64,000 bases of DNA, taken from the NCBI GenBank assembly GCA_903913285.1, contig CAIWKO010000036.1, forward strand, positions 142,691-206,690, written 5' to 3'. Position numbers and translations under genes: made by a program. This DNA is from an uncultured Bacteroidales bacterium. GTDB taxonomy: Bacteria; Bacteroidota; Bacteroidia; Bacteroidales; CAIWKO01. This document shows positions 1 to 64,000 of this stretch, piece by piece. Positions within the stretch are counted from its first letter, which is position 1, and the number at the start of each line of letters is the position of its first letter. The notes under the pieces were generated by a model. That model had not been told where the DNA came from. It searched no databases and saw only the letters and a list, made by a program, of their open reading frames with translations.

Positions 1-524
1 GTGGTTTTTTCATCTTTTGGGTCGTAGTCGATGCTGGTGGTGTAAATGTCTTTAATTTTTTGGTAGAAAAACCTTTCCGAAATCCGTATTTCGCGAATGC
101 GTTCCTGCAACTCATTAAAATAATTCATAGAACTGCCCGATGAAAAACGCTCATCGTTAAGGGCGAATCCTTTGACGATGTATTCTTTTAACCGCTGTGT
201 GGCCCAAATCCTGAACTGCGTGCCTTGTAGTGATTTCACTCTGTAACCTACCGAAATAATTACATCTAAATTATAGTAATCCACTTCTCTTTCCACTTTG
301 CGCCCACCTTCGGTTTGAACTGTTCGGAATTTCCGAACAGTTGACCCTGCATCCAATTCGCCCTCCTCAAACACATTTTTGATATGCTCGCTGATGGTGG
401 CTTTGGATTTTTGAAACAATTCGCATAGCTGTGCCTGTGTCAGCCATACCGTTTCTTCTTCCAGGCGAACATCTATCTTTATGTTGCCGTCAGCGTTTTG
501 GTATAGGAGGATTTGGTTGTTCAT
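1..524 (-). CDS. RhuM-family protein, partial (C-terminus runs off the left window edge)
   Basis: Not in the ORF track because there is no stop in the window. Own reverse-strand translation from ATG at 522-524 reads MNNQILLYQNADGNIKIDVRLEEETVWLTQAQLCELFQKSKATISEHIKNVFEEGELDAGSTVRKFRTVQTEGGRKVEREVDYYNLDVIISVGYRVKSLQGTQFRIWATQRLKEYIVKGFALNDERF... and stays open to nt 1. This matches the N-terminal pattern I recall for RhuM/virulence-protein family genes, which commonly sit in type I R-M loci. Confidence 0.75.
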   Translation of the reverse strand, partial: MNNQILLYQNADGNIKIDVRLEEETVWLTQAQLCELFQKSKATISEHIKNVFEEGELDAGSTVRKFRTVQTEGGRKVEREVDYYNLDVIISVGYRVKSLQGTQFRIWATQRLKEYIVKGFALNDERFSSGSSMNYFNELQERIREIRISERFFYQKIKDIYTTSIDYDPKDEKT

Positions 525-548
525 TTTCTAATTATTTTTCGATTAATT

Positions 549-3140
549 TCATCTGTAATTATGTATTGTTTTGAAGGCATTTAATCTTGCCGAAAAATCA
601 TTTTTCCAATCTTCATATTGTCGCAAGTCAACACGGATATCAGTTGGGTTTAATTGGTTGCTTTGCACCTCAATACCTCCATCATGTTCAGTTGTAGAGT
701 ATTTGCCAAATAAATCTAACAATAACCTAATGTCAGAGTGTTCTACAATTACATAACCTGATAAATAACCCGCTTTTAGATTGATATTTTTGGAAAACCT
801 TTTAATAGACTCATTGGCCAGTATATCCTCAACCGATTTTTCTAACAGTTTTCTGAATTGTTTTTTTAGTTTCTCTGTGATTTCTTCTATCCGTTGTGTC
901 TGATTTAATGAAAGAGAATCAATTAAGTCAAGGTCTCTGCGAATAGAGTTTATTCTTTCCTGAATATTCTTAGCCAAGTATGGTATTTCATCACTTACAA
1001 TACCTGCTACGCCTCTATTTTTTTCTAAACCAACGATAAAACATTCTTGACCCAATTTCTTTTTATGAATGTCAAGCAGAAGCCGAACAAAGTACAAGTC
1101 GTGGGTTAAAACAATAATCTGTCTGTCGTTTGATAATTCAACAATTTTTGTTGCAATTAATTCCCGATAATCCATATCTAATGAATTTACAGGGTCATCA
1201 AATACAATACTGTTTTTCCGATTATCAATTGTGCAGTCAGCCAAGAAATTTGAAAGTGCAACGACTTTTTTCTCTCCTTCACTCAAAACAGAATCTATTG
1301 AATGTGCAATACCATTTAAACCACATTTCTGAAAAGTACTGCCATCAGTTGTTCTTGTTTTTGAAATAAGAACTTTTGATGATAAATCTTGATTAAAAAA
1401 ACTAAGGTGATTTATAAACTCCTGATGCTGCAAAGCAACAGCTTGTTCTTCCATAAATTCACCGATTTTTCTCGAAACATTTATATTCAGTTTTGACTTG
1501 CAAGTGTTAATCCATGCTTTGTATTTATACTCATCAAAATACTGTAAAATTGTGGATTTGTGATTGAATAAAAATTCTTTAGCAAATAATTCATTGTACT
1601 CAATTACTAAGGTATTTCTATTATTTAGTAGTTGAGTATTTTGCTCTAGTTGAACAACAATATTTGGCAACAAATTTCCAATAAGAGTGGAGATTGAATT
1701 TACAGTTACATTTATTTCACCTCCATTCTGTAAATGATTTATTAAGACAGTTTTTGCGGAATTTACTGATTGATTAAATGCTTCATGTTGAATTTGAAAG
1801 TCAGTAATATATTGTTCCAACTCTGTGAAATTTTCAAATGGTGCAACAACTAAATTATTATAGTCAGAAGTTTTCTGTTCAATTTCTCTTTGAATTGCAC
1901 TCAATTGGGTTGAAACATCATTCAAAATGAATTTGCTAAAACCAAGCAATCTTTGCTTTGCTGCTTCATTCAAATCTTGTTGACAGAATACACACTTCTC
2001 CATTGATGCCGCAGACGGAAAATTTTGACCATCCGTCATTCCGTTACTTCCTGCGAAATTTTTGGCCGCATCCCATAGTGTTCTCCAAGGATTTGTTCCA
2101 AAACCAGCAATGGTATTCAATCCATTAAGTTCATTGGTAGCTATGTCATAAGCCTGTTTTACACTTTCATATTTGTTTCTTAGATTCCTTATTTCATGAA
2201 TTGAAGTATCATTGAATCGTTCCTCTATTCTTTTAAACTGTTGTATATAATTTTCAATTCTCCCTTTAAGAGAAGTCAGATTTTGAATATTCTGTTGCGG
2301 ATTTTGAGAATTGATTAAAGTAAATAATTCCTGTTTTCTTTCTGTATTTGTTTGACTAAATTGAATATAAGTGTCAATCTCTGTTCTTGTTTTTGATTCA
2401 ATAGCGGCATACCATTGACCAGTTGATGTAATATTTAAAATTGGGTCTAATGATGGTTTTTGAGTATTGTAGGTAATAATCTCTGAATTTAGCTTTTGAG
2501 AAATGTCATTTAAAACTGGAATTAATCTCTCTAAAACATCAATTCCTATTGGTTTGTATTGTGTAGGATTCTCATTATTGACATACACATTTCCACAATC
2601 ATTATCATAAACAAAAATTGAACTCATTGCAGAGTGTGTCGGTGAATTTTCCAGCCATTGAAAAGGAGTATTTATCCCATTGACTTCAATAATAAAATCA
2701 ACTTTCTGTTGAGTGGCAGAAGGAGAGAAAACGTTTTTCTTTAATTCCACATTTGAGTTTCGGCTCCAACATAATTTTTTTAAAATTCTTGAATAGCTTG
2801 ATTTACCAGAACCATTATTCCCATAAACAACGGTCAAACCGCTGTTTGGAAATTGTAAATGCCCTTGATTGTGCAAAGCACAAACATTTATCGGGTCTTG
2901 AATACTGATTAATTTTGGATAGACTGTGCCAGTAGCCACAGTTGTAGGAATATGTGTATTGTCAATTGGAATTGCGTTTAATGTAACTGTTGTGTCGCCA
3001 TTTTCTTTTTTTAACAGCGAAACAAGCTCTGCAATGTCAGTATGAGTAATAGTAGAACTTGATATTATTCTCCGCAATGCATCTTTTAAAAACGATGGCT
3101 TATTGTTAGCCCAAATTAATATATCGTTATAAATAGCCAT
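549..3140 (-). CDS. AAA_13-type ABC/SMC-like ATPase with coiled-coil CxxC insert; RloC/PrrC-like restriction-linked protein (putative anticodon-nuclease-type effector)
   Basis: Walker A GNNGSGKSS (aa107-115, nt 2796-2822). A ~500-aa helix-prone insert carries CVFC (aa383-386, nt 1983-1994). Signature-like LSEGEKK (aa619-625), Walker B IVFDDP (aa645-650), VLTHD. Starts 4 nt after the hsdS stop on the same strand. Confidence 0.6.
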   Translation of the reverse strand: MAIYNDILIWANNKPSFLKDALRRIISSSTITHTDIAELVSLLKKENGDTTVTLNAIPIDNTHIPTTVATGTVYPKLISIQDPINVCALHNQGHLQFPNSGLTVVYGNNGSGKSSYSRILKKLCWSRNSNVELKKNVFSPSATQQKVDFIIEVNGINTPFQWLENSPTHSAMSSIFVYDNDCGNVYVNNENPTQYKPIGIDVLERLIPVLNDISQKLNSEIITYNTQKPSLDPILNITSTGQWYAAIESKTRTEIDTYIQFSQTNTERKQELFTLINSQNPQQNIQNLTSLKGRIENYIQQFKRIEERFNDTSIHEIRNLRNKYESVKQAYDIATNELNGLNTIAGFGTNPWRTLWDAAKNFAGSNGMTDGQNFPSAASMEKCVFCQQDLNEAAKQRLLGFSKFILNDVSTQLSAIQREIEQKTSDYNNLVVAPFENFTELEQYITDFQIQHEAFNQSVNSAKTVLINHLQNGGEINVTVNSISTLIGNLLPNIVVQLEQNTQLLNNRNTLVIEYNELFAKEFLFNHKSTILQYFDEYKYKAWINTCKSKLNINVSRKIGEFMEEQAVALQHQEFINHLSFFNQDLSSKVLISKTRTTDGSTFQKCGLNGIAHSIDSVLSEGEKKVVALSNFLADCTIDNRKNSIVFDDPVNSLDMDYRELIATKIVELSNDRQIIVLTHDLYFVRLLLDIHKKKLGQECFIVGLEKNRGVAGIVSDEIPYLAKNIQERINSIRRDLDLIDSLSLNQTQRIEEITEKLKKQFRKLLEKSVEDILANESIKRFSKNINLKAGYLSGYVIVEHSDIRLLLDLFGKYSTTEHDGGIEVQSNQLNPTDIRVDLRQYEDWKNDFSARLNAFKTIHNYR

Positions 3141-3144
3141 ACTT

Positions 3145-4377
3145 CTAATTTTCTATTGTCGCAAGTTTTGAAAGTAGTAAATCTTTCAATGTACTTAAAG
3201 CAATTTGCTGTTTCTTTTTCATTTTTAAACAGTTGTTCAAATTCATACTACTGATCATGTACTTTTGTAAAATGTATTTTGATGGAAATACAATTTTTTG
3301 TTGGCCAAAAGTTTTAATAGTGATTGCACTCTGAGTAGATCCAATAGTTATTTCATTGATTAAGTTGGTAAATTGTTCAGTTTGCATAAAATCATACAAT
3401 AAATAATTTGAATTTTCATACTTAAAATTCTTAAACCAAATTACATTCCCGTCTTTGAAGTAGAACTCTTCCTCATCAACCATATAGGTAGAACCTATTG
3501 TGCCAACGGCGGTCATTAGAATGTCTCCTTTGCTTGGTTTACCATAGTTCTTGATAAGTTCATCATATCGTTTATAAGAAATATAGATAAGGTCTGAAAT
3601 AACTGCACCTGCTTTTTTTTGCGTAATTTCTTTCCCTCTATAGAAAGGTATTCCGTATTTTTGATATTCACTCTCAAAAATCCTTTTGCTTGAAGTTATT
3701 TCACAAATTGAAGAAATTTCTTTCAATTCCCATCCCTTCGGCACGTCCCCCAATTCACTTTCCACCAACTCCCCACCATTCGTTTTATAAGGTTTTCCTG
3801 CTGCATCCGGAAATTCAAAATCAACAAACCACTGCTTATAAATGGCCTGTGCCGTTTCTTCCAGTTTTTGTATAAGTTGGTTATTCAGATTAATGCGGTC
3901 AACAATGGCGTTGTATTCTTTTACGATTTCTTTTTGTTTTTCAGGGCTTGGAATAGGTAGTTCAGTATTACACATTTCTTCCCATGAGAACATTTCACGA
4001 ACACTACCATGCGACATAAATCTTGCATAACGGTCAAACTCTGGTCTGCGAAACCACATCATCAAGTATTCAGGCAGCAATTCTTTTTCATCTTTTATTT
4101 CGAACACATCATAGGCTTGTGAAACCATAGCTGTTTTGTCTTCCTGATATAACGCAATAGTAATCTTCTCGCCATTACGTGATGTAACAGAGCAATAAGC
4201 AAACTGATTTTTATTGAGAATTCTATAGGTCGACATATCCGTTCCTATAGTGTTTGAAATGGATGGAATAAATTTTTTCTGTATACTCAACCCGATCAAA
4301 TTATCAATTTGAAGGTTTCGGTTCCGTTTGTCAACCAAATTGATATAATCTTCCAGCCGCTTATAATTTGATCTCAT
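3145..4377 (-). CDS. hsdS: Type I restriction-modification specificity subunit HsdS
   Basis: 410 aa with two variable halves separated by a conserved helical spacer (LPIPSPEKQKEIVKEYNAIVDRINLNNQLIQKLEETAQAIYKQWFVDFEFP), with a similar C-terminal helix. Start overlaps the hsdM stop by 17 nt. Confidence 0.85.
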   Translation of the reverse strand: MRSNYKRLEDYINLVDKRNRNLQIDNLIGLSIQKKFIPSISNTIGTDMSTYRILNKNQFAYCSVTSRNGEKITIALYQEDKTAMVSQAYDVFEIKDEKELLPEYLMMWFRRPEFDRYARFMSHGSVREMFSWEEMCNTELPIPSPEKQKEIVKEYNAIVDRINLNNQLIQKLEETAQAIYKQWFVDFEFPDAAGKPYKTNGGELVESELGDVPKGWELKEISSICEITSSKRIFESEYQKYGIPFYRGKEITQKKAGAVISDLIYISYKRYDELIKNYGKPSKGDILMTAVGTIGSTYMVDEEEFYFKDGNVIWFKNFKYENSNYLLYDFMQTEQFTNLINEITIGSTQSAITIKTFGQQKIVFPSKYILQKYMISSMNLNNCLKMKKKQQIALSTLKDLLLSKLATIEN

Positions 4378-5935
4378 ACCCTAGTTCTATAAAAACTTTC
4401 AGCAAATCATTTTTCGATTGTTCTTCGGCTTTCAGCAGTTCGGCAAACTCGCTTTGCAATACCTGCATCTTTTCATCAAAATCTATACTCTCATCACGGT
4501 TGATAAACTCTATGTATTTGCTGGGCACCAACGAAAAATCCTTTTTTAGCACTTCGTCAAAAGAAGCACTGTGACAAAATTCAGGAATATTAAAGGCATT
4601 GGACACTTCATGTTGTACCCCCAAAGTTTGCCAATTATGAAAGGTTTCCGTAACCTTCCTAATGTCTTCTTCCGAAAACTGCACGTATTTCTTTTCAAAG
4701 GGAATACCCATTTGCCTCAGGTCCATAAACAGAATTTCACGTTCGCGATCCCTGTAATTCTTTACCGTTCCATCGTGTTCCACGATTCTGGCTTTTTTGT
4801 TTTTATTCAAAATCCAGATGGTAACACTGATATCGGTGGTATAAAACAAATTGCGGGGCATCACCATAATAGCTTCTACCAGATTGTTCTCAATAATTTT
4901 CCTTCTGATCTTATATTCCTCACCTCCACCGCTCAGAGCACCATTGGCCAATACAAAACCGGCCATCCCATCATCTGATAATTTGCTCACCATGTTCAAT
5001 ATCCATGCATAGTTGGCATTGCCTGTAGGCGGCACATCATAACCACGCCAGCGTGGGTCGTCCACCAATTCATTATCTGCCCTCCATTGTTTTTGGTTAA
5101 AAGGCGGATTGGCCATAATATAATCGGCTTTCAGGTCCTTGTGCTGGTCGTCGGCAAAGGTGTTGGCAGCCTTTTCGCCCAGGTTGGCCGATATTCCGCG
5201 TATGGCCAGGTTCATCTTGGCCAGTTTGTAAGTGGTGTTGGTATATTCCTGTCCGTAAATAGAAACTTCCTGTTTGTTGCCGTGGTGGCTCTCTATAAAC
5301 TTTATGGATTGCACAAACATACCCCCCGAACCGCAGCAGGGGTCATAAATAATGCCTTTATAAGGCTCTATCATTTCGGCTATCAGGTTAACTATGCTTT
5401 TTGGGGTATAGAATTCTCCTTTACCCTTGCCTTCGGCCAAAGCAAATTTGCTCAGGAAATATTCGTACACCTTGCCCACTATATCCTGCTGTTTGTCTTT
5501 CAGGGTATCAATATTGCTGATCTCATCAATCAGTGAGGCCAGTTTCGAGGCATCCAGTCCCAGACGGGAGAAATAGTTATCAGGCAGGGCGCCTTTCAGC
5601 GATTTGTTGTTCTTTTCAATAGTATGCAATGCCGTGTCAATGATCAAAGCCAGGTCGCTTTGTTTGGCTTTTTTCACAATATAGCTCCAGCGCGAAATTT
5701 CTTCCAGGTAAAACACATTGCTCATATTATAGAAATCAGCCATTTCAATGTATTTCTCTTTGCCATCGACAATCAACTTTGCCCTGTGTTCTTCAAATTT
5801 ATCGCTGGCAAACTTCAAAAAAATCAAACCCAACACCACATGTTTATACTCGGCAGGTTCTACACTACCCCTCAGTTTATTCGCCGCTTCCCAAAGGTTC
5901 ACTTCAATCGCTTTCGCTTTAACTTCTTTCGCCAT
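4361..5935 (-). CDS. hsdM: Type I restriction-modification DNA methyltransferase subunit HsdM (N6-adenine)
   Basis: AdoMet motif DPCCGSGGMF, catalytic NPPF (IMANPPFNQKQW) and the N-terminal HsdM_N-like segment LWEAANKLRGSVEPAEYKHVVLGLIFLKF. Confidence 0.9.
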   Translation of the reverse strand: MAKEVKAKAIEVNLWEAANKLRGSVEPAEYKHVVLGLIFLKFASDKFEEHRAKLIVDGKEKYIEMADFYNMSNVFYLEEISRWSYIVKKAKQSDLALIIDTALHTIEKNNKSLKGALPDNYFSRLGLDASKLASLIDEISNIDTLKDKQQDIVGKVYEYFLSKFALAEGKGKGEFYTPKSIVNLIAEMIEPYKGIIYDPCCGSGGMFVQSIKFIESHHGNKQEVSIYGQEYTNTTYKLAKMNLAIRGISANLGEKAANTFADDQHKDLKADYIMANPPFNQKQWRADNELVDDPRWRGYDVPPTGNANYAWILNMVSKLSDDGMAGFVLANGALSGGGEEYKIRRKIIENNLVEAIMVMPRNLFYTTDISVTIWILNKNKKARIVEHDGTVKNYRDREREILFMDLRQMGIPFEKKYVQFSEEDIRKVTETFHNWQTLGVQHEVSNAFNIPEFCHSASFDEVLKKDFSLVPSKYIEFINRDESIDFDEKMQVLQSEFAELLKAEEQSKNDLLKVFIELGYEIKL

Positions 5936-6182
5936 TTTGTTTTAATAATATTCGATTTATGAATTGCCTGTTCAGATATTAGTTCTTTCCTGATCAGATA
6001 TTAATCATTTTCACACTTCAAATGTATCTATTTTTTCAAAACAATACATTTGAGTTTGTTTTTATTTTTTAAGAACAGTTTAAATTTAAATTTTGATAAG
6101 AAGGTCTTGAGTGTTTTTCAAAAACAACCTGTTCGGCTGTTCATCCTGACTGAAAGGAGGTTCCGCGGGAGATGAGGGCTGT

Positions 6183-6371
6183 TTGGCATCCCGTTCCGGC
6201 AGTTTCGCGGTGTGCTCCCTTTACTTCGCGGTGTGCTCCCTTTGTTTCGCGCTGCACTCCCTTTGTTTCGCGGTATGCTCCTTTTGTTTCGCGGTATGCT
6301 CCCTTTGTTTCGCGCTGCACTCCCTTTGTTTCGCGGTATGCTCCTTTTGTTTCGCGGTGCGTTCAGTTTGC
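6183..6371. repeat. 21-bp tandem array A1 (8-9 units, consensus TTCGCGGTGTGCTCCCTTTGT)
   Basis: TTCGCG unit starts at 6204, 6225, 6246, 6267, 6288, 6309, 6330 and 6351, all exactly 21 apart. The array ends in a 29-nt junction, gttcagtttgctttgtgaggggtgaacga (6361-6389). Confidence 0.95.
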
Positions 6372-6444
6372 TTTGTGAGGGGTGAACGATATTAGCAGAA
6401 TGACACACTTTTCTGAACACTCCCTGAACACTCCCTATAACAAC

Positions 6445-6906
6445 ACTTGAACCGACCAATACAACACCCGAATTGTTCAATACATAACTTGAACCGACCA
6501 TAACGATACCCGAATTGTATATAACGACACTTGAACCGACCATTACGATACTTGAATTGTTCAATACATAACTTGAACCGACCAATACAACACCCGAATT
6601 GTTCAATACATAACTTGAACCGACCATTACGATACCCGAATTGTTTATAACAACACTTGAACCGACCATTACGATACTTGAATTGTTCAATACATAACTT
6701 GAACCGACCATTACGATACCCGAATTGTTTATAACAACACTTGAACCGACCATTACGATACTTGAATTGTTCAATACATAACTTGAACCGACCATTACGA
6801 TACTTGAATTGTTCAATACATAACTTGAACCGACCATTACGATACCCGAATTGTTTATAACAACACCTGAACCGACCATAACGATACTTGAATTGTTCTT
6901 CGCGTA
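6445..6906. repeat. 21-bp-period tandem array B1 (22 half-units; 42-bp super-unit ACTTGAACCGACCATTACGAT+ACCCGAATTGTTTATAACAAC)
   Basis: The AC(T/C)(T/C)GAA unit start recurs from 6445 to 6886. That is 441 nt, or 21x21, so there are no indels across 462 bp. Confidence 0.95.
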
Positions 6907-7066
6907 CAAGTATTAACTCAATCCCAAACTGCAATTATTCTTTCTGCTTCATAAAATATACGTTTCGTTCATGTCATTGTTCATTTAATCGAAGTCAGAA
7001 TTCTTTTCGATTTTGTCAATGGTGTTTCCATACTTGTCAATGTCATTTCAGTGATGGTCAAGTTGT

Positions 7067-7444
7067 TTCGCGGCGTGGTCAAGTTGTTTCGCAATGCGTT
7101 CCCATAACATTTCGGTGTGCTCCCTTTGTTTCGCGCTGCACTCCCTTTGTTTCGCGCTGCACTCCCTTTGTTTCGCGGTGTGCTCCCTTTGTTTCGCGGT
7201 GCGCTCCTTTTGTTTCGCGGTATGCTCCCTTTGCTTCGCGGTGCGCTCCTTTTGTTTCGCGGTGTGCTCCCTTTGTTTTGCGGTGCGCTCCCTTTACTTC
7301 GCGGTGCGTTCCCTTTGTTTCGCGACGCGCTCCTTTTGTTTCGCGGTGTGCTCCCTTTGCTTCGCGGTGTGCTCTTTTTGCTTCGCGGTGCGCTCCTTTT
7401 GTTTCGCGGTGCGCTCCCTTTACTTCGCGGTACGTTCAGTTTGC
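7067..7444. repeat. 21-bp tandem array A2 (18 units, same family as A1)
   Basis: Unit starts run from 7067 to 7424 (357 = 17x21). One unit has a +2/-2 compensating offset near 7109-7130. The array is followed by a 29/29 identical copy of the A1 junction at 7434-7462. Confidence 0.95.
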
Positions 7445-7476
7445 TTTGTGAGGGGTGAACGAGAGACTGTTCTGAC

Positions 7477-7539
7477 ACTTGAATTGTTTATAACGGCACT
7501 TGAACCGACCATAACGATACCCGAATTGTTCTTTACGAC
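7477..7539. repeat. Short B-type array B2 (3 half-units)
   Basis: acttgaattgtttataacggc / acttgaaccgaccataacgat / acccgaattgttctttacgac, lying directly after the A2 junction in the same order as A1-junction-B1. Confidence 0.85.
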
Positions 7540-7617
7540 ATGAAACTGTTTTTTAAAGATAAAGCTTTTAAAGTTGATGATTCATCGTTTTACTACATTG
7601 TCTATCTATATTCTCTC

Positions 7618-7885
7618 TACCCTGAAGGCAGCAATACCATTCATGCCTTTATCAAAAACAACTTGGTTTATCCACTTCAAGCAATAGAAAAGGAAAGCAG
7701 GTCAATGTATTCGTAACCTTTGAAATTAAAACTGATGGTAGTCTGTCGCATCCGAAAATATTGCGATGTATAGGAAATGGCGGCGATGTGGTAGCCCTTC
7801 GGGTATTGGAATTGATGTCAAAATGGTCGCCGGCGCAATCGCATGGGAAACTGGCTTGATCAACCTATACGTTGGTCGTTAGGTT
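7618..7885 (+). pseudogene. TonB C-terminal-domain gene fragment (frameshift plus in-frame stop, no N-terminal part)
   Basis: Frame a reads YPEGSNTIHAFIKNNLVYPLQAIE. After a shift in the A-run near 7686-7692, frame b reads KGKQVNVFVTFEIKTDGSLSHPKILRCIGNGGDVVALRVLELMSKWSPAQSHGKLA*STYTLVVRF. This is the classic TonB_C pattern (YP..A...G.QG.V.V.F.V..DG......V........D.EA.RV...MP.W.P....GK.V....T.P..F). Confidence 0.6.
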
Positions 7886-7959
7886 TTTGTATTATTGGGT
7901 AATTATTAATTAATGTTCTCTAATGCACTAAAAAATAGAGAATCAAATAATGTAGAAGT

Positions 7960-9222
7960 TTATTTAAAAAAATCAACATACTTTCTTGCAACTAATTCCG
8001 CATCTAACTTTAAATATTTCATAAATGCACGTTCGGTTTTGTGTCCACTGAATTTCATTATGGCTTGGGCTGGCATACCCGCAAGATATTTTAACGTGCA
8101 GAAAGTTCTTCTACAGGTATGCGATGAGACTAATTCGTATTTTTTATAAATATGTTCGGTAGTTTTTCCAGCAATTTTTTTTAATATTAACACGTCTTCA
8201 TCAATTTTCGCCTTTTCACAAATTTTTCTGATTGTTTTATTAAATTCTGTCAATTCGCAACATCGATCTTCATGCTTGCTAGCAAATAGAATACCCAATG
8301 TTTTTTTTAATCTTGAACTAATAGGAATGACAACTTGATTATTTAACACCCTACCCTCAGTCTTTTTGGGCCTGAAATATAAATTACCGTTTTTTATATT
8401 TTCTTTTTTAATCCTAGTAAAATCACTGAATCTCAATCCTGTTTCGCAACCCACAATAAATAAATATCTGATAAAAGAATCCTGTAAGTCTTCTAAAGAA
8501 ATACTTTCAATTTTTTCGAGATCAGATTCTGTAAGATATATATTATCGACTTCTTCAGTTTTAGTTACCATATGTTTTAAACTAAAAGCTGTACTCATAT
8601 CCTTGTCAAAATACCAATTTAAAAATACTTTTAAGTTTTTAAATTGTTTCCCCACTGTATTAGCACTGAGACCTTTTTCGCCTTTTGCATTTATTGCCTC
8701 ATAAGTGAGGTAGTGATCCATTTGATCAATAAATCCTCCATTTTTTTCCTTCAACATTAAAAATGTGATAGGTTTTCCTAAAATATTTTCAATCTTTTTA
8801 AGATGTTTTCTGAGGGAATTATCATAATCTCTAATATCTCCTAACTGGTTTTTTTTATAAACAATAAATTCCTCAAAATACTCCCAAAAGGAATTTGGCT
8901 TAATTATTTTTATTGGATTATCTTTTGCTGCAATAAAATTCTTTTTAAGAGTTTCTTCATCCGGTATTATTCCAGCATTCCAAAATTCTTTATATACCTC
9001 CGTCATTATCATTCTATAGGTCTCTATTCTATCATTGATTTCAGAATGTTCAGGAAATTCAATTAGTTCTCTAACTCGCTGAATTTTGCCATTCCAATAT
9101 TTAGGATAAACACTAATACCCGTTGGTATTTTTATCTTTTGATTCTCATAAATAAAAATCAGATTAATCATTGTCCTTTTCTTTACACTTTTATTTCTGA
9201 GATAAAAATTTACCTTTGTCAT
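7960..9222 (-). CDS. Tyrosine-type site-specific recombinase/integrase (Bacteroidota phage-integrase family)
   Basis: 420 aa with an N-terminal arm-type domain (MTKVNFYLRNKS...). The C-terminal catalytic region has GLRFSDF, HTCRRTFCT and GHKTERAFMKYL (R...HxxR...Y). Confidence 0.85.
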   Translation of the reverse strand: MTKVNFYLRNKSVKKRTMINLIFIYENQKIKIPTGISVYPKYWNGKIQRVRELIEFPEHSEINDRIETYRMIMTEVYKEFWNAGIIPDEETLKKNFIAAKDNPIKIIKPNSFWEYFEEFIVYKKNQLGDIRDYDNSLRKHLKKIENILGKPITFLMLKEKNGGFIDQMDHYLTYEAINAKGEKGLSANTVGKQFKNLKVFLNWYFDKDMSTAFSLKHMVTKTEEVDNIYLTESDLEKIESISLEDLQDSFIRYLFIVGCETGLRFSDFTRIKKENIKNGNLYFRPKKTEGRVLNNQVVIPISSRLKKTLGILFASKHEDRCCELTEFNKTIRKICEKAKIDEDVLILKKIAGKTTEHIYKKYELVSSHTCRRTFCTLKYLAGMPAQAIMKFSGHKTERAFMKYLKLDAELVARKYVDFFK

Positions 9223-9249
9223 AAACTGTTTTTTTTACAAAGATAATAA

Positions 9250-9271
9250 AAAGGGGGGACAAAGGGGGGAC
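9250..9271. repeat. Tandem 11-mer AAAGGGGGGAC x2 just upstream of the integrase start
   Basis: aaaggggggac|aaaggggggac at 9250-9271, 28 nt upstream (on the - strand) of the integrase ATG at 9222. Confidence 0.7.
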
Positions 9272-9425
9272 AGATTATCTTTATTTTTATTAACTTTTTC
9301 GAATTAGTCTTTTTTTTAATACTGTTGTATAAGTCTAATATTCAGTGTTTAAAATTCATATTTATAAAATTAAGAAAAGATAGAAAAACCCCTATTTACG
9401 GTCCCGTCCGGACCGCTTCAAATGC

Positions 9426-9461
9426 AAAAAACCTTGAATTTTAGTATTCAAGGTTTTTTTT
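9426..9461. terminator. Bidirectional rho-independent terminator
   Basis: A-run, then ACCTTGAAT (9431-9439), loop tttagt, ATTCAAGGT (9446-9454), then T-run. It lies directly downstream of the ABC gene ending at 9476 (-). Confidence 0.8.
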
Positions 9462-9475
9462 ATGGTCATATAATC

Positions 9476-11239
9476 TCAGCTTTCGTTCTTTTCGTGCAGC
9501 AGCATATTAACAGCATCGCTGAGCGAGCCTGCATGAATAACTTTGCCGGTATTCACGAAGAAAATATCATCCGCATTTTCAATAGTGTTTAAACGATGTG
9601 CTATGATGACCAGCGTAGTTGATTCGGGGAGTTTTTTCAATATTTCATCAAGCAGTTGTTCGGTCATGGTATCGATGTTTGCAGTAGCTTCATCCAATAT
9701 CAATAATTCCGGTTTGCGAAGCACAGCACGCATAAATGCTATCAGTTGTTTTTGTCCTAAACTGATACCATCGCCGGTGGTTTGTATTTTTGTATCCAAT
9801 CCCTGAGCGAAATGTTCGAGCAAACTTTCAAGTCCTGCGTTTTTAATTTCTTCAGTTAATTGTTCGTTGTTCAACTTATAGTATTCAGGATTTCCATACA
9901 AAATATTTTCACGCACTGTGCCCGAAAACAAAAAAGGTTCCTGAAGTATAAATCCTATTATACGGCTGCGCTCTTCGGGTGTATATGAGCGAATGTCGTT
10001 TCCATCTATTAATATGGTTCCTTTTGTGGTATCGTAAAGTCGCGCGATAAGCGAAGCAGTAGTTGTTTTTCCACCACCTGTGGGTCCGACAAAAGCATAG
10101 GTCTTTCCCCGTTCAAGGTCGAAGCTTACTTTGTGCAATACTTCTTTTCCGTTGGGATATTTGAACGTTACGTTTTGAAATGAAAGAAAAGATGTGCTTG
10201 TTATGGTTTTAGTACTTTCTACAACATGCAAATTTGTTTCGAGCGATAGTATTTGCGAAATGCGGTCCCAACCTGCCATAGCAACCTGAAAGTTTGCCCA
10301 CAATGCCGCCAGTTGCCGCAGAGGATTGTAGAAATTTGAAACGTAAGCAATAAAACTTATAAGCAAACCGAGGGTGAAATTGCCTTGAAGAATAAGATAA
10401 ATACCCAGCGAGAGCACTATCAATTGACCAATATTAGCAGCCAGCGTGTAGACCGGCATAAATATGTTATTGGCAATACCTGCCTGAACCGATTTTGTGT
10501 AGTTTTGTTTATTAGCCGCTTCGAAACGTTTGCGGAAATAATCGCGGCGATCGAAGGCAATTATTACCTTGAAGTTTGCAAGGCTTTCCTGTATCTCTGC
10601 ACTTAGATAACCCGTGCTTTTCAAACTGGCTGCGTTGCGGTGTTTGACCCAGGGCGAGACAATTTTAGTGAATACATACACGATCAGTGCAGGCGATAAT
10701 GCGGCCAACCCTAACTGAAAGTTTATACTCAACAGAAATATGCCTGCACCCAGCATGGTGAAAATACTTCCTAAAAACTGCATCAGCGATTGTGAGAAGA
10801 ACTGATTTACTTTATCGGTGTCGTTGTTGATGCGCGAAATCAGATCCCCTACTTTATTCTGGTTGAAAAAATCGACAGGCAATTCTTGAAGTTTGTTGAA
10901 TAACGCATTGCGTAAGCTGAACAACATCCTCTGTCCAACTCCACCCATCAATCGCATCTGAATGAAATTCACAAAAAAAGCAACAATATAAAGTGTGAGC
11001 AAGATTCCTGCAAATACCAACACGCCATGATATTGTTTGGTTTGAATATAGGTATCAATAGTATGCCCCACCAAATAAGTTCCCAGCAAACTTAATGTTG
11101 CATTGACAAGAATGGCACCAAGAGCCAATATAAGATTACGGCGTTCTTCACCTATAAGTCCCAACAACTTTCGCATTAAAGCAAAGGTAGATACCTTTTG
11201 CTCCTGCTTATCCGATGGTTTATTCAGATTATAATTCAT
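9476..11239 (-). CDS. ABC transporter permease/ATP-binding protein (MsbA-like exporter half-transporter)
   Basis: Six-TM N-terminal half, Walker A GPTGGGKTT, signature LSLGQKQ, Walker B LLILDEAT. Confidence 0.9.
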   Translation of the reverse strand: MNYNLNKPSDKQEQKVSTFALMRKLLGLIGEERRNLILALGAILVNATLSLLGTYLVGHTIDTYIQTKQYHGVLVFAGILLTLYIVAFFVNFIQMRLMGGVGQRMLFSLRNALFNKLQELPVDFFNQNKVGDLISRINNDTDKVNQFFSQSLMQFLGSIFTMLGAGIFLLSINFQLGLAALSPALIVYVFTKIVSPWVKHRNAASLKSTGYLSAEIQESLANFKVIIAFDRRDYFRKRFEAANKQNYTKSVQAGIANNIFMPVYTLAANIGQLIVLSLGIYLILQGNFTLGLLISFIAYVSNFYNPLRQLAALWANFQVAMAGWDRISQILSLETNLHVVESTKTITSTSFLSFQNVTFKYPNGKEVLHKVSFDLERGKTYAFVGPTGGGKTTTASLIARLYDTTKGTILIDGNDIRSYTPEERSRIIGFILQEPFLFSGTVRENILYGNPEYYKLNNEQLTEEIKNAGLESLLEHFAQGLDTKIQTTGDGISLGQKQLIAFMRAVLRKPELLILDEATANIDTMTEQLLDEILKKLPESTTLVIIAHRLNTIENADDIFFVNTGKVIHAGSLSDAVNMLLHEKNES

Positions 11240-13007
11240 AATAGTGCGTGCTTCGTTGTGAATTATATATCTGGGCGTATTCGGGCGAACTTTCTTTGAG
11301 TTCTTTATGGGTTCCGGTGGCTATCACTTCGCCTTCCATCAGGAGTATGATTTGTTCGAAATGCCGGATGGGAGCAATTTTTTGAGTAACCGACAGCAAG
11401 GTTAAATCGGGATAGTTTTTATCGAGATTGCAAAGTATCTTGCTCTCTGTTTTCTGGTCAACGCGCGAAGTGAAATCGTCGAGGAGCAGTATCTTAGGGT
11501 TAATTGCCAATGCACGCGCCAGCATGATGCGTTGTTTTTGTCCGCCCGAAAGACTTGTGCCCCGTTCGGAAACAATAGTATCCAACTTATCGGGCAAGGA
11601 TTCGATGAAATCGGTTAGTTCGGCTGTAGCTATGGCTTTTTCCAACGATTCGTTAGTAACTTTATCATTGAAAGCGATATTCTCGCGCAGGCTCATATTG
11701 AATATAACACTGTCCTGAAACACAAAACCGATCTGGCTGTGGAATAATTCATTGGTATATTCGGCTATGTTGATGCCATCAAATTCAATGGAACCTGAAT
11801 TGGGAGAGATCAGTTTGGTTAGCAAATATAACAACTGGCTTTTGCCTGCTGCCGTGGGGCCAATAATTGCGGTGCGGCTTCCTGCCTTTATTGAAAAAGA
11901 TATATCTTTCAGTATTGGCTTATCGTCGTATAACAGCGATACATTTTTCAGCAGTATATCGCCTTTTATCTGTGTGATTATGGTTCCTGTTTCTGAAGTT
12001 TCGGGAGCTTCCAGCACATCGCTTATCCTTTGGTAGGAAGCCGATGCCTGAGCTATGATATTGCTCATAAAACCGATCATCAGGATCGGAAATATCAACA
12101 TCATCAGGTAACTGTTGAACGCGGCAAAATCGCCCAGCGACATGGTGCCTGCAACCACATAATGTCCGCCCAACGCCAGTATGGTTACCACAGCTAAATT
12201 TGAAACAAACATAATGATGGGTATGAGTGTGGCAAACAGCCGCAGTATAGCCAAGCCATTATCACGCGACCTGGTGTTGGTTTCCATAAACTTCATGCTT
12301 TCGGGCTGTTGAGAATTCAATACCCTTATGAGTGCCGAGCCCATGATGCTTTCGTTAATTACTTTATTGAGCGAATCGATTATTTCGCGGCCGCGCCTGA
12401 ACAACACCCTTAGTTTGCGAAAAATAAGGAAAAATGTACTGCCTATGATGGGGACAATTGAAATGACTGCCAAAGCCAGTTTCCAGTTGATGAGGATGAG
12501 CAAGGTACAGGTGCCCAGAATAACAAAGACAGATGAAATAAGAATTACAAAGGCTTGTGCAACAAACATCTTAACCGAATCGATATCGGAGGTGAGGTTG
12601 GTTAATAATTTCGATGGGTTGGAACGCAGGATATAGGTGTAGGATTGCCTCGATATTTTTGCCGACACCTGTGAACGCAGGTTTTTTGCTACACGTTCGG
12701 AAGCATAGGTTTGAATAATATTTTGGAAGTACGTGATGATAAATATGGCAACGGCTGCAATAAAGAACTCGAGCAACACCACTTTCATGATAAAATGCCC
12801 TGCTGAAAATGCATCAATGGCACGACCGATGATCTTTGGTATCAACAAATTTATTCCATTGCCCAACAAGGCCATAACAACCAGAAATGCCACCATACCT
12901 CCATAGGGTTTCAACATACGAAACACATTGGCTTTTTTTGGACCTGTTGTTGTGGGTTTTGTTTTTGATCTTTGCATCACATCACTCAATACTTTTGCAA
13001 AGTACAT
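11229..13007 (-). CDS. ABC transporter permease/ATP-binding protein (partner half-transporter)
   Basis: TM domain plus GPTAAGKSQ, LSGGQKQR and LLLDDFTS. Overlaps the downstream partner by 11 nt, a heterodimeric exporter layout. The real start may be the internal MQRSKTKP (near 12977). Confidence 0.9.
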   Translation of the reverse strand: MYFAKVLSDVMQRSKTKPTTTGPKKANVFRMLKPYGGMVAFLVVMALLGNGINLLIPKIIGRAIDAFSAGHFIMKVVLLEFFIAAVAIFIITYFQNIIQTYASERVAKNLRSQVSAKISRQSYTYILRSNPSKLLTNLTSDIDSVKMFVAQAFVILISSVFVILGTCTLLILINWKLALAVISIVPIIGSTFFLIFRKLRVLFRRGREIIDSLNKVINESIMGSALIRVLNSQQPESMKFMETNTRSRDNGLAILRLFATLIPIIMFVSNLAVVTILALGGHYVVAGTMSLGDFAAFNSYLMMLIFPILMIGFMSNIIAQASASYQRISDVLEAPETSETGTIITQIKGDILLKNVSLLYDDKPILKDISFSIKAGSRTAIIGPTAAGKSQLLYLLTKLISPNSGSIEFDGINIAEYTNELFHSQIGFVFQDSVIFNMSLRENIAFNDKVTNESLEKAIATAELTDFIESLPDKLDTIVSERGTSLSGGQKQRIMLARALAINPKILLLDDFTSRVDQKTESKILCNLDKNYPDLTLLSVTQKIAPIRHFEQIILLMEGEVIATGTHKELKESSPEYAQIYNSQRSTHYYEL

Positions 13008-13068
13008 AAAAAAAAACTGATTAGCAGAACAAAAAAAGTTGATTACTTATATAAGTAAGCAAAAAGAA

Positions 13069-13100
13069 ACGGTCAGTAAGAAACAACTCTTACTGACCGT
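13069..13100. terminator. Perfect 13-bp stem hairpin terminator
   Basis: ACGGTCAGTAAGA (13069-13081), loop aacaac, TCTTACTGACCGT (13088-13100), with T-rich runs on both strands. It lies downstream of the gene ending at 13147 (-). Confidence 0.75.
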
Positions 13101-13146
13101 TTTATATGTAATAATATTTTGTTGTAAATTACCTGTTTAGCTAAAT

Positions 13147-14424
13147 TTAGTTCTTAATCAATTTGAGCGACTGATGATCTTGCCCGTCGAGGTTTAAGGT
13201 ATATATTCCGTCAGCTAATTTTAAAATGTTCACATCCGTTGTTTCAGAGTTGATTTGTCCCTGGATAGCAACCCTACCCATCATGTCGGTGATGTTGAAT
13301 GAAGTTACCGAATTTTTAGAGTTAAGCTGAATTGTTATCAGATCGCTAGACGGATTAGGATAAACCCGAACTGAAGCTTTGGAAGCATTAGCTTCGGCAA
13401 CGGAAGTTGGTTTCGTAAACTTTAGTATAACTCCATTTGCACCTGCTGCAAACCCCAAATCGGAATTTACAAAATAAACCGAACGCAGATCTTCTGCTGA
13501 TGGTGATGTTTGTGTGCTCCAACTCGAACCTCCATCAACCGTTGTTCTGATAACTCCCGAAGCGCCCACGATATATCCGACAGAAGCCGTAACAAAATCC
13601 AAACCATATATACTCCCTACAAACGATGGTATGGCTTTTTCGTTCCAGATGGTTCCACCGTCGGTGGTTTTTCTTAAATAAACAGAATCGCTGCCCACAT
13701 AAGTGGAACGTGTGATGTAGCCGTGAGACGGATCGGGAAAATCGGAAGCAAAATTCCAATAACTTATGCTCGACGGGATCACATTTGTGGCGAAGGTTGT
13801 GCCGCCATCTATAGTGCTGAGCCAGGTTGCCAAACCGGGATTATAAGTTCCGAAAACAGATTCGTAAACACCACAGTAACCATGCTGTGAATTTAAAAAA
13901 TACAAACCGCCAAGCATCGCATCGTAATAAGTTAAACCAATGGGTGTCCAGGTAACTCCTCCATCATACGACCGTGCTATCCTTCCACTTGTTTGTTCGG
14001 CGCCACCGCATACAAAAACGGTATCTTTATCCAGTACAAAAAGATCGCGTACCGGCGACGCTAATCCCGAGGCCAACGTAAGCCATGTGGCACCGCCATC
14101 TGTTGTTTTGATAATAATTCCCAAACCACAAGGATTTGAACCCGGGTCGGTTTCGCCTACTACATAACCCGTGTCGGCATTCACAAAATGCACATCCCAA
14201 AACCAATCGCCCGGAAAGAGCGTCGTAATACTATTCCATGTGGTTCCGCCATCGGTGGTCTTTAATATGGTTCCGTTGTCGCCAACTGCATAGCCAATTA
14301 AAGCCGTTGGAAAATGAATTCCTTTGAGATTGCTGGAGGAATTGGTGGTAAGCAAGGTCCACGTTTGCGCATTAAGTGCAATTGATAAAGCAATTGCCAG
14401 ACATGTAAGTAGTGTTTTTTTCAT
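13147..14424 (-). CDS. Secreted BNR/Asp-box (Ycf48-like) beta-propeller protein with T9SS C-terminal sorting domain
   Basis: Signal peptide MKKTLLTCLAIALSIALNAQ. Repeated Asp-boxes (TTDGGTTW, TDGGATW, YDGGVTW, IDGGTTF, TTDGGTIW, TVDGGSSW). C-terminal VRVYPNPSSDLITIQL...GIYTLNL...LKLIKN. Confidence 0.8.
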   Translation of the reverse strand: MKKTLLTCLAIALSIALNAQTWTLLTTNSSSNLKGIHFPTALIGYAVGDNGTILKTTDGGTTWNSITTLFPGDWFWDVHFVNADTGYVVGETDPGSNPCGLGIIIKTTDGGATWLTLASGLASPVRDLFVLDKDTVFVCGGAEQTSGRIARSYDGGVTWTPIGLTYYDAMLGGLYFLNSQHGYCGVYESVFGTYNPGLATWLSTIDGGTTFATNVIPSSISYWNFASDFPDPSHGYITRSTYVGSDSVYLRKTTDGGTIWNEKAIPSFVGSIYGLDFVTASVGYIVGASGVIRTTVDGGSSWSTQTSPSAEDLRSVYFVNSDLGFAAGANGVILKFTKPTSVAEANASKASVRVYPNPSSDLITIQLNSKNSVTSFNITDMMGRVAIQGQINSETTDVNILKLADGIYTLNLDGQDHQSLKLIKN

Positions 14425-14571
14425 TTCTATTAAGATTAATGTTATGTTGTAATTCTAAAACACATTTTCCTAAAAAGGTTGCCTGAAATTCTGACATCTT
14501 TTCAATTCTATTATTTTGTTCGGAGCAAAACATTATTACCCGTTGGCAATGATACGACCTTGTTCGAAGAA

Positions 14572-15459
14572 TTATTTAATTGCCACCGCCATTAGTTGAA
14601 TTTGTTTCTTAAAAATGACAGAAAGTAAACCAACCGGGTATGTCAGTAATGCCTGCATATATTGTTTTGAGCCGAATTTGCTTGCTTTCCAGAAAGTATA
14701 CGAACCACCAAAGCCTTTTATTTCAGTTTCGTGAAACATACTTTTATCAATTGCTGTTTTGAGCGAAACAGCATTAAATCCGTTTACATGATACGGGGTT
14801 ACAAAAGGCTTTATCTTCCCGTATTTTTCATTCCGAAAGCTCAGCGAATACGCTAAATGGATAAAACTGTTTTCGAATGAATCTTCATTAGGCACAATAA
14901 CCAACAAAACACCACCGGGTTTTAATATTCTTCTTAATTCTGCCAGAGTTTCCATCGGGTTTAATACATGTTCCAAAACCGAATCCATATATATCACGCT
15001 AAAAAAGGCGTCGGGGAATTTTGCTTCGAAAATATTTCCTTTAAAGAAGTTTATACCAGAGTTTTCCTGTGAAAGATTATGTGCAATATCAACCCCGTAG
15101 GCTTCAAAACCATGTGCAATTGCCTCTTTCAATACATCTCCTTCACCACAACCCATATCCAGAAACTTAGCCTTTTCGCACTTTAATTTACCTTCAATTA
15201 GTTTTAAGCGCTGCTTGCGTTCTTTTTCGCGAAGTTTTCTCAGCCAGGCGTTGTTCAATGAATCGGCGAAATAATTATCTTCATATAAGTGTTGCCATGC
15301 TTGCTGTGTCAGATCAATTTCGGGTTCGATAAAATAGAAATTGCAATTTGCGCATTCCTGTATTTTATAATCGTGGTTTAAGAGATGCTGAATAGAATTA
15401 TTGATCCTGGGACGTCCAATAAATTTATTCTCATCCGAACCGCAAATCTTACAGATCAT
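14572..15459 (-). CDS. Class I SAM-dependent methyltransferase with N-terminal CxxC...CxxC zinc ribbon
   Basis: CKICGS...CANCNF at the N-terminus, motif I LDMGCGEGD, motif post-I/II GVLLVIVPN. Confidence 0.75.
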   Translation of the reverse strand: MICKICGSDENKFIGRPRINNSIQHLLNHDYKIQECANCNFYFIEPEIDLTQQAWQHLYEDNYFADSLNNAWLRKLREKERKQRLKLIEGKLKCEKAKFLDMGCGEGDVLKEAIAHGFEAYGVDIAHNLSQENSGINFFKGNIFEAKFPDAFFSVIYMDSVLEHVLNPMETLAELRRILKPGGVLLVIVPNEDSFENSFIHLAYSLSFRNEKYGKIKPFVTPYHVNGFNAVSLKTAIDKSMFHETEIKGFGGSYTFWKASKFGSKQYMQALLTYPVGLLSVIFKKQIQLMAVAIK

Positions 15460-15514
15460 ATTTCGCTAATAAGCTTTCAAAAATAAAGAAAATAGTGGAA
15501 TTAGAACAATTATT

Positions 15515-16429
15515 TTATTCTTTGATTAATTTTTGCCGTATTGTTATATCTGCAGCTATAATTTGAATTATATAGACACCTTTCGATAAGGAACGAATGT
15601 CGACCATGTTGCCTGCATCTTCTAATCTTTTTTGAAAAACACACGCTCCTACCGCGTTATATATCTCCAATTGCAAATTCTTTTTCCCTTTAAAGCTGAC
15701 AGAAACTTTTTCACTTGCAGGATTGGGATAGATATTTAATTGGCCCTGCGGATCGTTTTCATTTACATTCCAGGTTGAATCGCGTATCAAACGAACAGAT
15801 ATGCCTACTTGTGTTTTTGCGTAGAGTTTATACACACTACTGTCGCTATAGGTCATTGCTCTGCACCAGCCGCTGGTTGTATCGTTGACCGTTGAACTCC
15901 AAAAATAGTCATTGGCATTGATGAAACTAAAGAGGGCATTGTTGCCACGCATACCGCCCGGAAGTGCTGTAAAGCCGCTTTGGTTATTTGCTCCCGCATT
16001 GGGACTTTGCCAATAAAGTGTTCCTGTATCTTTAAGTTTGCCTCCTGCAAGAGTGTTTCCACCCAAATAATTGATCAATTGCAGCCACTCTGAGTCGGAA
16101 GGAACATGCCAACCATCAGGCGCTATGCCCCGACTGTCGGTTATTACAAGCCAATTGTATAAATGCCCGTAGGTTAAGGCGCTATCCGAAGATCTATTAT
16201 AATCGCAATAGGCTCCATGAGTAGCATTGATCCATGGTGTATCATCGCTAACTTTAGGTATGGAATCGCCATTGTTAAAGTGCGTAACTTTCAGGTTCTC
16301 CTGAGTCCAGGTTTGAGTGCCTATAGTAATGGTGTGATATAAATTCCCGTCGTGATCAAACACGGTTTGTGCTTGAATTTTAACTACCAATAATGCAAGG
16401 ACTATAAAAAAAGGAATTGTTCTTTTCAT
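15515..16429 (-). CDS. FISUMP (Fibrobacter succinogenes major paralogous) domain protein with T9SS C-terminal sorting domain
   Basis: IGTQTWTQENL...YGHLYNW...GWHVPSDSEW..L..YLGG...AGGKLK.TG...W..PN.GA.N.SGF.ALPGG pattern. C-terminal LNIYPNPASEKVSVSF...GVYIIQI. Confidence 0.75.
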   Translation of the reverse strand: MKRTIPFFIVLALLVVKIQAQTVFDHDGNLYHTITIGTQTWTQENLKVTHFNNGDSIPKVSDDTPWINATHGAYCDYNRSSDSALTYGHLYNWLVITDSRGIAPDGWHVPSDSEWLQLINYLGGNTLAGGKLKDTGTLYWQSPNAGANNQSGFTALPGGMRGNNALFSFINANDYFWSSTVNDTTSGWCRAMTYSDSSVYKLYAKTQVGISVRLIRDSTWNVNENDPQGQLNIYPNPASEKVSVSFKGKKNLQLEIYNAVGACVFQKRLEDAGNMVDIRSLSKGVYIIQIIAADITIRQKLIKE

Positions 16430-16960
16430 ATTCGTTTAAGTTTATTGCAAGTGATTTTCTTCGAAGAATATTCTCTCCCAAGCTTCGCACCTACAAATAT
16501 AGGTAGTTTTTGCAGATCATGCAAGAATTTTCTTCATGAATCAGTTAATGGTAGGTTTTATCAAGTTGCGTTAAAATTTTGTGATTGGTGATTTGATTTA
16601 AATCATCCTTTGCAATTGATGCAATTGGAATATATTTTTCCGATACCATTATTAAACTTCCTTATGATTTTACCCCCCCCAAAAAAATATTACTGGCTTA
16701 TACCGTTGGGATTTAAATTATCCTTCCCCAATAAATACCCCTACAGTAAATGTATTTAAAGTTACTTTAAACTGGACTATAATTAGAGGAAGTTATACTG
16801 CGAATAGTTGAGAAAATATTTATTAATTGGAAATTTAAAGGCACAGACAGATGTAATAAAATATATATTTCCGTTTGGAGAAACTCAATGGTGTTATTAT
16901 TTTTATGATAATTTTTTATTTTATCCTTGTGAAGATACAATACCGCAAAAAGAAAAACCG

Positions 16961-17227
16961 AATGTGGTTTTTATACCTAATATCTTCTCGCCTAACTGCG
17001 ATGATGCTAATGATGTTTATAGAGTGAGAGGAGAGCAAATAGAGAACTGGCACATACAAATATAAAACCGTTGGGGTAATATAATTTTCGAGAGCAACGA
17101 TGTTAATAATGGTTGAGATGGAACATTTGATAGAAAAAAATGTGCAGTGGAAGTTTATTTATGTGGCGAAAATTACCTTTACGAATGGGGTGAAGGAGAT
17201 GAAGAAGGGGGATTTGAGTTTGGTTAG
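16961..17227 (+). pseudogene. Remnant of a T9SS type-B sorting / gliding-motility C-terminal (CHU_C) domain
   Basis: A single frame reads NVVFIPNIFSPNCDDANDVYRVRGEQIENWHIQI*NRWGNIIFESNDVNNG*DGTFDRKKCAVEVYLCGE... This matches IPN.F.PN.D..ND.F......I....L.IYNRWG..VFE......GWDG. There is TAA at 17063-17065 and TGA (in place of W) at 17114-17116. The whole upstream body of the protein is missing. Confidence 0.65.
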
Positions 17228-17246
17228 GTAATAGTGAATAGTTATT

Positions 17247-18176
17247 TCAAATGCATTTCAGCCTCAATCGACTCATACGAATATCCGTAACCGTGCATTT
17301 TATTTTACTTCCTACCTGCATATCGGCTTTGCCCGTATCGGGGCAATCGGCGAAATATTCTTTTTCGGAGCCATCGTTCACTATCAGCAGGGTGATATTT
17401 TTACCGAATTCGTTGGTATGGTTTTCGGTGCCCGATAATAAAAAGTCGTAGGCCTCTCCTATTGTATATTTGGGATGCAGGGGTTCCAGATAGTGGCGAA
17501 AACGCAAAGACGACCCTATAACCCTGCACGAAATGGTGTCGCCCGCACCGAAACCATAATCTGCAAAATACTTCCTGCGCAGAAAATGTATGAAGCCTTG
17601 CTCGTCTTCAACCCTGTAATATTCGTCCTTGTCGGAGAGTGTTACGATATCTTTCACCACGAAGGGATATACTTTTCCGGCTTCGAGTTCGGGTGTTTCG
17701 GGCTGTCCATCAACTATTGTCAGATAGAGCTTCCCTTTTTTTATACGCTCAACCCTGCAGGCAACATGAGTTTTGGTTGATTTTCCGCCATCGATAGTGC
17801 TGTTCACAAAAACTTCCCGGTTCCAGCAATCTTTCAGTATCAAAAGTGTTTCGGTGTTAAATAGTGAGTTCACAATATTCTTTTTGCGTACTATTGGGAA
17901 CTCGTATATGCGGCCTTCTTTATAGAATGGATGTTCGGGTTCTAAAAATATTTTCCCCGAACAATTTATCTTGTCGATGCGGCAATTGATGGTTTCGCCC
18001 ACAAGGAGGTTGTATCTGACAAAAGGCTGCTTTTTCATCAGATGTTTTGAATTGAATTTGCTTTGCAAAATAAAAAAGGCTTCGTTGTCGGGAGGCAACC
18101 CGACTTCGCCAGTTATCAAAAACGGATATATCTGCCCTTCTTCAAAGAAATACGACGAGCCGGCACGCATAAACAA
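17247..18176 (-). CDS. Hypothetical protein with four internal ~70-aa repeats (G-x-[IV]-Y-x-F motif)
   Basis: GQIYPFLITG, GRIYEFPIVR, GKVYPFVVKD and GEAYDFLLSG at regular spacing. Starts 3 nt after the GH57 stop, apparently the last gene of the glycogen operon. Confidence 0.55.
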   Translation of the reverse strand: MFMRAGSSYFFEEGQIYPFLITGEVGLPPDNEAFFILQSKFNSKHLMKKQPFVRYNLLVGETINCRIDKINCSGKIFLEPEHPFYKEGRIYEFPIVRKKNIVNSLFNTETLLILKDCWNREVFVNSTIDGGKSTKTHVACRVERIKKGKLYLTIVDGQPETPELEAGKVYPFVVKDIVTLSDKDEYYRVEDEQGFIHFLRRKYFADYGFGAGDTISCRVIGSSLRFRHYLEPLHPKYTIGEAYDFLLSGTENHTNEFGKNITLLIVNDGSEKEYFADCPDTGKADMQVGSKIKCTVTDIRMSRLRLKCI

Positions 18177-18179
18177 TAA

Positions 18180-19763
18180 TTAATTCTTCGAATACGATTC
18201 CAGATACTCTTTAACTTTTAGCACAATATCCTGCCTTGCTTTTTCGATATCCGCTTCCGTGTATGGATGTTCGGAAAATACCAGACTGTTGAATTCCTTA
18301 AGTTGCAATTTGCCTAAATACACAACCAAAGCTTTGCGGATTTTGGGTTCGATACCCACAAGTGCATGATAAAGCGTGAGTACATCAAAATCCTTAGCCA
18401 GATTTCGTAAACCTGTTTTATTGAGCTTCAGGATATGTTCCATCTTGACATTTACAATTCTTTTTTTAGGAACTTTTAGTTGCACAGGCTTTTTTATGGT
18501 TGCAACAGCTTTTTGGGTTTTTACGGGGGCAATTTCAGAATTTAAAGGTTCAACAGCTTTTTCGACATAATTTACCGGATGAAAATCTTTCAAACGGATC
18601 ATAAAATCGCTCAACACGTTCATGTAGTTGATGTATGCTTCGTAGGGCGTGTTATACGGATTGAAATATTTATGCACATCTCCGTCGGAGAACCATTTGG
18701 TACACATATAATAAAAATGATCGCTGGTTTGAAGATATTTCCAGTCGAGTTGTATCTGATCGTCGGGTGTATCTTTCACGATATTTTCGAGATCATACAG
18801 ATGATTGAACGCATCGTCCTGCAGTTCATTTCCGAGCCATGCCGTGAGGTCGCGTTCTTCGTCGGCCCACGAAATGGGGTACGGCACATGAATTTCGGCA
18901 ACAGGTTGAAGTTTTTCGGATAGTTCGGACGGTGTGTAGAAACCATAGTTTGAATTTGCAAATACCTGCCCCGGCAAAGCTTTCATAAATTCAAATATTC
19001 CGGTTTCAGTCCATTGATGTTCGCCGAAAGTTTCGTAATCCATAAAAAGGTTAACAGTTTCCTGAGCAGGATCTACATTGTTCAGCCAGCCAACAAATTT
19101 TTCGGTTGTCAGCGGCCATCCGTCCCAGCTTTGCTGCGAAAACCTGAAAGCGATATCATCGCTCAGCATAAAGTTCTTTAATAAAACTTTCAGTTTGGGG
19201 TTGATAGCGTTGCAATACATAAAATTCGGGCTTTTCCAGCCTAATACATGCTTGGCGCCTTCGGTCAATATGGTTTTGAAACCCATCTCGGCCACCATCT
19301 CTCCTATGCCGTCAGAATATATCAACTCGGTGTTACGAAAAGTGGTTGGCACTTTTTTAAAATACCTGATCACCTTTTCTTTTTGCGCTTCTGCCTGACG
19401 GAAAAATTCTGCCTTGCTTTTTAATGCAGATAACGAGTGGGAATAGGTTTCGGCAATAAACTCCACACAACCTGTTTCGGCCAAAGCAATAAAACTGTCG
19501 AGCACATCGGGAGTGTAGCGTTCAAACTGGTCGATAACGGTTCCCGAAAGCGAAAAGCTTACCTTAAATGCCGGTCCGAATTCTTTGATTAGGTTCAGCA
19601 AAACCTTATTCATCGGTAAATAGCATTTGTCGGCAATACGCCTAAGGATATAACGGTTTCGGTACTCGTCAAAATAGTAATGATCGGTCCCAATATCGAA
19701 AAAACGGTAGGTTTTTAACCGAAAAGGTTGATGTACCTGAAAATAAAAACAGATCGATCTCAT
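18180..19763 (-). CDS. Glycoside hydrolase family 57 (alpha-amylase/branching-type)
   Basis: N-terminus MRSICFYFQVHQPFRLKTYRFFDIG plus ETFGEHQW, typical of GH57. Sits in the conserved Bacteroidota cluster with GT4 and the debranching enzyme. Confidence 0.8.
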   Translation of the reverse strand: MRSICFYFQVHQPFRLKTYRFFDIGTDHYYFDEYRNRYILRRIADKCYLPMNKVLLNLIKEFGPAFKVSFSLSGTVIDQFERYTPDVLDSFIALAETGCVEFIAETYSHSLSALKSKAEFFRQAEAQKEKVIRYFKKVPTTFRNTELIYSDGIGEMVAEMGFKTILTEGAKHVLGWKSPNFMYCNAINPKLKVLLKNFMLSDDIAFRFSQQSWDGWPLTTEKFVGWLNNVDPAQETVNLFMDYETFGEHQWTETGIFEFMKALPGQVFANSNYGFYTPSELSEKLQPVAEIHVPYPISWADEERDLTAWLGNELQDDAFNHLYDLENIVKDTPDDQIQLDWKYLQTSDHFYYMCTKWFSDGDVHKYFNPYNTPYEAYINYMNVLSDFMIRLKDFHPVNYVEKAVEPLNSEIAPVKTQKAVATIKKPVQLKVPKKRIVNVKMEHILKLNKTGLRNLAKDFDVLTLYHALVGIEPKIRKALVVYLGKLQLKEFNSLVFSEHPYTEADIEKARQDIVLKVKEYLESYSKN

Positions 19764-19814
19764 AGTATGAATTATTTCTGAATAATTAGTTTTTTATAAA
19801 TCATTTTTTGAAAA

Positions 19815-19844
19815 CAGAATTCAGGAGTAAGAAGTCAGAATGGC
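19815..19844. repeat. Heptamer array (CAGAATT CAGGAGT AAGAAGT CAGAATGG), left arm of the inverted repeat around the four-helix-bundle ORF
   Basis: Read directly. It overlaps the stop codon and the last 7 codons (AILTSYS*) of the ORF. Confidence 0.85.
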
Positions 19845-20189
19845 CTTTGAATAGGCTTCTATTAATTTACTCACTTCTTCCATATCCTCAAATAAATTGT
19901 TATTATTACCGTAATCTAAATCTTTTGCTAGAATTAAATAATACCTGCATTCTTCTAGCGAACCCTGTGCAATATTCAAAAATCGTATTTTATCAGGTTT
20001 TCCTCTTTTTTTAAATCCTTCAGCAATATTTGCAGGAATTGATATAATGGCTCTTCTTAATTGTGACGTTAATCCAAACATTTCTTTTCGTGGAAATGCT
20101 TCACTAAAATTATAAATTGATATAACTAACTGATGAGACTTTTGCCAGACAATCAAATCTTGAAAACTTTTTGCAGGTATATTTGCCAT
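19821..20189 (-). CDS. Four-helix-bundle protein (23S rRNA intervening-sequence protein / S23p / Avd-like family)
   Basis: 122 aa. FQDLIVWQKSHQLVISIY...FPRKEMFGLTSQLRRAIISIPANIAEGFKKR...RFLNIAQGSLEECRYYLILAKDL is the family pattern as I recall it (W.K...L...IY....FP..E.....Q.RRA..S...NIAEG......D...F..IA.GS..E....L.L). Confidence 0.8.
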   Translation of the reverse strand: MANIPAKSFQDLIVWQKSHQLVISIYNFSEAFPRKEMFGLTSQLRRAIISIPANIAEGFKKRGKPDKIRFLNIAQGSLEECRYYLILAKDLDYGNNNNLFEDMEEVSKLIEAYSKAILTSYS

Positions 20190-20215
20190 ATTCTGTATTC
20201 TTTATTCTTTATTCT
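20185..20215. repeat. Heptamer array (ATTCTGT ATTCTTT ATTCTTT ATTCT), right arm of the inverted repeat around the four-helix-bundle ORF
   Basis: Read directly. It abuts and includes the ATG (20187-20189). Confidence 0.85.
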
Positions 20216-20224
20216 AAATAAAAT

Positions 20225-21514
20225 TTATTTCCCATTCAATAAGCTGTAATAAACATTTTTAACATGATTGGCGGCATTATCCCATTTCAGGTTATCCACC
20301 TCTTCTTTTCCGTATTTGCGGAACATCACTGACAAGGCATCGTAATGCAGCAATCCATAAATGGCATCGGCCATAGCGTCAATGTCCCAGAAATCAATTT
20401 TAAGAGCGTATTTCAGCACTTCCGATACTCCGGACTGTTTTGAAATAACTACCGGCACATTTGAGCGCATGGCTTCCAGAGGCGATATGCCAAATGGCTC
20501 CGAAACCGAAGGCATTACATACACATCGCTCAGGGCAAACATTTTATCTACTTCTTCGCCCTGCAGAAAGCCCGTGAAATGGAAATAGGGCGAAATGCGC
20601 AACTGCGCCACCCTTCGTATCATTTTAAACATCATATCGCCCGAACCGGCCATCACAAAACGAACATTCTTATCTCTTTCAATAACTTTATTTGCAGCTT
20701 CAACAAAATAATCGGGGCCTTTCTGAAACGTGATACGCCCTAGAAATGTAACTACCTTTTCTTTTACATTTTTCGCAACTTCCATAGCTTCGCCGCTTTC
20801 GGTAGGTTCAACGGCATTATGAACCGTAAAAACCTTATCGGGATCGATGCCATAGCGGTTGATCACAATATCGCGGGTGTAGTTGCTCACGGTGATGACT
20901 GCATCGGCAGCTTCCATTCCTTTACGTTCTATATCGTATACATTTTGATTCACATTTTCGCCCGAACGGTCGAATTCTGTTGCATGCATATGCACTACCA
21001 AGGGCTTACCGCTTACTTTTTTGGCTGCAATACCTGCAGGATACGTTAGCCAGTCGTGGGCATGGATTACATCGAACTGCTGCGAATTAGCGATGGCCGA
21101 TGCCACCAAAGCATAACGGGTAACTTCTTCCATCAGATTTTTGCCATATTTGCCCGAAAAGGTATACGATTTTGAAAAGACTATGGTCTCTGAATCCGTT
21201 TTATCATATTCTTTTTTAGATACAAAATTTTCGAACTCTTCTTCGCCCATATAGGGAACAAGGTTTGAGCCGATCTCTATATAGGTAAGCTGTTTCCAAT
21301 ATTCCTGATAAATGGAATTTGAAAAATCGATATTCACATCGCTGGCGTTGATGAGCCTCACAGCTTCCTGACTTTCGTCGCCATAGGCCTTTGGCACTAC
21401 AAAAAGCACTTCTACCCCATGTTTCAAAAGTCCTTTGGTAAGCCCGAAACAGGCAGTACCTAGTCCTCCGGTTATATGTGGCGGAAATTCCCAACCAAAC
21501 ATCAGTACTTTCAT
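20225..21514 (-). CDS. Glycosyltransferase family 4/5 (glycogen-synthase-like)
   Basis: MKVLMFGWEFPPHITGGLGTACFGL N-terminus and E-x7-E region (PSVSEPFGISPLEAM). Lies between the debranching enzyme and GH57 genes. Confidence 0.8.
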   Translation of the reverse strand: MKVLMFGWEFPPHITGGLGTACFGLTKGLLKHGVEVLFVVPKAYGDESQEAVRLINASDVNIDFSNSIYQEYWKQLTYIEIGSNLVPYMGEEEFENFVSKKEYDKTDSETIVFSKSYTFSGKYGKNLMEEVTRYALVASAIANSQQFDVIHAHDWLTYPAGIAAKKVSGKPLVVHMHATEFDRSGENVNQNVYDIERKGMEAADAVITVSNYTRDIVINRYGIDPDKVFTVHNAVEPTESGEAMEVAKNVKEKVVTFLGRITFQKGPDYFVEAANKVIERDKNVRFVMAGSGDMMFKMIRRVAQLRISPYFHFTGFLQGEEVDKMFALSDVYVMPSVSEPFGISPLEAMRSNVPVVISKQSGVSEVLKYALKIDFWDIDAMADAIYGLLHYDALSVMFRKYGKEEVDNLKWDNAANHVKNVYYSLLNGK

Positions 21515-21529
21515 ACAGTAACTTTCATT

Positions 21530-23485
21530 TTATAATGAATTATTTTTATAATAATCTATCAGATAATCGATGCGCAGCAATTCGGCCACGCTCCATGCCT
21601 GCGAAGGAGCTCCGCCGGGTTTATGAGGCGGATCGCCGTCGTAAACTTCGGAAACGGAACCAATGCCGTGTTCGAACATCACCGGTTCGAAATTGTTATA
21701 CAGGCGCTGCACATGAGCAATGCCGCCTTTGCCGTGTATCTTCAAATAACCTTCCACATAATGTCCGAGCAGCCAGGGCCACACTGTGCCCTGATGGTAG
21801 GCCGAATCGCGGGTCATCATATCGCCTTCATAAACACCTTTATATTCTGACGATTTGGGCGATAAGGTGCGGATGCCTCTCGGGGTGAGCAGTTCGCGTT
21901 CGGTTATGTCGAGTATGAGTTTTCGTATTTGCTCGCTTACCGGACTGTATGGCAAAGAAGCAGCAAACAGCTGGTTCGGCCTTACCGACCAATCTTTATA
22001 GTCTTCAAACACATAATCACACAAATAGCCTTTATCTTTGTTCCAAAAGGTTTCTTTAAACGCTGCCGGAATTGTGCATGATATTTCATTCCAATCGTTC
22101 AGGAATTCTTCGTCTCCGGCCAATTTAGCAACTTCTATGGAGAACATCACTGCATTATACCACAACGCATTTATTTCAACATCCAGCCCTATGCGGGGCG
22201 TTACGGCTTTATCAAAAACAACTGCATCCATCCAGGTAAGAGCTTTACCGGGTTCTCCGGCATAGATCAACCCGTTTTCCTGCATTTTGATATTGTATTG
22301 GCAACCATTACGGTAGCCGTATAATATCAGTTTCATCTTTTCGCCGTATTCATTCCATATCTGCGCTTGGGTTTGGGTATGAGCAGCATATTTTTGTAGA
22401 GCCCAAAAGAACCAAAGAGGAGCATCGACTGAATTATAGGCTGTGTTATCGCCGTTGCCCAAATTAGGAAACAAGGGTCCTTTCAATTCCGATATCATCG
22501 TGTCGATAACCGACTTACAGGTTTTATCGTCACCAAGAGTTAAGGTTAAACCCGGCAAGGAAATAAAGGTGTCGCGTCCCCAACGACCAAACCAGGGGAA
22601 ACCGGCTATAACTTCTGTTTTATTGTTTTTATGCACAAAGAACTGTTGTGCCGAATTGACCAAGCAGTTCTTGTAGCTATCGCGGGGCAACCTCCGTTTA
22701 ACTTCATTGGCATATATCGTTTCGAGCAACATCGGGTCGACTTCTTCCAAGCCGGCCGAGAAAATAATGCTTTCACCTTTTTCGATCGGTATTTCGAAAA
22801 AGCCCGGCACATACAAATCTTCCAGATAATCGTAGCCGCGCTCTTTCTCTTCTTTATATTCTATGTTGTAATACCAATGCGGAACATGGGTGTATTCAGT
22901 CTCTTTCGAGAATTGCATATAAACATTTGAATAGCCTTCGTACATTTTGCAGATAATACCGTTTGGGGCATCTTTATAACGGGTATCGTTGTCGATATTT
23001 GCTTTGGTGAGGCTGTGCATGTTGCGGAATGCCAGAAAAGGTTTAAACTTCAGTTTGGTGGGCGAATTGGCTTCTTCCAGAGTGTATTTTATCAACACCC
23101 TGTCGCTTTCGATAGAGAACAGCATTTCTTTGGCCAGAATAACGCCTCCGACTCTGTAACGGATCTTGGGTATGGGGTCGGTGATGATTTCGCGGACGTA
23201 TTTATGGCCTTTGGGATTGAAAACACCCGGTTTATATTGATGTATCCCCAGATTGAATTCGGCTTCGTGCTGTATAATGGTTTCGTCGAGGGTAGATAAC
23301 AACACGTGGTTGCCCTCGTCGACATGCGGCTGCGGGGCTATCAGCAAACCATGATATTTGCGGGTGTTGCAGCCAATAATGGTGGTGGTTGCAAAAGCTC
23401 CTGCCCTGTTCGATCTGATGAACTCTCTGCTTAATGAAAACTCAAGATTCACAAGCTGTTCTTTATCAAATTTAATATAACTCAT
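21530..23485 (-). CDS. Glycogen debranching enzyme (N-terminal GDE domain plus amylo-alpha-1,6-glucosidase)
   Basis: 651 aa. REFIRSNRAGAFATTTIIGCNTRKYHGLL N-terminal motif and C-terminal (alpha/alpha)6 region with GFPWFGRWGRDTFISL and HQGTVWPWLLG. Confidence 0.8.
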   Translation of the reverse strand: MSYIKFDKEQLVNLEFSLSREFIRSNRAGAFATTTIIGCNTRKYHGLLIAPQPHVDEGNHVLLSTLDETIIQHEAEFNLGIHQYKPGVFNPKGHKYVREIITDPIPKIRYRVGGVILAKEMLFSIESDRVLIKYTLEEANSPTKLKFKPFLAFRNMHSLTKANIDNDTRYKDAPNGIICKMYEGYSNVYMQFSKETEYTHVPHWYYNIEYKEEKERGYDYLEDLYVPGFFEIPIEKGESIIFSAGLEEVDPMLLETIYANEVKRRLPRDSYKNCLVNSAQQFFVHKNNKTEVIAGFPWFGRWGRDTFISLPGLTLTLGDDKTCKSVIDTMISELKGPLFPNLGNGDNTAYNSVDAPLWFFWALQKYAAHTQTQAQIWNEYGEKMKLILYGYRNGCQYNIKMQENGLIYAGEPGKALTWMDAVVFDKAVTPRIGLDVEINALWYNAVMFSIEVAKLAGDEEFLNDWNEISCTIPAAFKETFWNKDKGYLCDYVFEDYKDWSVRPNQLFAASLPYSPVSEQIRKLILDITERELLTPRGIRTLSPKSSEYKGVYEGDMMTRDSAYHQGTVWPWLLGHYVEGYLKIHGKGGIAHVQRLYNNFEPVMFEHGIGSVSEVYDGDPPHKPGGAPSQAWSVAELLRIDYLIDYYKNNSL

Positions 23486-23663
23486 TTTTAATAACTAAAA
23501 CATTATTATTGCAATGTACGCATTTTTTTATTTCTACAAATATATAATTAATCAGAGACTTGTACGTTAATATGAGTAAATTTAATGTTATCTTAATTTA
23601 GAAGCAGTATTGATTTTTCGATAAATCGCTTTATTTCATTGCTTTAGGAGGTTTTTTGCGATT

Positions 23664-23694
23664 TTTGCATATTTGATGAGAACCTGTATATTTG
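23664..23694 (+). promoter_or_regulatory. Consensus Bacteroidota sigma-A promoter (TTTG-N19-TATATTTG)
   Basis: TTTG at 23664-23667, a 19-nt spacer, then TATATTTG at 23687-23694. This is 22 nt upstream of ATG 23717. Confidence 0.55.
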
Positions 23695-23707
23695 CAAAAC
23701 ATTTTTA

Positions 23708-25192
23708 GTGCACCGCATGAGAATACGAACATATATTTTACTTTTTACAGCTCTTTTTATCAGCGTGTCGGTTTTCTTTTCGTGCAGAAAAGATAAGTCG
23801 TTCAATTCTGATCCGTCGGTTAAGCTCATTCTCTCGTCGGAAAGTATACTTTTCGATACTGTTTTCACCACGGTGGGTTCCACTACCAAAATGTTTTATG
23901 TAAAAAACCCTACCAGCGATAAGATCATGATATCGTCGGTGCGTTTGGCCGAAGGATCGTCATCCAATTTCAGCATGAACGTTGACGGCACAGCGGGCGT
24001 GAAAGTTGATAACGTCGAGATACTGCCCAACGACAGCATTTTTATTTTTGTAAAAGTAACGGTCGATCCGCAGAACAGCAATACGCCCATGGTGATTAAA
24101 GACTCGATATTGTTCGACCTGAACGGCAATGAACAAAATGTGAAACTTACCGCCTGGGGACAGGATGCGCATTATATTGTTGCCGACAAAGTGTTTCAGG
24201 GAAGTTTGAAATATAAGATCGTTGCGGCCGAAAACCAAAATGTGACATGGCCGAATGATAAGCCCTATCTGGTATACGGATACGCGGTTATTGATTCAAC
24301 CGGGCAACTGAACATCGATCCGGGCTGCCGCATACATTTCTATACCAATTCGGGTATGTGGGTGTATAAGGGCGGTTCGCTGAAGGTGAACGGCAGCATG
24401 GCCGAACCCGTGACATTTCAGGGAAGCAGGCTCGAATCGGCCTACAGCGATGTTCCCGGACAATGGGACAGGATTTTGATAGACGAAGGTTCGCTCGACA
24501 ACGTGTTCAACTACGCGGTGATCAAGAACGGCTTTATCGGTATACAGGCAGAAACCGAAGCTGCTGCCATGGGCAACCGCCTTATCATTAATAATACCAT
24601 TATCAAAAACATGACAGGCATTGGCCTGCTCAGCCGTTTTTATAAGATCATAGCAGCCAACAGCGTGTTTGCCAACTGCGGCGGCTATGCCGTGGGCATT
24701 ACCACAGGCGGCACCTACGATTTCAGGCACTGCACGCTGGGCAATTACTGGAGTTACTCTACGCGCCAAACTCCGGCGCTGGTGGTTACCAACTATTATA
24801 AGGATATGGTCAACGATGTTATCTATAGCGGCAATCTCGATTCGTGCTATTTTGGCAATTGTATCATTTACGGTAGCAATGCCGAAGAATTATCGCTCGA
24901 CAGCACCGTGGATGCTACCTATAACTACAAATTCGACCACTGCCTTATAAAAAGCGATGCAGGGCATTATTCGGTGAATTTTGTTAGTTGCAACTATGGT
25001 TCCGATCCGAATTTCAAAAACACTTCGATGAACGATTACAGGCTTATGCCGGGCTCGGGAGCTATTGATGTTGGCGATATCAACATTCTTTATGGCTCCT
25101 CATTGTATCTGAATCTGATTAATGACATTTTGGGCAATAACCGCACGGTTAACCCTCCGCCCGATCTGGGAGCTTATGATTACAGACCCTGA
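23708..25192 (+). CDS. Lipoprotein with probable right-handed beta-helix repeats (hypothetical)
   Basis: The track start is GTG. The more likely start is ATG 23717 (MRIRTYILLFTALFISVSVFFSC, lipobox). The central region has repetitive G/N-rich beta-helix-like segments (IINNTIIKNMTGIGL..., FANCGGYAVGI). Confidence 0.6.
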   Translation: MHRMRIRTYILLFTALFISVSVFFSCRKDKSFNSDPSVKLILSSESILFDTVFTTVGSTTKMFYVKNPTSDKIMISSVRLAEGSSSNFSMNVDGTAGVKVDNVEILPNDSIFIFVKVTVDPQNSNTPMVIKDSILFDLNGNEQNVKLTAWGQDAHYIVADKVFQGSLKYKIVAAENQNVTWPNDKPYLVYGYAVIDSTGQLNIDPGCRIHFYTNSGMWVYKGGSLKVNGSMAEPVTFQGSRLESAYSDVPGQWDRILIDEGSLDNVFNYAVIKNGFIGIQAETEAAAMGNRLIINNTIIKNMTGIGLLSRFYKIIAANSVFANCGGYAVGITTGGTYDFRHCTLGNYWSYSTRQTPALVVTNYYKDMVNDVIYSGNLDSCYFGNCIIYGSNAEELSLDSTVDATYNYKFDHCLIKSDAGHYSVNFVSCNYGSDPNFKNTSMNDYRLMPGSGAIDVGDINILYGSSLYLNLINDILGNNRTVNPPPDLGAYDYRP

Positions 25193-25252
25193 CCTACTTA
25201 ATACATTTGCTTTATTGAATAAAAGTGTATTTTTGTTCAACAAGAGCAAAAG

Positions 25253-26674
25253 ATGAGTTTTTACAACTTCGTTTCAAAAAATACCTACGGGCGCATTGTT
25301 GCAGGCGGTTTGTATTTTATTGTAACAGTTCTCATTTTATCGTGGGTTGCTTTTTACAACAAGTTTCCTTTGTTATACTCCGATTCCGGAACCTATCTCA
25401 GTGCCTCAACAAGTTTGTTTCCGCCTGTCGACAGAGTGATAGGCTATAGCTTTTTCATCCGTTGGGTTACCTGGCAAGCCACAACATGGACCATAGTGCT
25501 GTTTCAAAATCTTATCATCAGCTTTATCATCTTCATGTTTCTGAAACTCTTTTTCAAGAGCAAGCAACTTTTCGTATTTCATTTTATTTCTATTGTTGTT
25601 TTAGCGCTGTCGTCGACCCTATGCTGGTTCTCGTGCCAGATCATGCCCGATATTTTCACCCCTGCATTGGTTCTGACCCTTATTGTGTTTTTGGTTTCGG
25701 AGCACATCCATAAAGTTACTTTTTTAGTGTACCTGTTTCTTTTGTTTGTTTTTATCATATCACATTTAAGCAATGTTATTTTAATTTTCTTCCTTTTGGG
25801 AAGCATCATCATTTTTTGCCTTATCAAAAGAAAGCCGAAAGAAATATACGCCAGGATTAAGCGCCGGTCATACATGTTGCTGCTGCTGGGAGTTTTCTCC
25901 GTACTTTTCATCATGACGTATAATTACACTCATACGCGGGGTTTCAGAACATCTACCTCAACCAATATCTTTCTGGTAGCAAAATTCGATAATACTGGCT
26001 TGTTAAAGATGTATCTGGACGATAATTGCCATACCAATACGGAATGTGTGCTGTGCAAGTATAAAGACAGCCTTCCGACCAGCTCCGACGCTTTTTTGTG
26101 GGGTAGCCGTAGCCCGTTATACAGTTATAAAGAGCCCAATAATATTGACAGCTCGTGGAGCAAAGCTGATGCGCTTTATGCGCCCATTGTGAGCGATATT
26201 CTCCACACTCCCAAGTATTATCCCAAATTGATAAAAGATGCTATTTACGGAACCCTTATTGAGCTGGTGAGCCTCAGGATGAAAACATGGGAGGTTGCTT
26301 TCCGTAAAAACTCTGCTCCTTATTATGCCTACAGGGATAAATTCAGCAACGAACTGGAGAGTTTTACCAACAGTCTGCAAAATAATAACAAACTGCACTT
26401 TGAGGTGTGGGAAATGGTCAACAGAATTGCTGTGATTATTTCATTGATCGTGATAGTTTGCGGGATGCTGTATGTAAAACCGGATTTTGTGCTTTACGTT
26501 TCAACAGCAATAATAATGATGGGTATACTCTTTAATGCTTTTATCACGTCAACACTGGCAGTGATTGACGACCGTTATCAATCGCGCATTGTTTGGCTGA
26601 TACCCATGCTCGGAATAGTTTATTGCATTAAAATTGTTGAGAAGTTCGTTGCCATAAGGCAAAAAACCAAATAA
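25253..26674 (+). CDS. Polytopic inner-membrane protein (hypothetical; possibly glycosyltransferase-like)
   Basis: 473 aa with about 9-10 hydrophobic segments and a large loop in the C-terminal half. No motif recognised. Confidence 0.55.
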   Translation: MSFYNFVSKNTYGRIVAGGLYFIVTVLILSWVAFYNKFPLLYSDSGTYLSASTSLFPPVDRVIGYSFFIRWVTWQATTWTIVLFQNLIISFIIFMFLKLFFKSKQLFVFHFISIVVLALSSTLCWFSCQIMPDIFTPALVLTLIVFLVSEHIHKVTFLVYLFLLFVFIISHLSNVILIFFLLGSIIIFCLIKRKPKEIYARIKRRSYMLLLLGVFSVLFIMTYNYTHTRGFRTSTSTNIFLVAKFDNTGLLKMYLDDNCHTNTECVLCKYKDSLPTSSDAFLWGSRSPLYSYKEPNNIDSSWSKADALYAPIVSDILHTPKYYPKLIKDAIYGTLIELVSLRMKTWEVAFRKNSAPYYAYRDKFSNELESFTNSLQNNNKLHFEVWEMVNRIAVIISLIVIVCGMLYVKPDFVLYVSTAIIMMGILFNAFITSTLAVIDDRYQSRIVWLIPMLGIVYCIKIVEKFVAIRQKTK

Positions 26675-26680
26675 ACCCTA

Positions 26681-27550
26681 TTACTTCAGCACTTCCAGCA
26701 TCTTCGCTCCTATTTCGGCGGGCGAATCAACCACATATACCCCTGCTTCGCGCAAGATGGCTTTTTTTGCTTCGGCCGTGTCGGCCTTGCCGCCAACTAT
26801 AGCTCCGGCATGACCCATGGTGCGACCTTTGGGCGCTGTGGCTCCGGCAATAAAACTCACCACGGGTTTGGTGGCGTGTAGTTTTATCCATTCGGCTGCA
26901 TCGGCTTCCATGTTGCCGCCTATTTCGCCTATCATTACGATGCCTTTGGTGGCTGGGTCGTCCATAAAGAGCTTTACGGCGTCGAGCGTGGTGGTGCCTA
27001 TAATGGGGTCGCCGCCTATGCCGATACCTGTCGACTGGCCCAAGCCGCATTTGGTGAGCTGGTCGACAGCTTCGTAGGTTAAGGTTCCCGAACGCGAAAC
27101 AATGCCAATGGAGCCGGGTTTGTGGATAAAGCCGGGCATGATGCCTACTTTGGCTTCGCCGGGTGTGATGATGCCGGGGCAGTTGGGCCCTATCAGCCTG
27201 CAGGTTTTATCCGACAGGTAGTGTTTCACTTTTACCATATCCTGAACGGGTATGCCTTCGGTGATGCAGATAATTACTTTTATGCCTGCATCGGCAGCTT
27301 CCATAATGGCGTCGGCAGCAAAAACGGGGGGCACAAATATGATGGATACGTTTGCCCCTGCTTTTATAACCGCTTCGGCAACGGTGTTGAAAACCGGCAG
27401 GCCTATATGCATCTGGCCGCCTTTGCCGGGCGTTACGCCGCCCACCACGCAGGTTCCGTATTCTACCATTTGAGAGGCATGAAAGGTGCCTTCGCTTCCG
27501 GTGAAGCCCTGCACTACTATCTTTGAGTTTTTGTCGACTAATATGCTCAT
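26681..27550 (-). CDS. sucD: Succinate--CoA ligase subunit alpha
   Basis: [24 protein letters not shown]..., SRSGTLTYE, phosphohistidine loop MGHAGAIV. The track start at 27571 is TTG; ATG at 27548-27550 gives the canonical N-terminus. Confidence 0.95.
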
Positions 27551-27611
27551 GGTTTTGCTATATGCGTTCAAAAATAGTAAATTTCTGAAAACTGTGGGGA
27601 TTTTTTTTGTT

Positions 27612-27700
27612 ATTGGTGATTAGCGATTGGCGATTAGCGATTGGATTGCCATGTTAGGGGTTTAGCTATTTAGCTGTTTAGACGTTTAGGGGTTTAGGTG
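27612..27700. repeat. Micro-tandem arrays: five 7-mers (ATTGGTG ATTAGCG ATTGGCG ATTAGCG ATTGGAT), then six 8-mers (GTTAGGGG TTTAGCTA TTTAGCTG TTTAGACG TTTAGGGG TTTAGGTG)
   Basis: Read directly (27612-27646 and 27653-27700). They lie in the spacer upstream of sucD. Confidence 0.9.
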
Positions 27701-27734
27701 AGGCAGGCGAACGGACACGGTATACTTTTGGTTC

Positions 27735-28400
27735 TTATTTTAGCTTAAACCTCATTTCATTCAATTTCCTGTGAAGACCATCTTTTCCCCGCGCCATTAT
27801 ATTATAAAACTTTACATCATCATTTGAAGAACAGTATCCCATTATGAATTCAATTAAAAGAGGAGTAAATCTACCCCCAATAATATCAGATTTAAACATA
27901 ACTGAATCTTTCCTGGAAATTTCAACCGAATAAGATGTTATCATAAAAGAGGTTTCAAAACCATCTATCTTTGGAAGAATACCATCTGCATCGCATAAAA
28001 GTTCTTTATCTATCATGCCTCCTTTTAAACCATAATTTAAACCATAGAGATAAGGTATTGGGTCTGGTACTATTTTTAATCGAAAATATAAAGAATCTAT
28101 CCAATATACTACGTCGTTTTTCAATATTCCAACATACACTTTATCAATGTGGGATGCACTGTCAAAACCCCAAATATTATAATGGCATCCTTTACCTGAA
28201 ATTTCACCAACACTTGTCTTAACAACTATGTCTTTACACGAACAATTTTCAAGAACGACGGTTATCGGATTAAAACATCCTTTATAAAAAACATTCATTT
28301 GATCCGGCATTACTGCGGCTGTTTGACTATACAGTTGTATTGTCAGGATGGTCAGAAGTGATGTCTGAAAGATCTTTATCAGTGTATTTCTTTTGGTCAT
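27735..28400 (-). CDS. Secreted hypothetical protein (weak, unverified resemblance to the GldM C-terminal region)
   Basis: The track start at 28421 is TTG; ATG at 28398-28400 gives MTKRNTLIKIFQTSLLTILTIQLYSQ (signal peptide). The LKIVPDPIPYLYG...GG.IDK..L pattern resembles GldM-type segments from memory only. Confidence 0.5.
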   Translation of the reverse strand: MTKRNTLIKIFQTSLLTILTIQLYSQTAAVMPDQMNVFYKGCFNPITVVLENCSCKDIVVKTSVGEISGKGCHYNIWGFDSASHIDKVYVGILKNDVVYWIDSLYFRLKIVPDPIPYLYGLNYGLKGGMIDKELLCDADGILPKIDGFETSFMITSYSVEISRKDSVMFKSDIIGGRFTPLLIEFIMGYCSSNDDVKFYNIMARGKDGLHRKLNEMRFKLK

Positions 28401-28418
28401 TTTAGTTTTTTCTCCCTC

Positions 28419-28438
28419 CAAAATTACAAATTAAATCC
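28419..28438 (-). promoter_or_regulatory. Recurrent 20-mer CAAAATTACAAATTAAATCC (minus-strand TAATTTTG -7 box), copy 1
   Basis: The reverse complement contains TAATTTTG, which matches TAnnTTTG, 18 nt upstream of ATG 28400. Near-identical copies are at 31568 and 51499. Confidence 0.4.
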
Positions 28439-28550
28439 TACTCAAAAAGTATTTCCCGCAGATTTCGCAGATCTACGCAGATAAATAATGTTCGATTCTG
28501 AATTTTTCTGCCACAAAGGCACGAAGACACTAAGAACCACAAAGAATAAT

Positions 28551-28575
28551 AAAAAAGGGCGTATCCCCCACGCCC
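28551..28575 (-). terminator. Rho-independent terminator (GGGCGT/ACGCCC stem)
   Basis: On the minus strand: GGGCGT-gggggat-ACGCCC followed by TTTTTT. Downstream of the gene ending at 28643. Confidence 0.7.
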
Positions 28576-28580
28576 TCACG

Positions 28581-28622
28581 TACCAGATACCAGATACCAG
28601 ATATCACAGACCATTTACCTAT
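28581..28622. repeat. Heptamer array TACCAGA x3, TATCACA, GACCATT, TACCTAT
   Basis: Read directly. It lies between the stop of 28643..30376 and its terminator. Confidence 0.85.
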
Positions 28623-28642
28623 TTTGGTTTTAATACCAAAGT

Positions 28643-30376
28643 TTAGAAATAGATCAGTTTTTTGTCGCCCTTCAGTATTACGAATTCTTTCTTTTTGGTG
28701 TTGTAAATGGCTACCCTTTCGTTCTTTTTGTTATAGATGGCCACGAAAGCATCGGCAATTTTATGCACGTTCCACATCTCCATCTGGGCTGTTTCGGCTT
28801 CTTTGATGGTGCTGAATTTTTGGTTGAGCATAAATTTGCGGAGTATTTTCTTTTTGCCTGTCCTGACGCTTTCCATATATATTGCCTGCGATTTTAGCGA
28901 GGGGTATGCATTTTTAAAATCGGCAATGTTTTTTTTATAAAAAGCACCGATTTGTACCCGTGCGTAAAAATCTTTAAAACCTGCGCTGTCGAGTTTTTGT
29001 TTCATAACCGCATAGCGGTTGGTGTCGACCTTGGCAAAGGTATCGGCCAATACAGGTTTTTCTTCAACAAATTTGACCAGATATATATCTTCGCCTCCAT
29101 ATCCTTCGGGACGTTCGGATGCGTAATAGGCCGATTTTTCGTCGGGACTTATCTGGAAATAGATATCATTGCCGGGGGTATTTATGGGGTAGCCCATGTT
29201 TTCGGCCTGACACCAGTTGCCATCAACGTTCACCGACTTGAATACATCAAATTCGCCCATGTTCTTATGGCCTTTAGAACTAAAATAGAGGGTTTTTCCA
29301 TCGGCGCTGATGCAAACACCGTCTTCGTCAAAGGGTGTGTTGATAGCCGTTCCTATGTTTTTGGGTGTTCCCCACTTTCCTTTGTTATCCAGTTGGCTCA
29401 CATAAATATCGCTTCCGCCATTGCCTCCGGGCCTGTCGCTGGCGAAATACATGGTTTGTCCGTCGGCAGTTATGGAGGCCGACGATTCCTGATATTTGGT
29501 GTTTATTTTGGGTCCAAGGCTCACAAAGGGCGAGTATTTTTTGCCATCGTACTGAGTTTCGTACAAATCGCCGCCTTTTTCACCTTTGTATACAACTAAT
29601 GCATTCTTTTTTTGCTCCATCGCTACTATCGAACAAAACAAATTCTTGTTGAAAGGGCTTTTGGCCAATACCGGCTTCGACCAATGCCCGTCGGTTTTTC
29701 CCGAAGTATAGATAAATTCATCGACCTGAGGTTTGGTGGGGTCCTTGGCCACCGTGTCATCGCCCTGCAGGGTTAAAAACATTTTGGTCCCGTCGTCGCT
29801 CACAAGGGGTGTATATTCCGAGTATTCGCTGTTTATTTCGTTTCCCAAATTAGTTATTACGATATTTTTGCGGGGTGTATTCACGAATTCTTTTGCAATA
29901 GTACATTCCGTTATCTTTTTGTCGATATCAGCGCTTTCGGCTGCCAATGCTTTTTTCGACAGCGTTTTCTTATAATCATTATATTCGTTTATTGCTTTGT
30001 CGAATTCAAGATTATACTGATAGGCAATGGCCAGATAATATTTTATTTCGCCTGTTTTATCGGTCAGCAAGCTTTGCGATTTTTCGAAATACGGAAGCGA
30101 CCGGCTTTTCATACCCGTGAAATAATAGCACATGCCTATCTGGTAGTTGAGCTCGGCATTGTTGGTGTTAAAACTATAAGCTTTCAAAAAAAACTCGTTG
30201 GCTTTTCTGAACAATTCGTTGCTATAGCAATTTTGTCCCTGCTTCAGGTTTTCTTTAGCTTGCTCAAGTTCGGCCTTTTTGCCCGGAAAATTGCTTGCTT
30301 TGAATTCTATGTTTTGAGCATAAAGAGAACGGAAGCCTATTATTAATAAGCAGAATAAGAATAATGCTCTTTTCAT
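28643..30376 (-). CDS. Secreted TPR + PD40 (TolB-like beta-propeller repeat) protein with C-terminal SPOR-like domain
   Basis: Signal peptide ...SLYAQ. TPR-like N-terminus. Repeated PD40 motifs (SEYTPLVSDDGTKMFL, SITADGQTMYFASDRPGGNGGSDIY, ISADGKTLYFSS, ISPDEKSAYYASERPEGYGGEDIY). The C-terminal YARVQIGAF... segment is SPOR-like. Confidence 0.7.
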   Translation of the reverse strand: MKRALFLFCLLIIGFRSLYAQNIEFKASNFPGKKAELEQAKENLKQGQNCYSNELFRKANEFFLKAYSFNTNNAELNYQIGMCYYFTGMKSRSLPYFEKSQSLLTDKTGEIKYYLAIAYQYNLEFDKAINEYNDYKKTLSKKALAAESADIDKKITECTIAKEFVNTPRKNIVITNLGNEINSEYSEYTPLVSDDGTKMFLTLQGDDTVAKDPTKPQVDEFIYTSGKTDGHWSKPVLAKSPFNKNLFCSIVAMEQKKNALVVYKGEKGGDLYETQYDGKKYSPFVSLGPKINTKYQESSASITADGQTMYFASDRPGGNGGSDIYVSQLDNKGKWGTPKNIGTAINTPFDEDGVCISADGKTLYFSSKGHKNMGEFDVFKSVNVDGNWCQAENMGYPINTPGNDIYFQISPDEKSAYYASERPEGYGGEDIYLVKFVEEKPVLADTFAKVDTNRYAVMKQKLDSAGFKDFYARVQIGAFYKKNIADFKNAYPSLKSQAIYMESVRTGKKKILRKFMLNQKFSTIKEAETAQMEMWNVHKIADAFVAIYNKKNERVAIYNTKKKEFVILKGDKKLIYF

Positions 30377-30500
30377 AACAGAAGATATTTATATAATTAA
30401 ATATAAAAGTAGGCAAAAGGAAGTGCAGGCTTTATAGTATTGGCTAAAAGTTTTTAACACAGCATTGTTGGTATCGCAATAGCTGATGACTCCCGGAAAT

Positions 30501-30524
30501 AAAAAAGGGCGTATTCTACGCCCC
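30501..30524 (-). terminator. Rho-independent terminator (GGGCGT/ACGCCC stem, same family as 28551)
   Basis: GGGCGT (30507-30512), loop attct, ACGCCC (30518-30523), A/T runs on both sides. Confidence 0.65.
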
Positions 30525-30543
30525 TCCTTTTTACTATATACTT

Positions 30544-30759
30544 TTATTTAATACTAAATTCATCTGTCCAGATTATACCCGTATTTTTCTTTTTTTTATC
30601 AATTAAAGCCGCCTTAATATCACCCTGATATTGCATCCATTCATCCCAATTCATATACACCAACCCAATTTTGCATTTATTATTCTTTAAACATTCTGCA
30701 TCATCAACCCTCATAAAAAGACTATCGATCCTTATTGTCTCTCCGGGTTTGATCTTCAT
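30544..30759 (-). CDS. Small hypothetical protein (71 aa), uncertain
   Basis: An ORF with its own downstream terminator at 30501-30524. No recognisable motif. Confidence 0.3.
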   Translation of the reverse strand: MKIKPGETIRIDSLFMRVDDAECLKNNKCKIGLVYMNWDEWMQYQGDIKAALIDKKKKNTGIIWTDEFSIK

Positions 30760-30837
30760 ATATAACCCCGGATTAAAGGGGCAATCCCAACATGTTTTTA
30801 ATTCAAATCCGATATTATTTGTAATAAAAAAATCTTC

Positions 30838-31518
30838 TCAAGTACATGAATTTAGATGAAATTCTGCAATGTTCAAACAATAGTTATCCTGATCTACCTC
30901 GCATTTATTTGTAAGTGCTATCGACACGTAATAATACGAAAAATTCAACCCTGGTCCTGGATTACGTTTTCCCTTCAATTGAATATCTGCAATCTTCGCT
31001 GTAACACAGGTATCTTTTGCTTCTTCCGAAAAACAATGTTTTTTTGTTAAAAAATAGGGCCTGGTTTTAGCTATTTCCTGCAGTGGATATACCTTATAAG
31101 GCGGCGAAGAACCAGTGACCATAAGTTTTTCAAAATAGAAATCCTCGTTGTTCAGCACTAACGACCTTGTGTCGCTGCTAAACAGGTCATGAAAAATTAT
31201 CTGAGTTTTAGTTCCTTTATTGCTTATTACATAGTACGGAATTTTTGTATCCGGGTAGTAATAAACCACCGAATCTTTCAGCGGCACTATCAACGTATCG
31301 GGATAGCTGCTTTCCATATAACCCAGGCTAATATATTTACTGGGGATCATCAGCGAATCGTTTTCTTTATGCCGGAACAATGAATCATCGTATATGATCC
31401 AAGGTAAGTTATAGTGAAAATTTTGATATAAAGTAAGATACTTATCGGATTCACAGAATTGGGAGAATGCCCGTACGCTGATAAAAACTAAAATGGAAAT
31501 AAAAACGAGTCGCTTCAT
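30838..31518 (-). CDS. Secreted hypothetical protein
   Basis: The track start at 31554 is TTG; ATG at 31516-31518 gives MKRLVFISILVFISVRAFSQ (signal peptide). Confidence 0.55.
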   Translation of the reverse strand: MKRLVFISILVFISVRAFSQFCESDKYLTLYQNFHYNLPWIIYDDSLFRHKENDSLMIPSKYISLGYMESSYPDTLIVPLKDSVVYYYPDTKIPYYVISNKGTKTQIIFHDLFSSDTRSLVLNNEDFYFEKLMVTGSSPPYKVYPLQEIAKTRPYFLTKKHCFSEEAKDTCVTAKIADIQLKGKRNPGPGLNFSYYYVSIALTNKCEVDQDNYCLNIAEFHLNSCT

Positions 31519-31567
31519 AATAAAATACTGTATCAACTTGCTTGGGTCAGGCAAATTCCTTTCCCCC

Positions 31568-31587
31568 CAAAATTACAAATTAAATGC
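31568..31587 (-). promoter_or_regulatory. Recurrent 20-mer CAAAATTACAAATTAAATGC (TAATTTTG -7 box), copy 2
   Basis: 19/20 identical to 28419-28438. It lies 50 nt upstream of ATG 31518. Confidence 0.35.
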
Positions 31588-31597
31588 AAAAGAATAA

Positions 31598-31623
31598 TAA
31601 AAAAAGGGCGCATCCCTGCGCCC
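31598..31623 (-). terminator. Rho-independent terminator (GGGCGCA/TGCGCCC stem)
   Basis: GGGCGCA (31606-31612), loop tccc, TGCGCCC (31617-31623), flanked by an A-run and a T-run. Downstream of 31685..32425. Confidence 0.7.
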
Positions 31624-31632
31624 CTTCTTTTT

Positions 31633-31688
31633 TACCTTATACCAGATATCCTGTACCAGATATCCTATACCAGTTACCATTTACCTAC
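31633..31688. repeat. Heptamer array of 8 units (TACCTTA TACCAGA TATCCTG TACCAGA TATCCTA TACCAGT TACCATT TACCTAC)
   Basis: Read directly, in perfect 7-nt register. The last unit overlaps the stop codon at 31685-31687. Confidence 0.9.
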
Positions 31689-32425
31689 ATAATAAGCGCG
31701 TTCCATATCGGGCTGCGGGGACCGTAGGAAGCTTGTTTGCCGTCGTAGAGGTAGCAGGCATAATACCAGGCTTTTTTGCCTTCGTCAACTTCGGTGAAAT
31801 CGTGTTTCAGTAAACCGCGTTTTGCAAAACCTATTGAAGCAAATATGGTTGGATCGGGAGCTACCGTTACCGAAGCTTCGGCGATGTGCATAAATATCTG
31901 AATAAACTTAACTCCGGCCGGCCTTGCCCTGCTTGTTTGGCCTTTGATGTCAACCTGCAGAATATGCACAAGATAGTCGGCCGACCGGACGTGCCCTGCC
32001 AAATCATTTCCGAACTTTGTCCTTACAGCCGTAGGCGATGCCTCAACCAAACTATCGCGCAGCACTATGCCCATATCCACCTTTTCGTCGTGGGTTACTT
32101 TTGGGTTATTGCGTATATAGCGCGATATAAACATACGGATGCTGGTGTCGTTTATATCTCTTTTTATGCCGCTTTCGTAAGATGTGCGTGCATCTCTCAA
32201 TTCAGTGCTGTCTTTAACGGTATAGATTCCCGTGCTCACAACGGCCCATGCAGCCTCGTAGCGTTTTTTCTTGTTGCCGGGGTCGGATGTGAGCGTTGAC
32301 CATTCATCGGTGGCATCGGTCGACAAACCCCAGCCTGTTATATACAAATTTACTTTGGTTACAAAATTTTCTTGCCAGGGATGAAAATCGGCATTTTTAC
32401 GTGGAATGAAATCTTTTTTTGACAT
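31685..32425 (-). CDS. Hypothetical protein (246 aa)
   Basis: Clean ORF with a heptamer array and terminator downstream. No motif I can name. It lies directly downstream of 21-bp array C. Confidence 0.55.
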   Translation of the reverse strand: MSKKDFIPRKNADFHPWQENFVTKVNLYITGWGLSTDATDEWSTLTSDPGNKKKRYEAAWAVVSTGIYTVKDSTELRDARTSYESGIKRDINDTSIRMFISRYIRNNPKVTHDEKVDMGIVLRDSLVEASPTAVRTKFGNDLAGHVRSADYLVHILQVDIKGQTSRARPAGVKFIQIFMHIAEASVTVAPDPTIFASIGFAKRGLLKHDFTEVDEGKKAWYYACYLYDGKQASYGPRSPIWNALIM

Positions 32426-32537
32426 AGCTTTATGGTTTTTAGTGAAAATAATAAATATTTTAAATTATTGATTTATATTACTTTAAAAATGTTATTTGCA
32501 TTTGAATTTTAAATAACGGGTATGAACTGCATTTTTG

Positions 32538-32747
32538 CGAAGGTCAATCTTCTATCAGCGAAAGTCGATCTTCGGATACCGAAGGTCAATCTTCTATCAG
32601 CGAAAGTCGATCTTCGGACATCGAAGGTCAATCTTCTATACGCGGGGGTCGATCTTCGGATGCCGAAGGTCAATCTTCTATACGCGGGGGTCGATCTTCG
32701 GATGCCGAAGGTCAATCTTCTATACGCGGGGGTCGATCTTCGGACAC
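32538..32747. repeat. 21-bp-period tandem array C (10 half-units = 5 x 42 bp; CGAAGGTCAATCTTCTATCAG + CGAAAGTCGATCTTCGGATAC)
   Basis: Unit starts run from 32538 to 32727 (189 = 9x21), with no indels. The shared core is GTC(A/G)ATCTTC. The second half-unit has an imperfect dyad around TCGA. Confidence 0.95.
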
Positions 32748-32899
32748 CCAAAATGCATCCTCTGCCCATCATCATCTATTTAAATTCTTTCAAAGAACAA
32801 TTTCTGTTTCGCAACTTGTAAATACAAAAGTATAATGAAACATTGCCACGATGCTTGGCAAAGATGGGGTGAAAATTACGGTTTTTTGTGGCAATTCTT

Positions 32900-33637
32900 C
32901 TACAGTCTTTTTGTATCAAGCTCTGTAGCGAATTTTATTAATTCGTCGGTGGCATTTAATTTAAGTCTATTCTTAATGCTGCTTCGGATGCCATACACAT
33001 CGCTGCGGCTTATTGCTAAACGCTCGGCGATTACGGCCACACTGAGCCCCTCGGCTATTAAACCAAATATCTTTCTTTGCCGCACTGTTAAACCTGCAAG
33101 CAATAATTTGGTTTTCAATTGTTTTACTTCGGCTTTGAGCTGTGCAATTTCGGTTTCGGTACACATTTCTTTATACAGATACGAGCCCTCGCACACCTGT
33201 GTATCGGCCACGCAGCCGGGCTTGTGTTCCATAATAACGTAGCGCGCCTTTTCGTAATAATAGTGCTCATCCGATTGGTATTGCCTGAACAGTTTGGTGA
33301 ACCCCGGGTTTAGCATCAGTTCGCGCAACTCGTCGGCCGAGCCCACGCTTATCATCACTTTACCCTCCGACTCGGTGAAATTGAGTTGGGTGTTGCCGCA
33401 GCGTTTCAGAAAGGTTTCGGTGATGTGTATGCCGTGCAACACTATTGTGATGGCAGTTTTGTTGCTTAGCGCCCGCTCACTGCCGTCGTCGCACACTTCG
33501 CTCACATACATCAGCGGGGGTGCAGCGCGCAACAGCTTTTCAATATCACTTGGCGGATAACGGAATTCGAGCGATTCGACGGCCGGGGGGCCTTTTTTCT
33601 TTTTCTGTCCCATAATGAATGAGATTTTGTGAAACAA
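32900..33637 (-). CDS. LuxR/FixJ-type helix-turn-helix transcriptional regulator
   Basis: C-terminal LTVRQRKIFGLIAEGLSVAVIAERLAISRSDVYGIRSSIKNRLKL is a typical GerE/LuxR HTH. The N-terminal ~170 aa are unassigned. Confidence 0.7.
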   Translation of the reverse strand: MFHKISFIMGQKKKKGPPAVESLEFRYPPSDIEKLLRAAPPLMYVSEVCDDGSERALSNKTAITIVLHGIHITETFLKRCGNTQLNFTESEGKVMISVGSADELRELMLNPGFTKLFRQYQSDEHYYYEKARYVIMEHKPGCVADTQVCEGSYLYKEMCTETEIAQLKAEVKQLKTKLLLAGLTVRQRKIFGLIAEGLSVAVIAERLAISRSDVYGIRSSIKNRLKLNATDELIKFATELDTKRL

Positions 33638-33705
33638 AAGAAACCATCGTGTACTTTATATATAACGTTATTTGTGGAAAAAGATTGGTTTTTGGGTAAG
33701 AAATT

Positions 33706-33740
33706 AGAAGCCAGAATTCAGGAGGCAGAATTCAGAATGG
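33706..33740. repeat. Heptamer array (AGAAGCC AGAATTC AGGAGGC AGAATTC AGAATGG), left arm of the inverted repeat
   Basis: Read directly. Nearly identical to the left arm at 19815-19844. Confidence 0.85.
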
Positions 33741-33977
33741 GGAGCGGGATATAAGGCAAATTAAAGACTAATGACTCGTGGCTATCGGTTTGCTAAGATT
33801 AAAAATATTATTTGATAATTTGTATTAAAATAAAATATATCTTTGAGTGATAAAAAAAAGGATAACATCACAGCTATTATTTAGGTATAAATAACACCAG
33901 TGGTACAGCACAAACCTTTGGTTTAATTATAAAAATGAGAAGTTGTAATTTACACTAGACTCTAAAAACTAACTAAA

Positions 33978-34925
33978 ATGAGAAAAATAGCAATTATTTC
34001 TTTGATATTCTTACTTTTCGCAGGATGTAAAAAGGATAAGTATGGAAACCTAGTGCATAAAATTAAATACACTTCTGCAAAAGAATCTAAAGCTAAAAAC
34101 AAAGGAAAAGGTATTGCAGAGCTCTATTATACTCAATTTGGAGATTATATTACAAGCATAACACCAGGTAGTTTTATTGGTAATTTTGACATGGTACGCA
34201 TATACGGAACTACCACTTCTTCCGACAACCATCCTGTATTCATGACATTAATCCAACCCAACTCTACCGATGGAAATATTCGTTATGCTGATTTTTCAAA
34301 CAATGCTGAAATTACCGTGACCCCTACTTTATGTGGTCCATTCGTAAATTGCAATGATGATGGAACGGGTGGGTGTTTTAAGGATGATGCTACTTTTAAA
34401 TTACTACAGGTTTGTTTGCATAATATTAGTCAGGTAATAAATTTGCCAGTTCAATATAACGGCGTTAATTTATCTCAGTTTAATGGTCAATATGGACAGG
34501 GCCTATACTCCAGCGATTCGGTAAAGATCGGGAATATTCTAACGGTTGATATGTACCCTCTAATTGGAAAAATTAGCGACACTTCACAATTTTATGGCCA
34601 CCCTTTGACTTTTTATTTTGGAATGACTGATAATACCACTCTTTATTATTCTGGACCTTCAATGCAGTTTCCGACCTCACTAAACGAAACTCCAAATCTG
34701 GATATGCCATACCCTTTTGTGTGGAGCAATAAATTTACTGAATGGACGCTAAAGAGCCCTGCAAATAAAGAAACCATAACAATTACTTCGACAATAGGTT
34801 TCGACAATGAGAACCTGATCCAGATTTATGCGGGAGCAGATAACGTGCCCTACACTAGCGATGATATAATAGTATATGCTCCGAATTTTTGGGATAGAAT
34901 TTATATTAATGTAACAACAGAGTGA
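33978..34925 (+). CDS. Hypothetical lipoprotein (315 aa)
   Basis: MRKIAIISLIFLLFAGCKKD lipoprotein signal. No other motif recognised. Confidence 0.6.
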   Translation: MRKIAIISLIFLLFAGCKKDKYGNLVHKIKYTSAKESKAKNKGKGIAELYYTQFGDYITSITPGSFIGNFDMVRIYGTTTSSDNHPVFMTLIQPNSTDGNIRYADFSNNAEITVTPTLCGPFVNCNDDGTGGCFKDDATFKLLQVCLHNISQVINLPVQYNGVNLSQFNGQYGQGLYSSDSVKIGNILTVDMYPLIGKISDTSQFYGHPLTFYFGMTDNTTLYYSGPSMQFPTSLNETPNLDMPYPFVWSNKFTEWTLKSPANKETITITSTIGFDNENLIQIYAGADNVPYTSDDIIVYAPNFWDRIYINVTTE

Positions 34926-34981
34926 TATAAAAAAACAAAACCCTGACTTTATATTGCTCTATAGCTCCCATTTTGCCATAA

Positions 34982-35030
34982 CTTCCGTATTCTGAGTTCT
35001 GACTTCTGACTTCCGTCTTCCGTCTTCGTG
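34982..35030. repeat. Heptamer array (ATTCTGA GTTCTGA CTTCTGA CTTCCGT CTTCCGT CTTCGTG), right arm of the inverted repeat
   Basis: Read directly. 34989-35020 is complementary to 33707-33738. Confidence 0.85.
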
Positions 35031-35086
35031 CATTCACCTCAAAAACTTTCCCTATATTTGTGTTGTAAAACTAAAAACCTGCAAAC

Positions 35087-36427
35087 ATGAATAACAGAAA
35101 AATATTCAGCCTTACGCTTGTGATGCTATGCTTATTAATGCCCGTCAGCATGTTGTCGTGCAAATGGTTCAAAAGCGGTGGCGGCGACAAAAAGATGAGC
35201 ATCGCGGCCGTAATATCGATGCCCGACATAGTGCGCAGCCTATCGGCCCGTCCCTCCGACTCCACCCTCAACAAAGCCCTCGATATGGCACAGCTCATGC
35301 AGAAAAACGACTCTGCAGATTTCATGAAACTGTTCGAAAAAGCCTGGAACAAAACCGCAAACAACATACGCATGGTAACGCTGTTCGCCCGGGCCGGCAA
35401 CACGAATATAGCGCTCAATGCATCCGATCAGGAAGTGATACAGCAACTGAACAAAGCCGTCGACGTTATTATCGATCGCAGCATTTTTGTAACCCAAACC
35501 CGCCTCGAGAGTCTGGGCTGCAAAGTGGTTGGCATTCACAAAGCCAAACAACGCGCACATATCAACATCGAACTCGAAGAGGTTGCCAACCCGCGTCAGG
35601 TGCTCAACCTTATACAATACGCGGGCAACCTGCAGTTTTGGGAAACCTACGAATATCATGACATCTACAGCCTGATGGTTGAAGCCGACGCTAAGGCAAA
35701 AGCCCTTTTGGAACTGGCCGACAGCAACGCGCCCAAAGATCCCGGAAAAGCCGCGAAAACCAACATGAGAGATGTTTTGCCCAACAACAGCCGACCCAAC
35801 ACCACCGAAGTAACTGCAGCCGAAAATCCGCTGTTTGCCTTGTTGGTTCCGACTCTGGTTCAGGACGAAAAAGGGAACTACTATCCCCAGCGCGGTCCTT
35901 GCGTGGGCTATTGTCACATTGCCGACACTGCCAAACTAAACCATCTGCTGCGCCTTCCGCAAATTGCGCGTGTGTTTCCAACCGAACTGCATTTTGCCTG
36001 GGGCAAACAGCCCGCCGAAAAAGACAAAAACACCCTGGCTTTGATAGCGCTGAAAGCCGATCGCAATGGCAAACCCGCCATGGATGTTGCCGGTATGATA
36101 ACCGATGCCCGTCAGGAATATAACAGCAGCAAACAAATTGAGGTTAGCATAGCAATGAACTCTGAAGGAGCCGGCATCTGGAAAGATCTTACAGCCAATA
36201 ACATCGGCAAATCGTTAGCCATAGTGCTCGATGCTTATGTATACTCCTATCCCACGGTTCAGGCAGAAATACCCAACGGCCGCTCCAGCATTACGGGCAA
36301 TTTCACCGAAACCGAAGCCAAAGACCTTGCCTCTATACTGAAAGCAGGCAAACTCCCTGCCCGCATCATCGTTGTGGATGCCGTCACCCACGACAAAGAC
36401 GGAAACATTATCCCGAACGGGAAATAG
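35087..36427 (+). CDS. SecD/SecDF periplasmic (P1) domain-only lipoprotein, diverged and lacking all RND-type TM segments
   Basis: Lipoprotein-like N-terminus (...PVSMLSCKW). Collinear with the SecDF N-terminal periplasmic region as I recall it: ...SMPDIVRSL...LNKALDMAQ...DFMKLFEKAW...RLESLG...INIELEEV...VLNLIQYAGNLQFWETYE...SSITGNFTETEAKDLASILKAGKLPARI. It then stops where SecDF TM2 would begin. Confidence 0.55.
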   Translation: MNNRKIFSLTLVMLCLLMPVSMLSCKWFKSGGGDKKMSIAAVISMPDIVRSLSARPSDSTLNKALDMAQLMQKNDSADFMKLFEKAWNKTANNIRMVTLFARAGNTNIALNASDQEVIQQLNKAVDVIIDRSIFVTQTRLESLGCKVVGIHKAKQRAHINIELEEVANPRQVLNLIQYAGNLQFWETYEYHDIYSLMVEADAKAKALLELADSNAPKDPGKAAKTNMRDVLPNNSRPNTTEVTAAENPLFALLVPTLVQDEKGNYYPQRGPCVGYCHIADTAKLNHLLRLPQIARVFPTELHFAWGKQPAEKDKNTLALIALKADRNGKPAMDVAGMITDARQEYNSSKQIEVSIAMNSEGAGIWKDLTANNIGKSLAIVLDAYVYSYPTVQAEIPNGRSSITGNFTETEAKDLASILKAGKLPARIIVVDAVTHDKDGNIIPNGK

Positions 36428-36464
36428 GTAATAGGTAACAAGTAATAGGTAATAGGTAACTAAC
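36426..36464. repeat. Heptamer array AGGTAAT AGGTAAC AAGTAAT AGGTAAT AGGTAAC
   Basis: Read directly. It begins inside the TAG stop codon (36425-36427). Confidence 0.9.
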
Positions 36465-36475
36465 TTTAGGCACCT

Positions 36476-36498
36476 GCCCGTCCGGTCAGGCGGGCTTT
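36476..36498 (+). terminator. Putative terminator hairpin (GCCCGTC/GGCGGGC)
   Basis: 7-bp stem with one G-U pair (36476-36482 with 36489-36495), followed by TTT. Flanked by a direct repeat ACTTTAGGCAC. Confidence 0.4.
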
Positions 36499-36576
36499 AA
36501 GTACTTTAGTTCACTTTAGGCACTTTTTTTATTAACTTTGTCCTTTCAAATTTTTAACAATTAAACCCCATACCGT

Positions 36577-37593
36577 ATGAAAAGAACAGTATTCCTATCC
36601 GTTATCATCATTACAATGCTTTCACTGCAATCGTTTGCACAAAAATCGGGCACCGAATTCAAACTCAGCCTGCGCGATGGCAGCATCGTGAATGGTACCG
36701 CCGACATCAGCAGCGTGAACCTCACCACCCCCTGGGGCAAACTCGATATCCCCGCCAAAAACCTGAGCCAGATAATTTTCGGCATAACCCCCGACAACGG
36801 CTCGAAAGAAAAAATCAAAGCCCTGGTTACCGACCTCAACAACCTGACCGTCGACATACGCAAAAAAGCATACGAAACTCTCATTTCGTTGCCCATCAAT
36901 TGCATACCCGTGTTGGAAGACATTATCAACTCAAGCGATTATGTGGCTTCGGTGAACGACGACTACAATGCCGAACTGGCGCTGGGCGAACTGAAATCAA
37001 CCAACAACTACGAAGATAACACCGAAACCGACGATATAGTGATCACCGACAATGCCTATCGTTTTGGCGGCACCTGCACCATAAAAAGCATATCGCTCAA
37101 AACAGCCTATGGCAGCCTCACCGTCGACCGCGACAAAATAAAGAGCATCGACGTGTTCTACAAAAGCAACGATGTGTCGGAATCGTCGTACACGCTGCTT
37201 GCCAACAAATACATTAGCGGCAACACCACGGGCGGCTGGCTCAAGACCAATATTTACGTAAAAGCAGGCCAAAAGATAAGCATAACTGCTTCGGGCGAAA
37301 TAACCCTGGCAAGCCTTTCGGGCTACAAATACAAACCCGACGGAAAATATGCCACCGGATCAGGAACCACTACCGACTACGAAAGCGATTACACCTCGGC
37401 TGCCACAACCACCACCTATCCCACTTATGGCAACGTGGTGTTTAAAATTGGCGACGCAGGCTCCATGCTCAGGGCAGGCGCTTCGTTCAAAGGCACTGTT
37501 AGTACCAGCGGTTTCTTATACCTATCGATCTACGAAACGGTTTATAACGTGGCCAACACCGGCAGCTATCAGGTGAAAGTAAAACTGAACTAA
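36577..37593 (+). CDS. Secreted hypothetical protein (C-terminal domain possibly PA-IL/LecA-like lectin fold, unverified)
   Basis: Signal peptide ...LQSFAQ. C-terminal GQKISITASGEITLASLSGYKYKPDG...YGNVVFKIGD...GFLYLSIYE resembles LecA-type beta-sandwich motifs, from memory only. Confidence 0.5.
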   Translation: MKRTVFLSVIIITMLSLQSFAQKSGTEFKLSLRDGSIVNGTADISSVNLTTPWGKLDIPAKNLSQIIFGITPDNGSKEKIKALVTDLNNLTVDIRKKAYETLISLPINCIPVLEDIINSSDYVASVNDDYNAELALGELKSTNNYEDNTETDDIVITDNAYRFGGTCTIKSISLKTAYGSLTVDRDKIKSIDVFYKSNDVSESSYTLLANKYISGNTTGGWLKTNIYVKAGQKISITASGEITLASLSGYKYKPDGKYATGSGTTTDYESDYTSAATTTTYPTYGNVVFKIGDAGSMLRAGASFKGTVSTSGFLYLSIYETVYNVANTGSYQVKVKLN

Positions 37594-37618
37594 ACGCAAT
37601 AATCCTTTTGATAAATTG

Positions 37619-37648
37619 AACAGCCCTGCAAAAAGCTGTTTTTATTTT
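37619..37648 (+). terminator. Terminator hairpin AACAGC/GCTGTT plus T-run
   Basis: Stem 37619-37624 with 37635-37640, then TTTATTTT. It lies between convergent genes and overlaps the last codons of the FKBP gene. Confidence 0.5.
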
Positions 37649-38940
37649 GCCTGTATAAGCTCTATGTCATAAACAATAGGCGTGTAGGGCGGAATAATGC
37701 CGGCATATTTATCGCCGTAGGCGAGTTTCGAAGGAATAATGAGCGTGGCTTTAGCTCCAGGGCTCATGTGAGTAATGCCGATATCGAGGCCGGGTATCAC
37801 CTCGCCTTTGCCCAGTTGGAAGGTGAGAGGGTTGTTTTTTGCCGAAGCATCAAAAACAGTTCCGTCCATTAGTTTTCCGCTATAATTGATGCTGACAGTA
37901 CTCCCAACAGCAGCTTTGGCGCCTTTGCCGCTTTGCGTTTCCAGATAATACAAACCGTATTCATCGGGCTCAACATTCCAGCTTTGTGCAGCAAGGTAAG
38001 CCTCGATGGTGGTCTTTTCTTTATCCTCCATCATTTTCACGTACACTTCTTTTTTGATCACTTTCAACAGTTCCACATCGAACACCACTGGGGTGCATGG
38101 CGGAACAAAATCCTGTATGCCGTTGTCGCCATATGCCAGATCGGAAGGCACCACAACTTTCACCTTCCCCCCGACTCTCATGGTCATCAGAGCTTGTTCA
38201 ATGCCCGGTATCTCGAATTGTTTGCCCAGTTCGAAATAAACAGGGCCTGCTTCACCGTCTGTTGTAGAAACCAATTTGCTGCCGTCGAACTGGCTTGCCG
38301 AATAGTTTATTTCCACCACATTGCCTGCCATGGTATTGGCTCCGCCTCCGGTGCGAACGGGGATGATATACAAACCGTTTTCGGTAGGTTTCACACGAAT
38401 GTGGTTGGCTTCAACATACGCAAGGATGTCCTGCTGTTCAACGTCTTTCAGTTTTTGCAATGCCAGAGCATCTTTTTGTTTCTGCAGTTCCGTTTCGCGG
38501 TCGAAGTCGGCTTTTGATTGTATGCCGATCATTTTCACATCGAAATAAAGCATAGCCGATTCGGGCAGGTTGGGTATGGTTCCAAAACGTTTCAGCGAAT
38601 CGGAGTTGATGATGAAGGTAGCGCTGTCGCCCACAGCCATCATGGCAAGCCCTTCAAAAACATCGCCTTTGAATGATGGTTCCTGCAGCGGGAACTTGAA
38701 TGGCGCATCAAGCGTGCGACTGTCGAAAATAACCGAATCGTGGATGCGGTATATCATGTGAACCGTCAATATATCGTCTTTCGAAGCTTTTTTGCCTTCT
38801 GTGTCCTGCAGATAGAATTTATAGTACAGGCCCGACTCGCTTTGTTTAAAACCCGGGAATTTCGAATGTTTGCACGAAACAACTGTTGCTATGATCAGGA
38901 ACGCTAAAACTACGAATGGGATACTTTTATAAGATTTCAT
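37642..38940 (-). CDS. Multi-domain FKBP-type peptidyl-prolyl cis-trans isomerase lipoprotein
   Basis: Lipobox ...ATVVSCKH. Repeated FKBP cores (G..V.V.Y.G.L.DG..FD......P..F.LG.G.VI.G....L..M..G.K....IPS.LAYG). Confidence 0.85.
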   Translation of the reverse strand: MKSYKSIPFVVLAFLIIATVVSCKHSKFPGFKQSESGLYYKFYLQDTEGKKASKDDILTVHMIYRIHDSVIFDSRTLDAPFKFPLQEPSFKGDVFEGLAMMAVGDSATFIINSDSLKRFGTIPNLPESAMLYFDVKMIGIQSKADFDRETELQKQKDALALQKLKDVEQQDILAYVEANHIRVKPTENGLYIIPVRTGGGANTMAGNVVEINYSASQFDGSKLVSTTDGEAGPVYFELGKQFEIPGIEQALMTMRVGGKVKVVVPSDLAYGDNGIQDFVPPCTPVVFDVELLKVIKKEVYVKMMEDKEKTTIEAYLAAQSWNVEPDEYGLYYLETQSGKGAKAAVGSTVSINYSGKLMDGTVFDASAKNNPLTFQLGKGEVIPGLDIGITHMSPGAKATLIIPSKLAYGDKYAGIIPPYTPIVYDIELIQAK

Positions 38941-39467
38941 TACTTCTTTATTTCCATCAGTTCAACATCGTATATCAGCGTGGCGCGTTTGGGTATCTTG
39001 TTTTCGTCGCCAAGCAAACCGTAGGCCAGATGCGACGGAATGATCAGCTTGGCCTTGTCGCCCACGCGCATCAGCATAATGCCTTCTTCCAGTCCGTTTT
39101 CCACTTCGGCTTTGCCCAGTTCAAACAATTTCATCCCGTCGTTTTTCGAATTGTAGCATTCCACCCCATTAATCAGGCTTGCAGCAAAGCGTATCACCAC
39201 CTTTTCGTTGCCTTTGGGCCTCTCTCCTTTTCCGTTGAAATATATCTGATAGCGCAAGCCTGTGCCGGTTTGCTTCATTTTCCATTCGTGCCGTTCGATG
39301 TAGTTCTGTATATCTTGATCCTCTTTTTCTACAAGGGTTTTATTCACCTTCACAAAAGGTTCTTTATATTTATCGGGGTTGTCGTTTGGGTTTGTTTTTT
39401 TGTCATTGCCGCACGACACCAGAAATACGACCTTCACGAGCAAGCAGAGAAATAAGAGTTTTTTCAT
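38940..39467 (-). CDS. FKBP-type peptidyl-prolyl cis-trans isomerase lipoprotein
   Basis: Lipobox FLVSCGN. Single FKBP core (GLEEGIMLMRVGDKAKLIIPSHLAYG). Confidence 0.85.
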   Translation of the reverse strand: MKKLLFLCLLVKVVFLVSCGNDKKTNPNDNPDKYKEPFVKVNKTLVEKEDQDIQNYIERHEWKMKQTGTGLRYQIYFNGKGERPKGNEKVVIRFAASLINGVECYNSKNDGMKLFELGKAEVENGLEEGIMLMRVGDKAKLIIPSHLAYGLLGDENKIPKRATLIYDVELMEIKK

Positions 39468-39477
39468 AAAAAAAAGC

Positions 39478-40488
39478 CTAGGCGAGATATTCTTTATATA
39501 AAGGTAATATTTTCAAAAATTCAGCTATAGCTTCGTCGAGCGATTTATAGATATTGGCTCCCGAAGCATTCTTATGCCCTCCACCGTCAAAATGCTTGCG
39601 GGCTATCACTCCTACGTTCAGGTTGCCATACGAGCGCAGCGAGAGTTTAATATGGCCTGTACGCTCTGAAAACAGTGCAGCCAGCTTCACGCCTTTTATG
39701 GTGAGCCCGTAGTTCACAATTCCTTCGCTGTCGCCGTTCGAAAAATCAAAGCGTTTCATTTCCTCTTTTGTAATGGAGATATAGGCTGTAGCAAGTTCCG
39801 GAACTATAGTAAGCTTTTGGCTCAGGCAATAGCCCAGCAGGCGCAAACGGCTTTCAGAAAATGTATTGTAAACCCGGTGATGGATCTCCTCCCCGTTGAT
39901 ATTTTGAGCAAATAACTTCGAAGTAACAGCATAGGTATTTGGGTAATCGCAATTATAACTGAACGAGCCTGTATCGGTAATAATACCAACATAAATAGCC
40001 GTAGCGATATCAACATCAACCTTCGATTCGTCGCCCATGCCCGAAATAAAATCAAAGATCAGTTCCGATGTGGATGATGTATTGGTCTGCGAATGTGTTA
40101 GTGTTGCAAAGTCGGTTGGTGCCTGATGATGATCGATCAGTACTATCTTAGCTTTTGCCTTGATCAAAGAGTCTGTAAGCGATTCAATGCGGTCGGGCAT
40201 ATTAAAATCAAGGCAAAATATCAGGTCGGCTTCAGCGATCAGCTTCTCACAAAGTGCTCTTTCCTTAGTTGCAATTTTAATGGAATCAGCCCCTTTCATC
40301 CATTTATAAAAATCCGGAAAATCGCTCGAAACCACTATTTCAGGCTTATGATCACATTTCTTAAGATAATGCCACAATGCCAGTGAAGCCCCAATTGCAT
40401 CACCGTCGGGATTATGATGAGTGATGATAACTATTGATTTGGCAGAAGCCAATAGTCCTTTAACCTGAGAGATAAAAGCAGTTTCCAA
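39478..40488 (-). CDS. nrnA: DHH-family bifunctional oligoribonuclease / pAp phosphatase NrnA
   Basis: HHNPDGDAIGAS, LIDHHQ (DHH) and the DHHA1 GGGH motif (FDGGGHKNASG). Confidence 0.8.
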   Translation of the reverse strand: METAFISQVKGLLASAKSIVIITHHNPDGDAIGASLALWHYLKKCDHKPEIVVSSDFPDFYKWMKGADSIKIATKERALCEKLIAEADLIFCLDFNMPDRIESLTDSLIKAKAKIVLIDHHQAPTDFATLTHSQTNTSSTSELIFDFISGMGDESKVDVDIATAIYVGIITDTGSFSYNCDYPNTYAVTSKLFAQNINGEEIHHRVYNTFSESRLRLLGYCLSQKLTIVPELATAYISITKEEMKRFDFSNGDSEGIVNYGLTIKGVKLAALFSERTGHIKLSLRSYGNLNVGVIARKHFDGGGHKNASGANIYKSLDEAIAEFLKILPLYKEYLA

Positions 40489-40570
40489 ATATTTTTTTTA
40501 CAAATTTATCAAAAATTGTTTTTCGTACTTCATTTTATTTATTTTTACACTTCGTATAAATAATAGAATT

Positions 40571-41002
40571 ATGGCAGGAAACATCACATTAACAATGGTA
40601 AAGCCCGTGGCATACAGCAAAAATACATCGGGAAAAATATTAGCACGTATCACCGAAGCTGGTTTCTGGCTTGTGGCAGCACGCACAATGCAACTGAGTT
40701 TAGTTCAGGCAAAGAAATTTTATGCAGTACACAAGGACAGGCCTTTTTTTAACGATCTGGTTGAATTCATGTCATCGGGACCAATATTGGTTGCAATGCT
40801 TGAAAAAGAAAACGCAGTTGAAGACTATCGCCTTCTTATCGGAAAGACCAACCCTGCTGAAGCTGCCGACGGCACAATACGTCATGACTTTGGTACAAAT
40901 TTGCAGGCAAATGCAGTTCACGGTTCCGACAGCGACGAAAATGCCATTATCGAATGTGATTTCTTTTTCTCGAAAAGCGAAAGATTTTACAGACCGGGAT
41001 GA
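40571..41002 (+). CDS. ndk: Nucleoside-diphosphate kinase
   Basis: TLTMVKPVA..., GPILVAMLE, NAVHGSDS (active-site His). Its 3-prime end overlaps the convergent HTH gene by 16 nt. Confidence 0.9.
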   Translation: MAGNITLTMVKPVAYSKNTSGKILARITEAGFWLVAARTMQLSLVQAKKFYAVHKDRPFFNDLVEFMSSGPILVAMLEKENAVEDYRLLIGKTNPAEAADGTIRHDFGTNLQANAVHGSDSDENAIIECDFFFSKSERFYRPG

Positions 41003-41496
41003 TACTCCTTGAAAGTATTATTTTTATAAAGAACCACGATCTTTTCAATCTCGGAGGAATTTGATGCAGGTATATTTTGCTGTTTTTCATCAGCAATTTG
41101 TTTATTTTCAACTTTCTCCACGGGTTCTATAGATACCTGAACCTCTTTTTCCGGCTCTTTTTTGTCTTCTATAAGAACCTTCACTTCATTTATTCCTTCT
41201 ATAATAGGATTGCTTTCTATTTTCACCTCTGGAATAATTTTATCTTCTTTAATTTGCTCAGCAGTTTCAAACAGATCAATCTGAGAAGTTTTTAACATAG
41301 GTCCGTTACCTTGCATCAGCCATTCAGGATTAATATCCTTGAATTGTTGTAGCATTTTAAGTATAAGGTCTAAACTAGGTAAATTTCTACCAGACATAAT
41401 ATGCGACATGCTCGATCGCTGAATCCCTATTTCATCTGCAAATTTTGACGGACTCAGATTTTTAATTTTTAGAACTAAAAGTATTCGGTCAACCAT
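40987..41496 (-). CDS. XRE-family helix-turn-helix domain protein
   Basis: N-terminal LSPSKFADEIGIQRSSMSHIMSGRNLPSLDLILKMLQQF is a Cro/C1-type HTH. The tail is low-complexity and E/K-rich. Confidence 0.7.
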   Translation of the reverse strand: MVDRILLVLKIKNLSPSKFADEIGIQRSSMSHIMSGRNLPSLDLILKMLQQFKDINPEWLMQGNGPMLKTSQIDLFETAEQIKEDKIIPEVKIESNPIIEGINEVKVLIEDKKEPEKEVQVSIEPVEKVENKQIADEKQQNIPASNSSEIEKIVVLYKNNTFKEYHPGL

Positions 41497-42280
41497 AATT
41501 ACAAAGTTAAATAATAAGTTACAAAGATAATCTTTTTTGAATTCACAACAGTTATTTTGTTAATATTACCTTTGTAAACTTTTTAAAATGACGATTTATT
41601 TAAACTATTACCTGACGTCAGATCATTACAAACCTTTTTATCAATGAATTAAACAATTTAACTATCTGGCAATAATATTAGTCATAAAGTAGCTAATATT
41701 ATTAATGTAATACTTCATAAGATTATTCTTAATTACTGATTTAAAGTTGTATAAACAAATAATAATATTCATTAATGTACAAAATACAATTATTACAATC
41801 ATAACATCACTAAGTTTACATAAATAACTTTACCAATAAAGATTACATTTGTAACCTTAATTGTAAAATACTAAATATCAGTATTACTTTTATATTAGTA
41901 TACATTTGTAATTTTTCATTTACCTGAATTAATTTTGTAATTTTATACCTAACCAAATACATAAAGTGATTTATGGGATCAATTATTAATAGCATTATGA
42001 AGCTGATTTCATTTATAAGGTCTCTCTCCAATTTAAAGTTTGACCTTCTCCCCTTTTAATTAGTGAGATTGAATAATATTACTTTTTCCAAAAGGCTTTA
42101 TTAAATAAACTATAATTAATCCAGACCTAATCATAGTATCGTATGACTAAAAATTACAGAAAGTGTCTTAAAAACGCTTAAATGAAGTCCATTTTTTAGC
42201 ATGATTCTCTATGCGAAATGAATTTTTGAGCGCATTTCAGAGAGAAAGATGAATAAATTCAGAAAGGGGGAACTATAGAT

Positions 42281-45217
42281 TTATTTTTTCTCTATGGTCT
42301 GATAAATGATTTTTTGAATTTCAGTACGAATTCCTGATGAAAGTAATTTATTGTTTACTGAAGAAGGATAAGTCCGATTTGATAAAAACACATAAACCAA
42401 ATGATATTTTGGGTCTACCCAAATATAGGTACCAGTAAACCCTGAATGACCATAGCTTTCAGGCGAGGCTTCTTTACAAGTTGGGCCACTACTTTTATCT
42501 CTCGCAGGTTTATCAAAGCCCAGGCCTCTCCTGTTGTCTAAAAACTGGTATGAGGTGAATTTCTTAACAGTTTCAGGTTTAAAAAAACGAGTACCGCCAT
42601 ATTCGCCTTCCTGTAAAAGCATTTGTAAAAGAATCGCCAGATCATTGGAATTTGAAAAAAGACCTGCATGTCCGCTTATTCCACCCAGCATTGCCGCCCC
42701 GGGATCGTTCACATCACCTTGCAATGTCTGTTTTCTGAAAACAGTATCAATTTCTGAGGGCACAATTCGCGACAGATCGAAATAATTTCGGGGCTGATAA
42801 CATAGAGTTGTTAAGCCTAGTGGTTCATAAAAGTTCTCTTTTACATATTTATCAATACCTTCGTTTACCAACCTTTCAACAATGTATCTTAGCATAATAA
42901 AACCCAGATCACTGTATGTATAGCTCTTTAAAATCCGCAATTCAGAGGTTTTAATTGCCCGGAAAATAGTATCCTTATAGTTCTTTTTGATATAGAGTTT
43001 TTCGGCTACCCTATATGGAAACTCATCCGATTTTTGTGTGTGATAAATATTAGTATCGGGTATCCCTTTTTTCAAGGTACGGTCATAGAATGGAATCCAG
43101 GCTTTTAACCGGGCCTGATGCGTCATAACATCCTTAATAATCAGACCTGCTTTGTTGGAACTGTCCAATTCGGGCAAATACCTTACAAGACTCGAATCAA
43201 GGGATATTTTACCTTGTTCATAAAGTTTCATGATAGAAATTGTCGTTGCACAAACCTTGGTAACAGAGGCTAAATCGTAAAGATCCGTATTCTTAACTGG
43301 AATTAGCTTATCATAGGTGTGGTAACCAAATGATTTTTGATAAACAACAAGGCCGTCTTTTGCTATCAATATTTGACATCCCGGATAAATAGAGTCCTTA
43401 ATACCTTGGTTGGCAATGGAGTCAATTTTAATTAAACTGCGGCTTTCAATTCCGGCAAATTCGGGATAGGTGTAGCCAAAACGGATCTTTTTTGTTTCAA
43501 TGCCTGTATTAACTGGAAAAAATTGCGAAGCTGTTACGGGAAGTTTTCCGTTTACTGAAATTCCCCCAAAAATTGCTTCTGCACTGGCCTTTTGTGAAAA
43601 AATATTACTTTGATAACCGACTAAAACCGCACTTATTTTACTTGTATCTGTGAGTTTTGATAAAGAATATGGGTTAGCCAGAAGATTAATTATGATCCTC
43701 TTGGTAAGTTTCATTTCATTAATAAACTTCAGTATATCATCAGATAATCCATAATTTCCGATTCCCGAAAACGAGGATTGATTAATTGTAATTATCAGAA
43801 GGTTCGTTTGTAATAATTGCTGTTTTAAATCCGGAATTTTATCTGCAGCAAAATCTTTACCGAATTTGAAATGTTGCATTTGGGCATAATTATCAAGCAT
43901 CTCGTCAAATGAAATGCTATCTGAAGAATTAAATGTAATTGAAGCAATTTTTTGATTTTCGAGATTTTTTATCGGTAATATACCAAGATTGTTTTTCACA
44001 ATGGTAATGGAAGCTTCATGTAGCTGAAGATTCAGCATATCTGATTTATGGTCGTTCAAATCATTATATAAATTTTTCAATGCTATAGGTTTCAATCTCG
44101 ACAGCCCGGCTTTATATTTATACAGCAATACCTTACGACAACGACTATCTATGAATTCCTGAGTGATGAGCCCTTTTGATATTGCACTTTTAATTGTATC
44201 AATTGCTACCGGAACATTATCGGACATGAGTAAAATATCACTTCCTGCCAACAAGGCCTTTAATTCCAGCTCACCAGGCTTAGCCTTTTCGCTAATACCT
44301 TTCATACCTAGAGCATCCGTAAATATCAAACCTTTATAACCTAATTTTTCGATTAACAGATCGTGCACAACTTTCACCGACAACGAGGATGGTTGACCGG
44401 TAGTAGTATCCAATGTAGGAATGAAAAGATGTGCCACCATAACAGAAGAAATTCCGTTACGAATTAACTCTTTAAACGGAAAAAGATCGATACTATCAAT
44501 GATCTGTTTTGAATGAGTTATGGTTGGTAATGTTTTATGCGAATCTTTATCAGTATCGCCATGACCCGGAAAATGCTTTGCTGTGGCAATGATCCCCATA
44601 TCCTGCAGCCCCTTCATATATAATATGGCTTTGGAAGCTACATTATTTCTGTCTTCGCCGAACGATCTGTAATTAATAACAGGGTTATTAGGATTAGAGT
44701 TAATATCAGCTACCGGGGCAAAGTTTATTTGAATTCCCATGCGCTTACATTGAAGCGCTATTTTTCCCCCCATTCTATATATCAGGTTATTATCCTGAAT
44801 TGCTCCTAATGTCATTTGTCTTGGGAAAGAAACCGTACTGTCTTTCAAGCGCATTCCCAATCCCCACTCTCCATCTATGGCAATAAGTAGAGGCGTTTTT
44901 GCCAGAGACTGCCAATAGTTGGTATATCTGGCCTGATTAACAGGACCACCCTGAAAAAATGCAATTCCACCAATATTATATTTTGTGATCTGTTCGGTTA
45001 CTTTGTTATTTTCTTCAAGAGTTTTGTTTGAATGAGCTGACACCATAAAAAGTTGGCCAATACGTTCGTCGGGTGTTAGTTTATGCATAACTGAATCAAC
45101 CCAATGCGTCGCTTTTGAAGGATCATCAATAGGAGTGTGATTTAGTGTCTGAATCCTTGGAAGAAACAATGAAAAAATTGGTAGTAAAAGAAACAGTATC
45201 GTTTTTAATTTTATCAT
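42281..45217 (-). CDS. Fusion of a GH3 beta-N-acetylhexosaminidase-like domain and a class C beta-lactamase-family serine hydrolase
   Basis: GH3 motifs (KHFPGHGDT, FTDALGMKG) lie in the N-terminal half. S-x-x-K (ASVTKV) and an AmpC/PBP4-like region lie in the C-terminal half. Confidence 0.8.
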   Translation of the reverse strand: MIKLKTILFLLLPIFSLFLPRIQTLNHTPIDDPSKATHWVDSVMHKLTPDERIGQLFMVSAHSNKTLEENNKVTEQITKYNIGGIAFFQGGPVNQARYTNYWQSLAKTPLLIAIDGEWGLGMRLKDSTVSFPRQMTLGAIQDNNLIYRMGGKIALQCKRMGIQINFAPVADINSNPNNPVINYRSFGEDRNNVASKAILYMKGLQDMGIIATAKHFPGHGDTDKDSHKTLPTITHSKQIIDSIDLFPFKELIRNGISSVMVAHLFIPTLDTTTGQPSSLSVKVVHDLLIEKLGYKGLIFTDALGMKGISEKAKPGELELKALLAGSDILLMSDNVPVAIDTIKSAISKGLITQEFIDSRCRKVLLYKYKAGLSRLKPIALKNLYNDLNDHKSDMLNLQLHEASITIVKNNLGILPIKNLENQKIASITFNSSDSISFDEMLDNYAQMQHFKFGKDFAADKIPDLKQQLLQTNLLIITINQSSFSGIGNYGLSDDILKFINEMKLTKRIIINLLANPYSLSKLTDTSKISAVLVGYQSNIFSQKASAEAIFGGISVNGKLPVTASQFFPVNTGIETKKIRFGYTYPEFAGIESRSLIKIDSIANQGIKDSIYPGCQILIAKDGLVVYQKSFGYHTYDKLIPVKNTDLYDLASVTKVCATTISIMKLYEQGKISLDSSLVRYLPELDSSNKAGLIIKDVMTHQARLKAWIPFYDRTLKKGIPDTNIYHTQKSDEFPYRVAEKLYIKKNYKDTIFRAIKTSELRILKSYTYSDLGFIMLRYIVERLVNEGIDKYVKENFYEPLGLTTLCYQPRNYFDLSRIVPSEIDTVFRKQTLQGDVNDPGAAMLGGISGHAGLFSNSNDLAILLQMLLQEGEYGGTRFFKPETVKKFTSYQFLDNRRGLGFDKPARDKSSGPTCKEASPESYGHSGFTGTYIWVDPKYHLVYVFLSNRTYPSSVNNKLLSSGIRTEIQKIIYQTIEKK

Positions 45218-45310
45218 GTGGCAGAATTATACTCTAAAAATACAAACGTAGAGATTATAAAGGTACTACAATTACTTTATTTATTAACTTATGGCTGTTA
45301 TTTACTAAAA

Positions 45311-45340
45311 AAAAAGCTGCTTTGAAAAAAGCAGCTTTTT
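45311..45340 (-). terminator. Rho-independent terminator (AGCTGC/GCAGCT)
   Basis: A-run, AGCTGC (45315-45320), loop, GCAGCT (45331-45336), T-run. Downstream of the acyl-CoA dehydrogenase gene. Confidence 0.7.
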
Positions 45341-45358
45341 ACGAATCAATAATGTTTA

Positions 45359-47161
45359 TTAAAAATTATACTTATTATCTTCGATAAGTTTGTTGGCAAT
45401 AGCTCTGCGAGCTTCCTTAACATTAACAGGTTTAAGTGTTGTAAACATTGTAATTGCCTTTTTCAGTTTCACGAATTCATCGCCTTCGGCAAATGAATTT
45501 ATGGCATCATTAGCAGCCTTGCTTATTCTGGCAGCAGCTTCGTACATAAAAACATCAAGTATCTTTTTATAGATTGCGGCTTTTTCTTCACCCAACATAG
45601 TCACAATTTTCTTTACACGAAAAGTGAGCGATTCAGCAGCATAAGCCTGCATTGCCATGTCGGAAATCGACATCATAACTTCCTGTTCGGTTGAATATTG
45701 TTTTCCCAGAGTTTCATAAGCTCTGCTCATAACAAGCAATATGGCTTTTTTGTAATAGGCTGAGAGTTTTATGTAATAGTCAAAATAATCACCGGTTGTT
45801 ATGGCTTCATTTTTAAATGATTCAATGTTGTCATAAATACTTTTTGCTTCAGCAAAAATTGTAGAATCTGCCTTTTTGGCATGTTTTAAAAGCATATCAG
45901 CACAAACCAAACGATTGATCTCGTTGGTTCCTTCAAATATACGGTTGATACGCGAGTCGCGGTAACACCTGTCTACCGGCATTTCGCCGGAGAAACCCAT
46001 ACCACCATGAATTTGAACAGCTTCATCCACAATATAATCCTGCGATTCAGAACCCAGCACTTTCAAAATGGCAGCTTCCATACCGTATTCTCCGATAGCC
46101 TGTAAATATGCCTGCGGTCTTTCCATTCCTTCTGCCACATGTTTGTCGATGGTTTCATCAACATATTTGGCAGTACGGTATACAGCAGATTCTATACCCC
46201 AAGTCTTAACAACCATTTCGCCAAGTTTATATTTAATGGCACCAAAAGATGAAATAAATGAACCGAATTGTTTGCGTTCGTTGGCATAATTTACTCCATG
46301 CATTATTGCGCGTTTGCAGGCACCAATAACATTTGCACCCAGTTTGATACGGCCAATGTGCAAAATATTTAATGCTATACGAAATCCTTCACCTCTTTTT
46401 CCCAATAAATTTTCAACAGGCACCATACAATCGTTGAAAAAGATCTGAACTGTAGATGAACCTTTTATCCCCATTTTCTTTTCTTCAGCTCCAAAAGTAA
46501 CACCCGGAAAATCACGTTCAACGATGAAAGCGCTTAAAATTTTATCGTCGTCAATTTTGGCAAAAACTGTCAGCACATCGGCAAATCCGCCGTTGGTGAT
46601 CCACATTTTCTGACCGTTTAAAACATAATGTTTTCCGTCGGCAGAAAGAACAGCTTTGGTTTTACCAGAATTAGCATCAGAGCCGGCATTAGGTTCGGTC
46701 AAACAATAGGCAGCAGCTAATTCGCCAGTGGCTAGTTTGGGTAAATATTTTTGTTTTTGTTCATTATTACCATAATATAATATAGGTAAGGTACCAATTC
46801 CTGTATGAGCAGAATACGCAACTGAAAATGCAAATCCGGAGCCCAAACGATCGCTGGTTAACATCGATGTGGTGAACGACTGCCCAAATCCCATGTATTC
46901 TTCAGGAACAGAAACGCCTAATAATCCCATTTCACCTATTTTCGATATAAGTCCCCGCATCAATCCGGGTTCTTTCTCATCAATTCTGTCGAGTATCGGA
47001 AAAACTTCTTTATCCAAAAAATCTTCGCAGGTTTCTGCAATCATTTTTTGTTCTTCGTTAAATTCTTCCGGAATAAAAATGTCATTACTTGATTTGGTCA
47101 AAAATTCGCCACCTTTAAGATAATTGTTGTTTTCCATCATAAAATCCAATTTGTTTATCAT
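45359..47161 (-). CDS. Long acyl-CoA dehydrogenase (FadE-like)
   Basis: ACAD motifs (CLTEPNAGSD, KMWITNG, QIHGGMGF) with a ~200-aa C-terminal extension. Confidence 0.85.
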   Translation of the reverse strand: MINKLDFMMENNNYLKGGEFLTKSSNDIFIPEEFNEEQKMIAETCEDFLDKEVFPILDRIDEKEPGLMRGLISKIGEMGLLGVSVPEEYMGFGQSFTTSMLTSDRLGSGFAFSVAYSAHTGIGTLPILYYGNNEQKQKYLPKLATGELAAAYCLTEPNAGSDANSGKTKAVLSADGKHYVLNGQKMWITNGGFADVLTVFAKIDDDKILSAFIVERDFPGVTFGAEEKKMGIKGSSTVQIFFNDCMVPVENLLGKRGEGFRIALNILHIGRIKLGANVIGACKRAIMHGVNYANERKQFGSFISSFGAIKYKLGEMVVKTWGIESAVYRTAKYVDETIDKHVAEGMERPQAYLQAIGEYGMEAAILKVLGSESQDYIVDEAVQIHGGMGFSGEMPVDRCYRDSRINRIFEGTNEINRLVCADMLLKHAKKADSTIFAEAKSIYDNIESFKNEAITTGDYFDYYIKLSAYYKKAILLVMSRAYETLGKQYSTEQEVMMSISDMAMQAYAAESLTFRVKKIVTMLGEEKAAIYKKILDVFMYEAAARISKAANDAINSFAEGDEFVKLKKAITMFTTLKPVNVKEARRAIANKLIEDNKYNF

Positions 47162-47340
47162 TTTTTAAATTAAGGGTGCAAAGATAACATTAAATAAGAA
47201 TTTTGGTTTTAATGACCTTGCAGTTTAACATCCTTTAACATTTTTTAAGTTGCTGAATTGTTTTTTGAGTAATTTTGAGCACTGTTTTATCATAATATAA
47301 GTTCCAGAGAAACACATGTTTCTGTTTTGACTATAAATAG

Positions 47341-47790
47341 ATGCCAAACGTTATCAATATAAAGAATCGCCGCGCCAGTTTCGAATACTATTTACTCGAG
47401 CAATTTACAGCAGGATTGCTGTTAACCGGAACGGAGATAAAATCGATACGCGAGGCCAAAGCCAATATTAACGATGCCTATTGTACCTTTAAAGATGACG
47501 AGCTATTCGTGCTAAACATGCATATTGCAGAATACACCTACGGCACATACAATAATCACAACCCCAAACGCGACCGTAAACTGCTGCTGAATGCACGCGA
47601 GCTTAAAAAACTTAAGAACAAAGTGAAGGAAAAAGGCTTCACTATAGTGCCGGTTGCTTTGTTCATAAACGAAAACGGACTGGCAAAACTCAACATTGCA
47701 CTTGCCAAAGGAAAACACTCGTACGATAAGCGCGAATCGTTGAAGGAAAAGGATATGAAACGCGAAATAAGCCGGAAAGAAAGCGATTGA
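47341..47790 (+). CDS. smpB: SsrA-binding protein SmpB
   Basis: [27 protein letters not shown]...[18 protein letters not shown] is the canonical SmpB pattern. Confidence 0.9.
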
Positions 47791-47815
47791 CAAATACCTC
47801 TTTTGAATCTTTGGT

Positions 47816-49276
47816 ATGAAAAAACACCTTTTATTTGTTGTTATCGGTAGTTTATTTTTGGCGTATGTTCTCTATCGTGCTTTTAGTTTAAGTATTACAT
47901 ACGACGAAGCATGGACCATCGGCAGTTTTGTTCCGCTGAACCTGAAAGATATTTTGTTTTGCAACCCTTGCGATGCCAACAACCAGCTATTAAACACGCT
48001 ATTGATTAAGCTATTCATGTTGAACGGAACGAGATCATTATTCATTGCCCGCTTGCCGAATGTATTGGCGTTTGTGATATACACACTGTTTGCTGCCAAG
48101 ATCTCCATACGGAATTTCAAGCGTTTGACCGGAATATGCCTTTTCGTTTTGCTGTTGGCAAATCCTTTTCTGCTCGATTTTTTTAGTATTGCACGCGGTT
48201 ATGGTTTGGCATTGGCATTTATGATGGCTTCGGTTTATTATTTGACGGGATTTATCAGAACTTTGAATATAAGATCATGCAATTATTCGCTTTTATTCGG
48301 GTGTTTGGCAGTTTTGAGCAATTTTACCCTTTTGAATTATTTGCTGGCAGTGATATTCTTAATACTGTTCATCACTAATGCAAAAACGGGATTTCATGCC
48401 AATTTCAGGAAAGTCCTTTTATGGAACATTGTTTTTTCGTTGGGCATAGGCTTGCTATGTATAACACCTTTATATAAGCTTCTGCAGAATCACAGTCTAT
48501 ATTACGGAGGCAATAATGGAGTGTTTCAGGATTCGTTCGTGAGCCTGACCGCCTTTAGCATGTATCATCCTTATAATTCAGTGATGGCGATATTGGTCAC
48601 CATCACTATGATACTATTATTTGCAATTGCTGTTTTCATCAGTTTTAAAGGGGCCAAAAGAAAATTTATGATTTTGATGAACGAAAAAAAACTAATACTT
48701 ATTCTGCTCTTGATCATACCAATTTCTGCAAACCTGTTTGAGCATTATTTGTTCGGGACGCTGTATTTGATCGACCGGACAGCATTGTTCTATATTCCGC
48801 TGTTCGTTATTGCATTTGCTGCTCTTGTTAATGATCCTGAACCATCGAAGGCAAAAGTAATGCTAATTCCAATATTTATTTTGCTCACTATTTTTGCATC
48901 AGTAAATTTATTCTGCAATGCCAACTTCCATAAAACCATTAGCTGGGAATTCGATTCGCACACAAAAGACATATTATCCCTTATCGATAAAGAAGGACAA
49001 AGACAAAACAAAACTGAGATGATAGATTTTGCATGGCCATTCGAAAGCGGGGCGCACTATTATATAGACAATAACGAATTCGGTCATGTGAGCATATCGA
49101 AGATTAGCGACGACCGGGAAAGTCTTAATACCAAAGTGGATTTTTATTTGTTTTACGATCGTCCGCTTAACATTGTGGGTTATAGCGCGAAGGATCAGCT
49201 GATCAATAGTTATAAAAAAGATACTATGCTAGCTTTTGCCCGCGATGGAATTTATTTGTTTAAAAATATTCATTAG
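47816..49276 (+). CDS. Polytopic membrane protein (possibly GT39/ArnT-like glycosyltransferase)
   Basis: About 11 hydrophobic segments followed by a soluble C-terminal domain. The assignment is by architecture only. Confidence 0.5.
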   Translation: MKKHLLFVVIGSLFLAYVLYRAFSLSITYDEAWTIGSFVPLNLKDILFCNPCDANNQLLNTLLIKLFMLNGTRSLFIARLPNVLAFVIYTLFAAKISIRNFKRLTGICLFVLLLANPFLLDFFSIARGYGLALAFMMASVYYLTGFIRTLNIRSCNYSLLFGCLAVLSNFTLLNYLLAVIFLILFITNAKTGFHANFRKVLLWNIVFSLGIGLLCITPLYKLLQNHSLYYGGNNGVFQDSFVSLTAFSMYHPYNSVMAILVTITMILLFAIAVFISFKGAKRKFMILMNEKKLILILLLIIPISANLFEHYLFGTLYLIDRTALFYIPLFVIAFAALVNDPEPSKAKVMLIPIFILLTIFASVNLFCNANFHKTISWEFDSHTKDILSLIDKEGQRQNKTEMIDFAWPFESGAHYYIDNNEFGHVSISKISDDRESLNTKVDFYLFYDRPLNIVGYSAKDQLINSYKKDTMLAFARDGIYLFKNIH

Positions 49277-49337
49277 TACTTCTGTATTTAAACATTTAGT
49301 ATTTTTACACTGAAAAACACATAACGAACAGCTTACA

Positions 49338-50564
49338 ATGAAATCTGCAGAAACTATTGTTATAGGCAGCGGACCCGCGGGTTTGTCGGCTGCCATTAGC
49401 TGTAAGCAGAAGCCTGTGTTGGTTTTGGAAAAGAATACATCGGCAGGAAAAAAACTACTGATTGCAGGTTCCGGAAGATGTAATTTAACGCATGACAGCG
49501 ATATTAAAGATTTTTTTGATCATTACGGTTTAAATGCCCGTTTTTTGAAGACCGCGTTGCTTAACTACTCGAACCGACAATTGATAGACTTTTTTAAAGA
49601 AAAAGGGCTGGATATTTATATCGATAAGAACGGAAAAGTGTTTCCCGAATCGGATAGTTCGGCAAATGTACTCAGTGTCTTGCTAAAATGCTGCAAAGAA
49701 AACGAAGTGGAGGTGGTTTATAAGCAAAATGTTATTAGCGTAAAGCATAAAAACGGTCAATTTGCGGTTCGCACACCCACCGAATCTTACTTATGCAAAA
49801 ATATTATCGTTGCCACAGGTGGAAAATCTTATGTCAACACGGGTTCGACCGGAGACGGGTATGAAATTGCCCGGTCGTTCGGGCATACTATCGTTACGCC
49901 TAAACCTGCCCTCACTCCCGTTTACAGCAATTCTCTGAATTTGGTTCAACTGGCAGGCGTTACGCTGCAAAATCTGTTGATATGTCTGTACCGTAAAAAT
50001 AAGAAGATAGCCGAACACAAGGGCGATGTGGTTTTTACGCATAAGGGACTTTCGGGGCCCGGCATTTTGGATTTTTCGAGGCAGTTCGAAGCGGGCGACC
50101 TGCTTAAACTTAATTTCACAGGTTTGCATAGCGACGATTTCCGCCATTATTTTATCGCGGCAGTTGAAATGGATGGTAAATCAACTGTGCAATCATTCCT
50201 CAAACGTTTTGATATTCCAAAGAGCCTGATACAAACAGTTCTGGGTAAATATAAAATAGACCCCACCGATAACCTTGCTGAAATTACCAAAGCGGAACGC
50301 ATCACCATTACAAACGACTTTTGCGAGTTCGAAGTGGCTGTTACGCGTATGGGAGGCTTCGATGTAGCAATGGTTACGGCAGGCGGGGTGCATCTGAGCG
50401 AGGTTTCGTCGCGAACGATGGAATCGAAACTTGTGTCGGGATTGTATTTTGCGGGCGAGGTGCTGGATATAGACGGCGACACGGGAGGCTATAATCTGCA
50501 GGCTGCTTTTTCTACCGGACATCTGGCGGGGAAAAGCATCTCAAATAGGGGTTTAGGGGTTTAG
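49338..50564 (+). CDS. HI0933-family NAD(P)/FAD-dependent oxidoreductase
   Basis: GSGPAGL dinucleotide fold at the N-terminus and C-terminal GLYFAGEVLDIDGDTGGYNLQAAFSTG. The last codons (RGLGV*) are encoded by the octamer repeat array. Confidence 0.8.
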   Translation: MKSAETIVIGSGPAGLSAAISCKQKPVLVLEKNTSAGKKLLIAGSGRCNLTHDSDIKDFFDHYGLNARFLKTALLNYSNRQLIDFFKEKGLDIYIDKNGKVFPESDSSANVLSVLLKCCKENEVEVVYKQNVISVKHKNGQFAVRTPTESYLCKNIIVATGGKSYVNTGSTGDGYEIARSFGHTIVTPKPALTPVYSNSLNLVQLAGVTLQNLLICLYRKNKKIAEHKGDVVFTHKGLSGPGILDFSRQFEAGDLLKLNFTGLHSDDFRHYFIAAVEMDGKSTVQSFLKRFDIPKSLIQTVLGKYKIDPTDNLAEITKAERITITNDFCEFEVAVTRMGGFDVAMVTAGGVHLSEVSSRTMESKLVSGLYFAGEVLDIDGDTGGYNLQAAFSTGHLAGKSISNRGLGV

Positions 50565-50670
50565 AGGTTTAGCTTTTTAGGCGTTTAGTCTTTTAGGTAA
50601 CAGGTAACAGGTAATAAGTAATAGGTACTTCTTACTTCTTACTTCTTACTTCTTACTTCTTACTTCTTAT
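50546..50670. repeat. Three abutting micro-tandem arrays: six 8-mers (TAGGGGTT type), five 7-mers (AGGTAAC type), six 7-mers (TTCTTAC)
   Basis: Read directly: 50546-50593, 50595-50628 and 50629-50670. The second and third arrays are mutually complementary around GTAC (50625-50628). Confidence 0.95.
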
Positions 50671-50704
50671 CTTATACCATAGACCACATACAGCCAAATA
50701 AATT

Positions 50705-51376
50705 CTAAACAGGCTTCTGGCTTTCGTCGTCGGGAAGGAGATAGTCGATGCCGGTAGAAGAGTTATCGTCGTCGTCTTCGTCGTCCCAGTGGTAGGTTTC
50801 GCGCTGGGTGCCGCGTTTGCGATAGTAAATGGCGAGTATGAAACCCGACAGTCCGCCCATGAGGTGCGATTCCCACGAGATGTTGCGATGGGGAAAGAAA
50901 TCGGGAAAGATGCCCCAGAAAAAGCCTCCGTACAGAAATATGATGAGCATGGAGATGGCCATCAGGCGGGCATTGCGGCGAATAAGCCCGCTGAAAAGCA
51001 AAAAGGTTACGTAGCCATACACCAAACCGCTGGCGCCGATATGGTAGGACGCACCCCGTGCGAACGACCACACCCATACCCCTGTGAAAAGCCACACCAA
51101 GCCGAATACATTATAAGCGATGTCGCGGTAGAAATAGAACACGATGCTGAGCGTAACAAACATGGGTATGGTGTTGGCCACCAGATGGCCATAATCGGCA
51201 TGGAGAAAGGGAGCCGTCACGATGCCGATGAGGCCGTGGGCAGTGAGGGGCAGGATGCCGAAGTTGGAGAAATCGGCTTTGAGAATGGTTTCTGCAATTT
51301 TAACCGCCCACATAACCGCTACCACCCCCAAGGGAAAGAGCATGGAGCGGAGCATTTTTTTGTATTCGGCGTTCAT
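50705..51376 (-). CDS. Rhomboid-family intramembrane serine protease
   Basis: GASGLVYG (G-x-S-G) and a downstream catalytic His (SHLMGGLSG). The track start at 51388 is TTG; ATG at 51374-51376 gives MNAEYKK... Confidence 0.8.
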   Translation of the reverse strand: MNAEYKKMLRSMLFPLGVVAVMWAVKIAETILKADFSNFGILPLTAHGLIGIVTAPFLHADYGHLVANTIPMFVTLSIVFYFYRDIAYNVFGLVWLFTGVWVWSFARGASYHIGASGLVYGYVTFLLFSGLIRRNARLMAISMLIIFLYGGFFWGIFPDFFPHRNISWESHLMGGLSGFILAIYYRKRGTQRETYHWDDEDDDDNSSTGIDYLLPDDESQKPV

Positions 51377-51388
51377 GGGGGAGTTCAA

Positions 51389-51448
51389 AGTTACGAGTTA
51401 CAAATTATGAGTTGCAATTGGTGATTAGTGATTTGTGATTTGATTTGG
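51389..51448. repeat. Heptamer array of 8 units (AGTTACG AGTTACA AATTATG AGTTGCA ATTGGTG ATTAGTG ATTTGTG ATTTGAT)
   Basis: Read directly. The last four units (51417-51444) form the left arm of a 28-bp inverted repeat. Confidence 0.9.
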
Positions 51449-51498
51449 TCAAAAACCAAACAAATCATGAGAGTTTTTTTTAAGATTCTTTTATATTT

Positions 51499-51518
51499 CA
51501 AAATTACAAATTAAATCC
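51499..51518 (-). promoter_or_regulatory. Recurrent 20-mer CAAAATTACAAATTAAATCC, copy 3
   Basis: 20/20 identical to 28419-28438. It points toward the rhomboid gene, 123 nt upstream of ATG 51376. Confidence 0.3.
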
Positions 51519-51679
51519 CAAACAGATCAAAATAAAAAAGTGTGTATGCTATACATCCCTGCTTCTTCCACCTTTTACATCACAACATTATTATGGTAAT
51601 AGTTTTATCTAATTCAACTGAAAACCCGAAATTCTCAGGTGTATTTTTAGGTTATTGTTATGGGCTTTTATATTTTCCA

Positions 51680-52057
51680 AGCCGGCTTAGAATAATTTGT
51701 AGCCTACTTAGAATAATTTGTAGCCGGCTTAGAATGTTTTGTAGCCGGCTTAGAATATTTTGTAACCGGCTTAGAATATTTTGTAGCCGGCTTAGAATGT
51801 TTTGTAGCCGGCTTAGAATAATTTGTAGCCGGCTTAGAATAATTTGTAGCCGGCTTAGAATAATTTGTAGCCTACTTAGAATATTTTGTAGCCGGCTTAG
51901 AATGTTTTGTAGCCGGCTTAGAATATTTTGTAGCCGGCTTAGAATATTTTGTAGCCGGCTTAGAATGTTTTGTAGCCGGCTTAGAATAATTTGTAGCCTA
52001 CTTAGAATAATTTGTAGCCGGCTTAGAATATTTTGTAGCCTACTTCAAATGTTTTTC
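51680..52057. repeat. 21-bp tandem array D (18 units, AGCCGGCTTAGAATAATTTGT)
   Basis: Unit starts run from 51680 to 52037 (357 = 17x21), with no indels. Each unit carries the 8-bp palindrome AGCCGGCT or its variant AGCCTACT. Variation is confined to positions 5-6 (GG/TA) and 15-16 (AA/GT/AT). Confidence 0.95.
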
Positions 52058-52080
52058 ACTACGCTTACAGTGGTTTTTCC

Positions 52081-52129
52081 ATCAAATCGCAAATAGCTAA
52101 TCACTAATCACTAAAAGTAAATCGCAATA
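52081..52129. repeat. Heptamer array (ATCAAAT CGCAAAT AGCTAAT CACTAAT CACTAAA AGTAAAT CGCAATA)
   Basis: Read directly. 52081-52108 is the right arm of the 28-bp inverted repeat with 51417-51444. Confidence 0.9.
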
Positions 52130-52226
52130 AATTTTCCGTCATTCACCGTCCGTATGGCGTTACTTATATATTTTATTTTGCACAGGCAGGTTTTATGCCG
52201 ACTTTTGCCTGAAGATTTATTGAGTC

Positions 52227-52340
52227 GGAAGTTGGAAGTTGGAAGTCCGAAGAAGGATGAATGGAAAAATGGAAGCCCGAAATTATATGCTGCCACTAAA
52301 CTTTGAACTTTTAAGTTTTAACCTCGAACTCATAACTTTT
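52227..52340. repeat. Heptamer arrays GGAAGTT x2, GGAAGTC, CGAAGAA... (52227-52282) and AACTTTG AACTTTT AAGTTTT AACCTCG AACTCAT AACTTTT (52299-52340)
   Basis: Read directly. The two arrays are roughly complementary (GGAAGTT versus AACTTTN). Confidence 0.8.
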
Positions 52341-52391
52341 TTGTTACTTTTGCGTTCTTAAATATAGAGAATCACTTCAGAAATTTATTTT

Positions 52392-54011
52392 ATGAAAAGA
52401 AAAGGTTTATTAGTTGCGCTGAAAACAGCTACAGTGCTGGTTGCATTTATGTTTGTGTGCGCCGCAAGCACCAACGCGCAAACACACGACCCGAAGAAAT
52501 CGGACCAGAAATATGCCGCGGCCCTGCAGGTTATCCGTATGGCTTATGTGGACACAGTGAACGAGGAAAAACTGACGGAAGCAGCCATAGTGGCCATGTT
52601 GAAGGATCTGGACCCGCATTCGGTTTACATGTCGAAAAAAGATATTGAGAGAGCCAACGAGCCGCTGATAGGCAATTTCGACGGCATAGGCGTTCAGTTC
52701 AACCTGATACTGGACACGATAGTGGTGCTCACTCCCACCCCCGACGGCCCGTCGGAAAAAGTGGGTATTATGGCCGGCGACAAAATTGTGAAGATAGACG
52801 GGCTGGATGCCGTTGGCCCCAAAATAAACACTGATTTTGTGGTAACCCACCTGCGCGGCCCCAAAGGCAGCTCGGTGAAAGTGAGCATCTACCGCAAAGG
52901 CAAAGCAGGCCTGCTTGATTACACCATTGTGCGCGACAAAATCCCCATAACCAGTGTGGACGCGGCTTATATGGAAACCGACGAGATCGGCTACATTAAA
53001 CTAAACAAATTTGCGCAAAACACTATGGAAGAATTTTATGACGCTATAGCGAAACTAAAAAAAGCAGGCATGAAAAGCCTGATATTAGACCTGCGCGACA
53101 ATTCGGGCGGCTATTTGAACACCGCCATAGAACTGGCCGACCAATTTTTGCCCGAAGGCCAGATGATAGTTTACACACAGGGACATTCGTCGCCCAAACA
53201 GGTGAGCATGGCAACCAACAAAGGAACTTTTGAAAAAGGAAAGCTTGTGGTTTTGATAAACGAAGGTTCTGCCTCGGCAAGCGAAATCGTTACAGGCGCC
53301 GTTCAGGACTGGGACCGCGCCCTCATCATCGGTCGCCGCTCGTTTGGCAAGGGATTGGTGCAACGCCCGTTCGATCTGCCCGACGGTTCGGTGATACGCC
53401 TCACCACGGCACACTACTACACTCCTACCGGACGCTGCGTTCAGAAACCTTACGACGAAGGTGTGGATAAATATTATAAAGACATCACCGACCGCTATAA
53501 ACACGGCGAACTGGTGAACCCCGACAGTATTAAATTTCCCGATTCACTGAAATATTACACGCCGAACAAACGCGTGGTATATGGCGGCGGTGGCATTATG
53601 CCCGACATTTTTATGCCGTTGGATACAACACGCATTTCGGATTATTATTCGAATCTGCTGCGCAAAAACATCATCAACCAGTTTGTTTTGAACTATCTGG
53701 ACGGGAAACGCGAAAACATGAAAAAACAATATCCCGATGCTAATGCCTTTTTGAAGAACTACATTATTGATGATGCATTTATGAGCAATTTCGTTGACTT
53801 TGCCGAAAAAGAAGGGGTAAAAAAAGATGAGAAAGGCTACAAATCGTCGGAAAAATATATCCGCAATTTCCTGAAGGCATGGATAGCCCGCAATTTGTGG
53901 GACTACGATGCTTACTGGCGCGTTTCGAATGAAGACGACGATGTGTTCCAGAAAGCAGTACAATCAATCCAGAGTAAGGATATGTTTAAGACTAACAAGA
54001 TATCTTATTAA
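52392..54011 (+). CDS. S41-family carboxy-terminal processing peptidase
   Basis: PDZ region (GIMAGDKIVKIDG), LILDLRDNSGG, LINEGSASASEI (catalytic Ser), GRRSFGKG (Lys). Confidence 0.85.
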   Translation: MKRKGLLVALKTATVLVAFMFVCAASTNAQTHDPKKSDQKYAAALQVIRMAYVDTVNEEKLTEAAIVAMLKDLDPHSVYMSKKDIERANEPLIGNFDGIGVQFNLILDTIVVLTPTPDGPSEKVGIMAGDKIVKIDGLDAVGPKINTDFVVTHLRGPKGSSVKVSIYRKGKAGLLDYTIVRDKIPITSVDAAYMETDEIGYIKLNKFAQNTMEEFYDAIAKLKKAGMKSLILDLRDNSGGYLNTAIELADQFLPEGQMIVYTQGHSSPKQVSMATNKGTFEKGKLVVLINEGSASASEIVTGAVQDWDRALIIGRRSFGKGLVQRPFDLPDGSVIRLTTAHYYTPTGRCVQKPYDEGVDKYYKDITDRYKHGELVNPDSIKFPDSLKYYTPNKRVVYGGGGIMPDIFMPLDTTRISDYYSNLLRKNIINQFVLNYLDGKRENMKKQYPDANAFLKNYIIDDAFMSNFVDFAEKEGVKKDEKGYKSSEKYIRNFLKAWIARNLWDYDAYWRVSNEDDDVFQKAVQSIQSKDMFKTNKISY

Positions 54012-54039
54012 AGGTAAAAGATAATAGGTAATAGGTAAA
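54012..54039. repeat. Heptamer array AGGTAAA AGATAAT AGGTAAT AGGTAAA
   Basis: Starts on the nucleotide after the TAA stop (54009-54011). Confidence 0.85.
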
Positions 54040-54050
54040 AACAAAGGAAA

Positions 54051-54078
54051 GGCTTGTACGAAAGTGCAGGCCTTTTAC
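54051..54078 (+). terminator. Rho-independent terminator with GAAA tetraloop
   Basis: GGCTTGTAC (54051-54059), gaaa, GTGCAGGCC (54064-54072) with two G-U pairs, then TTTT. Followed by T-rich heptamers (TTTTACT TTTTACT TTAAACT ...). Confidence 0.65.
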
Positions 54079-54103
54079 TTTTTACTTTAAACTTTAAGAA
54101 CTT

Positions 54104-55150
54104 TCAACTTAATAAACTCAAAATATAGGTCAGACTGTCTTCTCCAAGTATTTCCGAATGACTGATGATGCCGTCGATTTCGGGAGCGCGGGTTCCGCGA
54201 AAGAAAAAGGTGTTGCCCGAAAAGATGCGGGCTTCGTCCCACAGATGCGCATCGATGAATGATTGCAGTAACATGCGTCCGCCTTCCACAATGAGCGATT
54301 GTATGCCGCGCTGATACAAAACCGATAATATCTGGCAGATAACTTCCCCATCGAAATCCAACATAATAAATTCGACATTATCCTGGATTTGATTTTTCGA
54401 TGCGTTAAAAACCAGGGTGTTTTCATCCTTACTGAAAACTTTAGCATTGGCAGGAATAATGAGTTTCTCGTCGATAACAATCCGCAGGGGGCTCCTCCCC
54501 GACCAATCGCGAACGGTGAGTTGCGGGTCGTCTTTCAGAATGGTGTTGGTTCCTGTCATGATGGCTTGCTCTTCGGAGCGCCAGCGGTGAACCAGCATGC
54601 GTGTATGTTCGCCGGTGATCCAGTTTATCATGGGTTCGTCCGATTTGCGTTCTTTATCGATGAAACCGTCGCGGGTTTGCGCCCATTTCAGAATGATATA
54701 GGGGCGTTTCTTCGCATGAAATACCACAAAACGCTTGTTGAGTTCAAGGCATTGTTGGTGCAAAACGTCGGTAACAACTTCCACACCTGCCTGACGAAGT
54801 TGCAGGATTCCGCTTCCGTTCACTTCTGCAAAAGGATCCATCATACCAATTACAACTCTGGGAATACCGCATTTGATAATCATTTCGGTGCAGGGAGGAG
54901 TTTTGCCGAAATGGCTGCATGGTTCGAGGTTCACATATAAGGTTGATTGGCGAAGCAGATCTTTTTCTTTCACCGAATCCACAGCATGAACTTCGGCATG
55001 AGGCCCGCCGAACTCCCGATGGAAACCTTCGCCGATAATAGTGTCGTTGCGTACTATAACGCAACCTACCAAAGGATTTGGCGCCACGGAGCCTCTGCCG
55101 TTTTCGGCCAGTTGGAGGCAACGCTGCATATAAAGTTCATCACGACTCAT
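54104..55150 (-). CDS. ribD: Bifunctional riboflavin biosynthesis protein RibD (deaminase/reductase)
   Basis: CMP/dCMP deaminase zinc motifs HAEVHA and PCSHFGKTPPC. C-terminal RibD_C reductase domain. Confidence 0.9.
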   Translation of the reverse strand: MSRDELYMQRCLQLAENGRGSVAPNPLVGCVIVRNDTIIGEGFHREFGGPHAEVHAVDSVKEKDLLRQSTLYVNLEPCSHFGKTPPCTEMIIKCGIPRVVIGMMDPFAEVNGSGILQLRQAGVEVVTDVLHQQCLELNKRFVVFHAKKRPYIILKWAQTRDGFIDKERKSDEPMINWITGEHTRMLVHRWRSEEQAIMTGTNTILKDDPQLTVRDWSGRSPLRIVIDEKLIIPANAKVFSKDENTLVFNASKNQIQDNVEFIMLDFDGEVICQILSVLYQRGIQSLIVEGGRMLLQSFIDAHLWDEARIFSGNTFFFRGTRAPEIDGIISHSEILGEDSLTYILSLLS

Positions 55151-55223
55151 TGAACAAAATTAGTACAATATTTTAAATTTATTGACGTTTCAATAACACA
55201 TAATAGTTTTAAGTAAAAATTCG

Positions 55224-55231
55224 TACTTTTG
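55224..55231 (+). promoter_or_regulatory. Putative -7 box TACTTTTG upstream of the PorQ-like gene
   Basis: Matches TAnnTTTG, 19 nt upstream of the TTG start at 55251. No clear -33 TTTG. Confidence 0.3.
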
Positions 55232-55250
55232 TGCAGCAACATTCATTAAA

Positions 55251-56303
55251 TTGAAGAGAACCCTAATATTATTCATATTGCTTATTGCCGGATTGGTTTC
55301 ATCAGCCCAAACAGGCGGCAATAATATTTACGAATTTTTAGATCTGCCTTATTCGGCACGTTGTGCTGCTTTGGGTACGAATTTCGTTGCCGCCAACGAT
55401 AAAGACCTGTCGATGGCGATTACCAACCCCTCAATAATTGACGAAAACCTGCACACCAAAATAGCGCTTTCGTTTGTGGATTATATTGCTGGAACCAATT
55501 ATGGAATGGCAGCATACTCCCATACATTCAAAAAAGTGGGTAGCTTTACAACTGCATTGCAATTTATTGATTACGGTCGCTTTTTGGAAGCTGACGAAAC
55601 AGGACAAACATACGGAAATTTTAGCGGCGGCGATTATGCCCTGACTTTTGGTTGGGGACGAAAGCTTGATAAGCATTTCTTGATTGGGGCCAACCTGAAA
55701 TTGATCTATTCTCAACTCGAAAAGTATCATTCGTTTGGTATGGCTGTTGATGTTGCAGGCTCTTATTATCATCAGAAAAGCGGTTTTATGGCCACTATAT
55801 TATTTAAGAATATTGGCCGCGAACTGCATTCTTATGTTCCCGGAAATATTGAGCCCCTGCCATTTGATATTCAAGTAGGACTATCGCAAAAATTCAACAC
55901 CTTGCCATTGCGCTATAACATTGTATATGATCATCTCGAAAAGTTCAATCTCACTTACAACGATCCGTTAAAATCCAATGTGGATGCTATAACGGGCGAT
56001 ACGATTAAAGTAAGTAAAGTAGAACAATTTGCCGACAAACTGATGCGTCATTTTGTGTTGGGCATTGAATTCTATCCTGTTAAGCGCTTTTATATTAGTT
56101 TAGGGTATAATTATATGCGCCGCCGCGAACTGCGCACCGATGTAAAAAAAGGCATTGTAGGATTTTCGGTGGGCTGTGGTATCAATGTTTATAAATTCCG
56201 CATCTCTTATGCCTGGGCAAAGTACCATTTGTCAGCAGCACCCAATACGATAACCATCACGACCAATATCTCCGATTTTTTCTCGAAAAATAAGGGAAAA
56301 TAA
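55251..56303 (+). CDS. porQ: Type IX secretion system outer-membrane protein PorQ-like
   Basis: Signal peptide ...LVSSAQ, then TGGNNIYEFLDLPYSARCAALG...D.D.S.A..NPS, a beta-barrel-like alternating pattern and a terminal aromatic residue. Recalled PorQ family signature. TTG start. Confidence 0.55.
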   Translation: MKRTLILFILLIAGLVSSAQTGGNNIYEFLDLPYSARCAALGTNFVAANDKDLSMAITNPSIIDENLHTKIALSFVDYIAGTNYGMAAYSHTFKKVGSFTTALQFIDYGRFLEADETGQTYGNFSGGDYALTFGWGRKLDKHFLIGANLKLIYSQLEKYHSFGMAVDVAGSYYHQKSGFMATILFKNIGRELHSYVPGNIEPLPFDIQVGLSQKFNTLPLRYNIVYDHLEKFNLTYNDPLKSNVDAITGDTIKVSKVEQFADKLMRHFVLGIEFYPVKRFYISLGYNYMRRRELRTDVKKGIVGFSVGCGINVYKFRISYAWAKYHLSAAPNTITITTNISDFFSKNKGK

Positions 56304-56325
56304 ACATTACTTAAGAAGGGATTTT

Positions 56326-57978
56326 TTAGGCAAGCAACTCTTTGGCAGTTTTCACCGATGCTTCGCTGATATTGTTTCCGCTCAGCATTTCGGCTATTAC
56401 ATCCACCCTGCCATCACCTTCAAGTTTTCTGATCTTAACAAAGGTCGAGTTCTTGTCAGATACTTTATATACCTGAAAATGCGTATTGCCTTTAGCGGCT
56501 ATCTGAGGCAAATGAGTTATGGCTATCACTTGCATACCTTTTGCAAGGTTCTTCATAATGGTGCCTGTTTGCGAAGCAACTTCGCCCGAAACGCCACTGT
56601 CAATTTCATCGAAGATAATAGTTGGCAACAGTTTCTTTTCTGAAACCAGCGATTTAAATGCAAGCATTAAGCGCGATAATTCACCGCCCGAGGCAACCTT
56701 ATCAATGGGTTTCATCTCCGAGCCTTTGTTGGCAGAAAAAGTAAACACTAATTCATCAATACCGGTTTCTTTCAGCTCCGGCGACTTCCGGTTCTCTGTT
56801 TTAATTTTTGCATTCGGCATGCCCAGCAAAACCAATATTCCTACTGCCTTTTGCTCTATTTCTGCAAAAATACTTTTGCGTTTCGCCGAAAGTTCTTCTG
56901 CCCTGGCAAACAATTCGAATTCCTTTTGTTTGATTGCGTGTTCAAGCTTTTTTACTTTGATCTCCAGCGAGGCAATATCTTGTATTTTCGTATCCAGATC
57001 CTGCTGAATATCCAGCAAAGCTTTTACCGATTCAACACGATGCTTTTGCTGAAGACGATAAATTTCGTTTAACCTCAAATTGATCTGTTCACTTCGTTCG
57101 GGATTAAACAAAGTGCGTTCTTCAATGCGTTCGAGTTCAGCAATTATATCTTTTAGTTCAATGTACGAGGATTGAAGTCTTTTAGAATTTTCTTCAAGTT
57201 CCTTATCAAAGCCTGCGATCTGTGATATCTGATTTTGAATTACAGAAAGTTGTTGGATGATATTACCTTCAGTAATATTTAATGAATACAGCGATTTACT
57301 GAGGGTAGATTTAATGAGTTCCACATGGTTCAGCAGATTGAGTTCCTGTTCAAGGTTGGTTTGTTCATTTTCTGATAAATTTGCAGACTCCAGTTCATTA
57401 AAAAGAAACAAATAGTAATCATTATCCGCTCTTGCTTTTGTTTCCATTTCGATCATTTGCAAAAGCTGCTTTTTCTGCTCCTTCAGATCTGTATAATCTT
57501 GTTTGAATAGCTTTGCCTTGTCTACAATACCTGCATAACTGTCGATAAGGTATAACTGAAACTCAGTTTCGTTGATCTGGAGTGTTTTGTGCTGCGAATG
57601 TATGTCGATCAGATTATCGCCAAGTTCCTTTAATTGTGCTAAATTTACCGGTGTATCGTTAATAAATGCTCTGGACTTTCCTTCAGGATTAATTTCCCTG
57701 CGAAGCAAAACGTTAGTATCAGTATCAAGGTCATTTTTCTTAAAGAATTCCGAAAGTTGATAGGTTGAGATATCGAAACTTCCTTCAATAACACATTTCT
57801 TTGTTTTATCGAGCAACACTTGTGCATCTGCCCGTTGTCCAATGATCAATGAAAGTGCATCAAGGATTATAGATTTACCTGCTCCTGTTTCACCTGTTAT
57901 AGTGGTAAAACCAGAATAAAAATCGACTTCAAGCTCGTCAATTAAAGCATAATTGCGGATTGAAAGATTTTTAAGCAT
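56326..57978 (-). CDS. recN: DNA repair protein RecN
   Basis: MLKNLSIRNYALIDELEVDF..GFTTITGETGAGKSI, long coiled coil, C-terminal SGGELSRLMLA and IFDEIDSG. Confidence 0.9.
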   Translation of the reverse strand: MLKNLSIRNYALIDELEVDFYSGFTTITGETGAGKSIILDALSLIIGQRADAQVLLDKTKKCVIEGSFDISTYQLSEFFKKNDLDTDTNVLLRREINPEGKSRAFINDTPVNLAQLKELGDNLIDIHSQHKTLQINETEFQLYLIDSYAGIVDKAKLFKQDYTDLKEQKKQLLQMIEMETKARADNDYYLFLFNELESANLSENEQTNLEQELNLLNHVELIKSTLSKSLYSLNITEGNIIQQLSVIQNQISQIAGFDKELEENSKRLQSSYIELKDIIAELERIEERTLFNPERSEQINLRLNEIYRLQQKHRVESVKALLDIQQDLDTKIQDIASLEIKVKKLEHAIKQKEFELFARAEELSAKRKSIFAEIEQKAVGILVLLGMPNAKIKTENRKSPELKETGIDELVFTFSANKGSEMKPIDKVASGGELSRLMLAFKSLVSEKKLLPTIIFDEIDSGVSGEVASQTGTIMKNLAKGMQVIAITHLPQIAAKGNTHFQVYKVSDKNSTFVKIRKLEGDGRVDVIAEMLSGNNISEASVKTAKELLA

Positions 57979-57985
57979 AAGAACT

Positions 57986-58891
57986 TTATTTTGCGTTCAA
58001 TATTTTGGTATTCCAATCATTCGAATGGGCAGGGTCAATTTCCTTTAAAATATTAACAATAGGTGGTCTGTCTGTTGTTGGTGCCTGCGAAAATATATTG
58101 ATAAGTTCATCTCGTTTCGAATCCATGAAAACAGTAACTATGTATAAGCCGGGAGTTTGTTTCACAACATATTGCATTTTCTCCATCCCTGAAGATACTG
58201 CTGCTCTGCCTTGTGCCATATTGTCTTTCATTACATCCAAGCCTTTCAAATGATACAAATACAAACATTCCCGGATGCCTCCATATGAATCATTCAGCAA
58301 GTTTTCAACAAGCCAATAGCGGTTTTTTTTGTTTTCGAATGCTTTCCAACCCTTATCTGCACCATTTTGTGAAAGAGAAACCAGATTCTGAGCTTTAGTA
58401 TAGAACTGTGAGCCACCCTTCATAGAAAAAGAGTCAAAATCAACTCCAATAATAATATAGGCATAATAGCCCAACACAGCAGTCAGATTTGAGTAAATAT
58501 TATTATCATCGAACTCCAGCGATTGTTTTTGGATATATTTAAAGGTAAAATCCTTGTCGATCAGGTTGATCATCGGTGAAAAGTACGATGTACCAAAAAC
58601 AGGTCTGCGTGATTGTATTTGGATGGTTCCGCTAAAATCAACATCCGACGAACGTGTAGTAATGGTAATAAACACGTTACATTCAATTTTTTCCTGTGGC
58701 TGATACGTGTAATTTGACCATTTACGGGTATTCATAAATTCCCTCACAGCAGTTTGCAGATCATCATAAACAGTCTTGTCACTTCCGCTGATTTGTTGAG
58801 AATTAACGGTTACATTACATAACAATTCCTGTGCATTAGAATGAACAGCCGTAAAAAAAATAAAAAATAAAGCAATGATTACTTTTTTCAT
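57986..58891 (-). CDS. DUF4835-family protein (annotated in some resources as T9SS PorD)
   Basis: Signal peptide plus QELLCNVTVNSQQISGSDKTVYDDLQTAVREFMNTRKW. Sits in the conserved coaBC-DUF4835-recN arrangement of Bacteroidota. Confidence 0.65.
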   Translation of the reverse strand: MKKVIIALFFIFFTAVHSNAQELLCNVTVNSQQISGSDKTVYDDLQTAVREFMNTRKWSNYTYQPQEKIECNVFITITTRSSDVDFSGTIQIQSRRPVFGTSYFSPMINLIDKDFTFKYIQKQSLEFDDNNIYSNLTAVLGYYAYIIIGVDFDSFSMKGGSQFYTKAQNLVSLSQNGADKGWKAFENKKNRYWLVENLLNDSYGGIRECLYLYHLKGLDVMKDNMAQGRAAVSSGMEKMQYVVKQTPGLYIVTVFMDSKRDELINIFSQAPTTDRPPIVNILKEIDPAHSNDWNTKILNAK

Positions 58892-60099
58892 ATCTTATTT
58901 TTAAGTGACACGACAATCTCATTAATAATATCCGCAGCAACTTCACTTTTCGGTTTTAGCGCAAAAGTCACCAACGATAAGTCTTTGCTGATAATTGATA
59001 TTTTGTTAGTTTTAACTTTAAATCCAGCTCCAGGATCTTTCATTGAATTAAGAACGATAAAATCAAGGTTTTTATTTTTCAATTTCAATTTTGCCTGCTC
59101 AATTCCTTCATCTGTTTCCAAAGCAAAACCAACAAGTAATTGATCTTTTCGTTTAATTTTTCCTAATTCAGAAAGGATATCAGGTGTTTTGACTAATTTG
59201 ACCGAAAATTTATCCGAATTCTTCTTGATCTTTTTTGGTGATACTTTTTCTGCCATATAATCTGCAACGGCAGCAGCCATAATGGTAATATCATTTTTTT
59301 CAAAATGTTCCAAACAGGCCGAACGCATTTCCACAGATGAAACTACATTAATTCGTTGGATATCCGGTAAACTCATTTTCAAATTAACCGGCCCCGTTAT
59401 TAACGTTACTTTAGCTCCCCGTTCAACACATTCTCTGGCAAGTTCAAATCCCATTAACCCGGATGAATGGTTACTGATGAATCGAACTGGATCGATATTT
59501 TCTTGAGTTGGACCAGCTGTTATAAGGACTCTTTTATCTAGCAGGTCACAAGGTTTATTTATGTATACAAAAATGATCTCTTTAATTTTTTCCGGTTCTT
59601 CCATCCTTCCTTCGCCCACGGTACCGCATGCCAAACTTCCTGAAGACGGTGAAATAAAATGAATGCCATGATCCTTTAAAAACTCGATGTTCTTATTAAC
59701 AGAAAAATTCTCAAACATCTTGGTATTCATTGCGGGAGCAATGACAACTTTTTTATCGAAAGCAAGCAGTAATGTAGAAAGGGCATCATCAGCAATGCCG
59801 TTGGCAAATTTACCAATTATATTTGCGCTGGCGGGTGCCACTAAAAAAAGATCACCCCATTCAGCTATTGAAATATGCTCAGTAGAATAATCATTATTAG
59901 TATCGAAAACTTCGCAATAAACTTTATTTTGAGATAATGTTTCAAGAGTAACTTTTGTAACGAATTCCAAGGCATTTTTTGTAGCAACTACTTTTACTTC
60001 AGCACCTTCTTTGATAAGCGAGCGAATAAGAATCGGTATTTTATATGCCGCAATACTTCCAGTAATTCCAATAATAATTTTTTTACCTTTAAACATCAC
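58888..60099 (-). CDS. coaBC: Bifunctional phosphopantothenoylcysteine decarboxylase / phosphopantothenate--cysteine ligase
   Basis: GITGSIAAYK flavoprotein N-terminus, PAMN, and a C-terminal CoaB domain (ITAGPT.E.IDPVR.I.N.SSG). Confidence 0.9.
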   Translation of the reverse strand: MMFKGKKIIIGITGSIAAYKIPILIRSLIKEGAEVKVVATKNALEFVTKVTLETLSQNKVYCEVFDTNNDYSTEHISIAEWGDLFLVAPASANIIGKFANGIADDALSTLLLAFDKKVVIAPAMNTKMFENFSVNKNIEFLKDHGIHFISPSSGSLACGTVGEGRMEEPEKIKEIIFVYINKPCDLLDKRVLITAGPTQENIDPVRFISNHSSGLMGFELARECVERGAKVTLITGPVNLKMSLPDIQRINVVSSVEMRSACLEHFEKNDITIMAAAVADYMAEKVSPKKIKKNSDKFSVKLVKTPDILSELGKIKRKDQLLVGFALETDEGIEQAKLKLKNKNLDFIVLNSMKDPGAGFKVKTNKISIISKDLSLVTFALKPKSEVAADIINEIVVSLKNKI

Positions 60100-60105
60100 A
60101 GAATA

Positions 60106-60441
60106 TTAAAAGTCTGTAGGATTTTCTTTTAATGGATTGTGAAAATATAATTTGTCATTAAGATATTCGTGAATAGCAATTAAACTCGGTTTCGGCATAC
60201 GTTCGTAATATCTTGCAATTTCAATCTGTTCACGGTTTTCAAAAATTTCTTCAAGGTTATCTGCAGGAGTTCCAAATTCTTCTATTTTGGAATTTAACTC
60301 TTCTTTTAGGTCTGTGGAAATCTTATTTGCTCTGTTCGAAAGTATCACCAGTGTTTCGTAAATATTGCCTGTACCTTTCCTAAAATCACTAATGTTACGT
60401 GTAACAGCTAGAGTTCCTGCCTTAACTTTTCTATAATCCAT
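60106..60441 (-). CDS. rpoZ: DNA-directed RNA polymerase subunit omega (Bacteroidota long form)
   Basis: GNIYETLVILSNRANKI...EQIEIARYYERMPKPSLIAIHEYL, and its position between bamD and coaBC. Confidence 0.6.
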   Translation of the reverse strand: MDYRKVKAGTLAVTRNISDFRKGTGNIYETLVILSNRANKISTDLKEELNSKIEEFGTPADNLEEIFENREQIEIARYYERMPKPSLIAIHEYLNDKLYFHNPLKENPTDF

Positions 60442-60442
60442 A

Positions 60443-61321
60443 TCAGCTTTTTTGTTTAGTATCTAATTTGTTATTTTTATTTTTTTCATTTTCTTTAATA
60501 CTCTTTTCCTTATCAGCAACTTTTGATAATTCTTTAGTAATATTCTTTAAAACACTTTTAGCATCTTTATCAAATTTCGTTTGAGGGAATGCCGCATACA
60601 ATGAACTATAAGCATCTTTGGCATTCATTAGTCTCTCGTTTCTTTTATTTTCATAGCTATTGAGGGCATAATAATAACTTGAAATAAGAATATAATAATA
60701 TGCATCTTCCTTATATTTTGTATCGGGAAAATCTTTTAGCAGATTTTTAAAAGCAATAACAGCTGCCTGATAATCCTCTATTTTATAATAAAGTTTAGCA
60801 ATTTCAAAAGCTTTTGTTTCCAGTTTACCTCGTAATTCGTCTATTATTTCGTTGCTTTTTTCAACATATTTGCTTTTTGGATACTGATTAATAAACAATT
60901 GAAATTGTTTGATAGCATCAACAGAAATAGCCTGATCCAAACTGTATTTCGGGGAATACATGTATTGGCAATAGGCCGACATGTATTGGCATTCTTCAGC
61001 ATATTTGCTTGTTGGAAAAGTGTTAGTAAATTTTGTAAAATAATAACCCGCCTGCAAAAAATCTCCTTCACCATAATAGCAATAACCATAATAGTAATTG
61101 ATCTTTTCAGAAGTATCCGTTCCTCTGTAATAGATCAACAATTCATCAAACAATGTCATGGCACGGTGAAAATCGTCTTTTTGATATAATGCTAAAGCAG
61201 TTGCGTATTTTTCCGTAATATTTGTTCCTTTTAATACTTTGCGATATTGGCTGCAAGAAGACATCAGAATCCCCGTCAATAGGGCAACAATAACAATAAT
61301 AATCCGGATATTTTTAAACAT
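60443..61321 (-). CDS. bamD: Outer membrane protein assembly factor BamD (TPR lipoprotein)
   Basis: Lipobox LMSSCSQ. TPR-like repeats with the pattern Y..A...Y....Y..A...F..L. Confidence 0.7.
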   Translation of the reverse strand: MFKNIRIIIVIVALLTGILMSSCSQYRKVLKGTNITEKYATALALYQKDDFHRAMTLFDELLIYYRGTDTSEKINYYYGYCYYGEGDFLQAGYYFTKFTNTFPTSKYAEECQYMSAYCQYMYSPKYSLDQAISVDAIKQFQLFINQYPKSKYVEKSNEIIDELRGKLETKAFEIAKLYYKIEDYQAAVIAFKNLLKDFPDTKYKEDAYYYILISSYYYALNSYENKRNERLMNAKDAYSSLYAAFPQTKFDKDAKSVLKNITKELSKVADKEKSIKENEKNKNNKLDTKQKS

Positions 61322-61431
61322 GTTGCAAAATTAATGTTTTTTTGATTATAAATAACTAATAGCCTTAAATATTATTGTCCGTAAACCAACATTAATACTC
61401 AAATTGTGAATTTGATTTTCAAAATAAAGAA

Positions 61432-63303
61432 TTAGAAATCCATGTATTCCTGAAATACACATTGCATATAGGATCTAGCCTGCTTTTCCAATTCAGGTTG
61501 ATGTATAGTAGCTGTAGAATCAATCCTTAGTAAACAATTCTTATTACTACGGGCATCAAAAACAAATGCAGCACCCGGGCGAACGAAACCAAAAGCATTA
61601 TCAAAAGCATAGAATGCAAATTCGGGACAGGCAGGTTGTAACAAATTTTTGCTCCATTCAAATTCTTTATACGATAATCCCAACTGACCAAGCAGAGTTG
61701 CCGACAAATCGATCTGGGAGCCTAATTTATCAATAGTTTTTCCTTTATATTCATCCTTAATCACATTGCCTGTCATGAGGAAAACAATTTTATGATATTC
61801 AGGAGTACAAAAATCGTAGTTAGTAAATGAGCCATGCCCGTGGTCGGAAATTAATATAAAAAGAGTGTTATCAAACCAACTCTGCTTTTGAGCCTCTGCA
61901 AAAAAGTTTTTAAAACAATTATCAGAATAATAGGCCGAATTAACATAATCTTTTTCATATTCGGGCCATTTGATAACTTCCTTCATGTTGAAGTCATAAG
62001 GAGAATGAGTACTCATTGTGAACAGTGATGAAAAGAAAGGTTGCTTTTGATTGTTTAATTCTTTCAAAAAATAAGGCAGTGTATATTCATCATGGATACC
62101 AAGCTTTCCACGCGGTAATGACGAAGGGAAATCTTTTCCTTCCTCAATTTTATCAATTTCATTATAATCCAGAAAACTTTTAATATTTCCATAAATAAGC
62201 TGACCACCAAAATAATAAGAAGTATAATAACCTAAAGGTTTTATCTTTTTTACGATACTGGGCAGTTTATTGTATTTCTCAGGTTGTTGCGTAATTGTGG
62301 TAATTGTTTGTGCAGGAAAACCACTATATATAGATGTCATGCCTTCCTGGGATCGGGTTCCGCTGGCATAAACATTCGTGAACAAGACTCCGTTCTTTTG
62401 TAGTTCGTGAAAGAAGGGCGTTATCTCTTTATCGCCCTGACTTTCGATAAGTGATGCAGACCAACCTTCGAGTATAAACAATACAATATTTGGACGTTGG
62501 TTTTTTAATATAAAAGTCGCGCTGTCGTTACTAATCGTATAGAGTTCTTTTACGGTTTTTTTAGCTTCACTCAATTCATAATATTGATATGGGTTTTTGC
62601 CCAGCATATTATAATTTTGTTGAATACTGCTGATTAAATTCCAACCCGAATTGACCGAAGTCAGATTTAGTATTTCATGTTTCGAATAATAGGATTGGCT
62701 TTGGTTGATCGGAATCTGCTGAAATCCGCCACGTATTCCTGCAAATAATAGTCCCGGAACTAAAACAAGATATAATCCTGAAAATATATAATTGCGCTTT
62801 TGAATTTTTATTTTTACAAATATAAATCTCTGATAGAACCAAAAACTAAGTACTAATTGCAGTATTAAAAATATAGAGAATACTACTAGCTGCCAGGTTT
62901 GTGCTGTGGAAATTATTTCAGCGGGATGAAGAATATACAATAAGGCTTTGTAATGCAATTTGGTTTTCCATTCGCTGTATACCGCAATTTCGGATGTTGT
63001 TATTAGCAGATAGATCAGTAACATTAAAATGATATAGATCTTAGTAAGTATATCAAAGAACTTATGTGTATAAAAATTTTGAACCAACAGTAAAAAAAAT
63101 GGTATCACCATTATATAGCAAATAGTAGAAAAATCAAGAGGAAATGAATACCAGAAAATTCCCAGGATGGACCAAAACGAAATACCTTTTAAATAGTGTA
63201 TCTGAAAAAGAAGAAAAATAATGCGGTTAAGATCGAAAAAGATCAACCAGAATAGCATTTGTTTTAAAAACGATAAAACGATCTGTTTTGGTAAAACTGC
63301 CAT
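61432..63303 (-). CDS. LTA synthase-family (sulfatase-like) membrane phosphotransferase
   Basis: Five N-terminal TM segments plus an alkaline-phosphatase-superfamily domain (NIVLFILEGWSA, GTRSQEG, LFILISDHG). Confidence 0.8.
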   Translation of the reverse strand: MAVLPKQIVLSFLKQMLFWLIFFDLNRIIFLLFQIHYLKGISFWSILGIFWYSFPLDFSTICYIMVIPFFLLLVQNFYTHKFFDILTKIYIILMLLIYLLITTSEIAVYSEWKTKLHYKALLYILHPAEIISTAQTWQLVVFSIFLILQLVLSFWFYQRFIFVKIKIQKRNYIFSGLYLVLVPGLLFAGIRGGFQQIPINQSQSYYSKHEILNLTSVNSGWNLISSIQQNYNMLGKNPYQYYELSEAKKTVKELYTISNDSATFILKNQRPNIVLFILEGWSASLIESQGDKEITPFFHELQKNGVLFTNVYASGTRSQEGMTSIYSGFPAQTITTITQQPEKYNKLPSIVKKIKPLGYYTSYYFGGQLIYGNIKSFLDYNEIDKIEEGKDFPSSLPRGKLGIHDEYTLPYFLKELNNQKQPFFSSLFTMSTHSPYDFNMKEVIKWPEYEKDYVNSAYYSDNCFKNFFAEAQKQSWFDNTLFILISDHGHGSFTNYDFCTPEYHKIVFLMTGNVIKDEYKGKTIDKLGSQIDLSATLLGQLGLSYKEFEWSKNLLQPACPEFAFYAFDNAFGFVRPGAAFVFDARSNKNCLLRIDSTATIHQPELEKQARSYMQCVFQEYMDF

Positions 63304-63384
63304 GAAAAATATTTTTGCAAAATTATTATTAATTCAATAAACATTTGTATTAAAAAAAAATTGTATTTTTAACGCCTTAATTTC

Positions 63385-63408
63385 AAATAAATAAATAAAT
63401 AAATAAAT
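63385..63408. repeat. Tetranucleotide microsatellite (AAAT)6 abutting a start codon
   Basis: aaat x6 at 63385-63408, immediately followed by ATG 63409. Confidence 0.95.
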
Positions 63409-64000
63409 ATGAGAAAATTTTATTCATCCATTACATTATTAATCCTGCTAATATTTGCTCAAAGCAGTTTCTCCCAAATCAGTAATAAGATATCACAAAT
63501 AGCAACCATAAAAGACCCTTCAGGCTGGATAGAATTCAAACCTGACATTTCCATTGATCCAACAACAGTGTTCACTACACAAAAAGACCTGTTCGGATTG
63601 TCGGGCTCTGATATGATGAAACTTTATAAAACAGAAAATGATAATATTGGGTATACACATTGTCGCTACCAACAATATTACCAGGGTGTTCCAATTGAAG
63701 GAGCAGAATATCTCATTCACGGGATCGGGAATAAATCAATAAGCGGAAACGGTAACATAATTACAGGTCTTACTATAAATGCCACTCCTGCTATTACTGC
63801 TCAAAGTGCCATTGATAAAGCGATCAAATACACGCATGCCAGCAAATACATGTGGGATGATGCTGCGAATGAAAATTTTATCAAGATGGCAAAAAAAGAC
63901 CCCACAGCCAGCTATTATCCAAAAGCTACTTTGGTTTTTATTGATAAAAAGTTCGGAAAAAATCCTGCTAATTATGTGTTGGCTTATAAAGTGAATGTCT
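63409..64000 (+). CDS. Secreted M4/M36-type (thermolysin-like) metallopeptidase precursor, N-terminal part only (runs off the right edge)
   Basis: Not in the ORF track because there is no stop in the window. Own translation reads MRKFYSSITLLILLIFAQSSFSQ...GYTHCRYQQYYQGVPIEGAEYLIHG...AITAQSAIDKAIKYTHASKYMWDD...ATLVFIDKKFGKNPANYVLAYKVNV. This is an FTP propeptide motif followed by a PepSY-like segment, as in thermolysin-family prepropeptides. Confidence 0.65.
   Translation, partial: MRKFYSSITLLILLIFAQSSFSQISNKISQIATIKDPSGWIEFKPDISIDPTTVFTTQKDLFGLSGSDMMKLYKTENDNIGYTHCRYQQYYQGVPIEGAEYLIHGIGNKSISGNGNIITGLTINATPAITAQSAIDKAIKYTHASKYMWDDAANENFIKMAKKDPTASYYPKATLVFIDKKFGKNPANYVLAYKVNV

Follow-up and report, generated by a model that had tools for sequence, protein, structure and literature searches.

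Among the described bacterial systems built on tandem or inverted repeats, invertible promoters are frequent in Bacteroidales. BOX elements of Streptococcus pneumoniae (boxA-boxB(n)-boxC) are present in more than 100 dispersed copies near gene starts and combine conserved modules with partly complementary ends, and the iterons of plasmid origins, for example those of R6K gamma ori and pPS10, are contiguous 22-bp direct repeats in 3–7 copies. BrickBuilt, described in Porphyromonas gingivalis and therefore another Bacteroidales case, is a single family whose members have unit, leader and tail in common, and occurs in 19 copies per genome (PMC4596501). In addition, PMC4679880, in its summary of Mrazek et al. 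2007, describes heptanucleotide repeats as more common than any other long simple-sequence repeat in bacteria and ascribes them to slippage of the polymerase, and heptameric repeats are also noted in PMC4692102.

Here, we analyzed a repeat-bearing spacer within a 64-kb stretch of DNA (the window) from an uncultured Bacteroidales bacterium. The spacer, which measures 1015 bp in the window, separates divergent rhomboid-family and S41 peptidase genes, a divergent pairing that is kept in about 30 relatives, and harbors a 21-bp tandem array hereafter called array D. The ten genes adjoining it on one contig are of housekeeping types according to Pfam, two of the ten being without a Pfam match, in agreement with an earlier note on this DNA, in which no transposase had been recognized. 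The features of the locus are as follows (window coordinates).

50705–51376, minus strand: rhomboid-family gene, left neighbor (223 aa from the ATG at 51376; Pfam Rhomboid, E = 3e-15).
51379–51416, no strand: AACTNNN-type heptamer-periodic run just upstream of the rhomboid gene, conserved in the sister lineage L085; left member of an outer inverted pair.
51386–51393, minus strand: Bacteroidetes-type −7 box TAACTTTG inside this run, facing the rhomboid gene side.
51417–51444, plus strand: left arm, a GATTNGY heptamer run (ATTGGT GATTAGT GATTTGT GATTTGA T), with one substitution in L085.
51444–51481, no strand: small hairpin TTTGGTCAAAAACCAAA plus T-run in the conserved flank, resembling the seed of the arrays of the relatives L085 and L005.
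51482–52080, no strand: lineage-specific core of about 600 bp, without detectable similarity in either orientation at the sister-lineage position and without a match elsewhere.
51499–51518, minus strand: 20-mer promoter-like motif GGATTTAATTTGTAATTTTG, ending in the −7 box TAATTTTG (51499–51506) and pointing to the rhomboid gene.
About 51529–51556, minus strand: second weak hairpin plus T-run (consensus match only).
51624–51640, minus strand: weak terminator-like hairpin plus T-run between array D and the rhomboid promoter motifs (consensus match only).
51680–52036, plus strand: array D, consensus AGCCGGCTTAGAATATTTTGT, 17 clean 21-bp units without indels, with a 168-bp (8-unit) higher-order repeat.
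52037–52078, plus strand: two decayed units at the right edge of array D, matching the consensus at 14/21 (52037) and 12/21 (52058) positions.
52081–52108, minus strand: right arm, made of GATTNGY-family heptamers in opposite orientation to the left arm, of which the sister lineage keeps only 14 nt (ATCAAATCACTAAT).
52109–52344, no strand: right-hand part of the spacer, in which two blocks, 52109 to about 52270 and about 52324 onward, are conserved in the sister lineage (about 82–95%) and separated by heptamer-run indels.
About 52224–52255, no strand: GGAAGTY heptamer run in the right-hand spacer.
About 52296–52340, no strand: AACTNNN heptamer run in the right-hand spacer.
52345–52352, plus strand: −7 box TACTTTTG of the S41 peptidase gene, within its promoter block.
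52392–54011, plus strand: S41 (C-terminal processing) peptidase gene, right neighbor (Pfam Peptidase_S41, E = 7e-54, plus PDZ and CtpB_N-like domains).

Array D consists of head-to-tail, non-coding units within the 10–100 bp range of minisatellites, and by tandem-repeat measure comprises 17.2 copies of the 21-bp unit with 92% matches and 0% indels, each unit carrying one A/T tract and an 8-bp palindrome. The earlier note had counted 18 units with two alternative cores; 17 clean units can be retained, the remainder being one or two decayed units, and the two cores described (AGCCGGCT in 13 units and AGCCTACT in 4) are joined by a third variant, AACCGGCT, which was present once and had been missed. 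All six combinations of the two variable slots are indeed present; however, the combinatorial character ascribed to this variation was not sustained, as self-identity reaches 0.974 when the array is offset by 168 bp (8 units), compared to 0.90–0.94 at other lags, indicating that the variation reflects a duplicated higher-order block and no combinatorial design. Such a higher-order structure, together with decayed edges, is expected from unequal exchange. The dyad symmetry of the unit is not unusual relative to shuffled units (p = 0.41; 0.15 when combined over ten arrays), and the suggested link to restriction through the GCCGGC (NaeI/NgoMIV-type) site found no counterpart in site avoidance within the window (9 sites observed vs. 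9.7 expected). The 184-aa ORF overlapping the array is spurious, with no Pfam family and no homologue detected in a search that returned not even the query, in line with the non-coding status first given to the region. A scan for tRNA and tmRNA genes found none, and a CRISPR array was rejected because the units abut without spacers.

These properties are akin to those of locus-specific intergenic minisatellites (VNTR loci) and long heptanucleotide repeats of bacteria, namely head-to-tail non-coding units, higher-order structure and decayed edges. Similarly, copy number changes in a sibling array of the window (array E, whose length in the sister lineage differs by 84 bp between the samples L174 and L175), and intergenic 7-nt runs come and go between close strains. 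In contrast to VNTR loci, the long arrays analyzed here cluster at a period of 21 or 42, and one spacer has been repopulated by three unrelated arrays in three related lineages. Plasmid iterons are likewise contiguous direct repeats of about two helical turns beside an AT-rich stretch, but array D has 17–18 copies, lies in a chromosomal housekeeping setting with no rep or par gene nearby, and shares its 64 kb with several unrelated arrays. An iteron or partition-site array was accordingly rejected, the neighbors being the rhomboid and S41 genes in conserved chromosomal synteny and the spacer having no blastn match among plasmid and phage records.

Comparison with the relatives revealed how the spacer is partitioned. 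In the sister lineage L085, the S41 peptidase is 99% identical at the amino acid level and the flanks are 92–95% identical at the nucleotide level (L085/L172), whereas the interior of about 600 bp is unrelated to that of the window, with random-level identity in both orientations, and contains a different 21-bp array. On the left side, identity to L085 falls from 0.95 (51420–51459) to 0.62 (51460–51499), and blastn homology stops at 51480; both arms and 37 bp inside the left arm persist. The enclosed stretch (about 51482–52080) can hence be confirmed as a discrete segment, and one specific to this lineage. The orthologous spacer of L005, an 86% relative, carries a third, unrelated 21-bp array. 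Only these three spacers are long (1067 bp in L085 and 821 bp in L005), and their arrays, each about 320–400 bp, share the period of 21 with unrelated unit sequences. A search of 5.8 billion proteins with the S41 protein returned no further close relatives. About 25 more distant relatives have a spacer of 102–325 bp (most 120–175 bp) without an array. The S41 promoter block with its −7 box is conserved even where the spacer of the relatives measures 140–175 bp.

The units of the three arrays were further compared with nearby spacer sequence. The L085 unit, taken as its reverse complement, agrees at 17/21 positions with the orthologous stretch in its own left flank (p = 0.003); the L005 unit, also as its reverse complement, matches window positions 51448–51468 at 17/21 (p = 0.019); and the D unit matches L005:5187–5207 at 16/21, including the 12-mer AATTTGTAGCCG (p = 0.003), all of these being short matches found among seven tests. 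The array seeds therefore look local, as judged from this resemblance (p 0.003–0.02). In the L085 array, T.AATT is kept in 16/16 units in strict register, the other unit positions being 40–90% conserved, which hints at a constraint on that array.

The 28-nt inverted pair that the earlier note placed around the segment (51417–51444/52081–52108) was readily recovered, with 24 Watson–Crick pairs, 3 G–T pairs and one G–A mismatch. The weaker outer pair also exists (51387–51399/52327–52339, 13 nt at 92%; another, 12 nt at 92%) and is likewise heptamer-periodic sequence (AACTNNN). No chance match to the arm was found in shuffled sequence, so that the pair exceeds what random sequence offers; compared to other members of its own heptamer family, however, it does not exceed chance. 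Identity of the left arm is 24/28 positions with the right arm, 22/28 with a direct-orientation run 24 kb away, 20/28 with another run, and 23/28 with a GATTNGY run that only the sister lineage has. The complementarity is thus hardly better than that of similar heptamer arrays, 24/28 lying barely above 20–23/28. Moreover, the arm stretches pair in three registers 7 nt apart (the other two, I1 and I3, extending over 39 nt at 74% and 29 nt at 76%), as expected from two heptamer runs in opposite orientation.

Period 7 tandem repeats are enriched over periods 4–13, and runs of the GATTNGN type were located at 16583, 27618, 51423 and 52096 in the window, plus two in L085. Their polarity relative to the downstream gene is identical in 6/6 intergenic runs, a rule confined to the GATTNGN family, as AACTNNN heptamer runs showed no such rule across lineages. 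The arms are made of tandem 7-nt units of a family that recurs at other intergenic sites, as in heptanucleotide simple-sequence repeats and, judged by their sequence, are members of a lineage-specific, dispersed GATTNGY simple-repeat family. Since GATTNGY runs in this lineage always lie upstream and in the same polarity to the gene, two such runs in a divergent spacer are inverted by construction. The inverted repeat is a by-product and not a functional terminus.

Taken together, these results favor array D as an ordinary bacterial minisatellite over a mobile element or a giant hairpin. More specifically, we consider it probable that array D is a locally born, fast-turnover intergenic minisatellite in a repeat-rich, lineage-specifically expanded spacer. 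According to this model, an ancestral spacer of about 100–330 bp (most 120–175 bp) would have gained heptamer simple-sequence runs, a kind of long simple-sequence repeat already described and ascribed to slippage of the polymerase. A local 21-nt stretch would then have been duplicated and amplified through slippage or unequal sister-strand exchange, and later unequal exchanges may have generated the 8-unit higher-order block and reshuffled the two variable sites while the edges decayed. Array D most likely has no sequence-specific function and would do no more than lengthen the AT-rich DNA between the promoters by about 0.4 kb. As 21 bp correspond to two helical turns with one A/T tract per unit, the array DNA should be intrinsically curved.

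Tandem repeats in 1.47 Mb of related DNA are dominated by periods 7, 21 and 14. Among the long intergenic arrays of this clade in the same 1.47 Mb, 10/16 have a period of 21 or 42 and none of 14, 28 or 35, most of them with 0% indels; because these last three periods are missing, “multiple of 7” is not the whole explanation. Furthermore, three independent arrays of the same period and similar length at one orthologous spacer are more than a random birth process would predict. Both observations, like the T.AATT of the L085 units, count against the preferred reading.

One reading of this bias, possible but on balance unlikely, is that the 21-bp phasing is itself selected, each unit presenting the same helix face while the unit sequence is replaceable. 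The array would then provide curved DNA, or a scaffold for the cooperative binding of a nucleoid-associated or dimeric protein, between divergent promoters. The three unrelated arrays of similar length in the same spacer of three lineages, the 10/16 long arrays with period 21 or 42 and mostly 0% indels, the T.AATT that is invariant and in exact register in the L085 units, and the A/T tract and 8-bp palindrome in each D unit are all in its favor. On the other hand, the unit differs in every array, so that a sequence-specific binder would be needed for each; the dyad symmetry of the unit is no greater than that of shuffled units; the roughly 25 relatives with a short spacer manage without an array; and no gene for a DNA-binding protein is adjacent. 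Much of the between-unit variation is higher-order structure, which weakens the argument drawn from the lack of indels, and 21 is 3 x 7 in a lineage prone to heptamer slippage. Somewhat more doubtful is the extension to the whole clade, in which arrays of arbitrary sequence would be regenerated repeatedly from local seeds as curved-DNA or nucleoprotein scaffolds, for instance insulating or coupling divergent promoters; selection on the 21-bp period would explain both the three unrelated arrays at one spacer and the 10/16 with a period of 21 or 42.

We give little credence to a second alternative, in which the interior of about 600 bp was brought in from an unsampled lineage by homologous recombination via the conserved flanks, although several observations fit it. 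Identity drops abruptly from 92–95% to random level at both edges, and a second replaced segment between the same two lineages lies at 27700–28600. Moreover, array E is conserved between the window and the sister lineage, so that arrays need not diverge so fast and the loss of similarity at locus D reflects segmental replacement and not simple fast drift. Such an allele would be a “small variable segment”, a kind to which much of within-species diversity belongs; small variable segments are described in PMC2884548. Nevertheless, no donor-like sequence was found in the GTDB genome set, JGI metagenomes, plasmid, phage and viral collections, or among homologues in the 5.8 billion proteins. In exact-pattern scans the D unit had 0 matches in viral contigs and 0 in JGI metagenomes, a collection from which the strain itself is absent. 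The resemblance of the unit seeds to the same-spacer sequence of relatives rather favors an origin in situ, as in the locally born minisatellite.

The earlier note had further envisaged a MITE-like non-autonomous element, which in the style of BrickBuilt or BOX would have moved as a unit; we regard this as very unlikely. A 28-nt imperfect inverted repeat does bracket a non-coding array and an outward promoter-like motif, a general anatomy shared with BrickBuilt (PMC4596501). As in BrickBuilt, the host is a member of the Bacteroidales, the location is intergenic and non-coding, the terminal inverted repeats are small, promoter activity is associated (the 20-mer here being promoter-like by sequence), and the internal minisatellite has a unit of about two helical turns (23 nt in BrickBuilt, 21 here) in up to about 20 copies. 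With BOX, the locus shares a modular build near gene starts, in which internal tandem modules of variable number are enclosed by ends that are complementary in part. However, the arms belong to a simple-repeat family and stay behind when the interior is exchanged; on the left side, homology ends 37 bp inward of the arm. As had been noticed, there is no target-site duplication at the arm ends, where the flanks read GAGTTGCA followed by ATTGG on the left and ACTAAT followed by CACTAAAA on the right, with no direct repeat. Within the sequence searched, namely the window (64 kb of a parent contig of at least 238 kb), about 1.4 Mb of related loci, and the plasmid, phage and viral (mobile-element) collections, arms, unit and interior did not recur, and neither the dispersal nor the conserved modules of BOX were found. 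Array D is single-copy in all sequence searched and similar to none of the window's other arrays in any rotation or orientation, the five arrays of the window representing four unrelated unit families, compared to the one unit plus leader and tail of BrickBuilt.

An invertible promoter switch is highly improbable; in such a switch, recombinase-mediated inversion of the arm-bounded segment would direct the 20-mer promoter to either the rhomboid or the S41 gene. Similar to the invertible promoters of Bacteroidales, a segment of a few hundred bp (about 640 bp) flanked by inverted repeats lies upstream of genes, here between two divergent ones, and carries a promoter-like motif with an outward-facing −7 box. 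This motif is the third copy of the 20-mer reported before, and that identification stands: CAAAATTACAAATTAAATCC at 51499–51518 is identical to 28419–28438 and matches 18/18 positions at 31568–31585. Unlike those promoters, no alternative orientation is seen in the available assemblies. All assemblies that reach the arm/core junction (L001–L004 and L165–L171) have, at the assembly level, the orientation and sequence of the window; those of full length are L165, in which array D is identical to that of the window, and L001, whose array contains an N gap, other contigs breaking within the array. An inverted copy as the source of the L085 interior was ruled out by the comparison in both orientations. 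The rhomboid and S41 genes each retain their own proximal −7 box outside the arm-bounded segment, the arms are degenerate simple repeats that pair over only 14 nt in the sister lineage, and the spacer has no recombinase gene next to it, the only tyrosine integrase/recombinase seen (7960–9222) being about 42 kb away in a separate strain-specific island.

The least credible reading is a structured RNA or DNA, be it a long transcript with arm-paired ends (the giant hairpin of the earlier note) or pairing between neighboring AGCCGGCU units, because the minimum free energy folds of both strands, in which the arms pair and the units stack (z = −14.8 and −9.6), are what any array with a self-complementary unit gives, while the arms pair over a mere 14 nt in L085 and no longer pair in the next relative, with no scorable compensatory change, the relatives dispense with the whole interior, no −7 box of the canonical type (TAnnTTTG) pointing into the array or segment was found in the scan, and Rfam gave 0 matches at gathering thresholds and, at E ≤ 1, only hairpin-like matches far below threshold. 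Matches in a sigma-70-type promoter scan, a model unsuited to Bacteroidetes, were no commoner than in shuffles.

Overall, the minisatellite reading carries little biological weight for the organism: a hypervariable non-coding array breaks short-read assemblies, as indicated by contigs that end within array D, and spawns a spurious 184-aa ORF. Array D could serve as a strain marker. At the level of the clade, the intergenic repeats have periods of almost only 7, 14, 21 and 42, and one spacer has been refilled three times. If this were to reflect selection on helical phasing and not a slippage bias, it would amount to a sequence-independent architectural DNA element in bacteria.

The 1015-bp spacer that holds the 21-bp tandem array D lies in the genome of an uncultured Bacteroidales bacterium (39% G+C) whose nearest genomes are MAGs assigned by their labels to Bacteroidota or Bacteroidales, with names that often refer to digesters or animal guts. 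It separates two divergent genes:

50705-51376, minus strand, rhomboid-family gene, left neighbour of the spacer
52392-54011, plus strand, S41 C-terminal processing peptidase gene, right neighbour of the spacer
52345-52352, −7 box of the S41 gene (Bacteroidetes-type TAnnTTTG), end of the S41 promoter block

This divergent arrangement is kept in about 30 loci. Some 25 of them have a spacer of 102-325 bp (most 120-175 bp) that is array-free and carries the conserved S41 promoter block ending in the TAnnTTTG −7 box; two more syntenic-looking loci, with gaps of 1.4 kb and 5.1 kb, stand outside this count. A long spacer with an array was found only in three close lineages, namely the window, a sister lineage (L085/L172, 1067 bp, S41 protein 99% identical to that of the window at the amino acid level) and the next relative (L005, 821 bp, 86%), and a search of 5.8 billion proteins returned no further close relatives.

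Flanks of the window and L085 are 92-95% identical; on the left, conservation takes in the left arm of the inverted repeat and the next 37 bp, and on the right a portion of the right arm and a large share of the ~280 bp that follow it. Between the arms, 51482-52080 showed random-level identity to the same position in L085 in both orientations. Since the arms are kept while the interior differs, the segment between them is a discrete variable unit, from which the arms themselves are excluded; it is a real, non-coding, strain-specific unit, which upholds the interpretation of the earlier note in part. At the position of array D, L085 carries a different and older array whose ~16 units keep an exact 21-bp register (L085 1060-1395; CATCAATTCAC plus a variable part), in which positions outside the invariant T.AATT are only 40-90% conserved. 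Divergence within this array grows toward the S41 side. L005 carries a third array (unit TTTTTTGGCATGTGTTGTTTG, 15.5 copies), and the units of the three arrays are unrelated in every rotation and orientation.

Array D itself consists of 17 clean units (51680-52036) and two decayed ones. The unit variants described previously are all present, although one unit reading AACCGGCT had been overlooked; the last unit carries four additional changes. The two variable slots occur in six of six combinations, which had been taken as combinatorial variation. Instead, self-identity reaches 0.974 at a 168-bp lag, compared to 0.90-0.94 at other lags, and a block of units (GT, AT, AT, GT, AA) recurs at a distance of eight units; both this duplication and the reassortment of the two variable sites are accounted for by unequal exchange inside the minisatellite. 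The 8-bp palindrome of the unit is not statistically unusual in a dyad test, and the suggested restriction-site link of GCCGGC was not upheld, as the site is not avoided elsewhere in the window. Same-strain short-read metagenome contigs (L002-L004, L166-L168) end within array D, and the same-strain scaffold L001 spans it with Ns.

The 28-nt inverted pair (51417-51444/52081-52108) was confirmed, with complementarity at 24/28 positions and G-T at three of the remaining four, as was a weaker outer pair. The arms pair in three registers, 7 nt apart, and each consists of a run of the same heptamer family, GATTNGY, which is also represented elsewhere in the window (16583 and 27618) and at additional sites in the sister lineage. 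Compared with 24/28 between the two arms, the left arm matches a direct-orientation run at 27612, 24 kb away, at 22/28, a run at 16570 at 20/28 and a run unique to the sister lineage at 23/28, so that the complementarity of the arms is what any two family members give. This is the outcome that the earlier note had itself named as refuting its reading. All six intergenic GATTNGY runs (about five of them independent) lie upstream of a gene and in the same polarity relative to it. This polarity rule is suggestive only; if real, two runs in a divergent spacer are necessarily inverted. Period 7 is the sole enriched short period in the window, the whole region being heptamer-rich, and a passage in PMC4679880 summarising Mrazek et al. 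2007 describes heptanucleotide runs as the most frequent of the long bacterial simple-sequence repeats and ascribes them to polymerase slippage. The arms are simple-sequence repeats and not termini.

L085 has a longer inverted repeat (65 nt at 71%; 817-881 versus 1730-1794), which joins the rhomboid-proximal heptamer block and an extra GATTNGY run beside the S41 promoter that is missing from the window. Heptamer runs are gained and lost between lineages ~93% identical. Downstream of the rhomboid gene, a (TACTTCT)n run in the convergent gap (50626-50669) counts 6.3 copies in the window against at least 12 in L085 (1-90), whose contig ends within it. Elsewhere, gene starts are directly preceded by (GGGAGTT)n arrays with as many as 17 copies (L009 1-70; L091 778-902), which present a Shine-Dalgarno-like GGAG every 7 nt, and G-rich octamer runs of the TTTAGGGG / TAGGGGTT type, telomere-like in look, occur at 27650-27705 and 50546-50588.

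The recurrence of the 20-mer at 51499-51518 was likewise confirmed (28419-28438 and 31568-31585). Its sense strand, GGATTTAATTTGTAATTTTG, ends in the −7 box TAATTTTG; in the window it precedes three unrelated minus-strand genes, with a hairpin and T-run before it at two or three sites, and in the sister lineage (L174, about 8040-8060) it precedes a different gene, OMP_b-brl_2, which replaces the window gene at 27735-28400. The 20-mer looks like a portable strong-promoter module. The latter exchange marks a second small variable segment (window 27700-28600 versus L174 7930-9160), bordered by heptamer and octamer runs, in which a 221-aa gene of unknown function stands in the window and a 244-aa outer-membrane beta-barrel gene in L174.

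Regarding alternative readings of the array D segment, a coding role for the 184-aa ORF that gene callers annotate over array D was rejected, the frame being kept open by the repeat, (SRLRIFC)n; the ORF reaches the threshold of no Pfam family, lacks homologues and is missing in the sister lineage. The giant hairpin or structured RNA envisaged earlier is not supported: arm pairing is down to 14 nt in L085 and absent in L005, strongly negative folding z-scores come with any array whose unit is self-complementary, and neither a −7 box directed into array D nor an Rfam match was found. An invertible switch is very unlikely, as every independent assembly reaching the arm/core junction has the orientation and sequence of the window; the −7 boxes of both flanking genes lie outside the segment, and no recombinase gene is found near the spacer. 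A MITE-like element is improbable, as the arms stay when the core changes, target-site duplication is absent at the arm ends, as already reported, and no second copy of the D unit, arms or leader (51482-51679) was located in the 64-kb window, in related loci totalling ~1.4 Mb or in collections of plasmid, phage and viral sequences. The nearest published analogue is BrickBuilt of P. gingivalis, a 23-nt minisatellite with leader, tail and small terminal inverted repeats in 19 copies per genome, defined by a common unit and common ends at many loci (PMC4596501). BrickBuilt has one shared unit, whereas the window holds five arrays of four unrelated unit families in 64 kb.

The segment is best explained as a minisatellite born locally. 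Array D would have arisen within a spacer that is rich in simple repeats and has expanded lineage-specifically; the inverted repeat would be a by-product of heptamer runs of the same family. In reverse complement, the L085 unit resembles conserved sequence immediately interior to the left arm of that lineage (17/21, p = 0.003) and the L005 unit resembles window 51448-51468 (17/21, p = 0.019), and the D unit matches L005:5187-5207, beside the L005 rhomboid start (16/21 including the 12-mer AATTTGTAGCCG, p = 0.003), all three being short matches found among seven tests. By eye, TAGCCGGC reappears in L005 ~45 bp farther along. After rotation, the L085 unit begins with 13 nt (ATCAATTCACAAA) that are one position off the heptamer family (ATCAAATCACAAA), direct evidence that three heptamers can give rise to a 21-bp unit. 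On the plus strand the L085 array is A/C-rich and the L005 and window arrays are G/T-rich, which fits seeding in opposite orientations. Taken together, local birth of the units appears likely.

In 1.47 Mb of related Bacteroidales DNA (L005-L164 plus the window), the prevailing tandem-repeat periods are 7 (34 arrays), 21 (18) and 14 (10). Among the 16 long arrays (at least 100 bp, period at least 10), 10 have period 21 or 42, five of them in the window alone, and none has period 14, 28 or 35. The number 21 is 3 x 7 and also two helical turns, and the absence of long arrays at 14, 28 and 35 speaks against a multiple of 7 being the full explanation. The window's own arrays and those checked in L005, L016, L023, L081 and L085 lie in intergenic DNA, the other intergenic 21-bp arrays being:

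L016:12890-13111
L023:10915-11024
L081:10584-10773

Nine 21-bp units compared showed no mutual relatedness, and most of the arrays compared have 0% indels. Within the window, arrays A-C make up a single composite block (6202-7431) that combines 21-bp arrays (unit GTTTCGCGGTGTGCTCCCTTT) with 42-bp ones and lies between hsdM (type I restriction-modification methylase, 4361-5935) and a tyrosine integrase gene (7960-9222). In the sister lineage an MbnP gene lies directly past the integrase in place of the window arrangement, which makes arrays A-C part of a strain-specific island (549-9222). Array E (32537-32748; 42 bp = 2 x 21, CTTCGG...CCGAAG dyad), whose neighbours are a 246-aa gene of unknown function and a GerE/LuxR-type regulator gene, is kept in the sister lineage (L174 3785-4045); it is 84 bp shorter in one sample (L174/L175 comparison), which makes it a genuine VNTR.

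These observations leave room for selection on 21-bp phasing, as three unrelated 21-bp arrays occupy one spacer in three lineages and the T.AATT core of the L085 array is invariant in 16/16 units; however, most relatives are array-free at this spacer, and array E, conserved between two lineages with its length difference between samples, behaves like an ordinary VNTR. It is the clade's bias toward period 21 that deserves follow-up.
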